A DNA stretch of 64,000 bases, from assembly GCA_963786375.1 (NCBI GenBank), contig CAWAYP010000013.1, forward strand, positions 15,479 to 79,478, in the 5' to 3' direction. The position numbers were made by a program, and so were the translations under genes. Positions 1 to 64,000 of this stretch are shown here, in pieces (the stretch's first letter is position 1; every line of letters begins with the position of its first letter). Source of the stretch: an uncultured Verrucomicrobiae bacterium (lineage in GTDB: Bacteria; Verrucomicrobiota; Verrucomicrobiia; Limisphaerales; UBA11358). A model generated the notes under the pieces. That model saw only the letters and a list, made by a program, of their open reading frames with translations, was not told the DNA's origin and did no database searches.

Positions 1-810
1 CTGTCCGCCCTGGGGCATGGCGTCACGTGAATTGACCGCCAGATTCATCAGCACTTGTTCCATCATGCCCGGATCCGCGTGAATGGGTGAGCCGCCCGGT
101 GCGTAACGGGTTTTCAATTTTATGTCCTCGCCAATGAGACGTTGCAACATCTTGGTGACGTTCTCGACGATTTCATTCAAATCGACATCCTTCAGTTGGA
201 TAGGATGACGGCGGCTGAATGTAAGCAACTGCCGGGTGAGACCGGCGGCTCGCTCGGCCGCGCGGGAGATTTCGGCTATGGCGGTGGCTTGGTCTACTTC
301 TGAAAGCTGTTGTGTTTGCAACAAAGACGCATGGCCTTGAATGATGGTAAGGATATTGTTGAAATCATGAGCGACGCCGGCGGCCAACTGGCCGAAAGCC
401 TCCATTTTTTGCGACTGTCGGAATTGGGACTCCAACTCCGTGCGCTCGGTGATGTCCCTTTCAGTTGAAACAAAGTGTGTGATTCTGCCATCGCCATCTT
501 TAATTGGAGAGATGATCTTTTCCGAAGGGTACAGCTTGCCGTTCTTCTTTCGGTTGACCAGAACGCCGCAATAATTCTGGCCACTAAGGATCGTTTTCCA
601 CATGCTGCCATAAAACTCCGCACTGTGCCGGCCGGATTTGAGAATTCGCGGGTTTTGTCCAATGACCTCCTCCCGGGTATAGCCGGTCACAGCCTCAAAG
701 GCCGGGTTTACATATTCGATGGTGCCCGCAAGGTCGGTGATGAACACGGATTCCGCCGTCTGTTCGACGGCGCGCGCCAGGCGTTTCAGCAAATCGTGTG
801 TTGGTTCCAT
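1..810 (-). CDS. PAS-domain sensor histidine kinase, first 270 codons (C-terminus lies beyond the left window edge)
   Basis: I translated the minus strand from the ATG at 808-810: MEPTHDLLKRLARAVEQTAESVFITDLAGTIEYVNPAFEAVTGYTREEVIGQNPRILKSG... (PAS). It has an H-box FGQLAAGVAHDFNNIL and an N-box MNLAVNSRDAMPQGG. The frame stays open to position 1, which is why the ORF is missing from the supplied track. Confidence 0.85.
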   Translation of the reverse strand, partial: MEPTHDLLKRLARAVEQTAESVFITDLAGTIEYVNPAFEAVTGYTREEVIGQNPRILKSGRHSAEFYGSMWKTILSGQNYCGVLVNRKKNGKLYPSEKIISPIKDGDGRITHFVSTERDITERTELESQFRQSQKMEAFGQLAAGVAHDFNNILTIIQGHASLLQTQQLSEVDQATAIAEISRAAERAAGLTRQLLTFSRRHPIQLKDVDLNEIVENVTKMLQRLIGEDIKLKTRYAPGGSPIHADPGMMEQVLMNLAVNSRDAMPQGGQ

Positions 811-991
811 GACTTATAATTTCTTGATCGGCTTGAACACCTGTGTGGCGGCTGCGCGAATCGAATCTTTTATTTGAGATCGAACTCGATGCGGCAAAGG
901 GTAAGGATTGCTTGTGCGAAGAGGAATGAAACGCTTAGCACAAGCCCGCCAGTTATAATTCAATAACGACCAGCATTTTCGGCTGGCCAAG

Positions 992-1348
992 TTATCGCCA
1001 GCCGCCGCGGATCCAGACGTGTCGGCCACCACGATAGGCATAATGCGGCCGCAGCCATACTGCGCCGGGATGCGGAGGCCTTCCCCAATAGCCGCGATGC
1101 CAAGCCCACCCGCCCGGCCCCCAGCCCCAGAAGCCGCCGACCCAAATGAATCCCGGTGCCGGAGCCACACCCACCACAACATCTTCTTGGTCGGGCGGTG
1201 GCGGACCGGTTACATCCACTTCTGTGGACACGGCCCCCGCTGGTGGCGGGCCGCTGCGGTAAACAGTTCGCTCGCGAATGATACACCCTGTCAACAGGAA
1301 CGAGGCGCCGAGGATCAACAAAACTGGCTTCAATAGTTTCTTATTCAT
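992..1348 (-). CDS. small lipoprotein with Gly/Trp-rich (YXWGXW-like) repeats
   Basis: ORF track gives 992..1357; I moved the start to the second ATG. Signal peptide plus lipobox MNKKLLKPVLLILGASFLLTGC. Tail GGFWGWGPGGWAWHRGYWGRP...YAYRGGRHVWIRGGWR. Confidence 0.6.
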   Translation of the reverse strand: MNKKLLKPVLLILGASFLLTGCIIRERTVYRSGPPPAGAVSTEVDVTGPPPPDQEDVVVGVAPAPGFIWVGGFWGWGPGGWAWHRGYWGRPPHPGAVWLRPHYAYRGGRHVWIRGGWR

Positions 1349-1583
1349 GATGTCCATTAGACGCCTTCAGCTTCCCACTGTTACAAATGATTTGCAACCG
1401 TTTCTTTCGCAAGCTTCTCAAACAGTTTCTCTCCGAAGACATTCTTTGGCGGCTCAATATTTCTGTCATGCAATACAACTGATCGCCTGCGTGCTGAAGC
1501 CGGATTATCTGTTGCTGCAATCTGAACCATCATGGATGATTTGGCTTCCCGCATGACCATGCGCGTCCAGATGCCAGACCAGC

Positions 1584-4103
1584 TCACGGCACCATCACCC
1601 GATAGAATTGCACTGGAATATTCGGGTTCAGGCTGTTGGTCCATGAGTAGTTGCCGTCGATATCGAACGCCTGAGTCGCCACCACGCCCCAGTTTGAGGT
1701 GGGCAGGTCCAGGCTGGTGGAAGACAGTATGCTGTAAGGGGTGTTGGCATTGCCCATGCCACTGAGGACCAAATTGGTTCCGGCAAGCGAGGCTTGAAGG
1801 GTAGGAACCTGGTAGTTCTGTGTGGCAATGCACATGCCCAAGCCGGATAAATATATGACGTGAGCCGGTCCCGGTCCAACCGCCATTTGTAAAGTCTGTC
1901 CGCACAAGGATTCAAAAGTTGGGTCACCCTGACTCAGTTCATACCAGGTGGTATCGCCTTTGGCTTTAAAGAACAGCTTCGGCTGGTTGTTGGCGTTGAT
2001 CAGCGTATTGATATAAACATTGCCGACATCGTCGCATACCACCCAGCCCGGAGTGACCGAACCGGAAATGCCTGGAAGGGTGACCGAATTGAAGGTCGGC
2101 GACGCGCCGTTGGCATTGGTCGAAGAGTAGAGGCCGGTCGTTTGGGTAACGTAACAAATGCTGTCGCTCGTCGGATCCACCGCCACTGAACCGCTTCTTT
2201 GCAAGGAACCGCCGGAACCGGCTCCTCCCGGGCTGCTGGGGGAAATAATTAGCGACCAGGTGGCACCGGCGTCAGACGAGCGGAAGACGCCATTTACCCG
2301 GTCGGTAAAATATACCATTTGCGAGGAGCCTCCGCCCCAGGAGAAGACCCCTCTCTGAGCTGAACTCACATTCTGCATAATGTTGTTGCCCGTGAAGATT
2401 GGGGCACCACCCCAGCTCCCCGTATTGCCGCCTCCAATTTTTCTCCAGATCCCGCTGCTTTCGACCGCCGCAAGCACCACTGTTCCTATTCCGGAAATAT
2501 ATTTAACCGAGCAACCATACACACTGCCTTGGCTGCCTAGTCCAGAACTGATCCAATTGCTCGTCATTGGATCAGCCAAATAAGCCAAGTCCGTATCGCG
2601 CCCGAAATAGACGGGGCTGACGTTGCCCGGGCCAGGCGTGGTCGTCGAGTCCACTGCCAGACAATATCCATTCTCCGTGCCACCGATGGTGGTGGCTTTT
2701 TGGGTAACATGAGAGAAGTTGTCCGTGGAATACTGGAAGGTCCAATCAACGTCGGAGCATTCTGCCAGAGTAGGGACATTCGGGTCAGCCGCTACCGCAG
2801 TGGATCCCGACGCCTGCAAATGGCGCATGCACGGATACCAGGTCGGACTATTGGTCATTAGCGCGTTATCGCTGCGCCACAAACCACCATGGCCGCATAC
2901 ATAAATGGTGTTGTGGGTGGGATCAGTGGGGTCCAGCGCGGTCTGGCAGGCCACAAATTGCGAACCGCCTATACAATCAGTCACGCCGCCAGAGCTTGCG
3001 ACCGTAAGCCACCAGATATCGCCGCCCGAGCCGCCCATGACCATATTAGTATGAATCTCCGTGGCATTAGTGGTCAGGCAGACCCAATCGGCACCCGAGT
3101 TCGTTGACCGGATGAGGCTAAACTGAAGACCGTTGGCCTCCGACAACGCAATGGTAGTAGTGCCAGCAAAAATCACCGCTTGGTCGGTGTTTGTGTCCCA
3201 AAATCCATCAATCGAATAGAATTGGCTGGGCGTGGAGTCATGGTAGATCTGGGTCCAGACTTGGTTTGTCGGGTTATATTCGTAAATGCCATTGGTGTTG
3301 GCCGCCACGTACAGGATTCCATTTACGACCACGAGTTCCTCAGCTTTGGGAAATGGAGGTTGAGAAACCAAGGTGGCACTGTTCGCGCTGGGCGCATTGC
3401 TGATCACATAAACCGAATCGTCTCCATTTGATGCGTCATAACAGGCCACGTACACGATGGTGGGGTCAAGGTCGTCCATTGCCAAGCCGCGGGTATAAGG
3501 CGGTGTCAACCCCGGGATGGCAATGGTTGTCCAATTTGTGCCCCCGGTGGAGGATCGGATCACCCCGTTGCTGTAAGTGCCGACATAAATGTATTCGCTG
3601 CTCCCGGATGTTGGATCCAAGGCAATCATGTTGCCTACCGAACGGGGATGGCCCTGTGTCACCAATGGCGCGGCATCGTTATCACCGACAAATTTCGCTG
3701 GCGCGGAAACTCTCACCCAGGTGTTGCCGGCATTGGTTGATACAAGAAATCCTCCCCCGCCCAAGATCTCACCCGTAGCCGAATAGACCAGATTGGTTGT
3801 CTTGCGCGAGAATCGCGTCGTCGCCGCTCCCATATCGTTCGCCGAGTCGAACAGCCCGTCATTGTCGCTGGCGTCCCGGACGCAAATGGGCATCATCAAC
3901 TGGCCATAGTTCGTGGTGAGGTGGAAGGGCCATGAATCTCCGCCGCATATGACCCGGCCCGGGGTGAAGGGATCAGGAGCCACGGACACCATGCACCCGC
4001 CGCCATCCTTGCCGCTCGGGGCAAAGGTATAAGTCGGGGGCGTTACTGCGGAGGTACATAGCGCCATGCAAACTCCGAGAAGAATGAGAGCATGACTGCG
4101 CAT
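1584..4103 (-). CDS. secreted BNR/Asp-box repeat beta-propeller protein
   Basis: 839-aa ORF with signal peptide MRSHALILLGVCMALCTSAV. Asp-box (SxDxGxTW) motifs STNAGNTW, STNSGADW, SSDAGATW and SSTGGTNW. C-terminal ...VQFYRVMVP tail. Confidence 0.7.
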   Translation of the reverse strand: MRSHALILLGVCMALCTSAVTPPTYTFAPSGKDGGGCMVSVAPDPFTPGRVICGGDSWPFHLTTNYGQLMMPICVRDASDNDGLFDSANDMGAATTRFSRKTTNLVYSATGEILGGGGFLVSTNAGNTWVRVSAPAKFVGDNDAAPLVTQGHPRSVGNMIALDPTSGSSEYIYVGTYSNGVIRSSTGGTNWTTIAIPGLTPPYTRGLAMDDLDPTIVYVACYDASNGDDSVYVISNAPSANSATLVSQPPFPKAEELVVVNGILYVAANTNGIYEYNPTNQVWTQIYHDSTPSQFYSIDGFWDTNTDQAVIFAGTTTIALSEANGLQFSLIRSTNSGADWVCLTTNATEIHTNMVMGGSGGDIWWLTVASSGGVTDCIGGSQFVACQTALDPTDPTHNTIYVCGHGGLWRSDNALMTNSPTWYPCMRHLQASGSTAVAADPNVPTLAECSDVDWTFQYSTDNFSHVTQKATTIGGTENGYCLAVDSTTTPGPGNVSPVYFGRDTDLAYLADPMTSNWISSGLGSQGSVYGCSVKYISGIGTVVLAAVESSGIWRKIGGGNTGSWGGAPIFTGNNIMQNVSSAQRGVFSWGGGSSQMVYFTDRVNGVFRSSDAGATWSLIISPSSPGGAGSGGSLQRSGSVAVDPTSDSICYVTQTTGLYSSTNANGASPTFNSVTLPGISGSVTPGWVVCDDVGNVYINTLINANNQPKLFFKAKGDTTWYELSQGDPTFESLCGQTLQMAVGPGPAHVIYLSGLGMCIATQNYQVPTLQASLAGTNLVLSGMGNANTPYSILSSTSLDLPTSNWGVVATQAFDIDGNYSWTNSLNPNIPVQFYRVMVP

Positions 4104-4462
4104 ATGTTTTCGTATTATATTGTGTGGGCTTTACCATTTCATTTCTGGTCCACGACCAGCGTGGGCCTTTTTCGTGATTCTCTTCCTGCTCGGCAGATTG
4201 ACAAGTTCATTTTCCGGTCCGCCCTCTGTTTTTCTCTGGCAAAGGGAACGATTCGTTGACAGTTGTGCCGCCACACGCTTGCCCGGGTTTCTCAAGATCA
4301 ATTCAATCGCCGAGTGGCCAAATAATTCATCCGTCATTTCGCTGTCAGCAAAAACGTCAGCAAAGGTGCAGGGAAGGTGCTGACTGGGTGTAGTGGCAGA
4401 GTAGTGCTTGATTAGCCCGTCAATTCGGGTACTTTTCGGTCTGAAACGACGCTTTAGGCGAC

Positions 4463-4485
4463 CGATTCCGACCTCCGCCTCCAAA
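4463..4485 (+). repeat. att-core-like repeat, copy 1 (resembles a tRNA 3' end: ..CGATT CCGAC CTCCGCC T CCA)
   Basis: 21/23 identical to 31507-31529. It parses as T-loop end, T-stem 3' strand, 7-nt acceptor strand, U discriminator and CCA. The upstream sequence does not complete a cloverleaf. Confidence 0.45.
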
Positions 4486-4530
4486 CCTAACCAGTTGGAA
4501 CTGTAGGGTTTGGTTAACTTCCACAGACGA

Positions 4531-4550
4531 GTGCCAGCGGAAGTGCCAGC
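4531..4550 (+). repeat. GTGCCAGC x2 direct repeat, 12-bp period (candidate arm-type integrase site)
   Basis: gaGTGCCAGCggaaGTGCCAGCagg, about 90 bp upstream of int1. The same pair occurs at 31342-31361. Confidence 0.5.
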
Positions 4551-4643
4551 AGGATTTAACTCTGGCCTGCCCTGCGTAACTCCCACCTGCTCCCTGCCGG
4601 AGTCGAGATCAACCGTCGTAAACTCATCGCTGTGAATACAGTT

Positions 4644-5694
4644 ATGAGACAACGATACCGGCTCTACCGCCGCAAAAAAGGCGGACGCTACTACATTCAC
4701 GATGACGTGACCGGCAAGCAGGACAGCTTGCACACCACCGACCGCGCCACGGCGCTGCGGTTGTTCCATTCGCGCGGCGAAGCGCAGCAGCAGCCCGCCG
4801 TGAACCTGCAAATCGCCCGCGCCTATCTCGCCGCCAGCGACCCGCAGATTGCCACCCGCAACTGGCAGTTCGTCATGGAGGAAATGGTCAAACTCAAAAA
4901 AGGCGAGACGCAACACCGCTGGCAGACCGCCATCAAGGACAAGGCGTTTGACTTGATTCGTCACCTGCCGGTTTTGGAAACGCGGCCGGAAAACTTTTTG
5001 CGCGTGCTCGAAACCGGAAAAGTTTCGACCAATGTATATTTGCGGCGCATCCACAACTTCGCCCTGGACATGACGTGGCTGCCGTGGCCGGTCATCGTAA
5101 AACGGCAATGGCCGAAAGTTGAGTTCAAGGACAAGCGCGCCATCACCTGGGAGGAACATCAGGCCATCGTCACCCGCGAACTGAATCCCGAACGCAAAGC
5201 GTTCTATAAACTGGCGTGGCACCTGGGCGCGTCGCAGTCCGATCTCGCGGGCCTCGAAGCTGAAAACATTGATTGGGAACACAACGTCATCAGTTTCGCG
5301 CGCAAAAAGACCGGCTCCATTGCCATCATGCGCTTCGATGACGAAGTGGCGGAGATTCTCCGGGATTTGCCGGGGAGCGGCCCGCTGTTTCCGTATCTGC
5401 GCTCGGTTCGTTCCGGCGACCGGGCGACGGAATTTCATCAGCGCATCGCGGGCTTGGGCATCAAAGGTGTCAGCTTGCATTCGTATCGGTATGCGTGGGC
5501 GGAACGTGCCAAAAAAGCCGGGTTATCCCGAACGGTTCGCACAGGAGGCGCTTGGTCATAACAGCAAGGCCATTCACCGCTCCTACGCGCGTAATGCACA
5601 GGTGGAACTGCCGCCGTTGAGCGAATTTGAACGGATGCGCACCAAGTTCGCGGAAATGTCCAAAACCCTTGAGCCAGTGATGGCCAAGGCATAA
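4644..5694 (+). pseudogene. tyrosine recombinase/integrase int1, one frameshift upstream of the catalytic Tyr region
   Basis: ORFs 4632..5561 and 5269..5694 together align over their full length to the intact paralog 31718..32713. ...LHSYRYAWAERAKKAG reads in one frame and YPERFAQEALGHNSKAIHRSYAR in the next. The shift lies in the A6/G3 runs at 5511-5522. Confidence 0.85.
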
Positions 5695-5708
5695 CCGGAG
5701 GAAATCAC

Positions 5709-5977
5709 ATGAACTTGAATCCTGCCACAGTGCTCGACCCCGTGTTCCATTTTCTCGATTGGATCATCGCAGAATGGGGAGTTTATCTGTTTCTCGCGTT
5801 CGTCTGGCTGTCGGTGTTGTGCTGGCGTGGGTGTTCAGCGGCGGGTTGCGCCGGAAATTCCCCAATCAACCGCACGTCAGCGCCAGCATCGGCATTATCA
5901 TTCAGCCGCACACACCACCACCGCCACCAACAATCATCATCCACGAATATCACCCGCCGGATGATGGCATGGATTAA
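5709..5977 (+). pseudogene. small membrane protein, apparently frameshifted
   Basis: MNLNPATVLDPVFHFLDWIIAEWGVYLFLAFVWLSV (TM segment) continues plausibly in the frame of ORF 5759..5977 (...VLAWVFSGGLRRKF...PPPPPTIIIHEYHPPDDGMD). No family recognised. Confidence 0.3.
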
Positions 5978-6046
5978 ACCAGGTGTTTTGTGAAGTGTGA
6001 CGATGGGGACGGGCGAGCGGCGCGCGCGTAACGGACTCGCCCGTCC

Positions 6047-6346
6047 TCATGCCGGTTGTGCCTGCCGTGCCCGCTTCCGCGCGTTCTTGTTGCGCCAGTG
6101 CCGGTGAATGGCCGCCGCCACTTTATCGAGCCATTCCGGGCTGGCGAATTTCTCCGCGAGCGCGTCACGCGAAAAATGCTTCACGCAATAGCGCCCCGGA
6201 TGGCCGAGCGGCTTGAGCAGACCCGACCGCACCAGTGGCGGGATGGTATGCGTGGCAACGCCCAGCGCTTCGGCCACTTTCTCCTTGGTCATCAAGACCG
6301 GAAATTTTTCCAGCGTCTGTAATTTCAATGACGATTCGGGATTCAT
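6047..6346 (-). CDS. small helix-turn-helix protein (excisionase/AlpA-like by size and context)
   Basis: 99 aa with LMTKEKVAEALGVATHTIPPLVRSGLLKP, an HTH-like segment. It sits between the integrase and the relaxase. Confidence 0.5.
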   Translation of the reverse strand: MNPESSLKLQTLEKFPVLMTKEKVAEALGVATHTIPPLVRSGLLKPLGHPGRYCVKHFSRDALAEKFASPEWLDKVAAAIHRHWRNKNARKRARQAQPA

Positions 6347-6726
6347 ACTTTCTCCTTGGTAAAAGCGATGGCGACGGCGGCAACATGGGTTTTGAACGTG
6401 GCGGCGTAGCGCCGGTCAGCCGACTTCACAAATTTCAATTCATACTTCTGGATCGCCCGTTCAACGGCCTTGAGTCCGCTCCCCAGCACCGCAACTTCGG
6501 CCACGGCAAAACAGAGCAACAGCTTTTCGGGCGGGGCATCCGGCTTCGTTTCCAACGCCGGATTGGAAATCATCTCTGCATACAGAAATTGCGCGTAAGG
6601 CAGTTGGTAACTCTTGCCGTCGTCGGCCACCACGTTCAAAGTGGCGACCGTGGAATCCGTGCCGTAAGAAGGATTGTCGCGCGGGTTAGACGCCGATTCG
6701 GTGGGTGGAGGTTCGTTGGTGTTCAT
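6343..6726 (-). CDS. hypothetical protein
   Basis: 127-aa ORF that overlaps the downstream gene start by 4 nt (operon-like coupling). No motif recognised. Confidence 0.4.
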   Translation of the reverse strand: MNTNEPPPTESASNPRDNPSYGTDSTVATLNVVADDGKSYQLPYAQFLYAEMISNPALETKPDAPPEKLLLCFAVAEVAVLGSGLKAVERAIQKYELKFVKSADRRYAATFKTHVAAVAIAFTKEKV

Positions 6727-9416
6727 AACGGGGTGTTTTCATTTGTGGGCTGCGATTGTCAGGTAAAATGGTTTGTTGCAGTCCGAGGCGCTGGCGGAAC
6801 TGTTTCAGGAAGCGATGACCGCGCTGCAAAACATTCAGGATGAATTTTCGGCGGTGGACGGGCGGGACAACTTCCACCGCCGCCAGCCGCGCGCTGGAAC
6901 GGGTGACGTGCGAGCGCAACATCTCGGCATCATCAGTGAACACGCGGCACGCATCGCGCCCGCGCGAGATGCTGACGTAAAATTGCTGCTGATTGATCGC
7001 CGGCAGCGAACGCGACGACGCGACGACCAGCACTTCATCCACGGTCTTGCCCTGGGCGGCGTGCGACGTGACGGCGTAGCCGTGCGTGAACGTGCGATAG
7101 TTTTCTGGAATCACCCGGCCATCGGCCAGCACCACGGAATCACCCTGAATCGCCCGCACCTCGACCAATTCGCCGTTGATGAATTTTTTCTGCCAGTTCG
7201 ATTGCAGCAGCAGCTTGTCGCCAGCGGCCACTTTCAACTTCCGTTTCTCCCCCACATCAAACAAGGCGGCAGCCTTGCACCCAATGGGAAAATACTTTCG
7301 GAACCGTCCGCGCGTTGGACTTTCAAGGCGTCATTTTCGACGGCGACCACCGCGACGGTTTCATCTTTGGCAAAACCAGTTTTTTGCCGGTGAAACCGAA
7401 TCGCCAGGCCGGGACGATATTGCCGCGCATCCCGCTTCTGCGCTTCCGTCCACGACAGCGAATCAAAAACTTGAAACTCCTTTTCCTCACCCGCCAGCCG
7501 ACCGGACGTTTTCAACGCGGCGCGGACTTTTTCCGTCACCGCCTCGATTTCATTCCACGTCGGCGCGACCAGCAGCACGGATTGGTTTTGCTGCCAATGC
7601 TTTTACATACGACTGCGCGGCAGAGCCGTGAAGTTGGTTGCCGGAAAGTTCAGTCACCGCTCCCATGCGTTCCAATTGTGCGAACGCTTCATTGGTATTT
7701 TTCTGCGCGGCCAGTTCAACGGCCCGGCGATATTCGACTTTGCGTTGCCGCCGGATGCGGGTCAATTGGCCGGATTGAAAATCCGAATGGTTCTCCAAAA
7801 TCCGCAGCGCATCGCCACGCGCGACCGAAGCGTGCTGGCCGGTGTCGCCCGACAGCACAATGCGTGCGTCCCGCGCCAGGTCAAACAGCCGCTTCATGTC
7901 GTCCATCCCGACCGCCCCGGCCTCATCCAGCACCACCAACTGACGGGCAGACAACGCCGGTTTCGTCAGCAGCAAACTTTGCAGTGTCACCGCCTCGAAT
8001 CCTTCTTTGCGGAGAACATCCGTTGCCGCCGCCGTCGGCGCGCAGAACAGCGGTTCAACGCGGGCTTCCTTGCAGGCGGCGACCAGCTCGCGCAACGCCG
8101 TGGTTTTGCCGCTGCCCGCCAGACCGCGCAGGCCGGTGATGCGGTCACTGGTGCGCAGCACATGATAAATCGCCCGCTGCTGATCTTCGCCGAGCCAGTC
8201 GGCAGGCCGATAGCCGGGATGCAATGGCGCGACCGCATCGCAACCCGCGTTGACCGTCTGAATCAAATCCAGTTCCGTTGCCAAAATCTGCCGCGTGGAA
8301 AATCCGCGTTCGGTTTTCACCAGGTCCGCCGAATACTTCACCGCCGCTTTCAACGCCGGCAAATCCACTTCGCCCAGGCGTTGCGACAGGGCCACGTTCA
8401 ACAGTTCATGCTCCGGCACGACCGACTTGCGCTCGAACACATGGGCGACGGCATGGTTCAGGGTTTGGTTTTCCGGTTCAAAGACACGGATTGGCCGGAC
8501 GGGTTGGACTGACGAGCAGAGCTTTTGCAGTGATTGTTGTTCATCCGATGACAACTGCGCCAGTTGGCGTTCGCGCACTTCCGCCGTCGAGATGCCTTTG
8601 ACTTTTTCCGCCCGGCTCTGATGGACTGCGAGGGAAATGGCATTGTTGGAAAGTTTGCGCCCCAGCTTTTGTTCCAGCTCCTGAACCACCGCGTCACGTT
8701 GTTGCGCGCGTTTGGAAAACCGTTTCAACACCTCATCGCTGACGCCCTCAATTTGAAAGCCATGTTTGGACGGTTGAATCCGGTAGCCGATTTGTTGCAC
8801 CCGTTTCGCCAGTTCATTCCGATAAACCGCCGTGCCGTAACGGATGGCGTCATACATGCCGCCCGCTTGCAGGGCTTTCCAGGACCGTTCGCTGTCATCA
8901 AACGTGGCGTTGAACACCGTGAAATGCGTGTGCAACTGCGGGTCGAGCGCGCGGCTGCTCGTGTGCGTGAACGCGGCGGCGGCGAGATTGCCGGTGGTCC
9001 GGTCTTTTTGATTGCCCTGTTTTCTGACTCGCGTGGCGGCGAAGGTTTCGAGTTCGCGGAACGCAATGCGCGTGGCCTCCTCGTGCGCCGTCACCAGCCG
9101 TTCATCCGCCAGCGTCACCGCCAGCACCGACACCGATTTCGGCGCGGAACAGGTGAAATCATAAAACACCCGCCGCTGGCCCTCCTTCAGTTGCCGCTGC
9201 GTCAGCCGTTCGCCGCGTTTCAGGATTTTGATTTTCGCACAGCGCATGAAATTGTTCGCGCGTGACTTCGCTCTTTAATCCCAAGCGTTCCGCGCCCGCG
9301 CCGATCCACTGGCCGGGACGGATTTCGCCCGCCGCGTAGTAATCATTCTGCGACAGGTGCTCGTCGAAATAATTCTCGGCATCGCCAAGATTTTTTTGCG
9401 CAACGGCAGTAAACAT
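6686..9416 (-). pseudogene. MobF-family (TrwC/TraI-like) relaxase-helicase, split over four frames
   Basis: Segments 9159..9416, 7550..9247, 7234..7578 and 6686..7264 read consecutively. N-terminus MFTAVAQKNLGDAENYFDEHLSQNDYYAAG. It has the ...FTCSAPKSVS segment, the His triad HTSSRALDPQLHTH, helicase Walker A GLAGSGKTTAL, LVVLDEAG, and the C-terminal YAVTSHAAQGKTVDEVLVV. Confidence 0.85.
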
Positions 9417-9674
9417 AAGGCGCTATTTTATCGGTTTTTCAAAAGGCTTTGTTCGTTTTTGGAACAATCGTAAATTTCTTCATTCATCGTTTTGCCAATT
9501 TATCCGCAGGCGAACCGGCAAAGGCGTGCCAGACACGCATTTGTATTTCCGCCAATTCAGTCATGCCGGGCAGTTTGCCTGAATCGTTTCCCGCGCGGGT
9601 GTAGCTGATACACGAAATGCACTTGGCCAGTGATTTTTTCATTCGGCACAAGCATGGCCGAAGAAATCTCCCGA

Positions 9675-9695
9675 TTTGTGTAATCTTTACACAAA
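9675..9695. promoter_or_regulatory. palindrome TTTGTGTAA-tct-TTACACAAA (candidate operator)
   Basis: 9-bp perfect arms in the divergent region between the relaxase (-) and 9904 (+). Related to the palindrome at 9792-9810. Confidence 0.4.
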
Positions 9696-9791
9696 ATGAG
9701 ACCTCCGTTTTCCGCCGATCTCCGGCAGCGGAAACGGGGACAGTGAACGTCATTCTCACAACGGCCAGCCTGCCAGACTTCAGGGCGAAAA

Positions 9792-9810
9792 TTGTGCAAT
9801 CATTGCACAA
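9792..9810. promoter_or_regulatory. palindrome TTGTGCAAT-c-ATTGCACAA (candidate operator)
   Basis: 9-bp perfect arms. Shares the TTGTGYAA/TTRCACAA half-sites with 9675-9695. Both are followed by AAATGA. Confidence 0.4.
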
Positions 9811-9903
9811 AATGACTTCCCCCACCTACTGTCCCCCTTGCCAGACTTCTCAGCACTTGGATTCATTCAGGTGCCGGGATATGCTCGACGCCACAGAAAA
9901 ACC

Positions 9904-10881
9904 ATGACCAAAGCCCTCAATCTCGACCTGAAAAAACTCCAGGCCCGCGCCTTTGACCGGGCGGAGTGGGCCGGGGAAGCACTCCAGCGTTACCATTCTG
10001 CCATCGGAAAGCTGGACGAGGCGGTGGTTAAACCACTGCGCGGGCTTTATAAATGGATGTTCGTCCCGACCACGCTCTGGCCGTTCAATGTCCAGGATGT
10101 GCTGGAAGATTGCCTGTCTGTTCTGGAAAAGGGGAAACACCTGAACGCCCGGCACCGGTTGCTCATAGACCTGCTGCCCGAACCGCCCGATGATGCCGTC
10201 TGCGCGGCGGTGGCCGACCACGAACTCCATGTTCAGAAAGGCACCTACGAAAACTTGGTCAAAACGCAGGCCAAGTATTCTCAAAATGAAATTGCCATAC
10301 GCAACGATCCACAACTTCGCCGCCAATGGGCGCGCCTCAAAGCGGCCTTTGATGTTAAAATCTACCGCGATCACAAGGGCGTAATCCGCCGCACCATGAC
10401 CGCCGAGCGCAATTTGCGTCCGTCATTTTCTGTCAACGTGCGCCGCCGCGAGGAAGTTTTTCACGCGGCGTTTGATGCGTTCTGCCTGCGGTGGAATCTC
10501 TATGGAATGCAGCACGACGAACCGCTTCTGCTCAAACTCGCCGTCAACCTCACGCCCTACGGGACGATGATTCACATTCCGGCCTATTGGTCATTCGACC
10601 CGAAACGCGACATCCGCTGGGATGCCATTGCCAGTCTCCATCGCGTTCGCGTCCCCGGACGCCAAGGTTCAGCCCTTGCCGAAGGACTGGTCGAAAGAAT
10701 GCAAGCGGCGGAGAAACTTCGCCAGCTAGACCGGGACGCCCTCCGCCTCGGCTTGAAAGGTGAAAAGAAGCACGAATTTCTGTGCGCTGGTCTTGGCTGG
10801 GTGCCGGGCACCAGCCCCAAACGCATCAGCCGGCTCCGGGCGGAATTCAAAAATAAGCCGCTGGTGGTGCCGGCAAAGTAA
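9904..10881 (+). CDS. hypothetical protein (325 aa, intact)
   Basis: ORF 9838..10881 trimmed to the internal ATG (MTKALNLDLKKLQ...). No motif recognised. Confidence 0.55.
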   Translation: MTKALNLDLKKLQARAFDRAEWAGEALQRYHSAIGKLDEAVVKPLRGLYKWMFVPTTLWPFNVQDVLEDCLSVLEKGKHLNARHRLLIDLLPEPPDDAVCAAVADHELHVQKGTYENLVKTQAKYSQNEIAIRNDPQLRRQWARLKAAFDVKIYRDHKGVIRRTMTAERNLRPSFSVNVRRREEVFHAAFDAFCLRWNLYGMQHDEPLLLKLAVNLTPYGTMIHIPAYWSFDPKRDIRWDAIASLHRVRVPGRQGSALAEGLVERMQAAEKLRQLDRDALRLGLKGEKKHEFLCAGLGWVPGTSPKRISRLRAEFKNKPLVVPAK

Positions 10882-10978
10882 TTTTTTCTCCGGTGCCATC
10901 GGACAGGGAGTGGGGACATTCTGTTCCTTTGAACGACAGTCGCGCGGGGTGCATCCTGTGACAACAAAAAATCGCAGT

Positions 10979-12153
10979 ATGACAAACGCACCTGAATCCT
11001 TAAAGACTGCCGCCGTTCAATCCGACCAGGTATCGGAGCCGGTAATCCCGGCACCGGGGAGTTCTGATTCTCCGACCAGGATGATTTGCGATCTCGCCGA
11101 AGCGAATGCCTTCGTTGAAGAATATCGCAAGCCGCATGTTCCGGTAATGTCGGCTTTTGGCGGTGGGCGTTTGCATGTGTGCAGATTTTACGGGTCATGG
11201 GATTTGGATCGGATGGTCACAGAGAATGCCGATGCCCTGTTCCGATCCATCCGCAAACTTTCTTCCAAAGACGCCAAGGACACTACGAAGGAATGGGACG
11301 ATCTCACCTTTCGGTTCGGCCCGCAGGCATTTCTTTATGCCGATAAGGACAGGATTATTGGTTTCGCTGCCACTCCGGTTGAAGCTGAACAACTGGTGAC
11401 AAAGTTTAGCCAGAAATACCGCAAGCCCATGCCCCCGACCTCGGATGGCGGGATTTTTTTTCTGATCCAGCAGGACGGGGACAATATCAAAACCAAAGAA
11501 GTCTCTTTATCTTCCGACACGGTTCTCAAACCCGAAGCCCTTAGCCCTCCATTACGGCAGCGGCAGCGGGGAATGGCATCAGAGTTTTGTCGAGAAACTT
11601 TGTGAAAGAACCAATGGCCTCTCGATTTTTGAGGGGCGACCGGGCACGGGCAAAACCTTTTATCTTCGTCACCTCATGGGTGAACTCAAGGAGTCGCATC
11701 GGTTCTACTTCATCCCGACCTCGACGATGGGCATTCTTTCACGGCCCGAATTTATCGGTTTCTGGACCGATCAGCGATGGCATCATTCCGACTAAAAGAT
11801 TTGTCGTCATCCTGGAGGATTCAGACGCGGCCCTGATGACTCGTGGTTCTGACAATCGCGAACAGGTCAGTGCCATCCTGAATCTGTCCGATGGAATGCT
11901 CGCCGATTTTCTGCGGCTGCAAATCATCTGCACGATCAATTGTTCCGCCGCCGACATTGACTCGGCACTGTTGCGCCCCGGTCGCTTGGTTTGCCATCGC
12001 GTCTTTGGCCGGCTCGACTATACCCAAGCCGCCCGCCTCGCCGAGAGTCTCGGCCGGAAATTGCCACAGGCCCGCGATTACTCGCTCGCTGAAGTGTTTG
12101 CCGGACATGACACGGATGAAATTACCCGTCCGCGCATGGGCTTTGCCCCATAG
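10979..12153 (+). pseudogene. AAA+ ATPase with an unknown N-terminal domain, two frameshifts
   Basis: Three frames read consecutively. MTNAPES...LKPEAL is in the frame of 10760..11605. HYGSGSGEWHQSFVEKLCERTNGLSIFEGRPGTGKTFYLRHLMGEL (Walker A) is in a frame absent from the track. ...KRFVVILEDSDAALM (Walker B) and DIDSALLRPGRL are in the frame of 11587..12153. Confidence 0.75.
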
Positions 12154-12168
12154 CCCGGCAATGAGGAC

Positions 12169-12285
12169 ATGAAAACTAAAAAATCAGGCATCGTCGAAGA
12201 GCTAAAAGAAAAACACAAAAAACGACTGGCTCGCGCCCAACAAGAATTGAAAAGAAGCATGGCAAAGCACGGGAAAACGCTTTGA
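12169..12285 (+). CDS. 38-aa Lys-rich hypothetical protein
   Basis: ATG preceded by GAGGAC. MKTKKSGIVEELKEKHKKRLARAQQELKRSMAKHGKTL. Too short for the ORF track. Confidence 0.3.
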   Translation: MKTKKSGIVEELKEKHKKRLARAQQELKRSMAKHGKTL

Positions 12286-12394
12286 TCATATTATTATACC
12301 TCGGATCATTTTGCTGTTCTAGAAATGGGCTTACCGGGTCGGCAAAGGATGGTATGGATTTCGTCTGGGCAACGTTCCGCGCGTCTGGACGGAC

Positions 12395-13199
12395 GTGCTG
12401 GACGAATTTCTATCCTGGCTGGAAACACAATGTCCGGATTTTGAAATTCATCAGATCAAAATGAAATTGGGCGGCTTAAGAATTTATCTGGGCACAAAGA
12501 CCGATTTTGTAATTCCTGATGAAAAAATCCGTTCTGAAATTTTCCAATTGCAAAACCTGTTGCGCTTGCCACCATGCCCCCAGCACCCATCCGCGCGGCT
12601 CGCAAAAAACGTCAGAAAATTCCCGCAAACCATGAATTTCACCAGCCTCGACTTTGAAACGGCCAATCCCTCGCGCGTGAGCATCTGCGCCGCCGGGCTG
12701 GCCGTCTTTGAGGATGGCAAACTGACGGAGTCTCCATATTGGCTGGTGCGGCCACCCAAAGGCCACGGCTGGTTTCACGAAGACTTCATTGAATGTCACG
12801 GCTTGACGCATCTGGATGTTCTGGATGCCCCGGAATTTCCCGCCATTGCGCCGGAATTTCTGGCCCGGCTGACCCGCGCCGACCTCGTGATTGCGCATAA
12901 CGCCGCCTTCGACATCGAACATCTGCGCGCCACCCTGGATCATTTCGGTCTGCCCCGACCGGAGTTTGATTATGTTTGCACCTGTCAACTCGCCCGGCGC
13001 GTCTGGCCGGAACTGCCAAACCACAGCTCTCAACACCTTGACGGCGCATATCGGCCACGAGTTTAACCACCACCACGCCCAAGCCGACGCCGAAGCCGCC
13101 GGACGCGTGCTGCTGGCGATGATGAAACAGGTGAACGCAACCACGCCGCGCGAGTTGTTGCAAAAGGCGGGCATGGAGCCGAGACGTTTTTGTCAGTAA
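12395..13199 (+). pseudogene. DEDDh (DnaQ-like) 3'-5' exonuclease preceded in-frame by a QIKxKxGGLRxY-motif segment; one frameshift
   Basis: ExoI LDFETAN, ExoII IAHNAAFDIEHL and ExoIII HHAQADAEAAGRV. ExoIII lies in the frame of ORF 12891..13199. The shift is near 13019-13037. The exonuclease proper could start at ATG 12632. Confidence 0.7.
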
Positions 13200-13304
13200 A
13201 ATGAAACAGCAGCAGCGACTTTGCCGCATTGCCCAAGAATTTGATCAGCCAGAAACACAAATCGCCGCGACGATGATTGCCATAAGCCAACCGGAGAGGT
13301 ATCA

Positions 13305-15707
13305 ATGCCGCCAGAAATGCCATCACAATCAACGCATGATGCGAAGTTTCTTTCGCTGAAAGAAATAGCGGCTTGGCAGTTGCCAGAAGTTGCACAGTTG
13401 ACGACTGGCACTATGGCGGCGTTGCCTTCTTTGCAGCGAGGCGCTGTATGGAGACCACACCAGGTGGAATGTCTCTGGGATTCGCTTGTTCGCGGCTTTC
13501 CGATTGGGGCTTTCTTGCTCGCACCATTTGAATGCGACCGTGGTAAACAGCCATTCAAGTTTCAACAAGAGCAATCTCCAGCGCCCGACCGGAATCCAGA
13601 GTTTCACCTGCTTGATGGCCAACAGCGGGCCAATGCCATAGCGTTGGGCTTCCTTAACCCTTGGAATCCCAAGCAATCTAAAACTCCCGCCGCGTTATGG
13701 GTGGATCTTTCACCGCCTCCAGAGGCCAGCGACGCGAAGGTTTCTCTTCCGTGTTCTCACCAAATCTCACCCGTGGGGTTACAGGCGTGATAATGCGGTA
13801 TATCGTATCCATAACAAGCATATGCACGACGCGATGGAGGCGTTTTGCTGCGCAAGTCCGAACTTGAGAGACAAGCGGCCGGCTCAGATTCCCTTGGGAT
13901 GTGCATGGCCCTATGACGCCGACGCCCCGATTCCGGTGGCGCTTCTGTTGGAGGCGGTTCAAGAGGTTGATCCCGTTACGGCTTTGCGTGGCAGATTGCA
14001 GCAGGTGCCCCTATGGAACACCGTGCTACCTGAACTGCGGGATTGGGATTGGGCAAGAAGAATTGCCACAGCACTGGATGGCAGTGACCCACGATTGGTC
14101 AAACATCTAAACGACCTCCTTCGCGGCTTGTCAGCATGCTTGCAGGAGAAGATCATACCCGCCTTGGTGCTGCGCCCTGATGCTGATCCAGAAGAGCCGG
14201 TAAAAGACGTGACCGTCAGAGACCCGGTGGAAACGCTCTTCATTCGGGTCAACACAAAAGGGACACCACTCGATGGCGAGGAGTTGATTTACTCGCTACT
14301 AAAATCGGCATGGAAAGATGCTCAAAAATGTGTCGAAGAATTGCAGTTCAAGATTATTCCGGCACCTCGATTGGTGCTGCTGGCCACACGATTGGTGCTG
14401 GCGTCTTCGCGTGACTATGAGGGGACGCTTCCGCCGACGCCTAATGTATCTGGCTTCCGCAAACTGCTCCGCGATGATAATCTTGAGGAACGGATGCAGC
14501 AATTCATCCGAGACAAGGGCCATCGGATTTTCAGAACAACTAAAATTTTGCTCGAAGACGGAGAATTCGGTTTGCCTGTTGTGCTTTCTTGTGGCATTGC
14601 GAGGTCTCGACCCGACGTTCTGTTTCTGCTGCTTCGATGGGTTGACCGGATGCTGACAGCAGGCAAAGATCCTTGTGCGATGGACAGCCGGGATAGGCGT
14701 CGAATCATCGGGATGGTTACGGCGTTCGCATGGTTCGCCGCCGATCCCGGACAGTGTGTTAGCCGACTTTGGAAACGTCTTCAGTCCTGTGCCATGGAAG
14801 AGTTGGAGGGTTTCTTCTCACATTCGACATTCATGCTGACGTTACGCCTTGGCTCTGACGACAGTGTTCCTATGTTACCCCTTGTTCCTCCTAAAGTTCT
14901 GGCCGATTTCATAACCGTGCGGGTGACCGATTTCCCGGATTTCGATGCGGGGGGCGAATGCTGGACTGCGTGGAATTGGGGCGAACAATCATGCCGATGC
15001 ACTGCCTGAAGATGTGATGGCATGGTATCGCCGCTCTTTTGAAGGCTTTTGGGAACGTCCTCCCCGAGAAGACGGAAGCAAGTTCGAGCTATCTTCTGCC
15101 AGTTCTCGAACATGGCGTGACCTTATCGGCAGGTTAGCGATTGGCGGCGGCGACAAGATTTATTGCTCTACGCCCAGCGTGGATTGATTCGGGTTCATTT
15201 TCAAGACTATGACCCCTCTTTGCCGGACCAAATGGAAGACATTAACTGCCCTTGGGACTACGATCATGTTCACGCTCAGAATTACGTAGCGGGCCGGCAT
15301 AATATACCGCAAATAATCAAGGATTGGCATGGCACAATCGGCAATTTTCAGAGCGTGGCCGTTCAACATCAACCGTTCGGACGGTGATGCGACTCCGCAG
15401 GACAAATTCGAATGTCAACGACCTGGAGCGCGAGCGGTATGGTCTATCCAGTCCAGAGCAGAAGCGGCACCTGAGTTTTATTGCCGACGATCACGACTGG
15501 ACATTGTGGCAGAAATCCACGCCATCGGGTTTCTTTGACCCGAAATACTTGAGCCGAGAAGAAAATGTAGCTTTTCGCCAATCGCTTATTCGCGCAGTGA
15601 CCACTAGGTTCATAGCCATATATGGTGAATGGTATGACAACGTAGGCATCGCTGATCTGCTGCCGGAAAACACAAACTCATCCTCCATACCAACTACTGC
15701 GACGTAA
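13305..15707 (+). pseudogene. GmrSD-like type IV restriction nuclease (DUF262 N-domain + DUF1524 His-Me C-domain), at least five frameshifts
   Basis: DUF262 motifs LPSLQRGAVWRPHQVECLWDSLVRGFPIGAF and HLLDGQQRANAI. The C-domain PWDYDHVHAQNYV and HGTIGNF / RAWPFNINRSDGD are spread over ORFs 13305, 13822, 14945, 15163, 15329 and 15324 in alternating frames. Confidence 0.8.
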
Positions 15708-16139
15708 GCTTTCGCATTACTGACAATAGCCAACATTCAACTATGAACTACTACTGTAAGCATTGCGGAACCTCAAATTCAAACCTGTCTTAGCCCAGGT
15801 AAAACGAATCGGAATGAATCGGCGCTTTGACTGGCCGGCTTTCCTGCGGGCACTCGGAAACCGGCCAGACAAATCGCCTCAAGTGAAACCTAGACGGTCA
15901 CGCACTCATCGGTCGTTCTAAAACCGCGCTCAACTCCGCCGTCGTCCGTTCATGCCACTTCCGACCTGCTCCGTTTCGCTGCCGGTTTCAGAACGCCCGT
16001 TCAGTGCGCCCATCATCATCCAATTTGATACGTTCAGCCGAACGCGATTCTGACGGCTTTCTGAAACTTGAAAGCCTTGATTTTTTCGAGACACCATCTC
16101 CTAACGAAATCGTTGGGGGAAAAAGTAGTCCGAAGCGAA

Positions 16140-16235
16140 GCGACAAAAGGCGACAACGAATTTGTCGCCAGTTGTCGCTTTCGCTCATCAGATAGTTGTC
16201 GCCTTTTGTCGCTCGAAATTGTCGCTTCTTGTCGC
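16140..16235. repeat. iteron array: TTGTCGC x6 direct (16162, 16172, 16196, 16206, 16219, 16229) plus GCGACAA x2 inverted (16140, 16150)
   Basis: Read directly from the sequence. Pairs are spaced 10 bp apart. GGCGACAA-cgaat-TTGTCGCC forms an 8-bp inverted repeat. The array lies 80 bp upstream of ORF 16316. Confidence 0.8.
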
Positions 16236-16315
16236 TTAGTCAGCGTCATTTCATCCCACTTTAACTTTCACCTGCTCTCTACACAAATTTTTCACCGATC
16301 GGGTTATTCTGTCCG

Positions 16316-16753
16316 GTGATGACTGAAACGGCACAACCAAAACGCGGCGGCAAAGCGTTCCGCAGCATCCTGGAACCGCACTTTGATTTCATCCGCCAGC
16401 AGCGCCAACGGCGCAAGACGTGGCAGGAAATCGCCGAATTGCTGCTCACCGAAAAGGGCATCCGCGTCACGCTCTATGCCCCGTATCGTTTTTACCGGCG
16501 CAAATTGAAACGCGCCACAAAACCGAATTGGGAAAATGCGGAAAATAATTCCGAATCCCAACCCGCCCGCCCCAACGTGGCGGCCAACCGGCCACAATCA
16601 CGCCTATCGCCGTTGCCGCGAAACCACCCCTTTCAATCACCCGAACCTCTCAAACATAACACCGACAAGAATTCACATGAACACCAACATCATCAAACGC
16701 ATCCACATCAATCCCCAATCCAAAGGCAGCCTCGGCAAAAGTTTCGAGGCTGA
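16316..16753 (+). CDS. small DNA-binding-like protein (HTH-like KTWQEIAELLLTEKGIRV), low-complexity tail
   Basis: 145-aa ORF immediately downstream of the iterons. The His/Gln/Pro-rich tail overlaps the next gene start by 77 nt, so the true 3' end is uncertain. Confidence 0.45.
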   Translation: MMTETAQPKRGGKAFRSILEPHFDFIRQQRQRRKTWQEIAELLLTEKGIRVTLYAPYRFYRRKLKRATKPNWENAENNSESQPARPNVAANRPQSRLSPLPRNHPFQSPEPLKHNTDKNSHEHQHHQTHPHQSPIQRQPRQKFRG

Positions 16754-17505
16754 ATTCCGCACCGCCTGGCTCGATTATCACGGCATCCATTGGAATGGCT
16801 CCGACCTCGATGACCGGCACCATTCTTTTGCCGACCGCCATCCCGAACAGGTGCAGTCCTACACACTCGGCAGTGACGATGAAAGCAAATCCACCTTGCT
16901 CGGATTGTTCCGCAACGTGTCGCGCAGCGACGCGCCGGTTCACGTCATTGATTGCCGGGCGCAGGCCGACGGCCTCATCGTGCAGGCACTGGACTCGTTG
17001 CAATTGCTCGAATCACTCGCCGCACAGGGCATCCGGTTCACATTTTTCCTGTTTCCCAGCGAGGACACCGAGAGCATGAATAATCTGCTCGACCTGTTTT
17101 TCTTCGCGGGCGACCGCGTGGATTACGTCATCGTCCACAATCCGGCCAAGGTGCAGAACGAACCTGTTCAAGAAATCCAACATCGAAGCCGAGTTGAAAA
17201 AGTTTGGAGCCAGGGAAATCACTTTGCCGATGGTGACTTCCATCACGTTGCTGGCCATCAAACGCGCCGAGGCCAAGGCCGGGCGCAAATTGAGCTTTGC
17301 GGAAGTGGCCACGCCCGGCGCACCGCATCTGGAATTGATGCTGGCCGGGGAAATGCAATGGGCGATGCAGCAGATGTTCCGGCAATACGACACGATTGCC
17401 GATTTGCTGGTGCCATCGGAACAGATGCCGGAGGTTGAACCGCAGACCGAACCGGCGGCGAAACCGGCTCGCTCCAAACAGCCCATGCTCAACTTGGGCG
17501 AATGA
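16677..17505 (+). pseudogene. ParA/MinD-like P-loop protein (deviant Walker A SKGSLGKS), one frameshift
   Basis: MNTNIIKRIHINPQSKGSLGKSFEAEF...VIVHNPAKV reads in one frame. LFKKSNIEAELKKFGAREITLPMVTSITLLAIKRAEA... reads in the frame of ORF 17194..17505. The shift is near 17155-17175. Confidence 0.55.
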
Positions 17506-17509
17506 CGTT

Positions 17510-18091
17510 ATGGATTTGGACAAAGATGATTTGGCGATGCTTTGCCGCGACATGACGAAGGAGGAAGTGGATCGGGTTCACCGATTGATACATGAATGGG
17601 GCATCGGGCCGGAGGACAGTTTCCCGGCGCAATTGTCATTGCTGACCCGCGCACAATTGCGGGCGGCAGCCAGTATCCCGCGCGCCATCGCCGACAGCCG
17701 GAAATGGCTGGAACAGCATCTGGCCGAATACCGGCGACAAACCGCCGCGCTCACCAACGATTTCGCGGGCATGGTGGACATAAAGCACGGCGAATTGAAG
17801 GACATCGTTCTCAAACACGCGGAAACCGTGAAACGCGATGCGTTGTTCGTCAGCAATCGGCTGGTGGATGCCAATGACGTTGCCAAAAGCATTCAGAAAA
17901 ACCTGCAAGCCGCCGCTGCCGAATGGAATCAATCCCAAGACGCTTTGGCACGGGAACGACAGCGATTTGAAAAAGTCTGCCAAAAATTGGACGATGCCAT
18001 CAATCTTCGCGGCGTCCACTGGTATATTGTGGGCACGTTGGCAGCCTGTGTCGTCGCCCTGCTGATCGGCCACTATGTATGGCATCACTGA
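17510..18091 (+). CDS. coiled-coil protein with C-terminal TM anchor
   Basis: The ATG at 17510 follows the upstream stop by 4 nt. Long helical region and a C-terminal VHWYIVGTLAACVVALLIGHYVW segment. Confidence 0.55.
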   Translation: MDLDKDDLAMLCRDMTKEEVDRVHRLIHEWGIGPEDSFPAQLSLLTRAQLRAAASIPRAIADSRKWLEQHLAEYRRQTAALTNDFAGMVDIKHGELKDIVLKHAETVKRDALFVSNRLVDANDVAKSIQKNLQAAAAEWNQSQDALARERQRFEKVCQKLDDAINLRGVHWYIVGTLAACVVALLIGHYVWHH

Positions 18092-18576
18092 AATCTGCCA
18101 TTGAATGCCGGCGAATCCATCATGTTGCGCGCGAATCCGGTTTCCATTGTATGTCGCCGGTCGTCGCGTCAAGGTCGTACTCGCCCTGTTGCCCTCTGCG
18201 TTCCACCTTGACCCGCCGCCCGGCTCCGGGGCTTTTGCGTTTAGGATTTCGCGCGGGGACGAATTGCTTCTGACAAAAATAAGCCAGCCCCACCGGATGT
18301 CTTAAAAGGGTAACAATATAAGCCGCAGAGTACGCTTGACATGGGCGTTGTGCTTTAACAGGATGAAACGCGATGAAACAAAAGGTCTTTCACACGATAT
18401 TCTAGGTGCTTGTGTACGCGAGCGCGAAGGCGCAATAAATTCCCACTTGACTGCCTTCTTGCGGAAGTCGCCGGAGCCAACGCCGGTTGGCGCTGTTAGT
18501 TCCGCTTCGCGGTCCACGGTTTTTGGTCCGGGATGGCTCTTTTTTCGTTAGACATACACTACATCAAGAAAAAAAA

Positions 18577-18930
18577 ATGAAAGCGCTATTAACACTCATT
18601 ATTGGATTCGTATCTGTTTCTGTGAGTTTAGCCGGCTCGACAGACCAAACAACATCGCCAGGGTTATTGCTCTCGCGCACTTACAGAGTCAGCGCCGATA
18701 CATTCGTGGCGCACTTGAAACATCTGCTGCCGCCAAAACCTGGCGAGACTGATACTGAGTTGTTGGTTCGTTTCTTCGATCTGAAGCATATCGAGATTAA
18801 GCCGCCGGAGAGCGTATTTTTGAACGAGCAGATGGGTATGCTATTTGCACGAGCCACAAAGTCAGATCAAGACAAGATTGAGAAGCTTATCAATAAAATT
18901 ATATTATTTAATGTTGTTCCTGTTAGTTGA
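18577..18930 (+). CDS. small secreted hypothetical protein
   Basis: Signal peptide MKALLTLIIGFVSVSVSLAGS. ORF 18487..18930 trimmed to the ATG that ends an A9 run. Confidence 0.5.
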   Translation: MKALLTLIIGFVSVSVSLAGSTDQTTSPGLLLSRTYRVSADTFVAHLKHLLPPKPGETDTELLVRFFDLKHIEIKPPESVFLNEQMGMLFARATKSDQDKIEKLINKIILFNVVPVS

Positions 18931-19352
18931 CATGTATGCCTCATTGAGAAACAACGTTGAAATGGAGAAGTGTTTATTTGCTGGGGATTTTCTATTTTCG
19001 GTTGCCGACGCGGACAACACAATAGGGCCTGGCGTGATTTTGCAATTTTTCACGAGGCCAACGCGGCATCAGAATGTTGACCCGGAGGCGGGCTGCGAAG
19101 TGAAAGTTGGCTCAAAGCCACAATCTCATGATCGGGGTCGTTCGCGCACAAGACGCGACGCCACCAGTGAATCGGTAGTCGGCCCCAGAACCAAGCTCTT
19201 AAGCGGGCTTCAATCAGCACCATTGGCAGGTCGATTTTAGCAAAAATCGTGAAAGGGTACAAACTAATGAACGCGAGCAATATTGTGAATTATTCTTGAC
19301 ATGTTCAGACGAAAAACTGATAATAGAGCTCTAACTTGGGTTTAGGTAGGTT

Positions 19353-20192
19353 ATGGCAATAATCATTTCGTTTCAAAACGAATTGTTTTATAGTGGGTTG
19401 GCCTGCGGGGATGTTTGCAACAGCGGGCGTGGAAGAGCTAATGCCACCTTTCACCATGGTTCTGGAAAACCTTTCTTCAAATCTCTGCAGTTCGCCTTCG
19501 GGTTCACTCTCATTGAGCTTTTGGTTGTCATCGCTATCATCGGTATTCTCGCGGCTCTGTTGCTGCCGGTTTTAAGTCACGGGAAAGGTAAGGCGGCGGA
19601 AGTGGTGGACATTAACAACATGAAACAATTGACGACGGCGGTCCACTTGTACGCGAATGATAATCGGGATTTAATGCCGTGGTCCAATTGGGCGTCTGGC
19701 GACGCGCCGGATCGTCCCGGCTGGCTTTATACCATGCCAGAAAGCGTAATGGCAGGATCGCCTGCTTTTCAGGTTCAAACCGGCTTGTTCTGGCCAATCC
19801 TGAGAAATCCCAAGCTTTATTTTTGTCCTTTGGATGGCCCGAACACCCCCCTTTTTTCTGCGCGGGCGCAGCAGATCTCCAGCTATGTTATGAACGGGGC
19901 GGTTAATGGATATAATCGGGAGGACACAGACAAAACATTATTGACCAAGCTTGGGGATATGCGACCAAGTGGTGTGGTATTCTGGGAGACAGACGAAAGG
20001 CATCCAGAGTTTTTCAATGATGGAGCCAGTTACCCTAGTGAAGGGGTGAGCCAACGTCATGATAAGGGGGCGATTTATGCTGCTTTTGATGGCTCATCTG
20101 GGTTTGTTAAGTTTACCGATTGGTATCAGCAGGCAAACAGCGCAAATAAGAACAAGCTGTGGTGCTATCCTGGAAGTCTCGACGGACATTAG
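19353..20192 (+). CDS. prepilin-type N-terminal cleavage/methylation protein with H-X9-DG motif (DUF1559-like)
   Basis: FTLIELLVVIAIIGILAALLLP and the C-terminal HDKGAIYAAFDGS. About 45 residues precede FTLIELL, so the real start is uncertain. Confidence 0.8.
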   Translation: MAIIISFQNELFYSGLACGDVCNSGRGRANATFHHGSGKPFFKSLQFAFGFTLIELLVVIAIIGILAALLLPVLSHGKGKAAEVVDINNMKQLTTAVHLYANDNRDLMPWSNWASGDAPDRPGWLYTMPESVMAGSPAFQVQTGLFWPILRNPKLYFCPLDGPNTPLFSARAQQISSYVMNGAVNGYNREDTDKTLLTKLGDMRPSGVVFWETDERHPEFFNDGASYPSEGVSQRHDKGAIYAAFDGSSGFVKFTDWYQQANSANKNKLWCYPGSLDGH

Positions 20193-20207
20193 AACATTTC
20201 AAAAACA

Positions 20208-22396
20208 ATGCGCACTTTTTTTAGAAGGATAGCTGATAACAAATCAGGATTTTATCTGGCTTTAGCTGCCGTTGTAATTGTCGTCGGCTGGCACGCTTGG
20301 GTGCTTTCTCATAAACCTGCCCACTGGGAGGAAATAGCCTCGGAGTTGGGGTCTATTCCACAATTCGGACAATTGATCTACGCAAGCGATGACGGTGCGG
20401 TTGTATACACGCGTTTTTGCGAAGATAAGACAGGTTTCTTCTTCTGCGGAGGAGCAACGCAAAAAGCCCATTTATTGTGTGAAACAATACCGGACTTCTA
20501 CGGCTGGTCTCCAGATGGCAGCCGCCTCGCATATGGAATGCTGATGCCCTCCGGGAACTGGGAGACGGTCATTTGCGATGGGAATTCCGGAGAACAAATG
20601 GCGGTGCTGGAGCAGCCAGGGTTAATTGACCCCTCCATGTTCGCGTGGCTGTCATCCCGCTCATTCGGCTACTTACTAAAACAACAAGTTGGGTTCGATT
20701 TTGGCATGTTTGAACAAAAATCGGATGGAACGTGGGTAAGAGGCAAGACGGTTTCGGGCGTTACTATTTCCCCAAATTCTTTCACCGCTGTTTCCGAAAC
20801 GTCCGTTGCATGGGGGGAGCAACATGGTGTGAATCAGGTGGCTTATAGTGGCAGGGATCAGCAGTGGAAAGTTACCTTGGTTGGCGGCAACCAGTATAAA
20901 ATTACTGCTCAAAATGGTCTTGCTTTGGCGGGGCCGACTAATGAGTCGCAGCTTGTATTGCAGGCTTATACTGGCGAACCGGACCAGCTTTGGACATTCA
21001 CGGCCAATGGGACGAACTACAACATCATGAACGTTGGCAGCGGGGAAAATATGGACGATTGGTGGGGCGGTTCAGGTAATGTGGTTGGTCAATGGGAAGG
21101 GAACGGTACGAGTGCGAACCAGTTATGGAAACTGACCAGAGTTGGTGGAAATCCTCCAGGATCGACACCAATAGATGAATCTAACGCAATAGCCGATGGC
21201 ACATATGAAATCACTTGCCCTTCAGGCGGCGATTACGCCTTGAACTATTCCAACGGGGAGAGGACATCAAGCTGCTGGACATCAGTTCCGGTTCCGTTAC
21301 AACAATTTGGGAATCATCAACTGCCAACAATCTTTCAGAATTTATTTATTCCAGAAAAACCGGGGAATTTCTTCTAAATTGTCCTGATGAAAAAGGGTGC
21401 CACCTGATTCGTTATTACCCTCCCTCCAAATGGACAGCCGACGCTGGTAGAATTGACACCCCGCAAACATGCACATTCCGGCGGGATTCCAAATGGACAG
21501 ATGATTCGCCAACATTCATATCATCCTGGAACGATGGTTCGCCAAGATCCGTGTATTTGAGCGACGATGGCTTGAATACCTTTTGCATCAGCACCAACAC
21601 GAATTCAAATGTGATTAGTCTGCCTTGGCGGGGAGGAGTCGCTGTGCATACGTCATTGTATGGAAACCATTTATATATTGTCGGTGACCCCGCGAACGAA
21701 CCGCCCGGCATTTGGGATTACGACATAGCGTCTGGATCATTAAATTGTATTGTTCCCGATTTGGAACAACCCTTCAAATATGCCAAATATGCGACGCCAA
21801 TATGCGGAGAGGTGACTAATAACTCGGGCAATGTGGGGTGTTATACCTTATGGCAACCAGCTAATTTCTCTCCTCAAAAGAAATATCCGGTCATCATCGG
21901 CCAGACTGTCAATGCCGAATGGTTGCCTTATGAGCAAGTCGCAGCAAATTCTGGATGTTATTTCGCGGTGGTTCATCGCCCGTATTGGATGAGCAAAAAA
22001 TTACAGGATTGGCCTGCCGATGTGATGGGTCTGTATGAATTGCTGGCTAAAAATCCGAACATAGACACAAACCGGGTCTTTCTTTGGGGTCATAGCGTTG
22101 AGACTGTTTATTTATGTCAGCTTTTCGAGGAAAAACCTCAATTATGGAATGGTATAATCCTATTCGACCCTAGCGATCTGCCAGATGTGACAACCTTAAA
22201 ACACAAGAAAATACTCATTATCGCCGGGAAAGACAGCGACGCCCAACAATTGGTGCAATACAGTGACCAAGCCGCTCAAGCGGGGATTCCACTAAAGTTC
22301 ATTTTACTGGAAAACGACAAACACAATCCAGAGTCAACACGTAGTGTGCGCGCGCGAACACTGGAATTCGCTCGATTCCTAATTGAAAGCTTGTGA
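20208..22396 (+). pseudogene. membrane-anchored TolB-like beta-propeller / alpha-beta hydrolase protein with embedded ricin-type lectin module; one frameshift
   Basis: ORFs 20208..21377 and 21215..22396 overlap in different frames. N-terminal TM and WSPDGSRLAY. QxW triplet DQQWKV / DQLWTF / NQLWKL. C-terminal VFLWGHSVETVYL and KKILIIAGKDSD resemble an S9/esterase. Confidence 0.6.
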
Positions 22397-22564
22397 AAGC
22401 CGAAACGTATGACAAATGGAATGATGTCTTTGCAAAACGATTGTAGCGGTACTCTGTGAGCGTCGACAGGCCGTTGATTGCCAGGAAACCACGACGGTCA
22501 TGGGCCTCCTTGACAACAATAAATGAATTGCGGTTAGCCGGCGAGTATCTGGCCACGCGTTATT

Positions 22565-23245
22565 ATGCAACAGAAATTAATTAGTTTTTTCATTGGCTCA
22601 TCTGGCGCATTATTGCTGGCTGTAGGCACAGCGATGGTCATCTGCATTCCTGCCGGCCCTACAGTTGTGCTGATACAGGATCCCATTTTTCCGTTTTCAT
22701 CGCGGATCGTGTATTGGATATTTGCTGGGTTGGTATTCAGCGTGGCGCTAGTTTGTCTTTTCAGCCAAAACAAGTCTCTCAAGGCCACGTTGATTTTGTG
22801 GATAACGTTGAATATGGCAGTCTATGTGCTGGGTATTCAATGGAATGGACAGAACGGAGATTTAAACAACTATTTAATTCGTTATGCCGATGCCTTTGGC
22901 GTTACGCGAGGCGCGGCTTTCTGGATGATAAAGGTGACTTTCTTTTACTTCCTCGTTGGCGGCCTTATTACATCGCTGTGGATCTGGCGGGAGGGTTCCA
23001 AAGGGTATCTGAAGATTGTTTGTGCTCATTGTGGTGGCCACATTGCCTTTCTTGCCCAAGCATTGGGCCAACAAATTGACTGTCCGCATTGCCGGACTGC
23101 CATCACCTTGTTCAAACCAGATGAGAATCTGAAAATGACCTGCGTTTTATGCGGTGAACACGTTGAATTTCCCGCCCATGCGCTGGGGCAAAAAATCCCG
23201 TGCCCGCACTGCGCAAAAACTATCACCCTGCTGAAACCCGTTTGA
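22565..23245 (+). CDS. 4-TM membrane protein (paralog 1 of the cassette family) fused to two zinc-ribbon repeats
   Basis: Alignable to 25580 and 28049 (IQDPIFPFSSR, CLFSQNKSLKATLILW). Lacks the CxCLG motif. The C-terminus has CAHCGGH...CPHCRTAITLFKP and CVLCGEH...CPHCAKTITLLKP. Confidence 0.7.
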   Translation: MQQKLISFFIGSSGALLLAVGTAMVICIPAGPTVVLIQDPIFPFSSRIVYWIFAGLVFSVALVCLFSQNKSLKATLILWITLNMAVYVLGIQWNGQNGDLNNYLIRYADAFGVTRGAAFWMIKVTFFYFLVGGLITSLWIWREGSKGYLKIVCAHCGGHIAFLAQALGQQIDCPHCRTAITLFKPDENLKMTCVLCGEHVEFPAHALGQKIPCPHCAKTITLLKPV

Positions 23246-23251
23246 ATACTT

Positions 23252-23581
23252 ATGAGCACTCACTCGGATCGCATTCAAAACTGGTTGGAGTTTGCCCAAA
23301 ACGCTAATTGGTCTGTCGGCGCTCTGGCAAAAAAGTCTGGCGTTTCCGTGCGCATGTTGGAACGGCATTTTCTTCAAAACATGGGAAAACCACCCAAAGC
23401 TTGGCTTATTGAAAGACGTCAAAAGCGTGCTTTGGAACTCCTGCACGATGGCTGTTCGGTCAAGGAAACTGCGGCACATCTCGGATATCAGTACTCGAAC
23501 AATTTTTCGCGCGAATTCAAGGCATTTTGGGGATACAGCCCATCAGCTGAACTGGATCAAAAAGGAAGACGCTGCCAATAA
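23252..23581 (+). CDS. AraC-family HTH transcriptional regulator (DNA-binding domain only)
   Basis: WSVGALAKKSGVSVRMLERHFLQNMGKPPKAWLIERRQKRALELL...VKETAAHLGYQYSNNFSREFKAFWGYSP. Confidence 0.8.
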   Translation: MSTHSDRIQNWLEFAQNANWSVGALAKKSGVSVRMLERHFLQNMGKPPKAWLIERRQKRALELLHDGCSVKETAAHLGYQYSNNFSREFKAFWGYSPSAELDQKGRRCQ

Positions 23582-23719
23582 TTTGTCTCGTTTTGATACG
23601 AGATTTAACTGTTGCAGCGCTCATTTCTGTGTTAAATGGATAGTGAAAGTATAGAGTCGGCAGATACAGTATCGCTTGCAAAGCGGCGTTGCGGAAGCTG
23701 CGGGGAGACAATGCAGTGA

Positions 23720-24715
23720 ATGTCGTCCTCAATAATCGCTAATAACTATATGAGGTGTTGCATTGTGTTATTTTGCATAGTTTTGACAACGAAAGCGGTT
23801 GCGGATAATGTCGCAACGGCGCCGGGCGATCTCGTTGCATTTTTTAAGCAAGCCCTCAGTTCGCCACCGGATGTTGAAAAGTATGTCGTGAGCCAGCGCC
23901 AACTTGAATCAATTACCCCCTCTATTGGTCCACCGACTAAAGCAGGTTCAATATCATATTATATGGGTGCAGGAGCAGGCAGTAATTATTTCTTGCAAAT
24001 TCTATCTGGTTCCAATGGCCTTCCAGACTTAAGCGAGAAACGGCTTATCGCCGGGCGATCTGGGGCTGCTGCATATGAAGTCAACCAAAATGCCATAAGT
24101 TTTGGCGTCGGGTCAAATGGATTATCAGGAAACGTTCGAGTGTTGTATATAATGATGCGACAATACTTAGGCATGGGAATAAGTGAGGTTGAGCCTGAAA
24201 GCCTGAGATGGGTTGGCAATAGTTTTACGGCAACGAACAATCACGGCCTTGCTATATATGGCGAGTTAAGCATTTCAAATGGCCTTCCATGCAGATTAGG
24301 AGTCAGTGTCGCTAAAGGTTCGCCACCATACAAGATTGTAGAATACACATACCCCAATCCGCCGCAATCCCTAAATGGTTTCCCTTCCAAGATGATAATT
24401 TCAAGGGCGCCTTACGGTGTGGTGAAACCGTTCTGTGAGGTATCATTTTATTCAGTCCAATTAGCAAGGCAACCGTTATCTGACGATTTTTTTGCTGCCG
24501 CGCAATTTATTGGGACAAACAACATATACACCAATCTATACAGTAATGCAGACCTCTACGTTCAGAACAGCCGCGGTCAGATGGTCAAGGCGCCATATGT
24601 GATTCTGAAATCTGGCAAGTATACGAACTCGCGTCCACGAGCGCTTGTTTTTCTGTGTTTAGCGCTGGCGACCATAATTCCTATTACATTTTTGATTTTG
24701 TTGCGTAAAAAATAA
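23720..24715 (+). CDS. secreted protein with C-terminal TM anchor (cassette component)
   Basis: 331 aa with an N-terminal hydrophobic signal and a C-terminal ALVFLCLALATIIPITFLILLRKK. Same architecture as 28510..29595. Confidence 0.6.
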   Translation: MSSSIIANNYMRCCIVLFCIVLTTKAVADNVATAPGDLVAFFKQALSSPPDVEKYVVSQRQLESITPSIGPPTKAGSISYYMGAGAGSNYFLQILSGSNGLPDLSEKRLIAGRSGAAAYEVNQNAISFGVGSNGLSGNVRVLYIMMRQYLGMGISEVEPESLRWVGNSFTATNNHGLAIYGELSISNGLPCRLGVSVAKGSPPYKIVEYTYPNPPQSLNGFPSKMIISRAPYGVVKPFCEVSFYSVQLARQPLSDDFFAAAQFIGTNNIYTNLYSNADLYVQNSRGQMVKAPYVILKSGKYTNSRPRALVFLCLALATIIPITFLILLRKK

Positions 24716-24735
24716 ACAAACTAAGAAAGGAATAT

Positions 24736-25083
24736 ATGAAAAAATCGGTCATCATAATGCGAATAGTAACTGTTGTAGGAGTCCTAAGCTTCGCATGGTA
24801 TGTGAAGGCGCAGAGCGAAAATAATTGCAGTGGTACCACCGCAAATCCATGCCACACCGCGTCCGAATTGGTGTTTTCTTGTAACAACACATATGATTGT
24901 GCAGAGTACACAGAGTCCGGCGGGGCAAATGTGCTTGCTTGCACATCAGATGGCACACCTGTCGGCCAATGCAAATACCAGTCAAATGTAAATTGCACTT
25001 GGTTAGATACTTGGCTCTATTGCGATAATAGTGTTTCCTCTGCAAATGCCTCGGAACAGGTATCCCCAACCAAATGCCAGTAA
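24736..25083 (+). CDS. small Cys-rich secreted protein (9 Cys in the mature part)
   Basis: Signal peptide MKKSVIIMRIVTVVGVLSFAWYVKAQS, then ENNCSGTTANPC.... Starts 20 nt after the upstream gene. Paralog at 29609..29893 shares the S-x-NNC start. Confidence 0.6.
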   Translation: MKKSVIIMRIVTVVGVLSFAWYVKAQSENNCSGTTANPCHTASELVFSCNNTYDCAEYTESGGANVLACTSDGTPVGQCKYQSNVNCTWLDTWLYCDNSVSSANASEQVSPTKCQ

Positions 25084-25408
25084 GGCGAAGCAATGGTTGT
25101 CCCTGATTTAATTGCAAGACTCGAGTAAATGTAAACTGACTCATTTGCACCTAAAATGTGTACAGCAAAGAGGATATTCACGGATGTTTAGTGACTAAAT
25201 AATGATGGGGAAAGGGGATCTTTTAGAGAAGAAGTATGATTGACGGCGTTGATTTCATGGTGGCGTTGGTGGTTTTGAGGTCGCGCCAGTGCTCCGCGCC
25301 CGACTCCGGTTCGCTTTACCGTGCTGTGGCGGGCTGATTTTTGGGTTGGCCGGAGACGCGCTTATTGCCAGGCTGGAATGCATGGATAATATGCTGACTT
25401 ATCTCAAA

Positions 25409-25449
25409 CATCACATCACATCACATCACATCACATCACATCACATCAC
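25409..25449. repeat. pentanucleotide microsatellite (CATCA)8
   Basis: Counted directly: eight perfect units plus one extra base. Intergenic, about 130 bp upstream of 25580. Confidence 0.95.
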
Positions 25450-25579
25450 TAACGCGGTCACCGAAAGGGCTGAACTCGAAAATCCAAAGCAGCAAATCTG
25501 TCGCCCGGGGCTTCCGCAATTTCAAATATTACCGGACGCGCATCCTCTTGTTCTGCGGAAAGCTTGACTTTAACGCACT

Positions 25580-26038
25580 ATGATCCGTAATGAATTCGCA
25601 AAGAAATGGTTCTGCTTGAGTTCGGGAATGATTCTCTTCATTACCGGAGCGGCAAAAGTATGGAGCGTATTGGGCGGTGCTAAAATATTGGCGCAAATCG
25701 ATCCAGTTTTTGGTCTACAGTTTGGTCGCTTAATGTTTGTTGCAGGGATTTTGGAATTGATGATAGGGGGCATTTGCCTTTTCAGCAAATCACGGATGCT
25801 AGCATTAATGCTTGTAGCATGGCTAGCTACAAACTTGTCAATTTATCGAATGGGCTTATGGTACATAGGCTGGCATCGCCCCTGCGCCTGTCTGGGCAAT
25901 CTCACGGATGCCATTCACGTCTCGCCGCAAACCGCTGATACCACCATGAAAATAATTTTGGCATATTTGCTAATTGGCAGTTATTCTTTTTTGTTTTGGT
26001 TCTGGCGGCAGCACCGAAAGGCAGAAGGAAGAACGTAG
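25580..26038 (+). CDS. MauE/DoxX-like 4-TM membrane protein with CxCLG motif (paralog 2)
   Basis: Four hydrophobic segments. HRPCACLGN lies between TM3 and TM4. The family call rests on architecture and motif only. Confidence 0.65.
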   Translation: MIRNEFAKKWFCLSSGMILFITGAAKVWSVLGGAKILAQIDPVFGLQFGRLMFVAGILELMIGGICLFSKSRMLALMLVAWLATNLSIYRMGLWYIGWHRPCACLGNLTDAIHVSPQTADTTMKIILAYLLIGSYSFLFWFWRQHRKAEGRT

Positions 26039-26471
26039 AATGATGAAGTAAAGTTGGTTACTGCAAGCCCATAAATTTGAGTCGGCAGTTAACAGCGTGT
26101 AATGAACTGGCATAGCGGCATCAAGGTCACACTGTTACTGGCGATTGTGGCCTTTTGCCTGTTTGAATATGCGTTGCATCGGCAAAGCGGTCTTTTTCAG
26201 GAGTTTGAAGAGACGCTGCTATCTCTTCAATGGATGATGTTGGTTTGCCTTGCGATTTGGTGCGGTGCTTTCCTCTTTTTGACATTCAACCTAACTGACT
26301 TACCGATTGTTGGCCTGCTACTCATTGCAATTGCGGCATATTTCATCTGTTACGCGACGTTTTGGCTGGAGACGGATGCCCTCACGTTTTTGGCCGGCAT
26401 GACATTGGGCAGGGGTGCGTGTTTCGCGCTGGAAAGCAGAAGCCAGAGGCCAGAAATCAGCAATACTTTAA

Positions 26472-26503
26472 AAATCCGAAATCCGAAATCCGAAATCCGA
26501 AAT
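26472..26503 (+). repeat. heptanucleotide repeat (AAATCCG) x4.5 inside the Wzy_C pseudogene
   Basis: Counted directly. It translates as IRNPKSEIRN. Confidence 0.95.
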
Positions 26504-26674
26504 TTTCTTGTCGGTTTGGTTTTGCTGCTGGCTTTTTCATCTTGGTGGCATTTGGGTATGTCGGACAATTTTTATCACGGGCCGCGCTGGATGGGGCTTT
26601 GGGATAATCCAAATATTTATGGGATGTTAATGGGGGCGGGCGTTGTCCTGACAGCAGGACTTTTAGCGGATAGG

Positions 26675-26744
26675 AGATTGGAAGATACCAGATGAAAGAT
26701 GGAAGATAAAAGACAGAAAAAGGAAAGCGGAAGGCGGAAGGTAG
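26675..26744 (+). repeat. degenerate heptamer array (about 10 units of AAGATGG-like), contains the in-frame TGA
   Basis: AGATTGG AAGATAC CAGATGA AAGATGG AAGATAA AAGACAG AAAAAGG AAAGCGG AAGGCGG AAGGTAG. Confidence 0.8.
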
Positions 26745-28048
26745 AAACAATTGATATTCTTTTGATCGCAGCGGGGATGATGGGCATGGGGTTGCTGTTC
26801 AGCTACAGCCGGGGGGCATGGATGGGGACGGCAGTTGGACTGCTGTATCTGGCAAGTGCCTATAGCGAATTAAAATTGCGTATACTCTAACATGAATTTT
26901 TTGTGTTTGCTGTTTATTATTGGTCTTGGTTTTTTTGGAATGCCACGCCCCGACAATGCACCGTGGTATTTACAGCGGATGGATTTGGAAGCCGCGGCTC
27001 AGCTCAACACCGGTGTCCGCCTGGCGTGGGAAGCGGTTTGAAAATGATGTGGGATCATCCATTTGGCGTGGGCTGGAACAATGTCGTTGATGTCATGACA
27101 GAAGCATTATTTCCGCCTGAAGGTGGTGCGGTGGCCATCACCACAAACGATTATTTAATGCTGGGGACACAGTTGGGCTTGCCAGGGCTGCTTTGTTTTG
27201 TGGCGTATGTGGGGCTATCTCTTGGTCGAAGGACGAGAGTCGAGCGTCGAGAGCTGGAGAAAGTCACGTCATCTGTCACCTCTCACTGGTCATATTGCGT
27301 GGCGTGCCGCGCTGGTACTTTGGCTATGTTGGTGGCGTTTTGGTTTGACGGCGGGCTATTCAAGCTGGCCACGGCTTCCGTTTTTTGGGTTTTGCTGGAA
27401 TTGGGACGAGAAGATTTGCGACAGACCGCCTGAATAATTCTCTCTCGAGGGCCTCGAAAGCGTGGGCGTCACGCCAAGCACCTCTATTCAATGAAGTCAT
27501 AGACGTCGCCCATTAGCGTCAGCGGTCCATAGCGAAATGTATTTTCCGTTGGCCAGCTTTCCTTTTATTAAGAGCTGTCTTTGTCTTTGGCCAGTATGAC
27601 GGGCGTTGTTCAAGATGCGATTCCTTCCTGTCATTTCAGTCGCTGATACGGACCGATTGCCCCACAACTAAGCAGGTTCCACTGTGGGCGCAAACTCCCT
27701 GAACGGCGCATTGGGTAAATGTCGCGTTTTGGTAGCTGATTTTACTTCATTTGGAAGACTTCTGATGGTTTAATTGGAACCGGAAATGAGTGCTGGCAAA
27801 TCCGGCCAGGGCGGCGCCAAGAACGCGACCATCTTGAAAATCACGGGTGCCGCCGGTCTATACAAAAAATCCATGATCATACAAAACACCGCTAATTTGC
27901 AATGGTCGGCCAACGACCCCGCCAACGCCGAAGTGCGCGATGAATTCCGGCTTAACACTTTTCCGCTCGCGAACCATGCACCTCCCAAACCGACACCGCC
28001 TGCCATGCCTGCAAAGTGAAAATAAGTTCTCAAAAGTGGAGCGAGGAG

Positions 28049-28507
28049 ATGTCATCCAGTAATTCCACGCATTGGCTAATAAAATTCTTCTTTTATTCTT
28101 CTGCTTTAAGTTTGGTGCTTACGGCTTGTGCCAAGCTAATTAGTGCTTTTGGAAAGGCTCCAATTTTAGATTCTCCTGATGTTTTGTTTCCAATAAGAAC
28201 GAGGTTGCTTATATGTTTAGTTGGAACAACCGAAATCGTCATAGCGGCTCTTTTACTTTCACAAATACAATCACGTGCAAAAATTTTTGTTCTGTTGTGG
28301 CTGGCCTTTTCCTTTTTTCTTTATAAGACAGGCTTGTTCGCTCTTCATGCCCCATTGCCGTGTCCATGTTTGGGAACTGTAACGGCATCCCTAGGCATCG
28401 CTCCAAAAACTGCAACCATCGTAACGGATGTATTTCTGATGTATTATCTAACTGGGTCGTTAATCTACCTTGGTTTGAACGATAAAAGAATCGTGAATAA
28501 ACCGTGA
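28049..28507 (+). CDS. MauE/DoxX-like 4-TM membrane protein with CxCLG motif (paralog 3)
   Basis: ATG preceded by GAGGAG. LPCPCLGT lies between TM3 and TM4. Alignable to 25580 (LDSPDVLFPIRTR, LLLSQIQSRAKIFVLLWL). Confidence 0.7.
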   Translation: MSSSNSTHWLIKFFFYSSALSLVLTACAKLISAFGKAPILDSPDVLFPIRTRLLICLVGTTEIVIAALLLSQIQSRAKIFVLLWLAFSFFLYKTGLFALHAPLPCPCLGTVTASLGIAPKTATIVTDVFLMYYLTGSLIYLGLNDKRIVNKP

Positions 28508-28509
28508 AA

Positions 28510-29595
28510 ATGATGAATACAATGAGGGAACAAATTGGGGCAATGTTTGTCATAGGTATTATTTTGCTTTCACAATGTAATGCGCTTAGCGAATACACAC
28601 TCGAAGGTATCGCGACCTTTGGGCCGGCTTCACAATTTCCAACGATGCGCTTCAACCTCACCTTGGAGAATCGCGACAAAGAATATAGGATAACGGCTAA
28701 AGCTATCGATGGGGAATGGTATAATGACGAGGTTACTTCAGGAGATGGATTGGATAATTATTATTTAGACCAAACATGGCCGTCTTGGGATGCGAGAGCA
28801 AAAAAACAAGGGTACCGAGAGGCGGGGACAGTCATTGAGGGCGATTTCCCAGCAAATTCGCTGTCAATAGTTCAGTTGACGTGGCTGATGTATTGTTCGG
28901 CGTCACATTTCCATACTGGAACAAACAGCTTGACCATTCCTTTACGCTGCGCAAAGTACGCACCTGCGGATGGATTGACAGAGGTTGTTTCTTTTACGGC
29001 ATCGGCAGCCAATGTCGTTGATAAAATACAATGTTTTACATACACAGCTCCATTTGCATCAAATAACACAAAAGCAATTGCCCCAACGTCACTTTATGAT
29101 AGAGGATATTTGCTTTGGGAGATACACGCCACAACTTTCACCAATTTAGGAAGCTTAACATTGCCGCGTTCATTTGAATATGATCAATACATTCCAAATG
29201 GTACAAATAGTTCGGATTTGAATTGTGTTATGAGGGCCAAATTCGTGGTAACAAATATTTTAGCCGAAGTTACTGCTCAAAGTCTTCTGCCCATGACGAC
29301 AATGAAGGACGCGCCCGTTTTTGATTGGCGGTTCAATAAGGATCAGGTTGCAATGGATAAATCAGGCCAAATGGGGACTCCTGTAGTTACCTATAAAATA
29401 AATGATGGTAAGTGGAGAAAACGGGATGATTCAGGCATAAAGTATCAAGTGATTGCCATACGGCAGATGGTTCATACCACACAGCCGGCTAAAGGGGGTA
29501 TGGTAATCAAATGGTTCGTTTATTCTGCTTTAATCATATTAACTTTGTTTCTAGGCTGGTGCACAAAACGAAAAACAAATAAACCAAACAAATAA
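28510..29595 (+). CDS. secreted protein with C-terminal TM anchor (cassette component)
   Basis: Begins 3 nt after the upstream stop. Signal IGAMFVIGIILLSQCNA. C-terminal VIKWFVYSALIILTLFLGWCTKRK. Confidence 0.65.
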   Translation: MMNTMREQIGAMFVIGIILLSQCNALSEYTLEGIATFGPASQFPTMRFNLTLENRDKEYRITAKAIDGEWYNDEVTSGDGLDNYYLDQTWPSWDARAKKQGYREAGTVIEGDFPANSLSIVQLTWLMYCSASHFHTGTNSLTIPLRCAKYAPADGLTEVVSFTASAANVVDKIQCFTYTAPFASNNTKAIAPTSLYDRGYLLWEIHATTFTNLGSLTLPRSFEYDQYIPNGTNSSDLNCVMRAKFVVTNILAEVTAQSLLPMTTMKDAPVFDWRFNKDQVAMDKSGQMGTPVVTYKINDGKWRKRDDSGIKYQVIAIRQMVHTTQPAKGGMVIKWFVYSALIILTLFLGWCTKRKTNKPNK

Positions 29596-29608
29596 ACAAC
29601 AAAAGCAT

Positions 29609-29893
29609 ATGAAAAATGCAAAAATCGTAATATTGGTGGTAGCATTCGTGTCGGTATCGGCTGCTTTATTATTGGCTGATGAAGGTTATCAAGCAGCTGG
29701 ACAAGCAGAAACAATAGACGTTAGCAACAATTGTCCAAATGGAGGCTGCACAATGAAATCATGGACACACTATGGTTGCATTGACAGTGGATCTGGAAGT
29801 TGCACGCCGTCTGATGATCCTAATCCGGCTCCCGTGGTATCTGGATCATGTTCTTTGCAAGGTGGAGTGTATTACTGCTTGGCGTCATCGTAA
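29609..29893 (+). CDS. small Cys-rich secreted protein (6 Cys in the mature part)
   Basis: Signal MKNAKIVILVVAFVSVSAALLLA, then ...VSNNCPNGGC...YYCLASS. There is a 13-nt gap to the upstream gene. Confidence 0.6.
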   Translation: MKNAKIVILVVAFVSVSAALLLADEGYQAAGQAETIDVSNNCPNGGCTMKSWTHYGCIDSGSGSCTPSDDPNPAPVVSGSCSLQGGVYYCLASS

Positions 29894-29921
29894 AAAGGCG
29901 GCTCTTATCCTTGACAGTGGG

Positions 29922-31283
29922 ATGAACTGGCGTGGCGGCATCAGAGTCGCATTGCTGCTGGCGCTTGTGGCTCTATGCCTTTTTGAATTTGTATTGCATT
30001 GGCGGAGCAGGATTTTCTGTGAGTTTGAAGCACCGTTACTTCAAGCACAATGGATGCTGCTAATTTGCCTAGTTATTTGGTGTAGCAATTTTCTCATTTT
30101 AACATTCAGCGTGATCGATTTGCCGTTGATCGGTCTGCTTCTCGTTGCCATGGCCGCATATCTAATCGGTGATGCAGCGGTCTGGCGGGAGACGGATGCC
30201 ATCATTCTATTGGCGGGCGCAACCCTGGGCAAGGGGGCGCGGTTCGCGTTGATTGGAGATGGGAGATGGAAGATGGAAGATGGGAAAAATAATTTAGAAA
30301 TCGTAAATCGTAAATCAGCGATTGTAAATTTTTTGGTCGGCTTGGTCGTGTTGCTGACTTTTTCGTCTTGGTGGCATTTGGATGTACCGAATTATTTTTA
30401 TCAAGGGCTGCGCTGGACGGGGCTTTGGGACAATCCTAACATTTACGGAATGTTGATGGGTGCGGGGCTAGTGCTGGCGGCAGGCCTGTTGATTGAGGAG
30501 CACAGCTGCTGTTCACCGCACCTTGCATCGAACCTGGGAAATGCTAACGACGAAGCGTCGCTGGCTGCGCGCGGGGCTCTCTCTCGCTCTCTCATTTTTC
30601 TTTGGATTGGAGCCGGCATGACGGCAGTAGGTTTGTTTTTCAGTTACAGCCGGGGTGCATGGTTGGGAACGGCGATTGGCCTGCTGTATCTGGCAAAGGC
30701 GCATTGCAAATTCAAGTGGAGTTGGGTGCTGCCGGGAATCTTGGTGGCTGCTACCGCAGTATATTTGTTTTGGCATTCCACGGCGGACGATGCCGCGTGG
30801 TATCTCAAGCGTCTGGATCTTGGCCGGCCGTCAGCCCAGCACAGAGTTGCTGCCTGGAAGGCGGCAGTCCATATCATGCGGGATCATCCATTGGGCGTGG
30901 GCTGGAACCAGGCGGTTAACGTCTATGAGAAAAATTATTCGCCGCCTGAAAACGGCGCTGCAGCGATCACCATGAACAGCTATTTGATGTTGGGAACGGA
31001 GTTGGGCTTGCCGGGACTGCTTTGTTTTGTCGGGTATGTGGCGCTGTGCTTGGGAACTGGAAGATGGAACATCGCAAATAGACCACGCCTCACCATGCCT
31101 CATCCTCAGCTCCTCTCCAATCCGATTAGAGAGGGTGGCAAAATTGCCTGCCGCGCGGGGGCTTTGGCGTTGCTAGTGGCATTTTGGTTTGATGGAGGGT
31201 TGTTCACGCTGGCAACGGCGTCTGTGTTCTGGATTTTGCTGGAATTGGGAACTGCGCACGCGGCAACTCTCACAAGCTGCTAA
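29922..31283 (+). CDS. Wzy_C/O-antigen-ligase-like polytopic membrane protein (intact)
   Basis: Multi-TM profile with FSYSRGAWLGTAIGLLYL, HRVAAWKAAVHIMRDHPLGVGWN and NSYLMLGTELGLPG. ORF 29772..31283 trimmed to MNWRGG by alignment with the paralog start MNWHSG. Confidence 0.85.
   Translation: MNWRGGIRVALLLALVALCLFEFVLHWRSRIFCEFEAPLLQAQWMLLICLVIWCSNFLILTFSVIDLPLIGLLLVAMAAYLIGDAAVWRETDAIILLAGATLGKGARFALIGDGRWKMEDGKNNLEIVNRKSAIVNFLVGLVVLLTFSSWWHLDVPNYFYQGLRWTGLWDNPNIYGMLMGAGLVLAAGLLIEEHSCCSPHLASNLGNANDEASLAARGALSRSLIFLWIGAGMTAVGLFFSYSRGAWLGTAIGLLYLAKAHCKFKWSWVLPGILVAATAVYLFWHSTADDAAWYLKRLDLGRPSAQHRVAAWKAAVHIMRDHPLGVGWNQAVNVYEKNYSPPENGAAAITMNSYLMLGTELGLPGLLCFVGYVALCLGTGRWNIANRPRLTMPHPQLLSNPIREGGKIACRAGALALLVAFWFDGGLFTLATASVFWILLELGTAHAATLTSC
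30256..30318 (+). repeat. heptamer repeats inside the intact Wzy_C gene: (RAGATGG) x4 at 30256-30283 and (AAATCGT) x3 at 30298-30318
   Basis: Counted directly. They translate as GDGRWKMEDG and EIVNRKSAIV. Confidence 0.9.
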
Positions 31284-31341
31284 CAAAACTTCTTGGCGCA
31301 GCGCACCGCAGCCTGCTGTGTTGAAGATAAATAAATCAAAA

Positions 31342-31361
31342 GTGCCAGCAGAAGTGCCAGC
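31342..31361 (+). repeat. GTGCCAGC x2, 12-bp period (right-end partner of 4531-4550)
   Basis: aaaGTGCCAGCagaaGTGCCAGCaaac, 59 bp after the Wzy_C stop and about 145 bp left of the second core repeat. Confidence 0.5.
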
Positions 31362-31506
31362 AAACATCATCGGTGGGGAGTAAATTGGAGTTAAAAAAGG
31401 CCAGCTGCAGTTATCCTTGATATAATGCATGAAAGCCTTTAGTATCAACCTCACGGTGATGATTTAGATAGTTGATTTCGAGTGGCTTGTGGAAGGCGGG
31501 ACGCGT

Positions 31507-31529
31507 CCGATTCCGACCCTCGCCTCCAA
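31507..31529 (+). repeat. att-core-like repeat, copy 2
   Basis: CCGATTCCGACCCTCGCCTCCAA, 21/23 identical to 4463-4485. Confidence 0.45.
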
Positions 31530-31575
31530 GTTTTGCTGCGTGAGCGGCAAGGGGTTAGGCAAATCGGAACGGCCA

Positions 31576-31595
31576 CTGTCAGTGAAACTGTCAGT
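31576..31595 (+). repeat. CTGTCAGT x2, 12-bp period
   Basis: caCTGTCAGTgaaaCTGTCAGTaaaa. Related by transitions to CTGCCAGCAAAA x3 at 33995-34026. Confidence 0.5.
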
Positions 31596-31717
31596 AAAAT
31601 GGCTTGTAAGATTACTACTCGCCAGAACTAGCCAGAACTAGCTGAAACTCGCCCACTACTCGCTAACGCGAGTGAGCCGGACAGGTTCACGATTCATGAC
31701 AAAAGAAAGGCATTGTC

Positions 31718-32713
31718 ATGAAACAGCGTTTTATCCTGTTCCGGCGCGCGGGAGTGTTCTACTACGAGGACACCAGCACCGGCCAACAACTCAGCCTCCG
31801 CACCAAGGACGAAGCGGAAGCCCGCACCCTGCTTAACGCCAAGAACGAGTCGTTCCGGCAGCCGGTGTTGAACCGGCAGATTGCCCGCACCTATCTGGCG
31901 GCGACCGATTCGGCGATGGCCACGCGCATCTGGCAGGTGCCGATGGACGAAATGACCAAGACCAAGACCGGGGCAACACGCCTGCGGCACGAGTGCGCCA
32001 TGCGGGACAAGGCGTTTGACCTGATCCGCCACCTGCCGATTCTGGAAACCCACTCGGCCCACTTCCTGAAAGTGCTGGAATTGGGAACCGTCTCAACGAA
32101 TGTTTACCTACGACGGATTCACAACTTTGCCTTGGACATGAACTGGCTGCCGTGGCCCATCCTGCCCAAGAAGCAATGGCCGCAAGTGCGCTTCAAAGAA
32201 AAACGTGCCATCACACTTGAAGAACACCAGCGCATTATTGAGGCCGAAGTGAACCCGGAACGCAAAAACCTTTACCAGTTGTGCTGGTACTTGGGCGCAA
32301 GTCAGGGTGACATTGCCAGCTTGAAGGGGGAGGACGTGGACTGGAAAAACGGCACCGTCAGTTTCATCCGCAAAAAGACCGGCGTGCCGGTGCTCGTCCA
32401 CTTGGGCGCGGAAGCTCTGAATCTGTTCAAAGACCTGCCCGCCGAAGGTTTGTTGTTTCCGTATCTTGCGAGTGTGAGAGCAGGGGACAGAGCCACGGAG
32501 TTTAAGCAACGGTGCAAGCAACTGGGCATCCAAGGGGTTACACTCCACAGCTACCGGTACGCTTGGGCAGAACGCGCCAAAATGGTTGGCTACCCGGAAC
32601 GGTTTGCGCAGGAGGCTTTGGGACATAACAGCAAGGCGGTACATCGGGCCTATGCGAGACGGGCGCTGATGAAGATTCCGTCACTGGAAGAATACGAGCA
32701 ACGGGTGGCCTAA
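31718..32713 (+). CDS. tyrosine recombinase/integrase int2 (intact)
   Basis: 331 aa with ...VTLHSYRYAWAERAKMVGYPERFAQEALGHNSKAVHRAYAR.... Full-length paralog of int1. Confidence 0.9.
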   Translation: MKQRFILFRRAGVFYYEDTSTGQQLSLRTKDEAEARTLLNAKNESFRQPVLNRQIARTYLAATDSAMATRIWQVPMDEMTKTKTGATRLRHECAMRDKAFDLIRHLPILETHSAHFLKVLELGTVSTNVYLRRIHNFALDMNWLPWPILPKKQWPQVRFKEKRAITLEEHQRIIEAEVNPERKNLYQLCWYLGASQGDIASLKGEDVDWKNGTVSFIRKKTGVPVLVHLGAEALNLFKDLPAEGLLFPYLASVRAGDRATEFKQRCKQLGIQGVTLHSYRYAWAERAKMVGYPERFAQEALGHNSKAVHRAYARRALMKIPSLEEYEQRVA

Positions 32714-32793
32714 CGAAAAAAGCTGAGCCACGCCGACCGGCGAGCGGCTCCGCAATCTCGATAATCGTTGTATAACTCAAACCATCCATAAAC

Positions 32794-33060
32794 TCAAGGC
32801 GCAGTCGGCGTTGGCTCCAGCGCAGTGTTAGGCCGCTTCAGGAGTGTAGTGCCCAAAAAGAACAACAAGGAAAGACCGCACAATGCCAAGAGGCTTGGCT
32901 CTGGCACTTGCTCTGGCGAAAACTGAATATTATCAAGGAGAGAGCCGTCGTCCCCAGATGGGTTCAGCCAAGGCTTTGTAAACCGCAGTTCTCCCGTCTG
33001 CCCGGCATATGCCGAAATGTCCACGCCCCATACTTGACCCATTTTTGTAGGAAGGATCAT
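32794..33060 (-). pseudogene. C-terminal fragment of a PEP-CTERM protein
   Basis: ...LDNIQFSPEQVPEPSLLALCGLSLLFFLGTTLLKR gives the PEP motif, a TM segment and a basic end. There is no N-terminal domain or signal peptide upstream. Confidence 0.6.
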
Positions 33061-33099
33061 GTCCGTATGGTTTCGAAAAATGGCCTAAAGTGATATGTC

Positions 33100-33762
33100 A
33101 TGGCAGTTGACTCCAACCTGAAATTTATCTGCGCTATAATCGCGACTGTATTAGTCATTGTTGGCTACTGCCCATATTTCAGGGATATTATCAGGGGAAA
33201 GACAACTCCTCATTTGTATACATGGCTCATTTGGGTGATCACTCAGGTAACAGCGACTTTTGGCTCGTGGTATGGTGGCGGTAAGTTCGGCGCTCTAAGC
33301 CTCGCTATAGGGACCATCCTTGTAATTGCTATTTTTTGTCTTGCTCTCAAGTATGGGACAAAAAACATCACAAAGAGTGATACTGTATTGCTCATCGTGG
33401 CATTACTCGCCATCGTTGTTTGGTGGCAAATGGGCAACCGTCTCATTGCGGTTTTAATGGCTACCGCGATTGATGTTATTGCTTACATTCCGACGATAAG
33501 AAAATCCATCATAAAGCCTCGAAGCGAGACTCTTTCCTTCTGGGCTATTACGGGGCGGTCCGGCCACAGGCTGCTGGCATTGGAGTTTGCGGGGGGACTC
33601 CGCCCGCGCAATGGCAATCGGCTTTGGGACCGGCTGCATGGCTATCTCCTTCGTTTCGGCCAGCGGGCCGCCGACACCTTTTGCCGGTTAAAACAATCCC
33701 GTCGTCACCACCAACACTTGCAGAAACATGAGCACCAAGTCACCCGAATGTTACACCACTGA
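33100..33762 (+). pseudogene. PQ-loop-like small membrane protein, 3' part replaced by non-membrane sequence
   Basis: The first ~150 aa are TM-rich (GYCPYFRDIIRGKTTPHLYTWLIW...). After ...ETLSFWAIT the ORF turns into Arg/His-rich junk. Confidence 0.4.
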
Positions 33763-33994
33763 AACGACCGTCGCCGTGCCGCAGGCGGAAGCACGCCAAA
33801 CATTTGGTATTGTGCGGATGCTGCTCGTGACGAGCGCGCTTTTTGCGGAACGAAACGGGCATGGTCGTGACGGGAACAGGGCCGACCATCAGCCGGTGAA
33901 GTGAAGCATAAAAGCGCGTTGGTCACGGCGGAACAAGTGTGTCCACGAATGCATGGTTGCCAGTAAAAACGGGTCATGATTTTATGGTTTTCGA

Positions 33995-34026
33995 CTGCCA
34001 GCAAAACTGCCAGCAAAACTGCCAGC
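33995..34026 (+). repeat. CTGCCAGC(AAAA) x3, 12-bp period
   Basis: gaCTGCCAGCaaaaCTGCCAGCaaaaCTGCCAGCaatgg. Confidence 0.5.
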
Positions 34027-34195
34027 AATGGTGTCGTAAAAGAGTAATGCGGGAGTTGTTTTAGAGTTTTGAAGGGGTGGTTAAAAGCTTGACGAAAGCG
34101 TCAAAACCTGCGATTTATCAGGGGTTGCAGCGTAAGTTCTGCAACTTGCGTTCTGGCGGGGACATCGGAAGTTTGGCGTAAATTGAAAGTTTGGT

Positions 34196-34216
34196 CAATT
34201 CCGCCCCCAGCCACCA
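34196..34216 (+). repeat. diverged core-like motif, copy 3 (CAATTCCGCCCCCAGCCACCA)
   Basis: 16/21 identical to the 31508-31528 core. It also reads as T-loop end, T-stem, acceptor, A and CCA. Confidence 0.3.
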
Positions 34217-34377
34217 CTCCCAACTGTGAGTGCAGCAATGGGTTAGGAGGTTGATGGGTCCAAACGGACACCATTTTCACTACTCCGTCAGAATTCGGCG
34301 TAACCGGAGCTAACTCGCCCACTGCTCCGTAACACTGCGGATTCGGTTTCATTTATCCTCGCGGTTGCGTGAAAATT

Positions 34378-34989
34378 ATGAAAACACGTTACCGCTTAAC
34401 CCGTCGAGGCAGCCGGGGAGACACTTTTTACTTTGTGGACACCGTTGCCCGCAAACACCACAGCCTGCACACGACAGACGAACACAAGGCTCTGCAAATC
34501 GTCGAGGCTAAAAATCTGGCCGAACGCCAGCCGGAAACTAACCTGCAAATCGCCAAAGCCTGCCTTGCGGCCACGGATGAAAACTTTATCAACCGCACCT
34601 GGCGCGAGGTCATGGCTGAATTCATCAAAACCAAAACCGGCAACAACCGCACCCGTTCGGAACGCGCGGTCATGGACAAATCTTTCGACACAAGCGAGGC
34701 GTGGCCGCACGAACAGCAACAGTTCGTCCGGTGGTGCCGAAGTCCCCGGCGCCGTTTCAACCATCTTGACCAAGCCGCCGCTTAAGAATGCATCTTGAAC
34801 CTTTAAAGACGCGCAATTACGGAAGTTCCATGACTGATATTTGGGTCACGCGGGTTGCGCGACTCTGTCTCTGAAAACGCGCTGATCGTGGCGAAAGCAA
34901 ATCGCAGTTGCCGTCGTGAAAGAATCATCGGTATTTCGTTGCATTCCTACCGCTAGGCGTGGACACAACGGGCAAAGAAAGTCGGCTAG
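34378..34989 (+). pseudogene. integrase int3 wreck: N-terminal domain, internal deletion, and a C-terminal piece with TAG in place of Tyr
   Basis: The N-terminus MKTRYRLTRRGSRGDTFYFVD...LQIAKACLAATDENFINRTW aligns with int1 and int2. At 34930-34989 the sequence reads GISLHSYR*AWTQRAKKVG*, compared with G(V)SLHSYRYAWAERAKKAG in int1. Confidence 0.75.
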
Positions 34990-35030
34990 CTTAACTTCAC
35001 AATATGCCAGCAATAAAAGCAGGTTTGACC

Positions 35031-36299
35031 TCAAAAACTATAACCCAATCCTATGGTTATGAACATTGATTTGCTGAGATCCAATTGTATCGCCTGACCG
35101 CCAAAGTTATGCTCATAAGTGCCCAGGTATTGGTATTGCACGCCGCCTTCGGCGCTCCAGCGTTCCGATAATTGCCAAGCTACCTGCGCGCTCAAGTAAC
35201 CGCCCCAGAGCAAGCCAAGGTCACTGCCGCCGCCGGAGCCAACCATTGTGCCCCCACCGGCAAGGGAGGCGGTTTCTGTCCAGGACGCCGAACCATCCGC
35301 CACTGCCACTGCCAAACCTCCGGAAAGCCACAAATCTATGTTCTGGTTGAGCGGATACTCGGCGTAAGGCCCAAGCCGGAAGCCCCAAATGTCGGCGTTG
35401 TAATTTCGCTGATCCACAATGGTCGCACCGCCAAGAATCGATGTGGTGGTCGTACTAACGGGCGTATTGCCAAGTAGAAAGCCCGGCCCGGCGAAACTGC
35501 CTTGATAGGCAGGCGGTGTCGGCGGTGGAGTCGTGCCGGGAGTAAATGGGTAGGCATCGGTCAAAGTACTCACATTTCCGGAAAAGGTAGTCGTATCTTT
35601 CAATGAAAGATTCATGTAGTTCACCGCTGCTTCAAGGCCGTAGTGCAGTTTGTCCCGGTTGCCTAATTCACGGTCGTAGGTAAATTCAAAACCGCTTTGC
35701 GGATTGCCACCATCAATGCCGGCACCGGACGGCGCATCCGCTGAAACGGTGGAACGGTGCATTAAAATTGTATTGCCGGCAATCTGGCCGGCTTGGTCGT
35801 AACCCCAATTCCAAGTCACAGGAAAGGCAGAGTTGATGCTACTAGGGAGGACGTAGCCGTCATCATAATTGTATTGGCTCCCATCCGGAGTGGTGCGCGG
35901 CGGCGCGGTCAGGGATATGCCACTCATGCTTCTGAATTTCGCCGAAATATTCAGGCCGAAACGCGCGTTCAAACTGAAGCGGTTCAGCCGGTTTGTAACC
36001 AAGCGGGGAAGTTCCTCGAAAGTCCAACGGGGAAACTCCTCGTTTGTACTCAAACGGTCAACAGCTCCATAACTGGCTGTGGCTGCCGGGGCGTTTGTCG
36101 GGAGATTGTTTGTCATCAGGTTCTCGTTTGTAATCAAAACACCGGAATTTTGATTTGACGACAAAGTTACCGTTGGAACCGCCTTGGGGACTTGAACCGG
36201 CGGTGCTGACGCGGTCCGCCGACAACCACGACGCGTAACAAGTATGATCACGATCAAACATACGCCAATCGCAAGTGGAACCAGTAATTTCGGTTTCAT
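35031..36299 (-). CDS. putative outer-membrane beta-barrel protein
   Basis: 422 aa with an N-terminal TM/signal. The C-terminal half has alternating aromatic/Gly strands and ends ...FITIGLGYSF (terminal Phe). It is the last gene of the adhesin operon. Confidence 0.55.
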   Translation of the reverse strand: MKPKLLVPLAIGVCLIVIILVTRRGCRRTASAPPVQVPKAVPTVTLSSNQNSGVLITNENLMTNNLPTNAPAATASYGAVDRLSTNEEFPRWTFEELPRLVTNRLNRFSLNARFGLNISAKFRSMSGISLTAPPRTTPDGSQYNYDDGYVLPSSINSAFPVTWNWGYDQAGQIAGNTILMHRSTVSADAPSGAGIDGGNPQSGFEFTYDRELGNRDKLHYGLEAAVNYMNLSLKDTTTFSGNVSTLTDAYPFTPGTTPPPTPPAYQGSFAGPGFLLGNTPVSTTTTSILGGATIVDQRNYNADIWGFRLGPYAEYPLNQNIDLWLSGGLAVAVADGSASWTETASLAGGGTMVGSGGGSDLGLLWGGYLSAQVAWQLSERWSAEGGVQYQYLGTYEHNFGGQAIQLDLSKSMFITIGLGYSF

Positions 36300-36418
36300 A
36301 GCGGTTGAAGTGTAAGGTTCAGGGCATCCAGTCGCTCTGCCGAAACAGCCACTGGCACAAACAACACCAGCAACACCAGCGTGGCCAAGGTGGGCAATGG
36401 GTAAGAGCGTTTGTTCAT
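36296..36418 (-). CDS. 40-aa single-TM peptide
   Basis: MNKRSYPLPTLATLVLLVLFVPVAVSAERLDALNLTLQPL. Starts 8 nt after the adhesin stop, and its stop overlaps the start of 35031..36299 (ATGA). Confidence 0.35.
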   Translation of the reverse strand: MNKRSYPLPTLATLVLLVLFVPVAVSAERLDALNLTLQPL

Positions 36419-36425
36419 GTTTGCA

Positions 36426-39400
36426 TCAGGGATTAAGCACGAGAATGACCCGATAAAACCGGCTGGTAATTGAGAATGGTTTGCTGTCCGTCTTGGGCGG
36501 GCCGTCATCATACCACTGGGTGGCAGTTGCGTTGGCAGTAATGGACGGTGTGGCGATCTGCCAGGTAATCAGGTCGTCGCTGTAAAGGACCAAATAAGTA
36601 TTCCCGGGAGTCGTCGGAAAACCGATCACGACACGCGGATCGCCCGCAATGCGCGTGTCCAAAAATATCTGGCTGATAAATACCCCGTTTGTTCCGAGTG
36701 GATTGGTATACACCGGCTGAATCACAAACGCCGTCAAACTGTTCGTGAACGGCAACAGGCTGGGATCGTAAAATTCCAGCGCGAAACTGACTGTGTCACC
36801 CGGATTCAACGGGTAATTGTATTGCACATACGGTGTGCCGTTGTTGGTGCCCGCAGCGTCGTAAAGTGTCACATTGCTGGGCAGTCCACCGACCAGCAAA
36901 CCCACTCCGGCAACCGTCGTCGAACCGATGTTCGTCACCGTTACCGACTCTTCAAACAATCCGGTTTGTGGATTAAGCACTGGCTTGCCGGAGGCAGCGA
37001 GCGCGAACTGCGCCGACGAAACGGTTGTCTGGACTTGTGACGCGGGCGACGTGCCGTTGTTGTTTGTCGGATTCGGGTCCGGCGTGCTTGACAACGCCGA
37101 GGCGATGTTCGTGAACACACCCGCATTTGTCGCAGTGATAGCAATGGTGAAGTTTGTCGAACCACCGTTGGTCAAAGCGGGAATCGTCGGCCAGTTGACG
37201 ACATTATTCGAGAATGAACCACCTGCCGACGCACTATTAAAGTTCAGGCCAGCCGGCAGATTGTTACTCACCACGATGTTGGACGCCGTCGAAGGCCCGC
37301 CGTTGGTTACAACGATGGTGTAAACAAAACTGTCTCCAACCGTAACATTGGTGGGACCGGACAGGAGAACAATCAAGTCCGCCACCAGCGTTACCGGGGT
37401 GACGGTGGTGATGACCGGCGGGGTCAGGTTGTTCGTCAGGTTGGGATCACCGGTGGGTGTGCTGACGGTGGCCACGTTGCTCAAGGAACCACTGGCCGGG
37501 GCCGTGACTGTGACGGTGACATTGCTGGTCTGGCCATTGGTCAGGATGCCCAGACTCCAGTTGACCACACCGCTGTTGTTCAACCCACCGCCCGAGGCAC
37601 TGACAAAGGTTACTCCCGTCGGCAAGGCGTCCGTCACCACCACGGCGCTGGCGCTGGAGGGACCGAAGTTGGTTACCGAGATTGTGTAAACCAGATTACT
37701 TGCCGCAAAGACTGACGCTGAACCTGTCTTGCCAATGGCCACATCGGCGACCGGGGTGACGGTGGTGATGACCGGCGGGGTCAGGTTGTTTGTCAGGTTG
37801 GGATCACCGGTGGGTGTGCTGACGGTGGCCACGTTGCTCAAGGAACCACTGGCCGGGGCCGTGACTGTGACGGTGACATTGCTGGTCTGGCCATTGGTCA
37901 GGATGCCCAGACTCCAGTTGACCACACCGCTGTTGTTGATGCCACCGCCCGAGGCGCTGACAAAGGTGACGGTGACTGGCAGACTGTCGGTGACCACCAC
38001 GGCGCTGGCGCTGGAGGGACCGAAGTTGGTTACCGAGATTGTGTAAACCAGATTACTTGCCGCAAAGACTGACGCTGAACCCGTCTTGCCAATGGCCACA
38101 TCGGCGACCGGGGTGACGGTGGTGATGACCGGCGGGGTCAGGTTGTTTGTCAGGTTGGGATCACCGGTGGGTGTGCTGACGGTGGCCACGTTGCTCAAGG
38201 AACCACTGGCCGGGGCCGTGACTGTGACGGTGACATTGCTGGTCTGGCCATTGGTCAGGATGCCCAGACTCCAGTTGACCACACCGCTGTTGTTGATGCC
38301 ACCGCCCGAGGCGCTGACAAAGGTGACGGTGACTGGCAGACTGTCGGTGACCACCACGGCGCTGGCGCTGGAGGGACCGAAGTTGGTTACCGAGATCGTG
38401 TAAACCAGGTTGCTGGCGGCCAGGACATTGGCTGGACCCGTCTTGCCAATGGCCACATCGGCGACCGGGGTGACGGTGGTGATGACCGGCGGGGTCAGGT
38501 TGTTTGTCAGGTTGGGATCACCGGTGGGTGTGCTGACGGTGGCCACGTTGCTCAAGGAACCACTGGCCGGGGCCGTGACTGTGACGGTGACATTGCTGGT
38601 CTGGCCATTGGTCAGGATGCCCAGACTCCAGTTGACCACACCGCTGTTGTTGATGCCACCGCCCGAGGCGCTGACAAAGGTGACGGTGACTGGCAGACGT
38701 CGGTGACCACCACGGCGCTGGCGCTGGAGGGACCGAAGTTGGTTACCGAGATCGTGTAAACCAGATTACTTGCCGCAAGGACTGACGCTGAACCCGTCTT
38801 GCCAATGGCCACATCGGCGACCGGGGTCACACTGGTCAATACTGGAGAGCTGGTGTTATTGCCTAAATTTGCATCGGCGGTGGTTGAAGTGACGACAGCA
38901 ATGTTGGTCACTATACCAGCGGCTGGCGCTTTAACCGTGACGGTGACATTGCTGGTCTGGCCATTGGTCAGGATGCCCAGACTCCAGTTGACCACACCGC
39001 TGTTGTTCAACCCACCGCCCGAGGCACTGACAAAGGTTACTCCCGTCGGCAAGGCGTCCGTCACCACCACGGCGCTGGCGCTGGAGGGACCGAAGTTGGT
39101 CACTGAAATCGTGTAAACCAGGTTGCTAAACGTCGACACAATGGCCGGACCCGTCTTGCCAATGGCCACATCGGCGACCGGGGTGACGGTGGTGATGACC
39201 GGCGGGGTCAGGTTGTTCGTCAGGTTGGGATCACCGGTGGGTGTGCTGACGGTGGCCACGTTGCTCAAGGAACCACTGGCCGGGGCCGTGACTGTGACGG
39301 TGACATTGCTGGTCTGGCCATTGGTCAGCGTGCCCAGACTCCAGTTGACCACACCGCTGTTGTTGATGCCACCGCCCGAGGCGCTGACAAAGGTGACGGT

Positions 39401-42400
39401 GACTGGCAGACTGTCGGTGACCACCACGGCGCTGGCGCTGGAGGGACCGAAGTTGGTTACCGAGATCGTGTAAACCAGGTTGCTGGCGGCCAGGACATTG
39501 GCTGGACCCGTCTTGCCAATGGCCACATCGGCGACCGGGGTGACGGTGGTGATGACCGGCGGGGTCAGGTTGTTCGTCAGGTTGGGATCACCGGTGGGTG
39601 TGCTGACGGTGGCCACGTTGCTCAAGGAACCACTGGCCGGGGCCGTGACTGTGACGGTGACATTGCTGGTCTGGCCATTGGTCAGCATGCCCAGACTCCA
39701 GTTGACCACACCGCTGTTGTTGATGCCACCGCCCGAGGCGCTGACAAAGGTGACGGTGACTGGCAGACTGTCGGTGACCACCACGGCGCTGGCGCTGGAG
39801 GGACCGAAGTTGGTTACCGAGATCGTGTAAACCAGATTACTTGCCGCAAAGACTGACGCTGGACCCGTCTTGCCAATGGCCACATCGGCGACCGGGGTGA
39901 CGGTGGTGATGACCGGCGGGGTCAGGTTGTTCGTCAGGTTGGGATCACCGGTGGGTGTGCTGACGGTGGCCACGTTGCTCAAGGAACCACTGGCCGGGGC
40001 CGTGACTGTGACGGTGACATTGCTGGTCTGGCCATTGGTCAGCGTGCCCAGACTCCAGTTGACCACACCGCTGTTGTTCAAGCCACCGCCCGAGGCGCTG
40101 ACAAAGGTGACGGTGACTGGCAGACTGTCGGTGACCACCACGGCGCTGGCGCTGGAGGGACCGAAGTTGGTTACTGAGATCGTGTAAACCAGATTACTTG
40201 CCGCAAAGACTGACGCTGGACCCGTCTTGCCAATGGCCACATCGGCGACCGGGGTGACGGTGGTCAATACTGGAGAGCTGGTGTTATTGCCTAAATTTGC
40301 ATCGGCGGTGGTTGAAGTGACGACAGCAATGTTGGTCACTATACCAGCGGCTGGCGCTTTAACCGTGACGGTGACATTGCTGGTCTGGCCATTGGCCAGC
40401 GTGCCCAGACTCCAGTTGACCACACCGCTGTTGTTGATGCCACCACCCGAGGCGCTGACAAAGGTTACTCCCGTCGGCAAGGCGTCCGTCACCACCACGG
40501 CGCTGGCGCTGGAGGGACCGAAGTTGGTTACTGAAATCGTGTAAACCAGATTACTTGCCGCAAAGACTGACGCTGAACCCGTCTTGCCAATGGCCACATC
40601 GGCGACCGGGGTCACACTGGTCAATACTGGAGAGCTGGTGTTATTGCCTAAATTTGCATCGGCGGTGGTTGAAGTGACGACAGCAATGTTGGTCACTATA
40701 CCAGCGGCTGGCGCTTTAACCGTGACGGTGACATTGCTGGTCTGGCCATTGGTCAGGATGCCCAGACTCCAGTTGACCACACCGCTGTTGTTCAACCCAC
40801 CGCCCGAGGCACTGACAAAGGTTACTCCCGTCGGCAAGGCGTCCGTCACCACCACGGCGCTGGCGCTGGAGGGACCGAAGTTGGTTACTGAAATCGTGTA
40901 AACCAGATTACTTGCCGCAAAGACTGACGCTGGACCCGTCTTGCCAATGGCCACATCGGCGACCGGGGTGACGGTGGTGATGACCGGCGGGGTCAGGTTG
41001 TTCGTCAGGTTGGGATCACCGGTGGGTGTGCTGACGGTGGCCACGTTGCTCAAGGAACCACTGGCCGGGGCCGTGACTGTGACGGTGACATTGCTGGTCT
41101 GGCCATTGGTCAGCGTGCCCAGACTCCAGTTGACCACACCGCTGTTGTTGATGCCACCGCCCGAGGCGCTGACAAAGGTGACGGTGACTGGCAGACTGTC
41201 GGTGACCACCACGGCGCTGGCGCTGGAGGGACCGAAGTTGGTTACTGAGATCGTGTAAACCAGATTACTTGCCGCAAAGACTGACGCTGGACCCGTCTTG
41301 CCAATGGCCACATCGGCGACCGGGGTGACGGTGGTGATGACCGGCGGGGTCAGGTTGTTCGTCAGGTTGGGATCACCGGTGGGTGTGCTGACGGTGGCCA
41401 CGTTGCTCAAGGAACCACTGGCCGGGGCCGTGACTGTGACGGTGACATTGCTGGTCTGGCCATTGGTCAGCGTGCCCAGACTCCAGTTGACCACACCGCT
41501 GTTGTTGATGCCACCGCCCGAGGCGCTGACAAAGGTTACTCCCGTCGGCAAGGCGTCCGTCACCACCACGGCGCTGGCGCTGGAGGGACCGAAGTTGGTT
41601 ACTGAGATCGTGTAAACCAGATTACTTGCCGCAAAGACTGACGCTGAACCTGTCTTGCCAATGGCCACATCGGCGACCGGGGTGACGGTGGTGATGACCG
41701 GCGGGGTCAGGTTGTTCGTCAGGTTGGGATCACCGGTGGGTGTGCTGACGGTGGCCACGTTGCTCAAGGAACCACTGGCCGGGGCCGTGACTGTGACGGT
41801 GACATTGCTGGTCTGGCCATTGGTCAGGATGCCCAGACTCCAGTTGACCACACCGCTGTTGTTCAACCCACCGCCCGAGGCGCTGACAAAGGTGACGGTG
41901 ACTGGCAGACTGTCGGTGACCACCACGGCGCTGGCGCTGGAGGGACCGAAGTTGGTTACTGAGATCGTGTAAACCAGATTACTTGCCGCAAAGACTGACG
42001 CTGGACCCGTCTTGCCAATGGCCACATCGGCGACCGGGGTGACGGTGGTGATGACCGGCGGGGTCAGGTTGTTCGTCAGGTTGGGATCACCGGTGGGTGT
42101 GCTGACGGTGGCCACGTTGCTCAAGGAACCACTGGCCGGGGCCGTGACTGTGACGGTGACATTGCTGGTCTGGCCATTGGTCAGCGTGCCCAGACTCCAG
42201 TTGACCACACCGCTGTTGTTCAACCCACCGCCCGAGGCACTGACAAAGGTTACTCCCGTCGGCAAGGCGTCCGTCACCACCACGGCGCTGGCGCTGGAGG
42301 GACCGAAGTTGGTTACCGAGATCGTGTAAACCAGGTTGCTGGCGGCCAGGACATTGGCTGGACCCGTCTTGCCAATGGCCACATCGGCGACCGGGGTGAC

Positions 42401-45400
42401 GGTGGTGATGACCGGCGGGGTCAGGTTGTTCGTCAGGTTGGGATCACCGGTGGGTGTGCTGACGGTGGCCACGTTGCTCAAGGAACCACTGGCCGGGGCC
42501 GTGACTGTGACGGTGACATTGCTGGTCTGGCCATTGGTCAGGATGCCCAGACTCCAGTTGACCACACCGCTGTTGTTCAACCCACCGCCCGAGGCACTGA
42601 CAAAGGTTACTCCCGTCGGCAAGGCGTCCGTCACCACCACGGCGCTGGCGCTGGAGGGACCGAAGTTGGTTACCGAGATCGTGTAAACCAGGTTGCTGGC
42701 GGCCAGGACATTGGCTGGACCCGTCTTGCCAATGGCCACATCGGCGACCGGGGTGACGGTGGTGATGACCGGCGGGGTCAGGTTGTTCGTCAGGTTGGGA
42801 TCACCGGTGGGTGTGCTGACGGTGGCCACGTTGCTCAAGGAACCACTGGCCGGGGCCGTGACTGTGACGGTGACATTGCTGGTCTGGCCATTGGTCAGCG
42901 TGCCCAGACTCCAGTTGACCACACCGCTGTTGTTGATGCCACCGCCCGAGGCGCTGACAAAGGTGACGGTGACTGGCAGACTGTCGGTGACCACCACGGC
43001 GCTGGCGCTGGAGGGACCGAAGTTGGTTACCGAGATCGTGTAAACCAGGTTGCTGGCGGCCAGGACATTGGCTGGACCCGTCTTGCCAATGGCCACATCG
43101 GCGACCGGGGTGACGGTGGTGATGACCGGCGGGGTCAGGTTGTTCGTCAGGTTGGGATCACCGGTGGGTGTGCTGACGGTGGCCACGTTGCTCAAGGAAC
43201 CACTGGCCGGGGCCGTGACTGTGACGGTGACATTGCTGGTCTGGCCATTGGTCAGCGTGCCCAGACTCCAGTTGACCACACCGCTGTTGTTGATGCCACC
43301 GCCCGAGGCGCTGACAAAGGTGACGGTGACTGGCAGACTGTCGGTGACCACCACGGCGCTGGCGCTGGAGGGACCGAAGTTGGTTACTGAGATCGTGTAA
43401 ACCAGATTACTTGCCGCAAAGACTGACGCTGGACCCGTCTTGCCAATGGCCACATCGGCGACCGGGGTGACGGTGGTGATGACCGGCGGGGTCAGGTTGT
43501 TCGTCAGGTTGGGATCACCGGTGGGTGTGCTGACGGTGGCCACGTTGCTCAAGGAACCACTGGCCGGGGCCGTGACTGTGACGGTGACATTGCTGGTCTG
43601 GCCATTGGTCAGCGTGCCCAGACTCCAGTTGACCACACCGCTGTTGTTGATGCCACCGCCCGAGGCGCTGACAAAGGTTACTCCCGTCGGCAAGGCGTCC
43701 GTCACCACCACGGCGCTGGCGCTGGAGGGACCGAAGTTGGTCACTGAAATCGTGTAAACCAGATTACTTGCCGCAAAGACTGACGCTGAACCTGTCTTGC
43801 CAATGGCCACGTCTGCTGCCGGGGTCACGCTCGTCACCACTGGAGAACTGGTGTTATTAGCCGAATTAGGATCGGCTGTGGTTGAAGTCACGGTAGCGAT
43901 GTTCGTAACGACTCCGGCAACCGGGGCCTTCACCGTTATCGTCACGTTCGTCGCATTGCCGCTGGCCAAGGTTCCCAAAACCCAGTTAGCAACTCCGGCG
44001 TTGGTTATCCCGCCGCCGCTTGCGCTTACGAACACGACGTTGGTCGGCAAAACGTCGCTGGCCACGACATTAGTCGCCGCCGCCGGTCCGGAGTTTGTCA
44101 CTGTGATCGTGTAACTGAAATTCGCCCCCCCAAAGACATTGGTCGGCCCGGTTTTGGTCACGCCAAGGTCCGCTGACGATGCCAGGGTGGTCACCACGGA
44201 AATAACGGATGGGCTGGTGTTGTTGACTGAATTAGTATCGAGGGTTGTCGTACTTACCCCGGCGATGTTGGTGAGAAAGCCGCTGGCCGGAGCCTTGACG
44301 ATTACGGTCAGGTTGCTCACTTGCCCTGGACTCAACGTGCCCAAAGACCAACCGAGCGCACCAGCATTGTAGCTGCTATAGGCCGGGGCGCAGCTGACAA
44401 AGGTCCCGGTGGTGGGCAAAACATCCGCTACCACGATTCCAGCAGCCGGTGACGGGCCGAGGTTGGTGACGGTAATCGTGTAGGTTAGATTACTATTGGC
44501 AATGACGGTAGCCGGTCCAGTCTTGCCCACCGCCATGTCCGCAATCGGGGTTATGGTTGTCCCAACCGGTGCACTCGTATTATTGGCGGGGTTGGAGTCG
44601 GGGGTGCTCGACGTGACGGTTGCCACGTTCGTAACGTTGCCGCCGGTCGGCGCAGTAACCGTCAAAGTCAGAGTGGTTCCCACGCCCGGTGACAAACTGG
44701 TCAACGCCCAACTGACCACGCCGGCATTATTTGTGCCGCCACCACTCGCGCTGACAAACGTTACGTTCGTTGGCAAAACGTCGCTGGGGACAACGTTGCT
44801 CGCTATCCCCAATCCAGAATTTGTGATGGTAAGCGTGTAGGTGTAATTCGTCCCGGCATACACATTGGCCGGCCCGGTCTTGATAATGCCCACGTCCGGG
44901 ATCGCCAGCGCGAGGTCCACATCCGAAGCGGTGTTGTTCGTCAGAATGGGATCCGTGACACCCGCTGGAACGTACCCGGTAACGGAATTGGTGAACAAAC
45001 CGGTCACATTGCTTAAAACTGTCGCCGTTAGAGTCAGTGTCGCGCTGTCGCCGGCCGACAAGTTCAAACCATTCCAAACACCGTTGGCGGCATTATAATA
45101 TCCCACGCTCGGCGCCAAAACGAGATTGGTCAGGAAAACCGAAAAAGAATTGCTGAGGGTGAGACTTGTGAGGGTGCTCGGCCCAAGATTGATGGCCGTG
45201 ATGGTGTAGGTGAGGGTTTGGTCCTGATATGCACTGGTTACGCCGTCGCTGATGGTCATGGCCAAATCCGCCACTTGTACAACAGAATTTGAAGCCGTCG
45301 CCGAATTATTGTTGGTAACGGTGTCGGTGACTCCCGTCGGCGGCGTGACGGTAACGGATGAAAGGATGTTGCCCGAGGCGGTGTTTGGTGAAACCTGGCC

Positions 45401-47665
45401 GGAAATGGTCAAGGTCACCACGCCGTTGGATGGCAGACTGATGCCCGACCAGACGCCGGTGAACGGGTTATAGGTGCCGATGCTCGGAGTGTAAACCGGT
45501 GACAAAATGGAAGCCGACAACGGCAATGAGAGCGTGATGAAATTTGTAACGATGCTGACCGCATTTGGCCCATTGTTCGTCACGTTGACGATGTAACTAA
45601 TGGGTGCTCCGGCGGCGACGGGGTTGGGGTTGCCGACCATGGCGACGGCCAGGTCGGAATAAACCGGCGCGACATTGGCGCCGGCATTTTGCGCGGTTGT
45701 CGGGTCAGTGCCGTTCGCATAAATCGTTGCGGTGTTGTTGATTTGCGTCGGGGGATTTGTGGAGATTTTGACCTGAAAGGTGACGATCGCCGAAGCGCCC
45801 ACATTGATAACACCCGCCGGGCTGCCCGGCCCGTTAATTTCCGTTGCCACCGTGTAAGGCATGTTTGTCCCGCCGAGATCGGGAACGCTCGTTCCATTCA
45901 GCTTGGTTGTGTTGGTGACATAAGTTACGCCCGCGGGTATCTGGTCAATCAAAGTCGTACCGACGGTGTTCGTCGCTCCGTTGTTCGGGACGTTGATGGT
46001 GTAAGTCAATGCCGCGCCCGGAATTATATTGGTGAGACTCGACACCTTGTTGACGTTCAAAAGTGGCGCCAGGGTTTGCACATTGCCGTTCACCAGCGTC
46101 CCGTTGATGATCGGGCTTTGGGCACAAGCTCCGGCATATTGAAAAGTGATCGTGGCAGCCGTGATGAACTGGGCTGAGGGGGGGATTTGATCAACCAGAA
46201 CCTGATAAGTGATTGTGAGATTGGAAGCTTGTTTGATGATGGGAATGGGCACGCCGTTTACCGGATTTGCCCCCGCCACCACCACGCCGTTGGTCGTAAA
46301 CGAATTGGTGACGAAGCTCGTGCCAAACGGCAGCGGGTCGGTGAAAATCAAATTGACCGCGTCGGCGGTTCCCGAATTGGTGACGGTCACAGTGTAAGTC
46401 AAGGTGTCACCGACATAAGTGCTCGCCTTGTCCACGCTTTGGCTGCTCGTCAGCACGGGGGAGCCGACATCAATCTGGAGCGCCAGCGCGTTGACGACGT
46501 AGGCATCCTGTGACGAAGTGTTCTCTGCAAAAGCACTCGTGACGCCATTGGTCAACGCGGATGAAACATTCACGCAGGTAATATCCCAGCTTTGCCGCGC
46601 GCCGGAGATGGGTTCCGTGCCATTGGCAGCCAGTGGTGTTGAATTGCTCAAGCCAAAAGTGCCCGAAGTGTCAATCGTGCCATTGGTAAGAGTTGGCGCC
46701 CAGATGGAATAGTCCGGCTGGCAATAGTTGATCTGACTGGCAAAAAAATTGTCTGAAAGATTGTTGGGACCCGAGAGAACGGCCAGTGTATTCGTGGTCG
46801 TGCCAAACAACATCTGATCACCGGTGAGTTGCGCATCGCCTTCAACCGCGCTGACATACAGGTACCCGTTGACCGCTCCGGTCGGTGGCGAGCAAAATCC
46901 GCTCACGCCGACCGGAGGGGTTGACACGCCGGCGGCCGCAAGAGAATTGCCCACGAAGATCGTCATGTTTCGCTGGTGCAACGAGGAATTCCCATACGCC
47001 ACCGCCAAAGTCCAGCCGCAGGCGTTGTTGTTGTTATCGAGTGGCGCCACAGTCGCCGGCACACCGCCCACGGAATATGTCCCGGCCCCGCCGGCCTGCA
47101 CCAGTGCGGTCACGTTGGCTGAGCGGATATAAAAAACCGCCGTTGTGCCGTTTGTGACCAGATTTGCCGTGGCTGGATCAGGTGCCACATAGTTCGTCGT
47201 GCCGTTCGGCAGGACGAATCGGACCGTGTTGGTCAGGTTGATATAGTTAAGAATATTGCTGGGCGAATTCAGGGGGGCGGCGCCAAGAAGCGCCGAACCC
47301 GACCAGATCAATTCGGCGTAGAGCACCGAGCTGTTCGTCGGCATCCGCAGCACCGCCGCCGAGGAATTATTCGACCAGTTCAGTGTCGTCCCAGGTCCAA
47401 AAGTGCCCCCGGTCAAGCTGGTGTTCAGTGTGATAAAGGCTCCGATTGAGCCAACATTGCCAGGGCCATTCACATTGTTCGCCTTGTTCAACCCCAGCGT
47501 GTTGCCGGTGAACGTCACGGCGCCGGCAGCCGTGTTGCCATAGCGCAGCAGATAATTTTGCGCTACCGCTTGCCAATTCCAAGCCAGCAGGGAAAAAATT
47601 AAAAAAATTCCCCAGCCCCGCTGCCAAAAAGACGAACGGTTCAGCTTATAACACCGCGTACTCAT
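36426..47665 (-). pseudogene. giant DUF11-repeat surface adhesin (~3,746 codons) split into two ORFs by one 1-nt deletion
   Basis: ORFs 38612..47665 and 36426..38639. Signal/TM segment WGIFLIFSLLAWNWQAVAQN. Roughly 25-30 repeats of the type TYTITVTNxGPSxAxxVVVxDxLPxxVxFVSAS. The first ORF's tail VCQSPSPLSAPRAVASTTAVW... is the repeat read out of frame. Confidence 0.85.
37372..43796 (-). repeat. 18 tandem near-identical 357-bp (119-codon) units
   Basis: Unit phase was taken from the recurring cttgccaatggccacatcggcgacc motif at 37729, 38086, 38443, 38799, 39156, ... 43797. All spacings are 357 except 38443->38799, which is 356. Confidence 0.95.
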
Positions 47666-47672
47666 GGTTAAT

Positions 47673-47696
47673 TAGGGACAACTTTAGGGACAACTT
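47673..47696 (-). repeat. perfect tandem 12-mer (AAGTTGTCCCTA x2 on the coding strand), 8 nt upstream of the adhesin ATG
   Basis: On the plus strand this reads tagggacaactt tagggacaactt. Confidence 0.9.
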
Positions 47697-47716
47697 ACGA
47701 CTTAAAGACACCATGT

Positions 47717-47733
47717 TTGCAGTTCTTGTGCCG
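47717..47733 (-). promoter_or_regulatory. candidate sigma-54 (-24/-12) promoter of the adhesin operon
   Basis: The minus strand reads cGGCACaagaacTGCAa: GG-N10-GC spacing, GGCAC at -24 and TGCA at -12. It lies about 50 nt upstream of the ATG. Confidence 0.45.
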
Positions 47734-48147
47734 AAGGCGGGAGCAGCGGGACAATAATATTCACTCACAAGCTATTAGTAGGTTATTCGCAGCCTGCACA
47801 AGGCGACGCTATCAAAACCCGGGTATCAGACAAGCGGTTTTGTTCCAAAAAAAGACAGCCCGGATTGTCCAAAAGCGAGTGTATTTTCTTGCGGATCGCT
47901 TCGTCTAAAGCCTCTGAATTTCTGGCCGTGTATCAGTTTGAAAGCAGCCGCCAGAGAAGGACCATGGCTTTAAAACCGTTTTCAGCATCTGCAAAGATTC
48001 ATCAAAACTTTCGGCCAATTGCATCAATTCAGGGGATGGCGGAAGTGATTTTAAAATGGTTCCCGCGTCCCGATGATGGTAAATTAAAACCATCTACCAC
48101 CGCAGCCCGGTTCGGCGCCGTTGGACGAATGCCCAAGGGACAATAAC

Positions 48148-48984
48148 ATGAAAAATAATTTGGACTTGATGAGTTTATATTGGACAACCGCAGGGGTATT
48201 TCCTGGTCGTGGTGAAATCAGCCGATTTGATTTTAAGGACAGGGTACAGGCTGCTGCCGGGGCTGGTTTTAAAGGTATTGGGATTTGGTATGCGGATCTG
48301 GAGCATATACTCCAGCACAGAACACTCAAGGAAATGAAAAGGATACTTGACGATAATGGCATGAAACACATCGAACTCGAGTTTCTCACCGACTGGTTTC
48401 TGGATGGTGCAAGGAAGGCCGAATCGGACAGCCGCAAGAAAAGATTGTTTGAAGCGTCGGAAGCTTTACACGCAAAACATATCAAAGCAGGGGACTTTTA
48501 CAACACAACCTGTCCCATGCCCCGCATCATTGAGGCCTTTGCGGCACTATGCAAAGAGGCGGAGAATTACGGCGCAACAATCGGTTTTGAAATCATGGGG
48601 TGCGCGATGATTGACAACCTCAAGGACGCATTAACGATGGTAAAAAAGGCAGGAGCTGACAATGGCGGTCTGATCATCGACGTTTATCAGGTCGCTAATC
48701 TTGGGATGACATATCAGGAAATAAACAGCGTCCCCCTGAAGTTTTTGACGAGTGTCGAACTTAACAATGGCACTCTTCCTGGAAGCCCCAATCATGACCC
48801 ATCCAACCGAAGATACTGCGGAGAAGGTGAGTACGACATCAAGGGTTTTATCAATTGTGTGAAGAACATGGGTTATGTTGGTCCTTGGGGGGTCGAAGTC
48901 ATATCGGAAAAACTGGCAATCCTACCGTTGAAGGAGTTGAGCACAAGAGCGTTTAACACCACCATGGCTGAATTCGCTGATTAA
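48148..48984 (+). CDS. sugar phosphate isomerase/epimerase (xylose-isomerase-like TIM barrel)
   Basis: 278 aa with the overall AP-endonuclease-2/TIM pattern (GFKGIGIWYADLE..., HIELEFL, IGFEIMG, IIDVYQ, VEVIS). Confidence 0.7.
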   Translation: MKNNLDLMSLYWTTAGVFPGRGEISRFDFKDRVQAAAGAGFKGIGIWYADLEHILQHRTLKEMKRILDDNGMKHIELEFLTDWFLDGARKAESDSRKKRLFEASEALHAKHIKAGDFYNTTCPMPRIIEAFAALCKEAENYGATIGFEIMGCAMIDNLKDALTMVKKAGADNGGLIIDVYQVANLGMTYQEINSVPLKFLTSVELNNGTLPGSPNHDPSNRRYCGEGEYDIKGFINCVKNMGYVGPWGVEVISEKLAILPLKELSTRAFNTTMAEFAD

Positions 48985-48998
48985 TAACATCATGGTCG

Positions 48999-49538
48999 TC
49001 AATGATTTCCGATGGCGAGCGAGAAGCTGGGTTGGAATGTGCCGCTCGCTTCATTTGAATACGGACTTTCCATGCCCGAGGGGTCGTATGCCGTCGCCGC
49101 AAAATAATAGGTCGTCCCTTTGGCCAAATTGGAGATGGTTGCCGTCGTTGTCGGGCCAACATTAACCGCATAGGTGTAGGTATGGCTGGCCACGCCATAA
49201 TAAAGCTTGTAGCCAACGACGGCAGGGTCAGTGCTTGGCTGCCAGGCCAGAATGGCCGAGGCCGTGAGATTGCTGCAAACGCCGCGGATGAAAACCGCCG
49301 GCAGGTTGGTGAAGGAAAGGTTGGTTGACCCCGAAAAAGTGCCAAGCGTCTGCCAGGTTGAAAACGACAGGTTGGTGGTGAACTGCAAGGTGATGAGATT
49401 GGTGATGCCAGCGGTTACGTTTTTGGTGATGATCATGGGGGATTGGATAACGGCGGAGCTTGCCACCGTCGGTTTCACACTCAGAAGAATCGCGCTGCTC
49501 CACAATCCTATCTTGATAATTTTTAACAAGGTTTTCAT
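48999..49538 (-). CDS. secreted fibronectin type III domain protein
   Basis: Has a signal peptide. LAWQPSTDPAVVGYKLYYGVASHTYTYAVNVGPTTTATISNLAKGTTYYFAATAYD. Confidence 0.7.
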   Translation of the reverse strand: MKTLLKIIKIGLWSSAILLSVKPTVASSAVIQSPMIITKNVTAGITNLITLQFTTNLSFSTWQTLGTFSGSTNLSFTNLPAVFIRGVCSNLTASAILAWQPSTDPAVVGYKLYYGVASHTYTYAVNVGPTTTATISNLAKGTTYYFAATAYDPSGMESPYSNEASGTFQPSFSLAIGNH

Positions 49539-50313
49539 GAACGGATTAATTCGCCATCAAATGGGTTTCAAGTGCGACGACCGGGTTCTCACCTGGCATC
49601 GGCTGTTTTTGCTGCGGTTTGTAATCACTGCTTGAGCCTTCTGGTGCCACAGGAATCCTTGCGTTGAGATTCGTCACGGTTTGCCGGCTTTTAATTTTTT
49701 GCCGCAACTTTTCTTCGGGCAACGGACGTGGTTTGGTTGCGTGATAATGTTGTGCTCCTCATTTCGCTCCCTTCAGTCGCAAACGTTCTCATGTCATCTA
49801 AATCAATTTTGAATTCATGCGCCTTGTCTCCACGGTCCTTGAGCGAGTGATTCGTTCACACAAGCCGTCATTCGATTGCGCGTTTTACCCTTGGCAAGTT
49901 CCATGCCTCCCTTGAAAACGGGGCCACCCGTTGATTTCCAAGACAATCGGAATTATAGCCGACCGAGGAGTGGTGCGTTCCGAATCATCTGTGGAACCGG
50001 TGGAACCACCTCGCCGGGGGGTGAGACGTGGAAGAGTGATCGTGGCGATTTTCGCCGGCAGATGAAAATGTTTTGCCACGGCCAAGACAAGATACGGCCA
50101 TGGAGATTGCCCGGAGAAATTCGCCGGCAGAATTTTTCTGAAAATTCCGAGCTGCGTTAAAAATCCTGCCGGGAGGCCCTGGCATAGTTTCCCGGGTTGT
50201 TGAGCGGGTTTTCTGAGCGGCCTCCGGAGAGGCCGCTCAATAATGGTGTGGGCAATTTTCCCGCCCCGCCACCTCCTTGCCCCTGTGAAATAATTTAAAA
50301 CCGATACCGGATC

Positions 50314-51747
50314 TCACTGCGTTTCTCTATTCCGTTCCTCGCGTTTGGGATCCAATCCAAACTGGAATATCTTCTCCCGGACTTTCATCCGGCTGACCCC
50401 CAGCCAGCGGGCGATCTTGGATTGGTTGCCTTGCGCCAGCTGCATGGCCTGTCTGAACAACTCCGGCTCCAAATCCGCGATCATGCGGGAATAGGCGTCC
50501 TGAACGTCGCCGCTTTGCGCGCGGTTGAGCAGTTCGGCGATGTAGGCGGCGTGGGTTTGCCGTTTGGTTTCGGTCGGCTTGCGGGTTTTGGCCAGCACGC
50601 GTTGCGCGTGCTCCAAACTGATGCCGAATGGCCGCGCTGACAACAATGTCTGGCGAACCACGTTTTCCAGTTCGCGCACGTTGCCCGGCCACGGCTGGTT
50701 TTGCAGGAAGGCTATCGCTTCCGGCTGGATGGAGGGAGAATCAAGGCCGAGTTCCTTTCCATAGCGGTGAATGAAATACTTCACCAGTTCTGGAACGTCC
50801 TCCGTGCGCTGGCTCAATGGTGGCAGGGAGATGGTCACAACGCTCAAGCGGTAGTACAAATCCTCGCGGAATTCTTTTTCCTTGATCGCGGTTTCCAGGT
50901 CGCGATGGGTCGCGGCCAGCACCCGCACATCCACGGGAATATCGGTCTCGCTGCCGAGCCGCTGGATGGTGTGATCCTGGAGCACGCGCAGCAGCTTGCC
51001 TTGCGTGTTGGGGTTCAAATCACCGATCTCATCGAGGAAAATGGTTCCGCCGTGTGCCTGTTCGAAGCGGCCGATGCGGCGGCCTTGGGCGCCGGTGAAC
51101 GCGCCGCGTTCATACCCGAACAGTTCACTCTCCAGCAACGTATCAGGGATGGCGGCACAATTGACGGCGATGAAGGGTTTATTCGCGCGGTCGCTGTGCT
51201 GATAGATGGCCCGCGCAATCAATTCCTTGCCGGTGCCGGTGGCGCCGCGAATCAACACCGTGGCCGGCGTGGCCGCGACCCGGCCGATTTCCTTGTAGAT
51301 CGCCTGCATGGCTCGGCTGCGGCCGATGATGGCCGAGCGGTTCATGCGGGCTTCGCCCATGGCCACCGGATCGGACATCAGCCGGCTGCTGGCAACGGCG
51401 GAGGCGACTAAGTCAAGCAACTCATCGGCCTCGAATGGTTTAAGCAGGTACTCGCACGCGCCCAGCTTGGTCGCTTCAATGGCCGTTTCGGTCGTGCCGT
51501 GGGCGGTCATCAGGATGATGGGTTGCTTCGGTTTGACGGCATGAAGCTGGGCCACCAGCTCCAGCCCGCCCAAGCCGGGCAACCGCATGTCGGAAATGAC
51601 GACGTTGTATTGCTCCCGGCACGCCTGTTCCAGACCGACATCGCCCCGGCCGGCGATTGCCACATCGTAGCCCTCTTCTTGCAGCACCTTTTGCAAGGAA
51701 GCGGCGGTGCTGGCGTTATCCTCGATTAGCAGAATTCTAGGTCTCAT
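50314..51747 (-). CDS. sigma-54-dependent response regulator (NtrC family)
   Basis: Receiver domain MRPRILLIEDN...DMRLPG. AAA+ domain with GATGTGKE and GAFTGA (ERGAFTGAQ). C-terminal Fis-type HTH. ORF trimmed to the ATG at 51747. Confidence 0.9.
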   Translation of the reverse strand: MRPRILLIEDNASTAASLQKVLQEEGYDVAIAGRGDVGLEQACREQYNVVISDMRLPGLGGLELVAQLHAVKPKQPIILMTAHGTTETAIEATKLGACEYLLKPFEADELLDLVASAVASSRLMSDPVAMGEARMNRSAIIGRSRAMQAIYKEIGRVAATPATVLIRGATGTGKELIARAIYQHSDRANKPFIAVNCAAIPDTLLESELFGYERGAFTGAQGRRIGRFEQAHGGTIFLDEIGDLNPNTQGKLLRVLQDHTIQRLGSETDIPVDVRVLAATHRDLETAIKEKEFREDLYYRLSVVTISLPPLSQRTEDVPELVKYFIHRYGKELGLDSPSIQPEAIAFLQNQPWPGNVRELENVVRQTLLSARPFGISLEHAQRVLAKTRKPTETKRQTHAAYIAELLNRAQSGDVQDAYSRMIADLEPELFRQAMQLAQGNQSKIARWLGVSRMKVREKIFQFGLDPKREERNRETQ

Positions 51748-53146
51748 GTTCGCTGACGCACGGCAGAACAACGGAAAAGGTGGTGCCGTGGTTGAGATGG
51801 GTTTGATAGCGGAGTTCACCGCCGTGCTTCTCGACAATCCGCGCCGCAATGGGAAGTCCCAGCCCCGTTCCACCCTCCTTGGTGGTGAAGAAGGGATCAA
51901 ACAGCCGCTCCTGCACTTCCGGCGGAATTCCCTTGCCGTTGTCGGTCACTTCCAAGGCCACGAAATGACCCGTGCCGTTGCGCGCGCGAAGCGCAATCTT
52001 CCCATCATGTCCGATGCTGTCCGCCGAATTTTGAACCAGGTTGATCAAAACCTGCTTGATTTGGTGGGTGTCGGCGCGCACCCAGGCCGGTTCGGACGGT
52101 TCCAGCGTCAAGTCAATCGCGGCTTTTTTCAGTTGCGGGTTCAAGAGGTCGCATACTTCCTGCAAAATGCGCTGCGTGGGGATGGTGATGAGTTCCGGCT
52201 CGGATGGGCGCGCGAACTGAAGGAAGTCCTTGACGATGCGCTCCAGCCGGTTGATTTCGTCGCCAATCACAATGGCGTCCTCATTTTCCGCCAGACCGGC
52301 GGGCAGGGATTTCTTCAGGCTGTAGAGGCGGAATTTGATGGCCGTCAGCGGATTGCGGATTTCATGCGCGACCCCGGCCGCCAACTCTCCCAGCGAAGCG
52401 AGCTTTTCCTGCCGCGCGATGATGGCGTGGCTCTCGGTCAGCCGGTGGCGGAGTGGCGCGATCGTGCCGCGATAAACCAATACCGCCAGCGCGGCGATCA
52501 ACATCAGCAAGAGCGCCAGCGATATTTTGAGCATTCGCTGAAAGGCGGCCAGCGTGCTGTTCGACTCCTGGAGAAAGTTGTCAAAAGCCGAACTCTGGTC
52601 GCGGATAAACGCGTCGCACAAGTCCAGCAGATGTTGGGATTGTTGCTGCACTTTTTCGTAGCTGGTGGGGAAGGCAACGGCTTTTGATTCAAGGAAACCG
52701 ATTCTGGCGTTGAGTAAATTGGTGCTGTCCGTCAGGTAGTCGTTGTAGGCGCCGCTCATCCGCTTGAAGAATTCGCGTTCCAAAGGCGTGACGGCGTTGG
52801 TCCGGTTTGCCTCAAACCATTGTGTCAATTCCTGTGAGCCTTGGCAGAACTGATTGTAGTCGGCGGCTTCCCCGCGCAGCCGATAGCGAAGCAGCGTGTC
52901 GTTTAACTGCTGGATGCCGCTCTTCATGTGAATGGCCAGATAGAAGTCCTTCGCCTTCAGCTCCGCAAACTCGTGCTGCAAATGTTCCACCCGATCCCAG
53001 GTGGTGCGGCTGACCCAGATGACCAGGATTGAACCGAGCAAGGCCGTCAACAGGAGACCGGCCAGCCGCAGTTGCGCCGCCGGACGTTTCCGGGTGGCAC
53101 GCGGGGAGCCACCGGTGGAAGGAATTGTTTCACCCATCTGTTTCAT
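51737..53146 (-). CDS. membrane sensor histidine kinase (NtrB/AtoS-like partner)
   Basis: Two TM segments. H-box LAAGVAHEIRNPLTAI. HATPase motifs VLINLVQNSADS, DNGKGIPPEV and GGTGLGL. Overlaps the response-regulator start by 11 nt. Confidence 0.9.
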   Translation of the reverse strand: MKQMGETIPSTGGSPRATRKRPAAQLRLAGLLLTALLGSILVIWVSRTTWDRVEHLQHEFAELKAKDFYLAIHMKSGIQQLNDTLLRYRLRGEAADYNQFCQGSQELTQWFEANRTNAVTPLEREFFKRMSGAYNDYLTDSTNLLNARIGFLESKAVAFPTSYEKVQQQSQHLLDLCDAFIRDQSSAFDNFLQESNSTLAAFQRMLKISLALLLMLIAALAVLVYRGTIAPLRHRLTESHAIIARQEKLASLGELAAGVAHEIRNPLTAIKFRLYSLKKSLPAGLAENEDAIVIGDEINRLERIVKDFLQFARPSEPELITIPTQRILQEVCDLLNPQLKKAAIDLTLEPSEPAWVRADTHQIKQVLINLVQNSADSIGHDGKIALRARNGTGHFVALEVTDNGKGIPPEVQERLFDPFFTTKEGGTGLGLPIAARIVEKHGGELRYQTHLNHGTTFSVVLPCVSEHET

Positions 53147-53986
53147 CTTACTGCCGGTTGCCGTTCAAATGCACGGGATTTGGCCGAAATTGGCCATCAG
53201 TCCATACTGGCATAGCAACCGCTAGTCCAGCTTCAAGCGTAACACCAAAAATATGACAAACCAATAGCAACCTCAAACCCCGGAAAAATGAAAACACAAG
53301 TTGCAAACCGTTCTGATGATGCTGCGCCTTTCTTTGCATGTTCTTTGGAAGCACAGCTGGATGAGGACAAGAACAACGGCAACCGGAATTTCCCGCCAGC
53401 TCTCAATCTGCAAACACGACCAATATCTGTCCCGGCAGGTTGGGGTCCCGCCCGCTACCCGGATTCCGGGTTGCCGTCTTCATTGAAAAACTGGCTGGCT
53501 TCCAGGAACGCCCGGGTGATTGGCTGAATCATTCGTCACGGGAAGCGATGCCTGTGTTTGGGTTATGATCGCCGCCCCGGCGGTCCCTCTGAGAAAACCT
53601 CTGATTTGCCCCTGTCGCCGCCTGTGCGGTTACAGCCAGGATGTCCGCCATATTCCCTCCGCCTTTCCGTTGTCCGGGCAAAAATTCCAGGAATAGCTGA
53701 CGGGCGTTGTTTCGGCGATTGGTTTGGGCCGCCGAACGTGGCAATTGCCAAGCGGATTTTTCTCAACTTCCTGGCCAGTCTGGACTGCCAGCAAAACGGC
53801 GCGCGACAGAGTAATCAGCGGGTAATGCCGGCAATTTGAGCGTTTTACATTTCGGCCACGGAATCGTAGTTTCTCCGCGCGACCCTCGATGGATTTGCCG
53901 GTTTGTTTCCAGCTTAAAGACAATTTCATTTTGGCATTTCAGATTTCGCGGCTTGGCTTTAGGGTTTGGCCTGTTCGCGAAATAAA

Positions 53987-55162
53987 ATGAAAACACTGCA
54001 CAGATATCTGACCCGCCAGATGCTGGCCTCGTTGTTGTTGGGCATGGCGGTGTTCACCTTTGTGTTGCTGATTGGCGATGGACTCAAGGAAATGCTCCCC
54101 CTGCTCATCGGCGGCCAGTTGCGGTTTGGCGTGATGGTGGAAGCGATTGCCTGGTTGATTCCGTTTTTCTGGGTCTATGCGCTGCCGATGGGGCTGCTGA
54201 CGGCCACGTTGCTGGTCTTTGGCCGGTTCAGCGCCGATCAGGAACTCACCGCCGCGCGCGCCAGCGGCATCAGCCTGCTCTCGCTCATCACGCCGGTTTT
54301 GCTCCTGAGCCTGTTTTGCTGCGGCCTCAGCGCGTGGATCAACCTGGATTTGGGACCGCGCTCGCGCGTCGCGTTCAAGGATTTGCTCTATCGCGCGCGG
54401 GCCGATTTGGCGCAATTCCAACTGCCCGAAAAGCAGTTCATCCGCGACTTTCCCGGCTACATTATTTACGTGGACAGAAACCACGGCGGCGATTTGCAGG
54501 ATGTGATGGTCTTCGTGCTGCAAAACGAAACCAACGTGACCGCCACCATTCGCGCGCCGCGTGGACGGTTGCAGGTGGACCCGCACAACAAGCAACTGAC
54601 TTTCAATTTGTTGGACGCCCAGGTGGTGAGGATAAATCCAAACGGCAGCGTGACGATCAGTTCTTCCAAGGGATGGTCCGCTTACACTTATCAGCTCCCG
54701 GCGGCGGAAAACCACCCGTACCATCCGGCCATCAGCGACATGACGTTCTGGCAATTGCGCGATGAACTGGATGATTTGAACGGGAAACTCAGTCTGCCAT
54801 CGGCCTTGGACGAATCCGCCGGGGAAGCCCCAAACGAACCATTGCGCCAGGCGGAAAGACAGCGGGAGGATTTGATGGAACCGCTTCGTGTCGAGATGAA
54901 CCGGCAGGTTGCCTTTTCGTTTGCGTGTTTCAGCTTTACGCTCATCGGCATCCCGCTCGGCATCCGCGTTCACCGGCGCGAGACGAACATCGGCGTCGCC
55001 ATCGCGTTGATCCTCGTCCTGGTTTATTACGCTTTCATCATGCTGGGCGAATCGCTTTCCGCCCGCCCGGAATTCGCCCCGCACCTGATTTTCTGGCTGC
55101 CCAATTTTATCTTCCAGGCCGTTGGCGCGGTGCTGCTCTGGCGCGCCAACCGGGGGATTTAA
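53987..55162 (+). CDS. LptF/LptG-family (YjgP/YjgQ) permease
   Basis: MKTLHRYLTRQMLASLLLGMAVFTFVLLIGD... with the typical 3 TM + periplasmic domain + 3 TM layout. Confidence 0.8.
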   Translation: MKTLHRYLTRQMLASLLLGMAVFTFVLLIGDGLKEMLPLLIGGQLRFGVMVEAIAWLIPFFWVYALPMGLLTATLLVFGRFSADQELTAARASGISLLSLITPVLLLSLFCCGLSAWINLDLGPRSRVAFKDLLYRARADLAQFQLPEKQFIRDFPGYIIYVDRNHGGDLQDVMVFVLQNETNVTATIRAPRGRLQVDPHNKQLTFNLLDAQVVRINPNGSVTISSSKGWSAYTYQLPAAENHPYHPAISDMTFWQLRDELDDLNGKLSLPSALDESAGEAPNEPLRQAERQREDLMEPLRVEMNRQVAFSFACFSFTLIGIPLGIRVHRRETNIGVAIALILVLVYYAFIMLGESLSARPEFAPHLIFWLPNFIFQAVGAVLLWRANRGI

Positions 55163-56048
55163 CAATGTTTAATTTTGAGTTTTGAATTTTAAATTGAAAG
55201 CTCGCGCTGCAACTCAAAACCAAAAATTCAAAACTTATAACTCTCCTGCGGAAAACTTTCCCCACCGCCGCCTGGTCCACCGGCTTGACGATCAGTTCGT
55301 CAATGTTCACGTGCGCCGGGCGGCCGGCGATCCAGACCAGAATTTCCGCAATATCTTCGGCGGTCAGCGGCTTGATGCCTTCATAAACTTTATTCGCGCC
55401 GGCGGCGTCGCCCTTGAAACGCACGAGCGAAAATTCCGTCTCCGCCAGCCCGGGGTCCACCGTGCCGACGCGAATGCCGGTGCCGAGCAACTCCAGCCGC
55501 AGCGCGCGGGTGATTTGCAGTTCGCCCGCCTTGGCCGCGCAATAAACTGCGCCGCCCTCGTAGGCCGTGTGGCCGGCCACCGAGCCGATGTTGATGATGC
55601 TCGCGCCGGCGTCGCGCGTCATCAACGGCAGCGCCGCGCGCGTCATGCGCAGCACGCCGAGCACGTTCGACTGAATCATCGCCTCCCAATCCGCGTCCTT
55701 GCCTTCGGCCACGGTGTCCAAGCCGTGCGCGCCGCCGGCGTTGTTGATCAAAACGTGCAAATTTCCGGCGGCTGGCGGCCGGTTGCCGATTTTTTCGCGG
55801 ATCCAGGAAATGAATTCTTCGACGCTTTCAGTTTTCGCAACGTCGAGAAAATGGAAATGCGCTTCCTTCGCGCCGGCTTTTTCCGCTTCCGCCGCGACTT
55901 TTTCCAGGCGGTCAACGCGCCGCGCGCCGAGCAGCAGTTTCGCGCCCTCCGTGCCAAACGCCCGCGCCGCCGCCGCGCCGAATCCGGACGACGCGCCGGT
56001 AATGAGCACCCATTTATCCTTGAGCGAAGCCATGGAGCGAATGTTCAT
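55107..56048 (-). CDS. short-chain dehydrogenase/reductase (SDR)
   Basis: TGASSGFG, NNAG and YCAAKAG motifs. The ORF has no stop until 55107, which adds a ~45-aa tail that crosses an AT-rich inverted repeat and overlaps the convergent gene by 56 nt. Confidence 0.85.
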   Translation of the reverse strand: MNIRSMASLKDKWVLITGASSGFGAAAARAFGTEGAKLLLGARRVDRLEKVAAEAEKAGAKEAHFHFLDVAKTESVEEFISWIREKIGNRPPAAGNLHVLINNAGGAHGLDTVAEGKDADWEAMIQSNVLGVLRMTRAALPLMTRDAGASIINIGSVAGHTAYEGGAVYCAAKAGELQITRALRLELLGTGIRVGTVDPGLAETEFSLVRFKGDAAGANKVYEGIKPLTAEDIAEILVWIAGRPAHVNIDELIVKPVDQAAVGKVFRRRVISFEFLVLSCSASFQFKIQNSKLNIVKSPGWRARAAPRQRPGR

Positions 56049-56125
56049 CCGGCGCGGACATTGTTCAAGGTAAAATTTTGTCGTGCGAATCGCGTGTTGC
56101 TATTCTAGGTTGACGGCCAATTCCG

Positions 56126-58036
56126 ATGAAAAGCAAAGCCTGTTTCCTCCTGGTTGCCGCGTTCCTGTTTCCGGCCCCTTGCTGCCGGGCCGGCAATTAC
56201 ACCAACTTCGACGTGGCCATCTACATTCCCGTGCGCGAGGTGCTCAGTTTTGAAAATCCGCAAAAGTTGCAGGACGACTGGAGCCGGATCAGCGCCCAGT
56301 TGAAGGTGGACAAGGTCTATATCGAAGTGCAGCGCAATCGGGAATTGGCCGGCGACGAATTGCTCGAGCGCGTGAAAAAGTTTTTCCTCGACCGGGGCGT
56401 GCGCGTGGCGGGCGGCATGGCGCTGTTCGACGACGGGTTCGGCCAGTTCAAGTCGTTTTGTTACACCGACCCGCCGGACCGGGAATTCGTCCAGCACGCG
56501 GCGGAACTGGCGGCGCGGCATTTTGACGAAGTGATTCAGGACGACTTCTTCTTCAACAACACCAAGACCGATTCCGACATCGCCGCCAAGGGAACGAACA
56601 GTTGGACGCAGTTCCGGCTCGCCCTGATGGACGACGTGGCGGAAAATTTAATCATCAAACCGGCGCGCGCCATCAACCCCAACATCAAACTCGTCATCAA
56701 ATTCCCCAATTGGTACGAGCATTTTCAGGGGCTGGGCTACGACCTCGACCGGGAGCCGAAACTGTTCGACGGCATTTACACCGGCACGGAAACGCGCGAC
56801 CCGGTCGTCACCGACCAGCATTTGCAGCAGTATGAGAGCTACGAAATCATCCGCTACTTCGACAACATCGCGCCGGGCCGCAACGGCGGCGGCTGGGTGG
56901 ACACCTTTAGCATCCAATATATTGACCGCTACGCCGAGCAACTTTGGGACACGATGTTCGCCAAGGCGCCGCAAATCATGCTGTTCGAATGGTCGGCGAT
57001 GAGCCGGCCCATTGTGCTGGGCGACCGCGCCGCCTGGCAGAATTTGCCCACCAGCTTCAATTACGATCAAATGCTCAAAAGCTTTCACCCCGATCCCTCT
57101 ATCGGCTTGACGAACCCCGTCATCGCTTCCGTGGCCAGTTACAGTTTGAAACAGGTGGACACCTTCCTCGGCCGGCTCGGCAATCCGATTGGCATCGCCA
57201 GCTACAAACCCTATCAATCCACCGGCGAGGATTTTCTGCAGAATTATCTGGGCATGATCGGCATTCCGATTGAGATGTATCCGTATTTTCCCACCAACGC
57301 GGACCTGGTGCTGCTGACCGAAGAGGCGAAATTTGATCCCGACATCGTCGCCAAAATCAAACAACAACTCGTCGCCGGCAAATCCGTCGTCATCACCTCC
57401 GGCCTGCTTCACGCGCTAAAACACCGGGGCATCAACGACATCGTGGAACTGCGCTACACCGGCCGCCAACTGCTGGCGCATGAATTTTACGGCGGGTTCG
57501 GCGCCGGCAACGGAGCCGACCTCGGTGACGATCCGAATGCGGCCATCCTGCTGCCGGTGATTGAATTTTTCACCAACGACGCGTGGCCCTTGGTGCGCGC
57601 GATGGCCAACGGCGGCGCCTGCCCGCTGTTGCTCATGGATCGCTACACCAAAGGCGTGCTTTATGTGCTGACCATTCCCGACAACTTTGCCGATTTATAC
57701 CGGCTGCCGCCCGCCGTCACGAGCGCCATCAAGGGCTATTTGATGCGCGGTTTTCCCGTTCGTCTGGACGGCCCCGGCCAGGTGGCGCTCTTCGCGTATG
57801 ACAATCACACGTTCATCGTGGAATCCTATCGGCCCACGGAAACCGACGTGAAAATTTCCACAACGGAAGGTTTCACCAAACTGCGGAATCTGGTGACCGG
57901 CGAAGAGATTGCCGGCCAGGCGCCGGAGGAACCGCGAGGTTTCGAACGTCGGCGGCAATTTTTTGGTGAAAAGCGCGAGTCCTTCAACGTGCATCTGCTG
58001 CCGCACAGCTACGAAGTTTTTGAGATGGAGAAGTAA
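56126..58036 (+). CDS. secreted hypothetical protein (636 aa)
   Basis: Signal peptide MKSKACFLLVAAFLFPAPCCRAG. Intact long ORF. Family not recognised. Confidence 0.65.
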   Translation: MKSKACFLLVAAFLFPAPCCRAGNYTNFDVAIYIPVREVLSFENPQKLQDDWSRISAQLKVDKVYIEVQRNRELAGDELLERVKKFFLDRGVRVAGGMALFDDGFGQFKSFCYTDPPDREFVQHAAELAARHFDEVIQDDFFFNNTKTDSDIAAKGTNSWTQFRLALMDDVAENLIIKPARAINPNIKLVIKFPNWYEHFQGLGYDLDREPKLFDGIYTGTETRDPVVTDQHLQQYESYEIIRYFDNIAPGRNGGGWVDTFSIQYIDRYAEQLWDTMFAKAPQIMLFEWSAMSRPIVLGDRAAWQNLPTSFNYDQMLKSFHPDPSIGLTNPVIASVASYSLKQVDTFLGRLGNPIGIASYKPYQSTGEDFLQNYLGMIGIPIEMYPYFPTNADLVLLTEEAKFDPDIVAKIKQQLVAGKSVVITSGLLHALKHRGINDIVELRYTGRQLLAHEFYGGFGAGNGADLGDDPNAAILLPVIEFFTNDAWPLVRAMANGGACPLLLMDRYTKGVLYVLTIPDNFADLYRLPPAVTSAIKGYLMRGFPVRLDGPGQVALFAYDNHTFIVESYRPTETDVKISTTEGFTKLRNLVTGEEIAGQAPEEPRGFERRRQFFGEKRESFNVHLLPHSYEVFEMEK

Positions 58037-58395
58037 AAGGACCTGGATGATGCCGGACGTTTTCAGCCGATGCCTTCGAGACGGTTGGCGTAGCCATTTA
58101 CCAGCTTGTGGGATTTGAGCAGCGCTTCAATCTGTGGCCAGACACGGGCGAGCAGGCATGAAACACCGCTTGCAATCAAGTTGAAGTACCGCGTAATTCA
58201 CATTTCGCAACAATGCCCCCGCCCATCGCCAGTGCTACGACACATCCAGCTTGACATCGCGGTTCGCGGGGTTGTTGACATGGCTGGGACTCCACGTATC
58301 GCATTTGTGGTTGACATCCTTGTACCGTCTTGGTAATTAGTTTCTGCGGCAGGGCCAAAGGCCAGCGAGTGGCGCGCAACCATCTGAGGCGACAA

Positions 58396-58707
58396 ATGAA
58401 ACAGGCATTGCTGGAACACATTGAAGCGAAGGTCATCAATTTCCTTCGCGATATGAAGGCGCCCATCCATGCGAGCCAGATCGCTGTTCACATTCAGGAA
58501 AGGCGGGAAGACACGCTCCAGGCAATCCAGCGGCTGGTAAAAAACGGGACCATCAAGGACGTGCAGAATCTCGTTTTTTTCAATTCCACCGGTGAAGTCA
58601 TGGCCTACACTTTGGCTGACGCCGCGCTACAGCAAACGCCGGTGGCGCCTTCCGTTCCGCCGACGCAATTGACACCACCGCCCCAACGCGGTTCGGCTTA
58701 CAAATAA
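58396..58707 (+). CDS. small winged-helix-like hypothetical protein
   Basis: MKQALLEHIEAKVINFLRDMKAPIHASQIAVHIQERREDTLQAIQRLVKNGTIKDV, followed by a Pro-rich tail. Confidence 0.4.
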   Translation: MKQALLEHIEAKVINFLRDMKAPIHASQIAVHIQERREDTLQAIQRLVKNGTIKDVQNLVFFNSTGEVMAYTLADAALQQTPVAPSVPPTQLTPPPQRGSAYK

Positions 58708-58828
58708 GCTGGCTAAAAGGCTGTCTGGCCGGGTCGAAGCTCGGAGCATTTTGTAGAAGCGTTTTCGCCGGCCCGCCATCGCTTCGCTACGGCGCGGCAG
58801 TCTTCGTCCTCGCTAGGCTGCGGGCGAA

Positions 58829-58861
58829 GGCTGGTGGAGCCGAGGGGAGTCGAACCCCTGA
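58829..58861 (-). repeat. att repeat (copy of the tRNA-Ala 3' end), distal
   Basis: ggctggtggagccgaggggagtcgaacccctga is identical to 62102-62134. Confidence 0.95.
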
Positions 58862-58935
58862 AACGACTACACGCTTCATATTTGAATGTTTGCCAATGTT
58901 TTAAACACATTAAAACACCGTTGACACCAGTGAAT

Positions 58936-58955
58936 GTTGCCACTATTGTTGCCAC
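58936..58955 (+). repeat. GTTGCCAC x2, 12-bp period (candidate arm site)
   Basis: aatGTTGCCACtattGTTGCCACcag, 25 bp upstream of int4. Confidence 0.55.
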
Positions 58956-58979
58956 CAGACCAAACGAAAGGTTCAAATT

Positions 58980-60143
58980 ATGGCATCTCTACGCAAAAAA
59001 GACCGCTCGCCGTTCTGGTTCGCCTGCTTCACCCTGCCGGATGGACGCCGAACGCAACGCAGCACGGGTACAACCGACAAACGACAGGCTCAACGCATCG
59101 GCAACGAATTCGAGGACGCCGCCGCGCCAAGGCACGCAAGGCCGCTTCATCGAATCGCGGGCACGCAAAACGATTGCCGACATTTACGCGCTGGCGAACA
59201 TCGACACCCTGCCCGGTTCAACTGTGAGCCAATTTTATGGACTCATGGCTCAAGCGCAAGGAACTTGAAGCGGGAGAAAAGACGCACGCGCGCTATTCGA
59301 CTGTGGCCGCACAATTCACCGGGCATCTCGGCGCGAAAGCTGGGCGCGACATTGCCAACGTGACGGCAGCGGACATCACCAAATTTCGAGACGCCCTCGC
59401 CAAGCGCGTGACAGTGGGTACGGTGAACGTCAGCATGAAGATTCTCCGTTCAGCGTTCGCGCAAGCCCGCCGCGACGGCATGATTGACGTGAACGAGGCC
59501 GAACGGGTGACGCTGTTGAAACGCAAAGACCGTTTTGAACGCCGCCCGTTCTCCATGCCCGAGCTAAAGCGCATCCTTGAAGTGGCCAAGCGATGAATGG
59601 CGCGGGATGATTCTCTTTGGACTCTACACTGGCCAGCGTCTCAGTGATCTTGCTAACCTGACGTGGCAAAACGTGGATTTGCAACGCGCCGAGCTTCGTC
59701 TAGTGACGGGTAAAACCGGGCGACGGCAAATCATTCCGCTGGCTGAGCCGCTGCTTAATTACATTGCGGAACTACCTGCCGGGGACAAACCGGATGCCCC
59801 GCTGTTTCCGAAAATTCATGCTACAGCCCAACGCCACAAGCACGCCGGGAATTTGAGCAACGAATTCTTCGGTATCCTTGTCGCCGCCGGGCTCGCGCAA
59901 AAGAAATCGCACCACGCTGACCCGGATAAGAAGAAAGGCCGCTCGGCGAAACGTGAGCAAAACGAAATCAGCTTTCACTCGCTGAGGCACACAGCCACGA
60001 GCCTTTTGAAATCCGCTGGCGTCAGTGACGCCGTGGCAATGGAATTTATCGGCCATGATTCAAAGAGTGTGAGCCGCCAATACACGCACATTCCAACGGA
60101 GTTGTTAAAACAAGCCGCCGCCAAGCTGCCGGACATTCAGTAA
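58980..60143 (+). pseudogene. tyrosine integrase int4, three frameshifts
   Basis: Four frames read consecutively: MASLRKKDRSPFWFACFTLPDGRRTQRSTGTTDKRQAQRIGNEFEDAA, then RQGTQGRFIESRARKTIADIYALANIDTLPGSTVSQFY, then MDSWLKRKELE...ILEVAK, then DEWRGMILFGLYTGQRLSDL...HSLRHTATSLL...GHDSKSVSRQYTH. Confidence 0.85.
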
Positions 60144-60380
60144 CGCGCTTTTGCGTGCGCGGCACGCCGGGTTCAGTGGCTCAAGCGGCGCTTTCCGAGG
60201 CGGTTTCTACCGCTCGGACGCTGGCAAGCCGCCGCAGGTCTGCGGCCTGATTGCGTCCGGCAATGCCCTTTCGTTTGCCTTCAGGGTTGTCCGATGGACT
60301 GTTCAAGTGGTTTTAACTTCACGGCTGTGATTTCAGGGCGATCATAGAGTTAAAATCGGCGGGCGGCACGGGTGGCAGTT

Positions 60381-60560
60381 GGAAACGAACACTAGCTAGA
60401 AAACCATCCTTTGTTTCCCACCGCTCGCTTTTCTTCGTTTCCTTGAATCTTCATTTTCCGAAGCAAAACGCCGGGCTTCGGCGGTGAAAACGCATTAGCT
60501 TCCAGTTTCGTTTCCCCTCGTTTCCGGTTTCCACGCCGTACATGTTCGGTTTGGGAAACG
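60381..60560. repeat. iteron-like cluster of (C)GTTTCC: 5 direct (60413, 60436, 60509, 60519, 60526) plus 2 inverted (60381, 60554)
   Basis: Read directly. The cluster includes the 13-bp perfect inverted repeat agtttcgtttccc / gggaaacgaaact (60504-60516 and 60553-60565). Confidence 0.75.
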
Positions 60561-60564
60561 AAAC

Positions 60565-61221
60565 TCACCGCTCCCCGGTAAGCGCATAACCCCGACCTTG
60601 CTTTTTGAGCCAGCCCGCAGTAATGCCCTTCTTGGCCAGTTTTGAAACTTGCCCTTTAGATAACCCCATCTCGGCGGCAATATCACTCGCGCCTGTTAGC
60701 CCATCCTCGATCCACTGCCGGAACACCTGAACAGTGGTCAGTTTCTTCCAGGAAACGCCCACTTTGGGCTCGGTCTTTGGTTTGTAAAAGTGCCAGCCCA
60801 TCGCCGGACATTCTTCTTCCGTTGAATTGCGATTCTTCACCAACCGCGTTATGAATTTTGCGCCGTTTTGGACCTCACCGGCTTCATTGGCTTCGGTCAA
60901 TTCAATCATCCAAAAAGCCGCATCCTCCCGCCGTGACGTGCCGCGCATGAAACCATTCCGTCCAGCGTGGGCGATGAACACAACGGCAATTTTGTTGCGC
61001 CGCAAATCCAACAACCACGGTAGAATCAATTCCCAAGCGTCAGCGTCGTTTTCTTTGACGCCCGTGAATAAGCATGAAAGATTGTCGAGAAATACGATTT
61101 CGATTTCATCCTGTTTGCATTTCTCCAGCAACGCCGCTTGCACGCTAGAATGGGTGAGATTCAAGACCTTGCCGGTAAGGTGAAACACAGCCTCATGTTG
61201 CAGGTAAAACATCCCCTCCAC
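60565..61221 (-). pseudogene. 5'-truncated RepA/AAA_25-like ATPase with C-terminal HTH
   Basis: Walker-B region IVFLDNLSCLF and AVVFIAHAGRNGFMRGTSRREDAA. C-terminal ASDIAAEMGLSKGQVSKLAKKG. There is no Walker A, and an in-frame stop lies 8 codons upstream of the first possible start. Confidence 0.6.
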
Positions 61222-61258
61222 CGGCCCGGCGGATAACCCAGCCTGCTATCATGCCCTT

Positions 61259-61456
61259 ATGAAAGCAGACTTGCGAATTTCGATCAAGGATTATCGCCGG
61301 AACAAAAATCTCAAAATCCTGCTCCAAAGTGCCAGGTTTTCTCACCGCCAGTTCTTTGTACGCATGAATGGGACACCTTGGCCCAAGGATGGCTGCCCGG
61401 TCTCATTGACCAAACTGCTGACCAGCATCCGCAAAGCACTGGTCAAAACCGGTTGA
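61259..61456 (+). CDS. hypothetical 65-aa protein
   Basis: ORF only. No motif recognised. Confidence 0.3.
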   Translation: MKADLRISIKDYRRNKNLKILLQSARFSHRQFFVRMNGTPWPKDGCPVSLTKLLTSIRKALVKTG

Positions 61457-61657
61457 ACTTCAACAAGTGTGTTTTGAGAGGTTGAATTCCAATGTCAGGG
61501 TGGATGTTACAATGACCGCCGTCAGCTTTTTGGCCCATGCCGGGGTGGTGGTGCGGTGACGGTCTCGCGCAAAAAGAGATTACTTCGTTCTGATTTCTGG
61601 TTCGGCTGCGTTTGTGGCTTCTGCTTAATCTGCCGGTATCACTCGCCTTACAAGGTG

Positions 61658-61852
61658 ATGAACACTCGCACTCTGAAAATCGAAACCGTCGGGGACTTTT
61701 TCTACGGCAAGGTAGCACCCAAAATCAGAATCTCTGGCCTGTGGCTGGAACGAGCAGGATTCAAGCCGGGGCATCGCGTCGTAGTCAACTGTGAACAGCC
61801 GGGGATTTTGACGGTTAGGTTTGTGGACCAATCCAACCTCGCGCCGAAATGA
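61658..61852 (+). CDS. SymE-family (AbrB-fold) type I toxin-like protein
   Basis: MNTRTLKIETVGDFFYGKVAPKIRISGLWLERAGFKPGHRVVVNCEQPGILTVRF matches the SymE core pattern xxLxLxGxWLxxAGFxxGxxVxV...GxLxI. ORF 61556..61852 trimmed to the ATG at 61658. Confidence 0.7.
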   Translation: MNTRTLKIETVGDFFYGKVAPKIRISGLWLERAGFKPGHRVVVNCEQPGILTVRFVDQSNLAPK

Positions 61853-62044
61853 AAGCTCGTCGTGATGCTCACGCTACGCCAAGCACAAGCCGTTGGAATT
61901 TTTGCCCGACAACCACCACAATGCCGCGCGCCGTGCGTGGCGTGGCGTGGCCGCGCTGACGAAATGGGTGATAGGAATTTCCTGCGCCTAGTGAATCTTG
62001 AAGCCTTAAATCAAGTCCTGACACCGGCAAACACGAGTGAACTT

Positions 62045-62065
62045 GTTGCCACTAAGCGTTGCCAC
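62045..62065 (+). repeat. GTTGCCAC x2, 13-bp period (tRNA-proximal partner of 58936-58955)
   Basis: cttGTTGCCACtaagcGTTGCCACtgg, 37 bp from the att repeat. Confidence 0.55.
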
Positions 62066-62101
62066 TGGTTCACTCATCCACACAAAACCATTGATTTTAT
62101 T

Positions 62102-62134
62102 GGCTGGTGGAGCCGAGGGGAGTCGAACCCCTGA
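62102..62134 (-). repeat. att repeat, tRNA-proximal copy
   Basis: Identical to 58829-58861. Overlaps tRNA positions 47-76 plus 3 nt downstream. Confidence 0.95.
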
Positions 62135-62180
62135 CCTTCTCATTGCGAACGAGACGCTCTACCAACTGAGCTACGACCCC
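62105..62180 (-). tRNA. tRNA-Ala (anticodon CGC), CCA encoded
   Basis: Hand-folded cloverleaf. Acceptor GGGGUCG/CGGCUCC with G3:U70. D-stem GCUC/GAGC. Anticodon stem UCUCG/UGAGA with loop UUCGCAA. T-arm AGGGG-UUCGACU-CCCCU. A73 and CCA. 76 nt. Confidence 0.95.
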
Positions 62181-62245
62181 GGCCAACGCTGGCTGACTTT
62201 AGCGCAAAATCGCGCCAAAGCAATACGAAATGCCCGGCAATCAGC

Positions 62246-64000
62246 TCAAGGCGCCGTGGCTTCAATCTTCAAGTCACCCGATGCTAATCCCGGCGAACTG
62301 ACTTTCAACGTCGTCGCGCCCGGTTGAGCCGAGCGAACAATGGCCAGCGCCAGTCCGTTGAATGCTTTTCGATCGTGAGACAGGAAGGATGTCAAATCCG
62401 TCGCGTCGCCGTTGTCGGTGGCCACGATTTCGCCCGGGCCGGAAGTTTCGAAATGCAGCGCCGGGTTCGCGCGCGGCACCAGCAGGCCATTCTGGTCCTC
62501 AACCTTCACCGTGATAAACGACAGGTCCCGGTCGTCCGCCGAAATCTTCCCGCGGTCGGCTTGCATCTTCCCGCGGTCGGCTTGCGCGACGAGTTTGCAG
62601 GCCGGGCCGGTGGTCTGCACCGTGTCGGTTGCCCACTTTTTGCCGGCTTGGTAGGCGACAACTTCAAGTTTGCCGGGTTGGTATTTGATGTCACCCCAGT
62701 ACAGCCGGTATTGGTGCGGCCCCTTTTTCTTCAGGCCAAGAGATTTGCCGTTGAGAAACAATTCGGCTGAATCACCGGAGGTATAAACGAAGACCGGCGT
62801 GTCTTGCCCGACGCGGTCCGGCCAGTTCCAACACTGCGGCACGATGTGCGCCATCGGCAAATCGGGACGCCAATGCGCCTGGTAAAGATAGAAACGGTCC
62901 TTTTTGAAGCCGGCCAGGTCCACGATGCCAAAGTAGGAACTGCGCGAGGGATCGTTGGGGTCATTGTAGGGCGTCGGTTCACCGAGATAATCAAACCCCG
63001 TCCACACGAATTCGCCGGCCACGAACGGATTTTCGTCCTGGCCTCTGAACTCGGTATCGGGAATCGTTGCCCACGGCGGCGCGGAGAGGTCGTAGGAACT
63101 TATTTGATCATCGAACTTGCCGTCGTTCTGGTCGGGGCTAACCGGATAAAAATATTCACCGCGCGAACTGATGCACGAGGCGGTTTCGCTGCCGAAAATC
63201 GGCAAACCGGGATTGGCCTGATGCACGCGGGCATACTCGAAGGGTTTGTAGTTGTAGCCGAAGACATCCAGGTTCGTTTGAAAACCATCAAAGCCGGACT
63301 CAATCCGGTCGCACGCGGCGGTGGTTGGCCGCGTCGGGTCTTCCTCGTGCGCGATGCGGGTCAGTTCGGCCGCGATCTGGTATCCGGCCGCCGTGTCCTG
63401 ATCGGGCACCTCGTTGCCGATGCTCCAGAGAATAATGCTGGGATGATTGCGGTCGCGCTCCAGTTCCGCGCGCCAGTCTTTCTCATGCCAGTTGTTAAAA
63501 AGCAGGTGGTAATCATTCCTGGTTTTGCCGCGCTGCCAGCAATCGAACGACTCGTCCATCACCAACATGCCCATGCGGTCGCACAAATCGAGCAGCTCCG
63601 GCGCCGGCGGGTTGTGGCTGGTGCGGATGGCGTTGCAGCCCATCTCCTGTAGAATCTCAATCTGACGCTGCAACGCGCGGACGTTGACCGCCGTGCCCAG
63701 CGCGCCCAGATCGGCGTGGTCGCAAACGCCGTTGAGGTGAACGTGTTTGCCATTCAGGAAGAAACCCTTGTCAGCATCAAATTTGATGGTCCGAATGCCG
63801 AAGGGCGTTTTGTACTGGTCCAACAGTTTGCCGTCCTGCTCAATCGAAGTAACGACGACATAGCGCTGCGGCTCTTCCAGGCTCCAAAGCCGCGGATTGT
63901 TAACCGTGATTTCCGCTTCGCTGGACTGATTTTTGTGCGGCGCGACCCGCACAGCCGTCATTGGTAATTGAAGCAACAGACTCGCCTTGGGTGTTGTTTG
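62246..64000 (-). CDS. glycoside hydrolase family 2 (beta-galactosidase/glucuronidase-like), N-terminus beyond the right window edge
   Basis: [17 protein letters not shown] (acid/base region), [14 protein letters not shown] and [13 protein letters not shown]. The frame stays open to position 64000. Confidence 0.9.
62544..62585 (-). repeat. perfect 21-bp in-frame tandem duplication in the GH2 gene
   Basis: atcttcccgcggtcggcttgc x2 gives [14 protein letters not shown] in the protein. Confidence 0.95.

Follow-up and report, generated by a model that had tools for sequence, protein, structure and literature searches.

Analysis of a 64,000-nucleotide stretch of DNA from an uncultured Verrucomicrobiae bacterium (hereafter the window) revealed a conserved gene system spanning positions 19353 to 31283, together with an integrase at 31718 to 32713. 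This unit is larger than the interval of 22565 to 31283 flagged in an earlier note on the same DNA, which began too far downstream; an ORF check recovered all of the reading frames named in that note, in place and in the correct orientation. Two cassettes (A and C) were found beside five constant genes. Each variable cassette, which occurs in one to three tandem copies, combines a MauE-type 4-TM protein with an anchored protein and a small secreted protein rich in Cys. The constant module consists of the genes for Wzy_C, a pilin-like protein, an S9-like hydrolase, a catalytically dead MauE bearing two zinc ribbons and an HTH-only AraC regulator. All features described here lie on the + strand except one unstranded repeat.

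The island has a GC content of 42-50% versus 54-62% in its flanks. It is bounded by a tyrosine recombinase (31718 to 32713; Pfam Phage_integrase, 44.7 bits), and the window also carries a TrwC relaxase. The same integrase arrangement was observed in the related locus L016, the integrase of L003 is 59% identical to that of the island, and L002-5 adjoin ParB/RepB, resolvase and restriction-modification genes. The best candidate for a sigma-70-like promoter in the upstream flank of the cluster (TTGACA-17-GATAAT; 19296 to 19324) agrees with the consensus at 11 of 12 positions, a call made by consensus match alone in a region where such matches are not significantly enriched. An (ACATC)8 pentanucleotide repeat of family D9 (25408 to 25447), located in the 496-nt spacer preceding the 4-TM gene of cassette A, is a possible slipped-strand switch.

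The 4-TM proteins of cassette A (4TM_B, 25580 to 26038, motif HRPCACLGN; its CXC, Lys and Glu are all retained) and cassette C (4TM_C, 28049 to 28507, motif LPCPCLGT) aligned with Pfam MauE over nearly their full length at 26.5 and 26.9 bits (E about 1e-5), marginally below the gathering score of 27. An orthologue of 4TM_C with 81% identity is present in L001, and the three 4-TM proteins of the window are paralogs of one another (23-32% identity; BLASTP E 8e-6 to 5e-22). Alignment of 25 cassette 4-TM proteins, 19 of which match Pfam MauE, revealed at least 90% conservation of K29, E62, C105, C107 and G109, with the CXC located in the TM3-TM4 loop. The near-threshold Pfam matches, the conserved Lys and Glu and the position of the CXC bear out the earlier assignment of these proteins to the MauE type. 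MauE forms disulfides via its CXC, which is needed when MauE replaces E. coli DsbB; a conserved Glu and a conserved Lys are its predicted quinone-holding residues, it normally works via a thioredoxin-fold partner, and it has been proposed to be a generalist oxidase in phyla without DsbB and VKOR (preprint 10.64898/2026.03.05.709764). The residues kept by the cassette proteins are those of this DsbB-like active site, as partly shown and partly proposed in that preprint. Given their MauE-type identity and the disulfide formation by MauE, it is reasonable that the cassette 4-TM proteins act in redox on the Cys-rich proteins. To that extent the redox part of the hypothesis in the earlier note is supported; its O-glycosylation part is not (see below).

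The third 4-TM protein, 4TM-ZnR (4TM_A, 22565 to 23245), belongs to the constant module and is paralogous to 4TM_B (27% identity, BLASTP E 9e-17). It has no Cys pair, possesses two C-terminal zinc ribbons composed of four CxxC motifs, and is the sole sequence in the family alignment to lack K29, E62, C105 and C107. Of 20 relatives collected, 19 were true members, all without the CXC; 18 contain four or five CxxC motifs, and the remaining one, with two, is shorter and probably a partial match. The loss of the Cys pair and the gain of zinc ribbons had been described correctly, but the protein represents a separate conserved family and not a case of local decay. With CXC, Lys and Glu all missing, its sequence marks 4TM-ZnR as catalytically dead, and its zinc ribbons are probably cytoplasmic. 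The adjoining gene encodes an AraC-type regulator of 109 aa (23252 to 23581; Pfam HTH_18, 71 bits) that consists of the HTH and has no ligand domain of its own. It lies directly 3' of 4TM-ZnR in every related locus where AraC was detected.

At the upstream end of the constant module, a type IV pilin or T2SS pseudopilin-like protein (19353 to 20192; Pfam N_methyl, 25.2 bits, cut-off 21.2) displays an N-terminal methylation motif, a weak DUF1559 match and an H-x9-DG motif near the C-terminus. Its N-terminus matches solved pilins and GspG, and synteny of this gene is kept in L001, L009, L016, L017, L028, L031, L032, L094 and L138. A split gene follows. Its 5' part (20208 to 21377) encodes an N-terminal TM, a conserved N-domain and a ricin-type lectin insertion (Pfam RicinB_lectin_2, E 1.5e-12), residues 5-208 matching the N-terminal part of a single 567-aa protein of L001; its 3' part (21215 to 22396) encodes the S9-like alpha/beta hydrolase. 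In tblastn the L001 protein maps to frame 3 and then to frame 2. Since the two ORFs overlap and hydrolase homology begins at 21278 in a different frame from the 5' ORF, the gene is frameshifted here. Its orthologue in L010 is a single 632-aa PD40 and Peptidase_S9 protein, and among 20 relatives the nucleophile Ser and the C-terminal His are each kept in 19.

Both anchored proteins possess a signal peptide, an ectodomain, a C-terminal TM helix and, on the cytoplasmic side, only a short basic tail (signal peptides and topology were called from hydrophobicity and charge alone). The AF2 model of the alpha-type protein of cassette A (23720 to 24715; pLDDT 83.9, pTM 0.72) returned LolB 9tpm (E 1.8e-5) and LolA 2w7q and 4ki3 as top Foldseek PDB matches, with ependymin-related proteins and RseB also among them; the ectodomain models as a LolA/LolB-like beta-barrel. 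A word-index search retrieved 26 relatives. The beta-type protein of cassette C (28510 to 29595), with a mostly-beta ectodomain, gave an AF2 model of pLDDT 35, too low to assign a fold. It has five close relatives by word-index search and 216 clusters at E<=1e-3 by full HMMER; a C-terminal TM was present in 130 of the 149 beta-type clusters among the matches listed. The beta domain also occurs fused to MauE, to the BlaR1 M56 protease and to ECF sigma factors, forming the extracytoplasmic module in the latter two. Single ORFs joining MauE to the anchored protein occur in L019, L027, P0063 and P0082. These fusions, and the ectodomain shared with BlaR1-type and ECF-sigma proteins, back the earlier suggestion that the anchored protein is a binding partner (chaperone or receptor).

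ORF translation of the cassette A small protein (24736 to 25083) gave 115 aa with nine Cys, ending TKCQ. No Pfam or NCBIfam family was found for it, and weak relatives occupy the equivalent position in L009 (30% identity) and L010 (23%). The cassette C small protein (29609 to 29893; 94 aa, six Cys, ending YYCLASS) has orthologues of 49-63% identity in L001, L002 and L006, all ending C[LAS]ASS. Across 81 small proteins, the Cys count was even in 62 and odd in 19, and the last Cys lay within five residues of the C-terminus in 71; most end in Gly, Pro, Gln, Asn or Cys, not in Ser or Thr. Neither the two Cys-rich proteins nor the two anchored proteins of the window showed similarity to each other by BLASTP or shallow profiles; both pairs, described earlier as recurring parts, correspond in position and architecture and are not demonstrably paralogous. 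In family and profile searches, no small or anchored protein matched a toxin, bacteriocin or immunity family.

The intact Wzy_C-family membrane protein (29922 to 31283; 453 aa) scored 69.4 bits against Pfam Wzy_C (cut-off 31.7 bits). Mapping onto R215, R288 and H338 of E. coli WaaL revealed both active-site arginines (R244 and R308), with Met351 at the position of the essential His. Throughout the island subfamily the two arginines are invariant, and the H338 equivalent is Thr, Met or Leu (17 of 17 sequences); in the same scan, His began the motif in 53 of 61 matches from other phyla (HN in 48, HS/HQ in 5). WaaL, PglL and TfpM all require this His (PMC9829042). As it is missing from the whole subfamily, the PglL/WaaL-type O-glycosylation step envisaged earlier is not supported. 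A second Wzy_C copy (26102 to 27433) is a pseudogene in a single frame, broken without frameshift by two nonsense codons (TGA at 26693-26695, TAA at 26888-26890). The copies share 52% protein and 68-72% DNA identity, in agreement with the 70% estimated previously. Inspected neighbourhoods placed close Wzy_C relatives outside ordinary LPS or EPS loci, which likewise matches expectation.

The same genes were found in approximately 30 related loci, chiefly Verrucomicrobiota MAGs, and relatives of the 4-TM protein are encoded on 384 metagenome stretches. Cassette and constant genes occur together in L001-L013 and in about 20 genome loci reached via Wzy_C. Among metagenome loci reached via the 4-TM protein, 41 of 57 had a small Cys-rich secreted ORF directly 5' of the 4-TM gene, and 28 of 38 had both a small and an anchored ORF there. 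Dozens of independent loci share this gene set, which excludes a chance association and confirms linkage of the families beyond this genome. Tandem arrays were seen in L094, L157 and L165, and a single Wzy_C comes after an array of one, two or three cassettes; the cassettes of L007, L008 and L011 have none nearby. An epimerase and a GT2 gene adjoin the L007 cassette. The earlier note had proposed a four-gene core; the cassette instead contains three genes, with Wzy_C shared by the array. That note also regarded the upstream copy as rearranged and partly decayed. The arrangement found there (anchored, small, 4-TM, Wzy) is in fact the commoner of two (40 of 52 automatically recognised cassettes), and decay is true of the Wzy_C pseudogene but of no other part. 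In the downstream operon, gaps of 13 and 28 nt had been given correctly; the first is 2 nt, not 3.

Between loci, identity was about 46-53% for Wzy and 32-39% for MauE, and similarity was not detectable for the anchored and small proteins. Over locus pairs, Wzy had a median identity-times-coverage of 46 and the 4-TM protein one of 39, against 0 for both the anchored and the small protein; in the same order, the values for two cassettes inside one locus were 71, 71, 55 and 31. Divergence is far faster in the small and anchored proteins than in the surrounding genes.

We propose a two-tier explanation of the island, to which, taken whole, we assign a probability of about 0.45. Its core, the private oxidative folding of a miniprotein accompanied by a cognate binder, is rather probable from the sequences. 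A small protein with 4-12 cysteines would leave the cytoplasm by the Sec pathway, and the cassette-private MauE-type oxidase would introduce disulfides into it via the periplasmic CXC loop, passing electrons to quinone. Beside the oxidase in the membrane, the anchored ectodomain protein (LolA-like in the alpha binder, a sensor-type domain in the beta binder) would bind the miniprotein of its own cassette. The constant tier would serve all cassettes: the anchored S9-like serine hydrolase and the pseudopilin likely in processing and export, and the dead MauE with AraC likely in regulation, although any role for Wzy_C, for the dead MauE or for the pseudopilin is a guess. Most likely, the small protein and its anchored partner would constitute an effector/immunity or a signal/receptor pair. 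Their fast divergence, the tandem arrays and the integrase and relaxase elements point to a bacteriocin-like effector and its immunity protein as the most likely function; we advance this strain-specific antagonism, with the anchored protein as protective binder, tentatively.

The model of the earlier note, whereby Wzy_C is a TfpO/PglL-type O-oligosaccharyltransferase acting on the oxidised Cys-rich or pilin-like protein with undecaprenyl-linked glycans supplied from elsewhere in the genome, appears decidedly unlikely. The protein's length falls within the 420-470 aa of the TfpO/TfpM class, and the Cys-x-A-S-S end of C-type small proteins is similar to the sequon of TfpO and TfpM, a C-terminal Ser/Thr just past a disulfide loop (PMC9829042). 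Its domain score is far over threshold with both arginines invariant, the island resembles tfpO islands in having no glycosyltransferases, and a pilin-like gene directly follows Wzy_C in L001, L009 and L028. Against this stand the replaced His, the C-termini of most small proteins, pilin-like proteins without a terminal Ser or Thr, and the ratio of one Wzy_C to as many as three cassettes, or none nearby. Retention of the Arg pair with loss of the His is compatible with Wzy polymerases. An envelope-polysaccharide island, in which Wzy_C would be a polymerase or ligase reliant on Arg rather than on His and the other genes unrelated or accessory, could draw on this pattern and on the sugar genes beside the L007 cassette. 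It is nevertheless very improbable: flippase, chain-length regulator and glycosyltransferases are absent from the island and the approximately 20 closest Wzy_C loci, and this reading does not explain why tight linkage to MauE, anchored and small proteins keeps recurring, gene fusions included.

That the MauE copies merely replace DsbB in a housekeeping pathway, with incidental neighbours, accords with the generalist role proposed for MauE but is hardly credible for an oxidase that occurs once per cassette, in tandem arrays, fused to anchored proteins, on a mobile island of low GC that bears integrases, and at identities down to 32-39% between loci. Strain-specific signalling is rather unlikely. 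The oxidised miniprotein would be a secreted pheromone and the anchored protein its receptor, which when bound would act through the dead MauE-zinc-ribbon protein in the membrane to release or activate AraC; the extreme variability would then stem from a split into distinct signalling types. The beta ectodomain serves as a sensor module in BlaR1-type and ECF-sigma proteins, and the short basic tail of the anchored proteins means that a co-receptor would be needed. The dead MauE would suit that part, having retained the 4-TM fold of an oxidase itself found fused to anchored proteins and exchanged catalysis for putatively cytoplasmic zinc ribbons, with AraC, devoid of a ligand domain, directly after it wherever AraC was detected. 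However, as many as three cassettes in tandem, along with decayed copies, form a pattern more typical of an effector/immunity than of a signalling locus, and signalling too leaves Wzy_C, the hydrolase and the pseudopilin unexplained.

The two-tier explanation has its own difficulties. The system has no dedicated outer-membrane export component, and the cassette has no thioredoxin-fold partner of the kind usual for MauE; if MauE is a generalist, one oxidase per cassette is unexplained. At 330-450 aa, the anchored proteins exceed the size expected of immunity proteins, and the fact that they serve as sensor domains suits signalling at least as well. The system appears to be undescribed, in line with the earlier note, and recurs in many relatives with its cassette proteins changed beyond recognition; no described counterpart with this gene composition was found. 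There is, however, a precedent for combining a Cys peptide, a dedicated oxidase and immunity: in the prophage-borne sublancin operon, a Cys peptide is encoded alongside a DsbB-type oxidase of its own, BdbB, and SunI, which confers immunity (PMC6391423).

Every ORF named in the earlier note was found in the window. The downstream operon opens with the cassette 4-TM protein 4TM_C (28049-28507; motif LPCPCLGT), followed by an anchored protein of 361 aa with an N-terminal signal-like segment, a C-terminal TM helix and a basic tail (28510-29595), a small protein of 94 aa containing six cysteines (29609-29893) and an intact Wzy_C protein of 453 aa (29922-31283). The tight packing reported for this operon holds, with gaps of 2, 13 and 28 nt rather than 3, 13 and 28 nt. 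Upstream lie a pilin-like gene (from 19353), a split gene for a TM-anchored S9-like hydrolase (20208-22396), a 4-TM protein of 226 aa that bears two zinc ribbons (from 22565), an HTH-only AraC regulator (from 23252), an anchored protein of 331 aa (from 23720), a small protein of 115 aa with nine cysteines (from 24736), the second cassette 4-TM protein 4TM_B (from 25580; HRPCACLGN) and a second copy of Wzy_C (26102-27433). The long spacer 5' of 4TM_B carries an (ACATC)8 pentanucleotide microsatellite (25408-25447), which could render expression of the downstream genes phase-variable. Rfam detected no RNA families across 15-37 kb of the window.

The GC content is 42-50% from approximately 18 to 30 kb, compared with 54-62% in the flanks. 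A tyrosine recombinase (31718-32713) marks the end of this low-GC region, and a TrwC relaxase with an AAA_30 helicase domain (7550-9247, minus strand) is encoded upstream of the island, as are an RNase_T-like exonuclease and then a GmrSD N-terminal domain protein (12395-13066 and 13305-13790, both plus strand). The low GC content, the recombinase and the relaxase thus indicate that the setting is an integrative, probably conjugative, element. The three upstream genes and the integrase together suggest an integrative conjugative or mobilisable element that takes up the initial ~33 kb of the window. A search for the attachment site of the island yielded a sole candidate, the exact 16-nt repeat TGCTGGAATTGGGAAC, one copy lying at the 3' end of intact Wzy_C (31237-31252) and the other within the integrase gene (32073-32088). 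A near copy (14/16 bases) occupies the 3' end of the Wzy_C pseudogene (27393-27408), and in the related loci L002-L005 a C-terminal integrase fragment stands in place of the Wzy_C C-terminus at the 3' end. The repeat may be a recombination site for the addition of cassettes. Approximately 1.7 kb downstream of the integrase, a 138-aa ORF (34369-34785, plus strand) resembles by eye the N-terminal part of that enzyme and may be a truncated second paralog. Two further features lie beyond the recombinase. A small ORF (32794-33060, minus strand) has by eye a C-terminal PEP-CTERM-like signal (VPEPS, hydrophobic helix and basic tail), suggesting that the host possesses an exosortase system. Three consecutive genes on the minus strand (35031-47665) may form a surface adhesin locus. 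They encode a 422-aa protein predicted to be an outer-membrane beta-barrel, with a weak match to OMP_b-brl, and a 737-aa protein with DUF11 repeats; the remaining ORF is giant, at 3017 aa.

The earlier note proposed a search for co-occurrence of the families, and they proved to be linked in other genomes: the same genes stand together in approximately 20 genome loci and in metagenome stretches. Thirteen loci (L001-L013) were gathered through relatives of the anchored proteins and the 4-TM protein, and their neighbourhoods add the pilin-like gene, the S9-like hydrolase gene, and the zinc-ribbon 4-TM and AraC genes to the unit. Scanning GTDB species representatives with a Wzy_C alignment revealed ~20 loci whose Wzy_C proteins are 46-62% identical, none being identical to the window. 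Most are labelled Verrucomicrobiia, Verrucomicrobiae or Limisphaerales; the few odd bin labels may reflect mis-binning or horizontal transfer. In these ~20 loci, a CXC-containing 4-TM gene is almost always directly 5' of Wzy_C, and the pilin-like, hydrolase, zinc-ribbon and AraC genes are also present. Between AraC and Wzy_C, nearly all of them encode an anchored protein (280-450 aa), a secreted Cys-rich protein (74-152 aa) and a 4-TM protein.

A metagenome scan with an alignment of 4TM_B-type proteins returned 384 stretches encoding a relative, and gene neighbours were counted in the best 80. Within those 80 of 384, a small Cys-rich secreted ORF was directly upstream of the 4-TM gene in 41 of the 57 with enough sequence, and small and anchored ORFs were both upstream in 28/38. 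Wzy_C was directly downstream in only 17/49, because tandem cassette arrays share one terminal Wzy_C. L094 and L157 have two such tandem cassettes and L165 three, so that a duplication like that of the window is a normal state for loci of this kind. The upstream copy had been described as rearranged. That description did not survive, as its order, anchored-small-4TM, is the commoner one (40 of 52 automatically recognised cassettes, the other 12 reading 4TM-anchored-small). A variant cassette in L016 (7871-9073) places the small Cys-rich gene first, and its partner is a 278-aa protein with an N-terminal TM segment only. In related loci the gene after Wzy_C often encodes a protein of ~494 aa that weakly matches a transglutaminase core (L010 13173-14657; also in L022, L033, L127, L131, L134, L138 and L157); it is missing from the window.

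The three 4-TM proteins of the window are paralogs. Against Pfam MauE (PF07291; gathering score 27), 4TM_B scored 26.5 bits (E 9e-6; HMM positions 10-125 of 128) and 4TM_C 26.9 bits (E 7e-6; positions 2-119 of 128), and 19 of 25 cassette 4-TM relatives match the same family (E ≤ 0.01). Across these 25 cassette proteins, Y92 is invariant, and conservation reaches at least 90% at A28, K29, D44, E62, C105, C107 and G109. C105 and C107 fall within the motif PCxC[LM]G in the TM3-TM4 loop, while K29 is located in TM1 and E62 in TM2. Either Cys of the periplasmic TM3-TM4 CXC has been shown experimentally to be needed for MauE function, MauE from two phyla substitutes for DsbB in E. coli, and a Glu and a Lys, both conserved, are the predicted binding residues for the quinone head group (10.64898/2026.03.05.709764). 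By position, and without direct alignment to the proteins of that preprint, we infer K29 and E62 to be its Lys and Glu; the positive-inside rule likewise places the CXC loop of 4TM_B and 4TM_C in the periplasm. On these sequence features, 4TM_B and 4TM_C fit the description of MauE disulfide-forming enzymes. Fusions to a thioredoxin fold are found in 8.2% of MauE entries (10.64898/2026.03.05.709764). Thioredoxin-family genes lie 3-6 kb from the cassettes, and outside them, in three related loci (L001 3950-4549, L010 6356-6841 and L012 7399-7953); they may encode the MauD/DsbA-like partner that the cassettes lack, or be there by coincidence.

Small proteins were taken from beside cassette 4-TM genes, giving a set of 81 that includes a few false positives of the automatic filter. 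All 81 have a signal-like hydrophobic N-terminal segment. Following crude removal of the signal peptide, 62 had an even number of cysteines and 19 an odd number, which makes it probable that every cysteine is paired; glycocin-like S-glycosylation of the near-C-terminal Cys was rejected on the same count. In 71/81 the last Cys is within five residues of the C-terminus, and the C-terminal tails fall into groups including C-x(0-3)-GG, CQ/CN/CP/CK and C[LAS]ASS, the last being the ending of the C-type small proteins. By sequence, then, the small proteins look like fully disulfide-bonded mini-proteins with stapled termini. Pfam gave no family for any of the 67 tested, and the two small proteins of the window have no detectable similarity to one another.

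The anchored proteins are of two types. For the alpha type (23720-24715), a word-index search found 26 relatives and AlphaFold2, which the earlier note had proposed running on the anchored proteins, produced a confident model (pLDDT 83.9, pTM 0.72); a five-sequence alignment of the beta type (28510-29595) gave a pLDDT of 35.5, the alignment being too shallow. Foldseek matched the alpha model to PDB entries for LolB (9tpm, E 1.8e-5), LolA (2w7q and 4ki3), ependymin-related proteins and RseB, with a probability of 1.0 for LolB/LolA and TM-scores of only 0.36-0.56. The modelled ectodomain has an open beta-barrel fold resembling LolA/LolB, a similarity of fold only; no LolA-family sequence profile matched the alpha-type protein.

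Only five close relatives of the beta type were found, and a full HMMER search of 1.84 billion representatives recovered 216 clusters (E ≤ 1e-3). A C-terminal TM helix is present in 130 of the 149 relatives listed from these 216 clusters. The beta ectodomain is fused after a MauE domain in two relatives (P0063 and P0082, the latter scoring 29.7 bits against Pfam MauE, above the cut-off) and also in L019 and L027, which argues for physical coupling of MauE and the anchored protein. In P0073 it follows a BlaR1 M56 protease domain scoring 131 bits, and in P0127 an ECF sigma factor with a TM segment; these contexts argue that the ectodomain binds a ligand. The two anchored proteins of the window lack detectable mutual similarity. 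Comparison of alpha with the deep beta alignment by hhalign gave a probability of 90.6 (E 1.3e-6, 285 collinear columns), with confident alignment at the C-terminal TM helix and basic tail only; at this level of sequence resemblance, common ancestry of the two types is possible.

Divergence is graded across the unit. Over locus pairs, the median identity-times-coverage was 46 for Wzy_C, 39 for 4-TM and 0 for both anchored and small proteins; global alignment over loci gave 53% for Wzy_C and 32% for 4-TM. Between the window and L001 the values were 81% for 4-TM, 68% for anchored and 49% for small proteins, and between the two cassettes within L015 they were 71 for both Wzy_C and 4-TM, 55 for anchored and 31 for small. 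Among homologues that can still be recognised, the small protein is thus the fastest to diverge. L002-5 lie beside ParB/RepB, resolvase and restriction-modification genes and have a truncated cassette MauE. This gradient, together with the arrays, the decayed copies and the mobile setting, is what one would expect of an interacting pair that is strain-specific and subject to diversifying selection or cassette replacement.

The intact Wzy_C protein matched PF04932 over residues 233-370 with 69.4 bits (cut-off 31.7). The two Wzy_C copies in the window share 52% protein and 68-72% DNA identity, agreeing with an earlier estimate by eye of roughly 70% in nucleotides. The upstream copy is a single frame interrupted twice by nonsense codons, at 26693 (TGA) and 26888 (TAA); recoding of the TGA was rejected, the TAA being in frame also. 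Since a PDB sequence search with the protein and its 17-sequence profile produced no match, even at E ≤ 10, the active site was mapped by motif onto E. coli K-12 WaaL. Alignment of the profile with WaaL was not significant on its own (E 0.17), so this residue mapping rests on collinear motifs. R215 and R288 of WaaL correspond to R244 and R308, each present in 17/17 sequences. The histidine of the H-N-x9-G-x2-G motif (WaaL H338) corresponds to position 351, which is Thr in 13, Met in three, Leu in one and His in none of the 17, the rest of the motif being retained. The same scan also gave 61 motif hits in Wzy_C proteins of other phyla, and His is the first residue of the motif in 53 of them (HN in 48, HS or HQ in five). 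This His (WaaL H338, TfpM H286; H-[NSQ]-x9-G-x2-[GTY]) is reported to be required for the activity of Wzy_C enzymes, and the protein is of the size of the TfpO/TfpM class (PMC9829042).

The earlier note had envisaged a PglL/WaaL-type enzyme O-glycosylating the Cys-rich protein. Replacement of the essential His in 17/17 sequences, and the lack of a C-terminal Ser/Thr in most of the small proteins that would be the candidate acceptors, leave the glycosylation step unsupported. The small proteins of C type, ending C[LAS]ASS, do have a terminal Ser. TfpO-type glycosylation of the pilin-like protein was rejected in turn, because these proteins have neither Ser nor Thr at the C-terminus. Also rejected was an ordinary LPS or EPS locus: neither the window nor its relatives contain glycosyltransferases, a flippase or a chain-length regulator, and across the ~20 genome loci the close relatives of Wzy_C never sit in such loci, an arrangement that would have counted against the hypothesis of the earlier note. 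The protein would be a pseudoenzyme, a non-canonical enzyme or a protein like the Wzy polymerases. A Wzy_C profile scan of viral contigs found no relatives.

A second candidate pseudoenzyme is the zinc-ribbon 4-TM protein (22565-23245), which is 27% identical to 4TM_B and, in the alignment of cassette 4-TM proteins, is without K29, E62, C105 and C107. Of the 20 relatives collected, 19 are true members, and CXC is missing in all 19; 18 of these have four or five CxxC motifs, and one shorter, probably partial, hit has two. The protein represents a separate conserved family, is predicted to be a catalytically dead MauE-fold protein and should not be called an oxidase. Its zinc-binding tail is probably cytoplasmic.

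The pilin-like protein has the N-terminal cleavage/methylation motif and hydrophobic alpha-1 helix of a type IV pilin or T2SS pseudopilin (Pfam N_methyl, 25.2 bits against a cut-off of 21.2), and its residues 43-135 match solved pilins and GspG. The hydrolase gene (20208-22396) is split in the window by a frameshift into two overlapping ORFs in different frames, while L001 and L010 encode a single protein of 567-632 aa; a ricin-type lectin insertion is present in the window gene and not in L001. Ser and His of the hydrolase are kept in 19/20 relatives. The nucleophile elbow reads [GA]-x-S-[AV]-E, not G-x-S-x-G.

These observations can be assembled into a working mechanism. The small protein would be exported by the Sec pathway and oxidised by the MauE of its own cassette, whose active site is conserved and whose chemistry has been shown elsewhere, the small protein being its presumed substrate. 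To judge from the fusions, the cognate anchored protein would sit with MauE in the membrane, where binding of the miniprotein is suggested by the sensor-domain contexts and by co-variation. Processing of the product may fall to the S9-like hydrolase, with the pseudopilin-like protein possibly assisting export. The dead MauE-zinc-ribbon protein may act together with its neighbour, the HTH-only AraC, as a regulatory pair linked to the membrane.

We rank first a role for the small protein as a bacteriocin-like effector, with the anchored protein as the putative immunity protein, and second a signal/receptor system. A more elaborate proposal, which we consider unlikely, is that the mobile cassette array mediates cell-cell recognition. 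Here the MauE of each cassette would make a private disulfide-stapled signal to be read by the anchored sensor-domain protein, and the message would pass via the dead MauE-zinc-ribbon pseudoenzyme to the HTH-only AraC, with Wzy_C as a non-canonical enzyme or scaffold. If true, this would be a new signal-transduction architecture built from two pseudoenzymes and a previously unrecognised class in Verrucomicrobiota. An anti-phage defence system was rejected, as none of 10 island proteins had a PADLOC match.

Should the pairs be effector/immunity or signal/receptor, as in the two readings ranked highest, they would constitute a new reservoir of bioactive mini-proteins and give access to the competition or communication of poorly studied soil and freshwater Verrucomicrobiota; loci of this kind would supply hundreds of unrelated disulfide-rich secreted miniproteins with cognate binders. 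The proposal that MauE is a major disulfide-forming enzyme of bacteria is very recent, and the apparent deployment of MauE here as a private per-cassette oxidase beside a dead paralog would be the first natural context suggesting a substrate-specific function. The His-less Wzy_C subfamily would represent either new chemistry or a pseudoenzyme and calls for caution in annotating O-antigen ligases.

Comparison with described systems places the parts among several of them. The cassette oxidases share with the MauE of mau clusters (MauD, MauA) four TM helices, the periplasmic TM3-TM4 CXC, the conserved Lys and Glu, and pairing with a small Cys-rich periplasmic protein, MauA having six disulfides. 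They differ in a Pfam score just below the gathering cut-off, the lack of a thioredoxin-fold MauD/DsbA in the cassette and of methylamine dehydrogenase genes, the provision of one oxidase per hypervariable cassette, at times fused to the anchored ectodomain protein, and the conserved dead zinc-ribbon paralog in the same locus. Wzy_C resembles TfpO/PilO, TfpM, PglL and WaaL (PMC9829042) in its domain, its 453-aa length, two periplasmic Arg, the N-x9-G-x2-G part of the motif, the adjoining pilin-like gene and an island without glycosyltransferases; it departs from them in the replacement of His by Thr, Met or Leu and in candidate acceptors mostly without a C-terminal Ser/Thr. The alpha-type protein shares the fold of LolA/LolB/RseB in its confident AlphaFold2 model. 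However, its ectodomain is ~265 aa compared with ~180 aa for LolA, a C-terminal TM helix holds it in the membrane, and its gene adjoins that of a Cys-rich miniprotein, outside the lipoprotein-sorting pathway.

In its logic, the closest precedent is the sublancin locus of prophage SPbeta (sunA-sunT-bdbA-sunS-bdbB with sunI; PMC6391423), in which a mobile element likewise carries genes for a Cys-containing secreted product, a dedicated membrane thiol oxidase (BdbB), a membrane immunity protein and a glycan-related enzyme. Conversely, the present loci are Gram-negative and periplasmic, use Sec signal peptides in place of a leader peptide and ABC/C39 exporter, employ a MauE rather than DsbB-type oxidase, lack a cytoplasmic GT2, and encode miniproteins of 50-130 aa, with only putative antimicrobial activity, in arrayed, hypervariable cassettes. 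None of the glycocin traits sought in the island (leader peptide, SunT-type ABC/C39 exporter, cytoplasmic GT2 S/O-glycosyltransferase) was found. Polymorphic toxin/immunity arrays (CDI, Rhs, bacteriocin loci) offer the parallel of tandem variable cassettes beside conserved machinery, extreme divergence confined to the cassette proteins, some decayed copies, and association with integrases and conjugative elements. They differ in that our cassettes have no recognisable toxin or immunity domain, comprise three genes including their own oxidase, and have as candidate effector a separate Sec-exported miniprotein instead of the C-terminal tip of a large protein. NCBIfam gave no meaningful match for any cassette protein, and the view that no system of this composition had been described was borne out in the literature searched, curated protein families and defence models. 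The individual parts belong to or resemble the MauE, Wzy_C, LolA-like fold, pilin-like, S9-like, AraC and tyrosine recombinase families. It is the whole that is new as a putative system: arrayed, hypervariable three-gene cassettes with private oxidases, joined to a constant module with two apparent pseudoenzymes.
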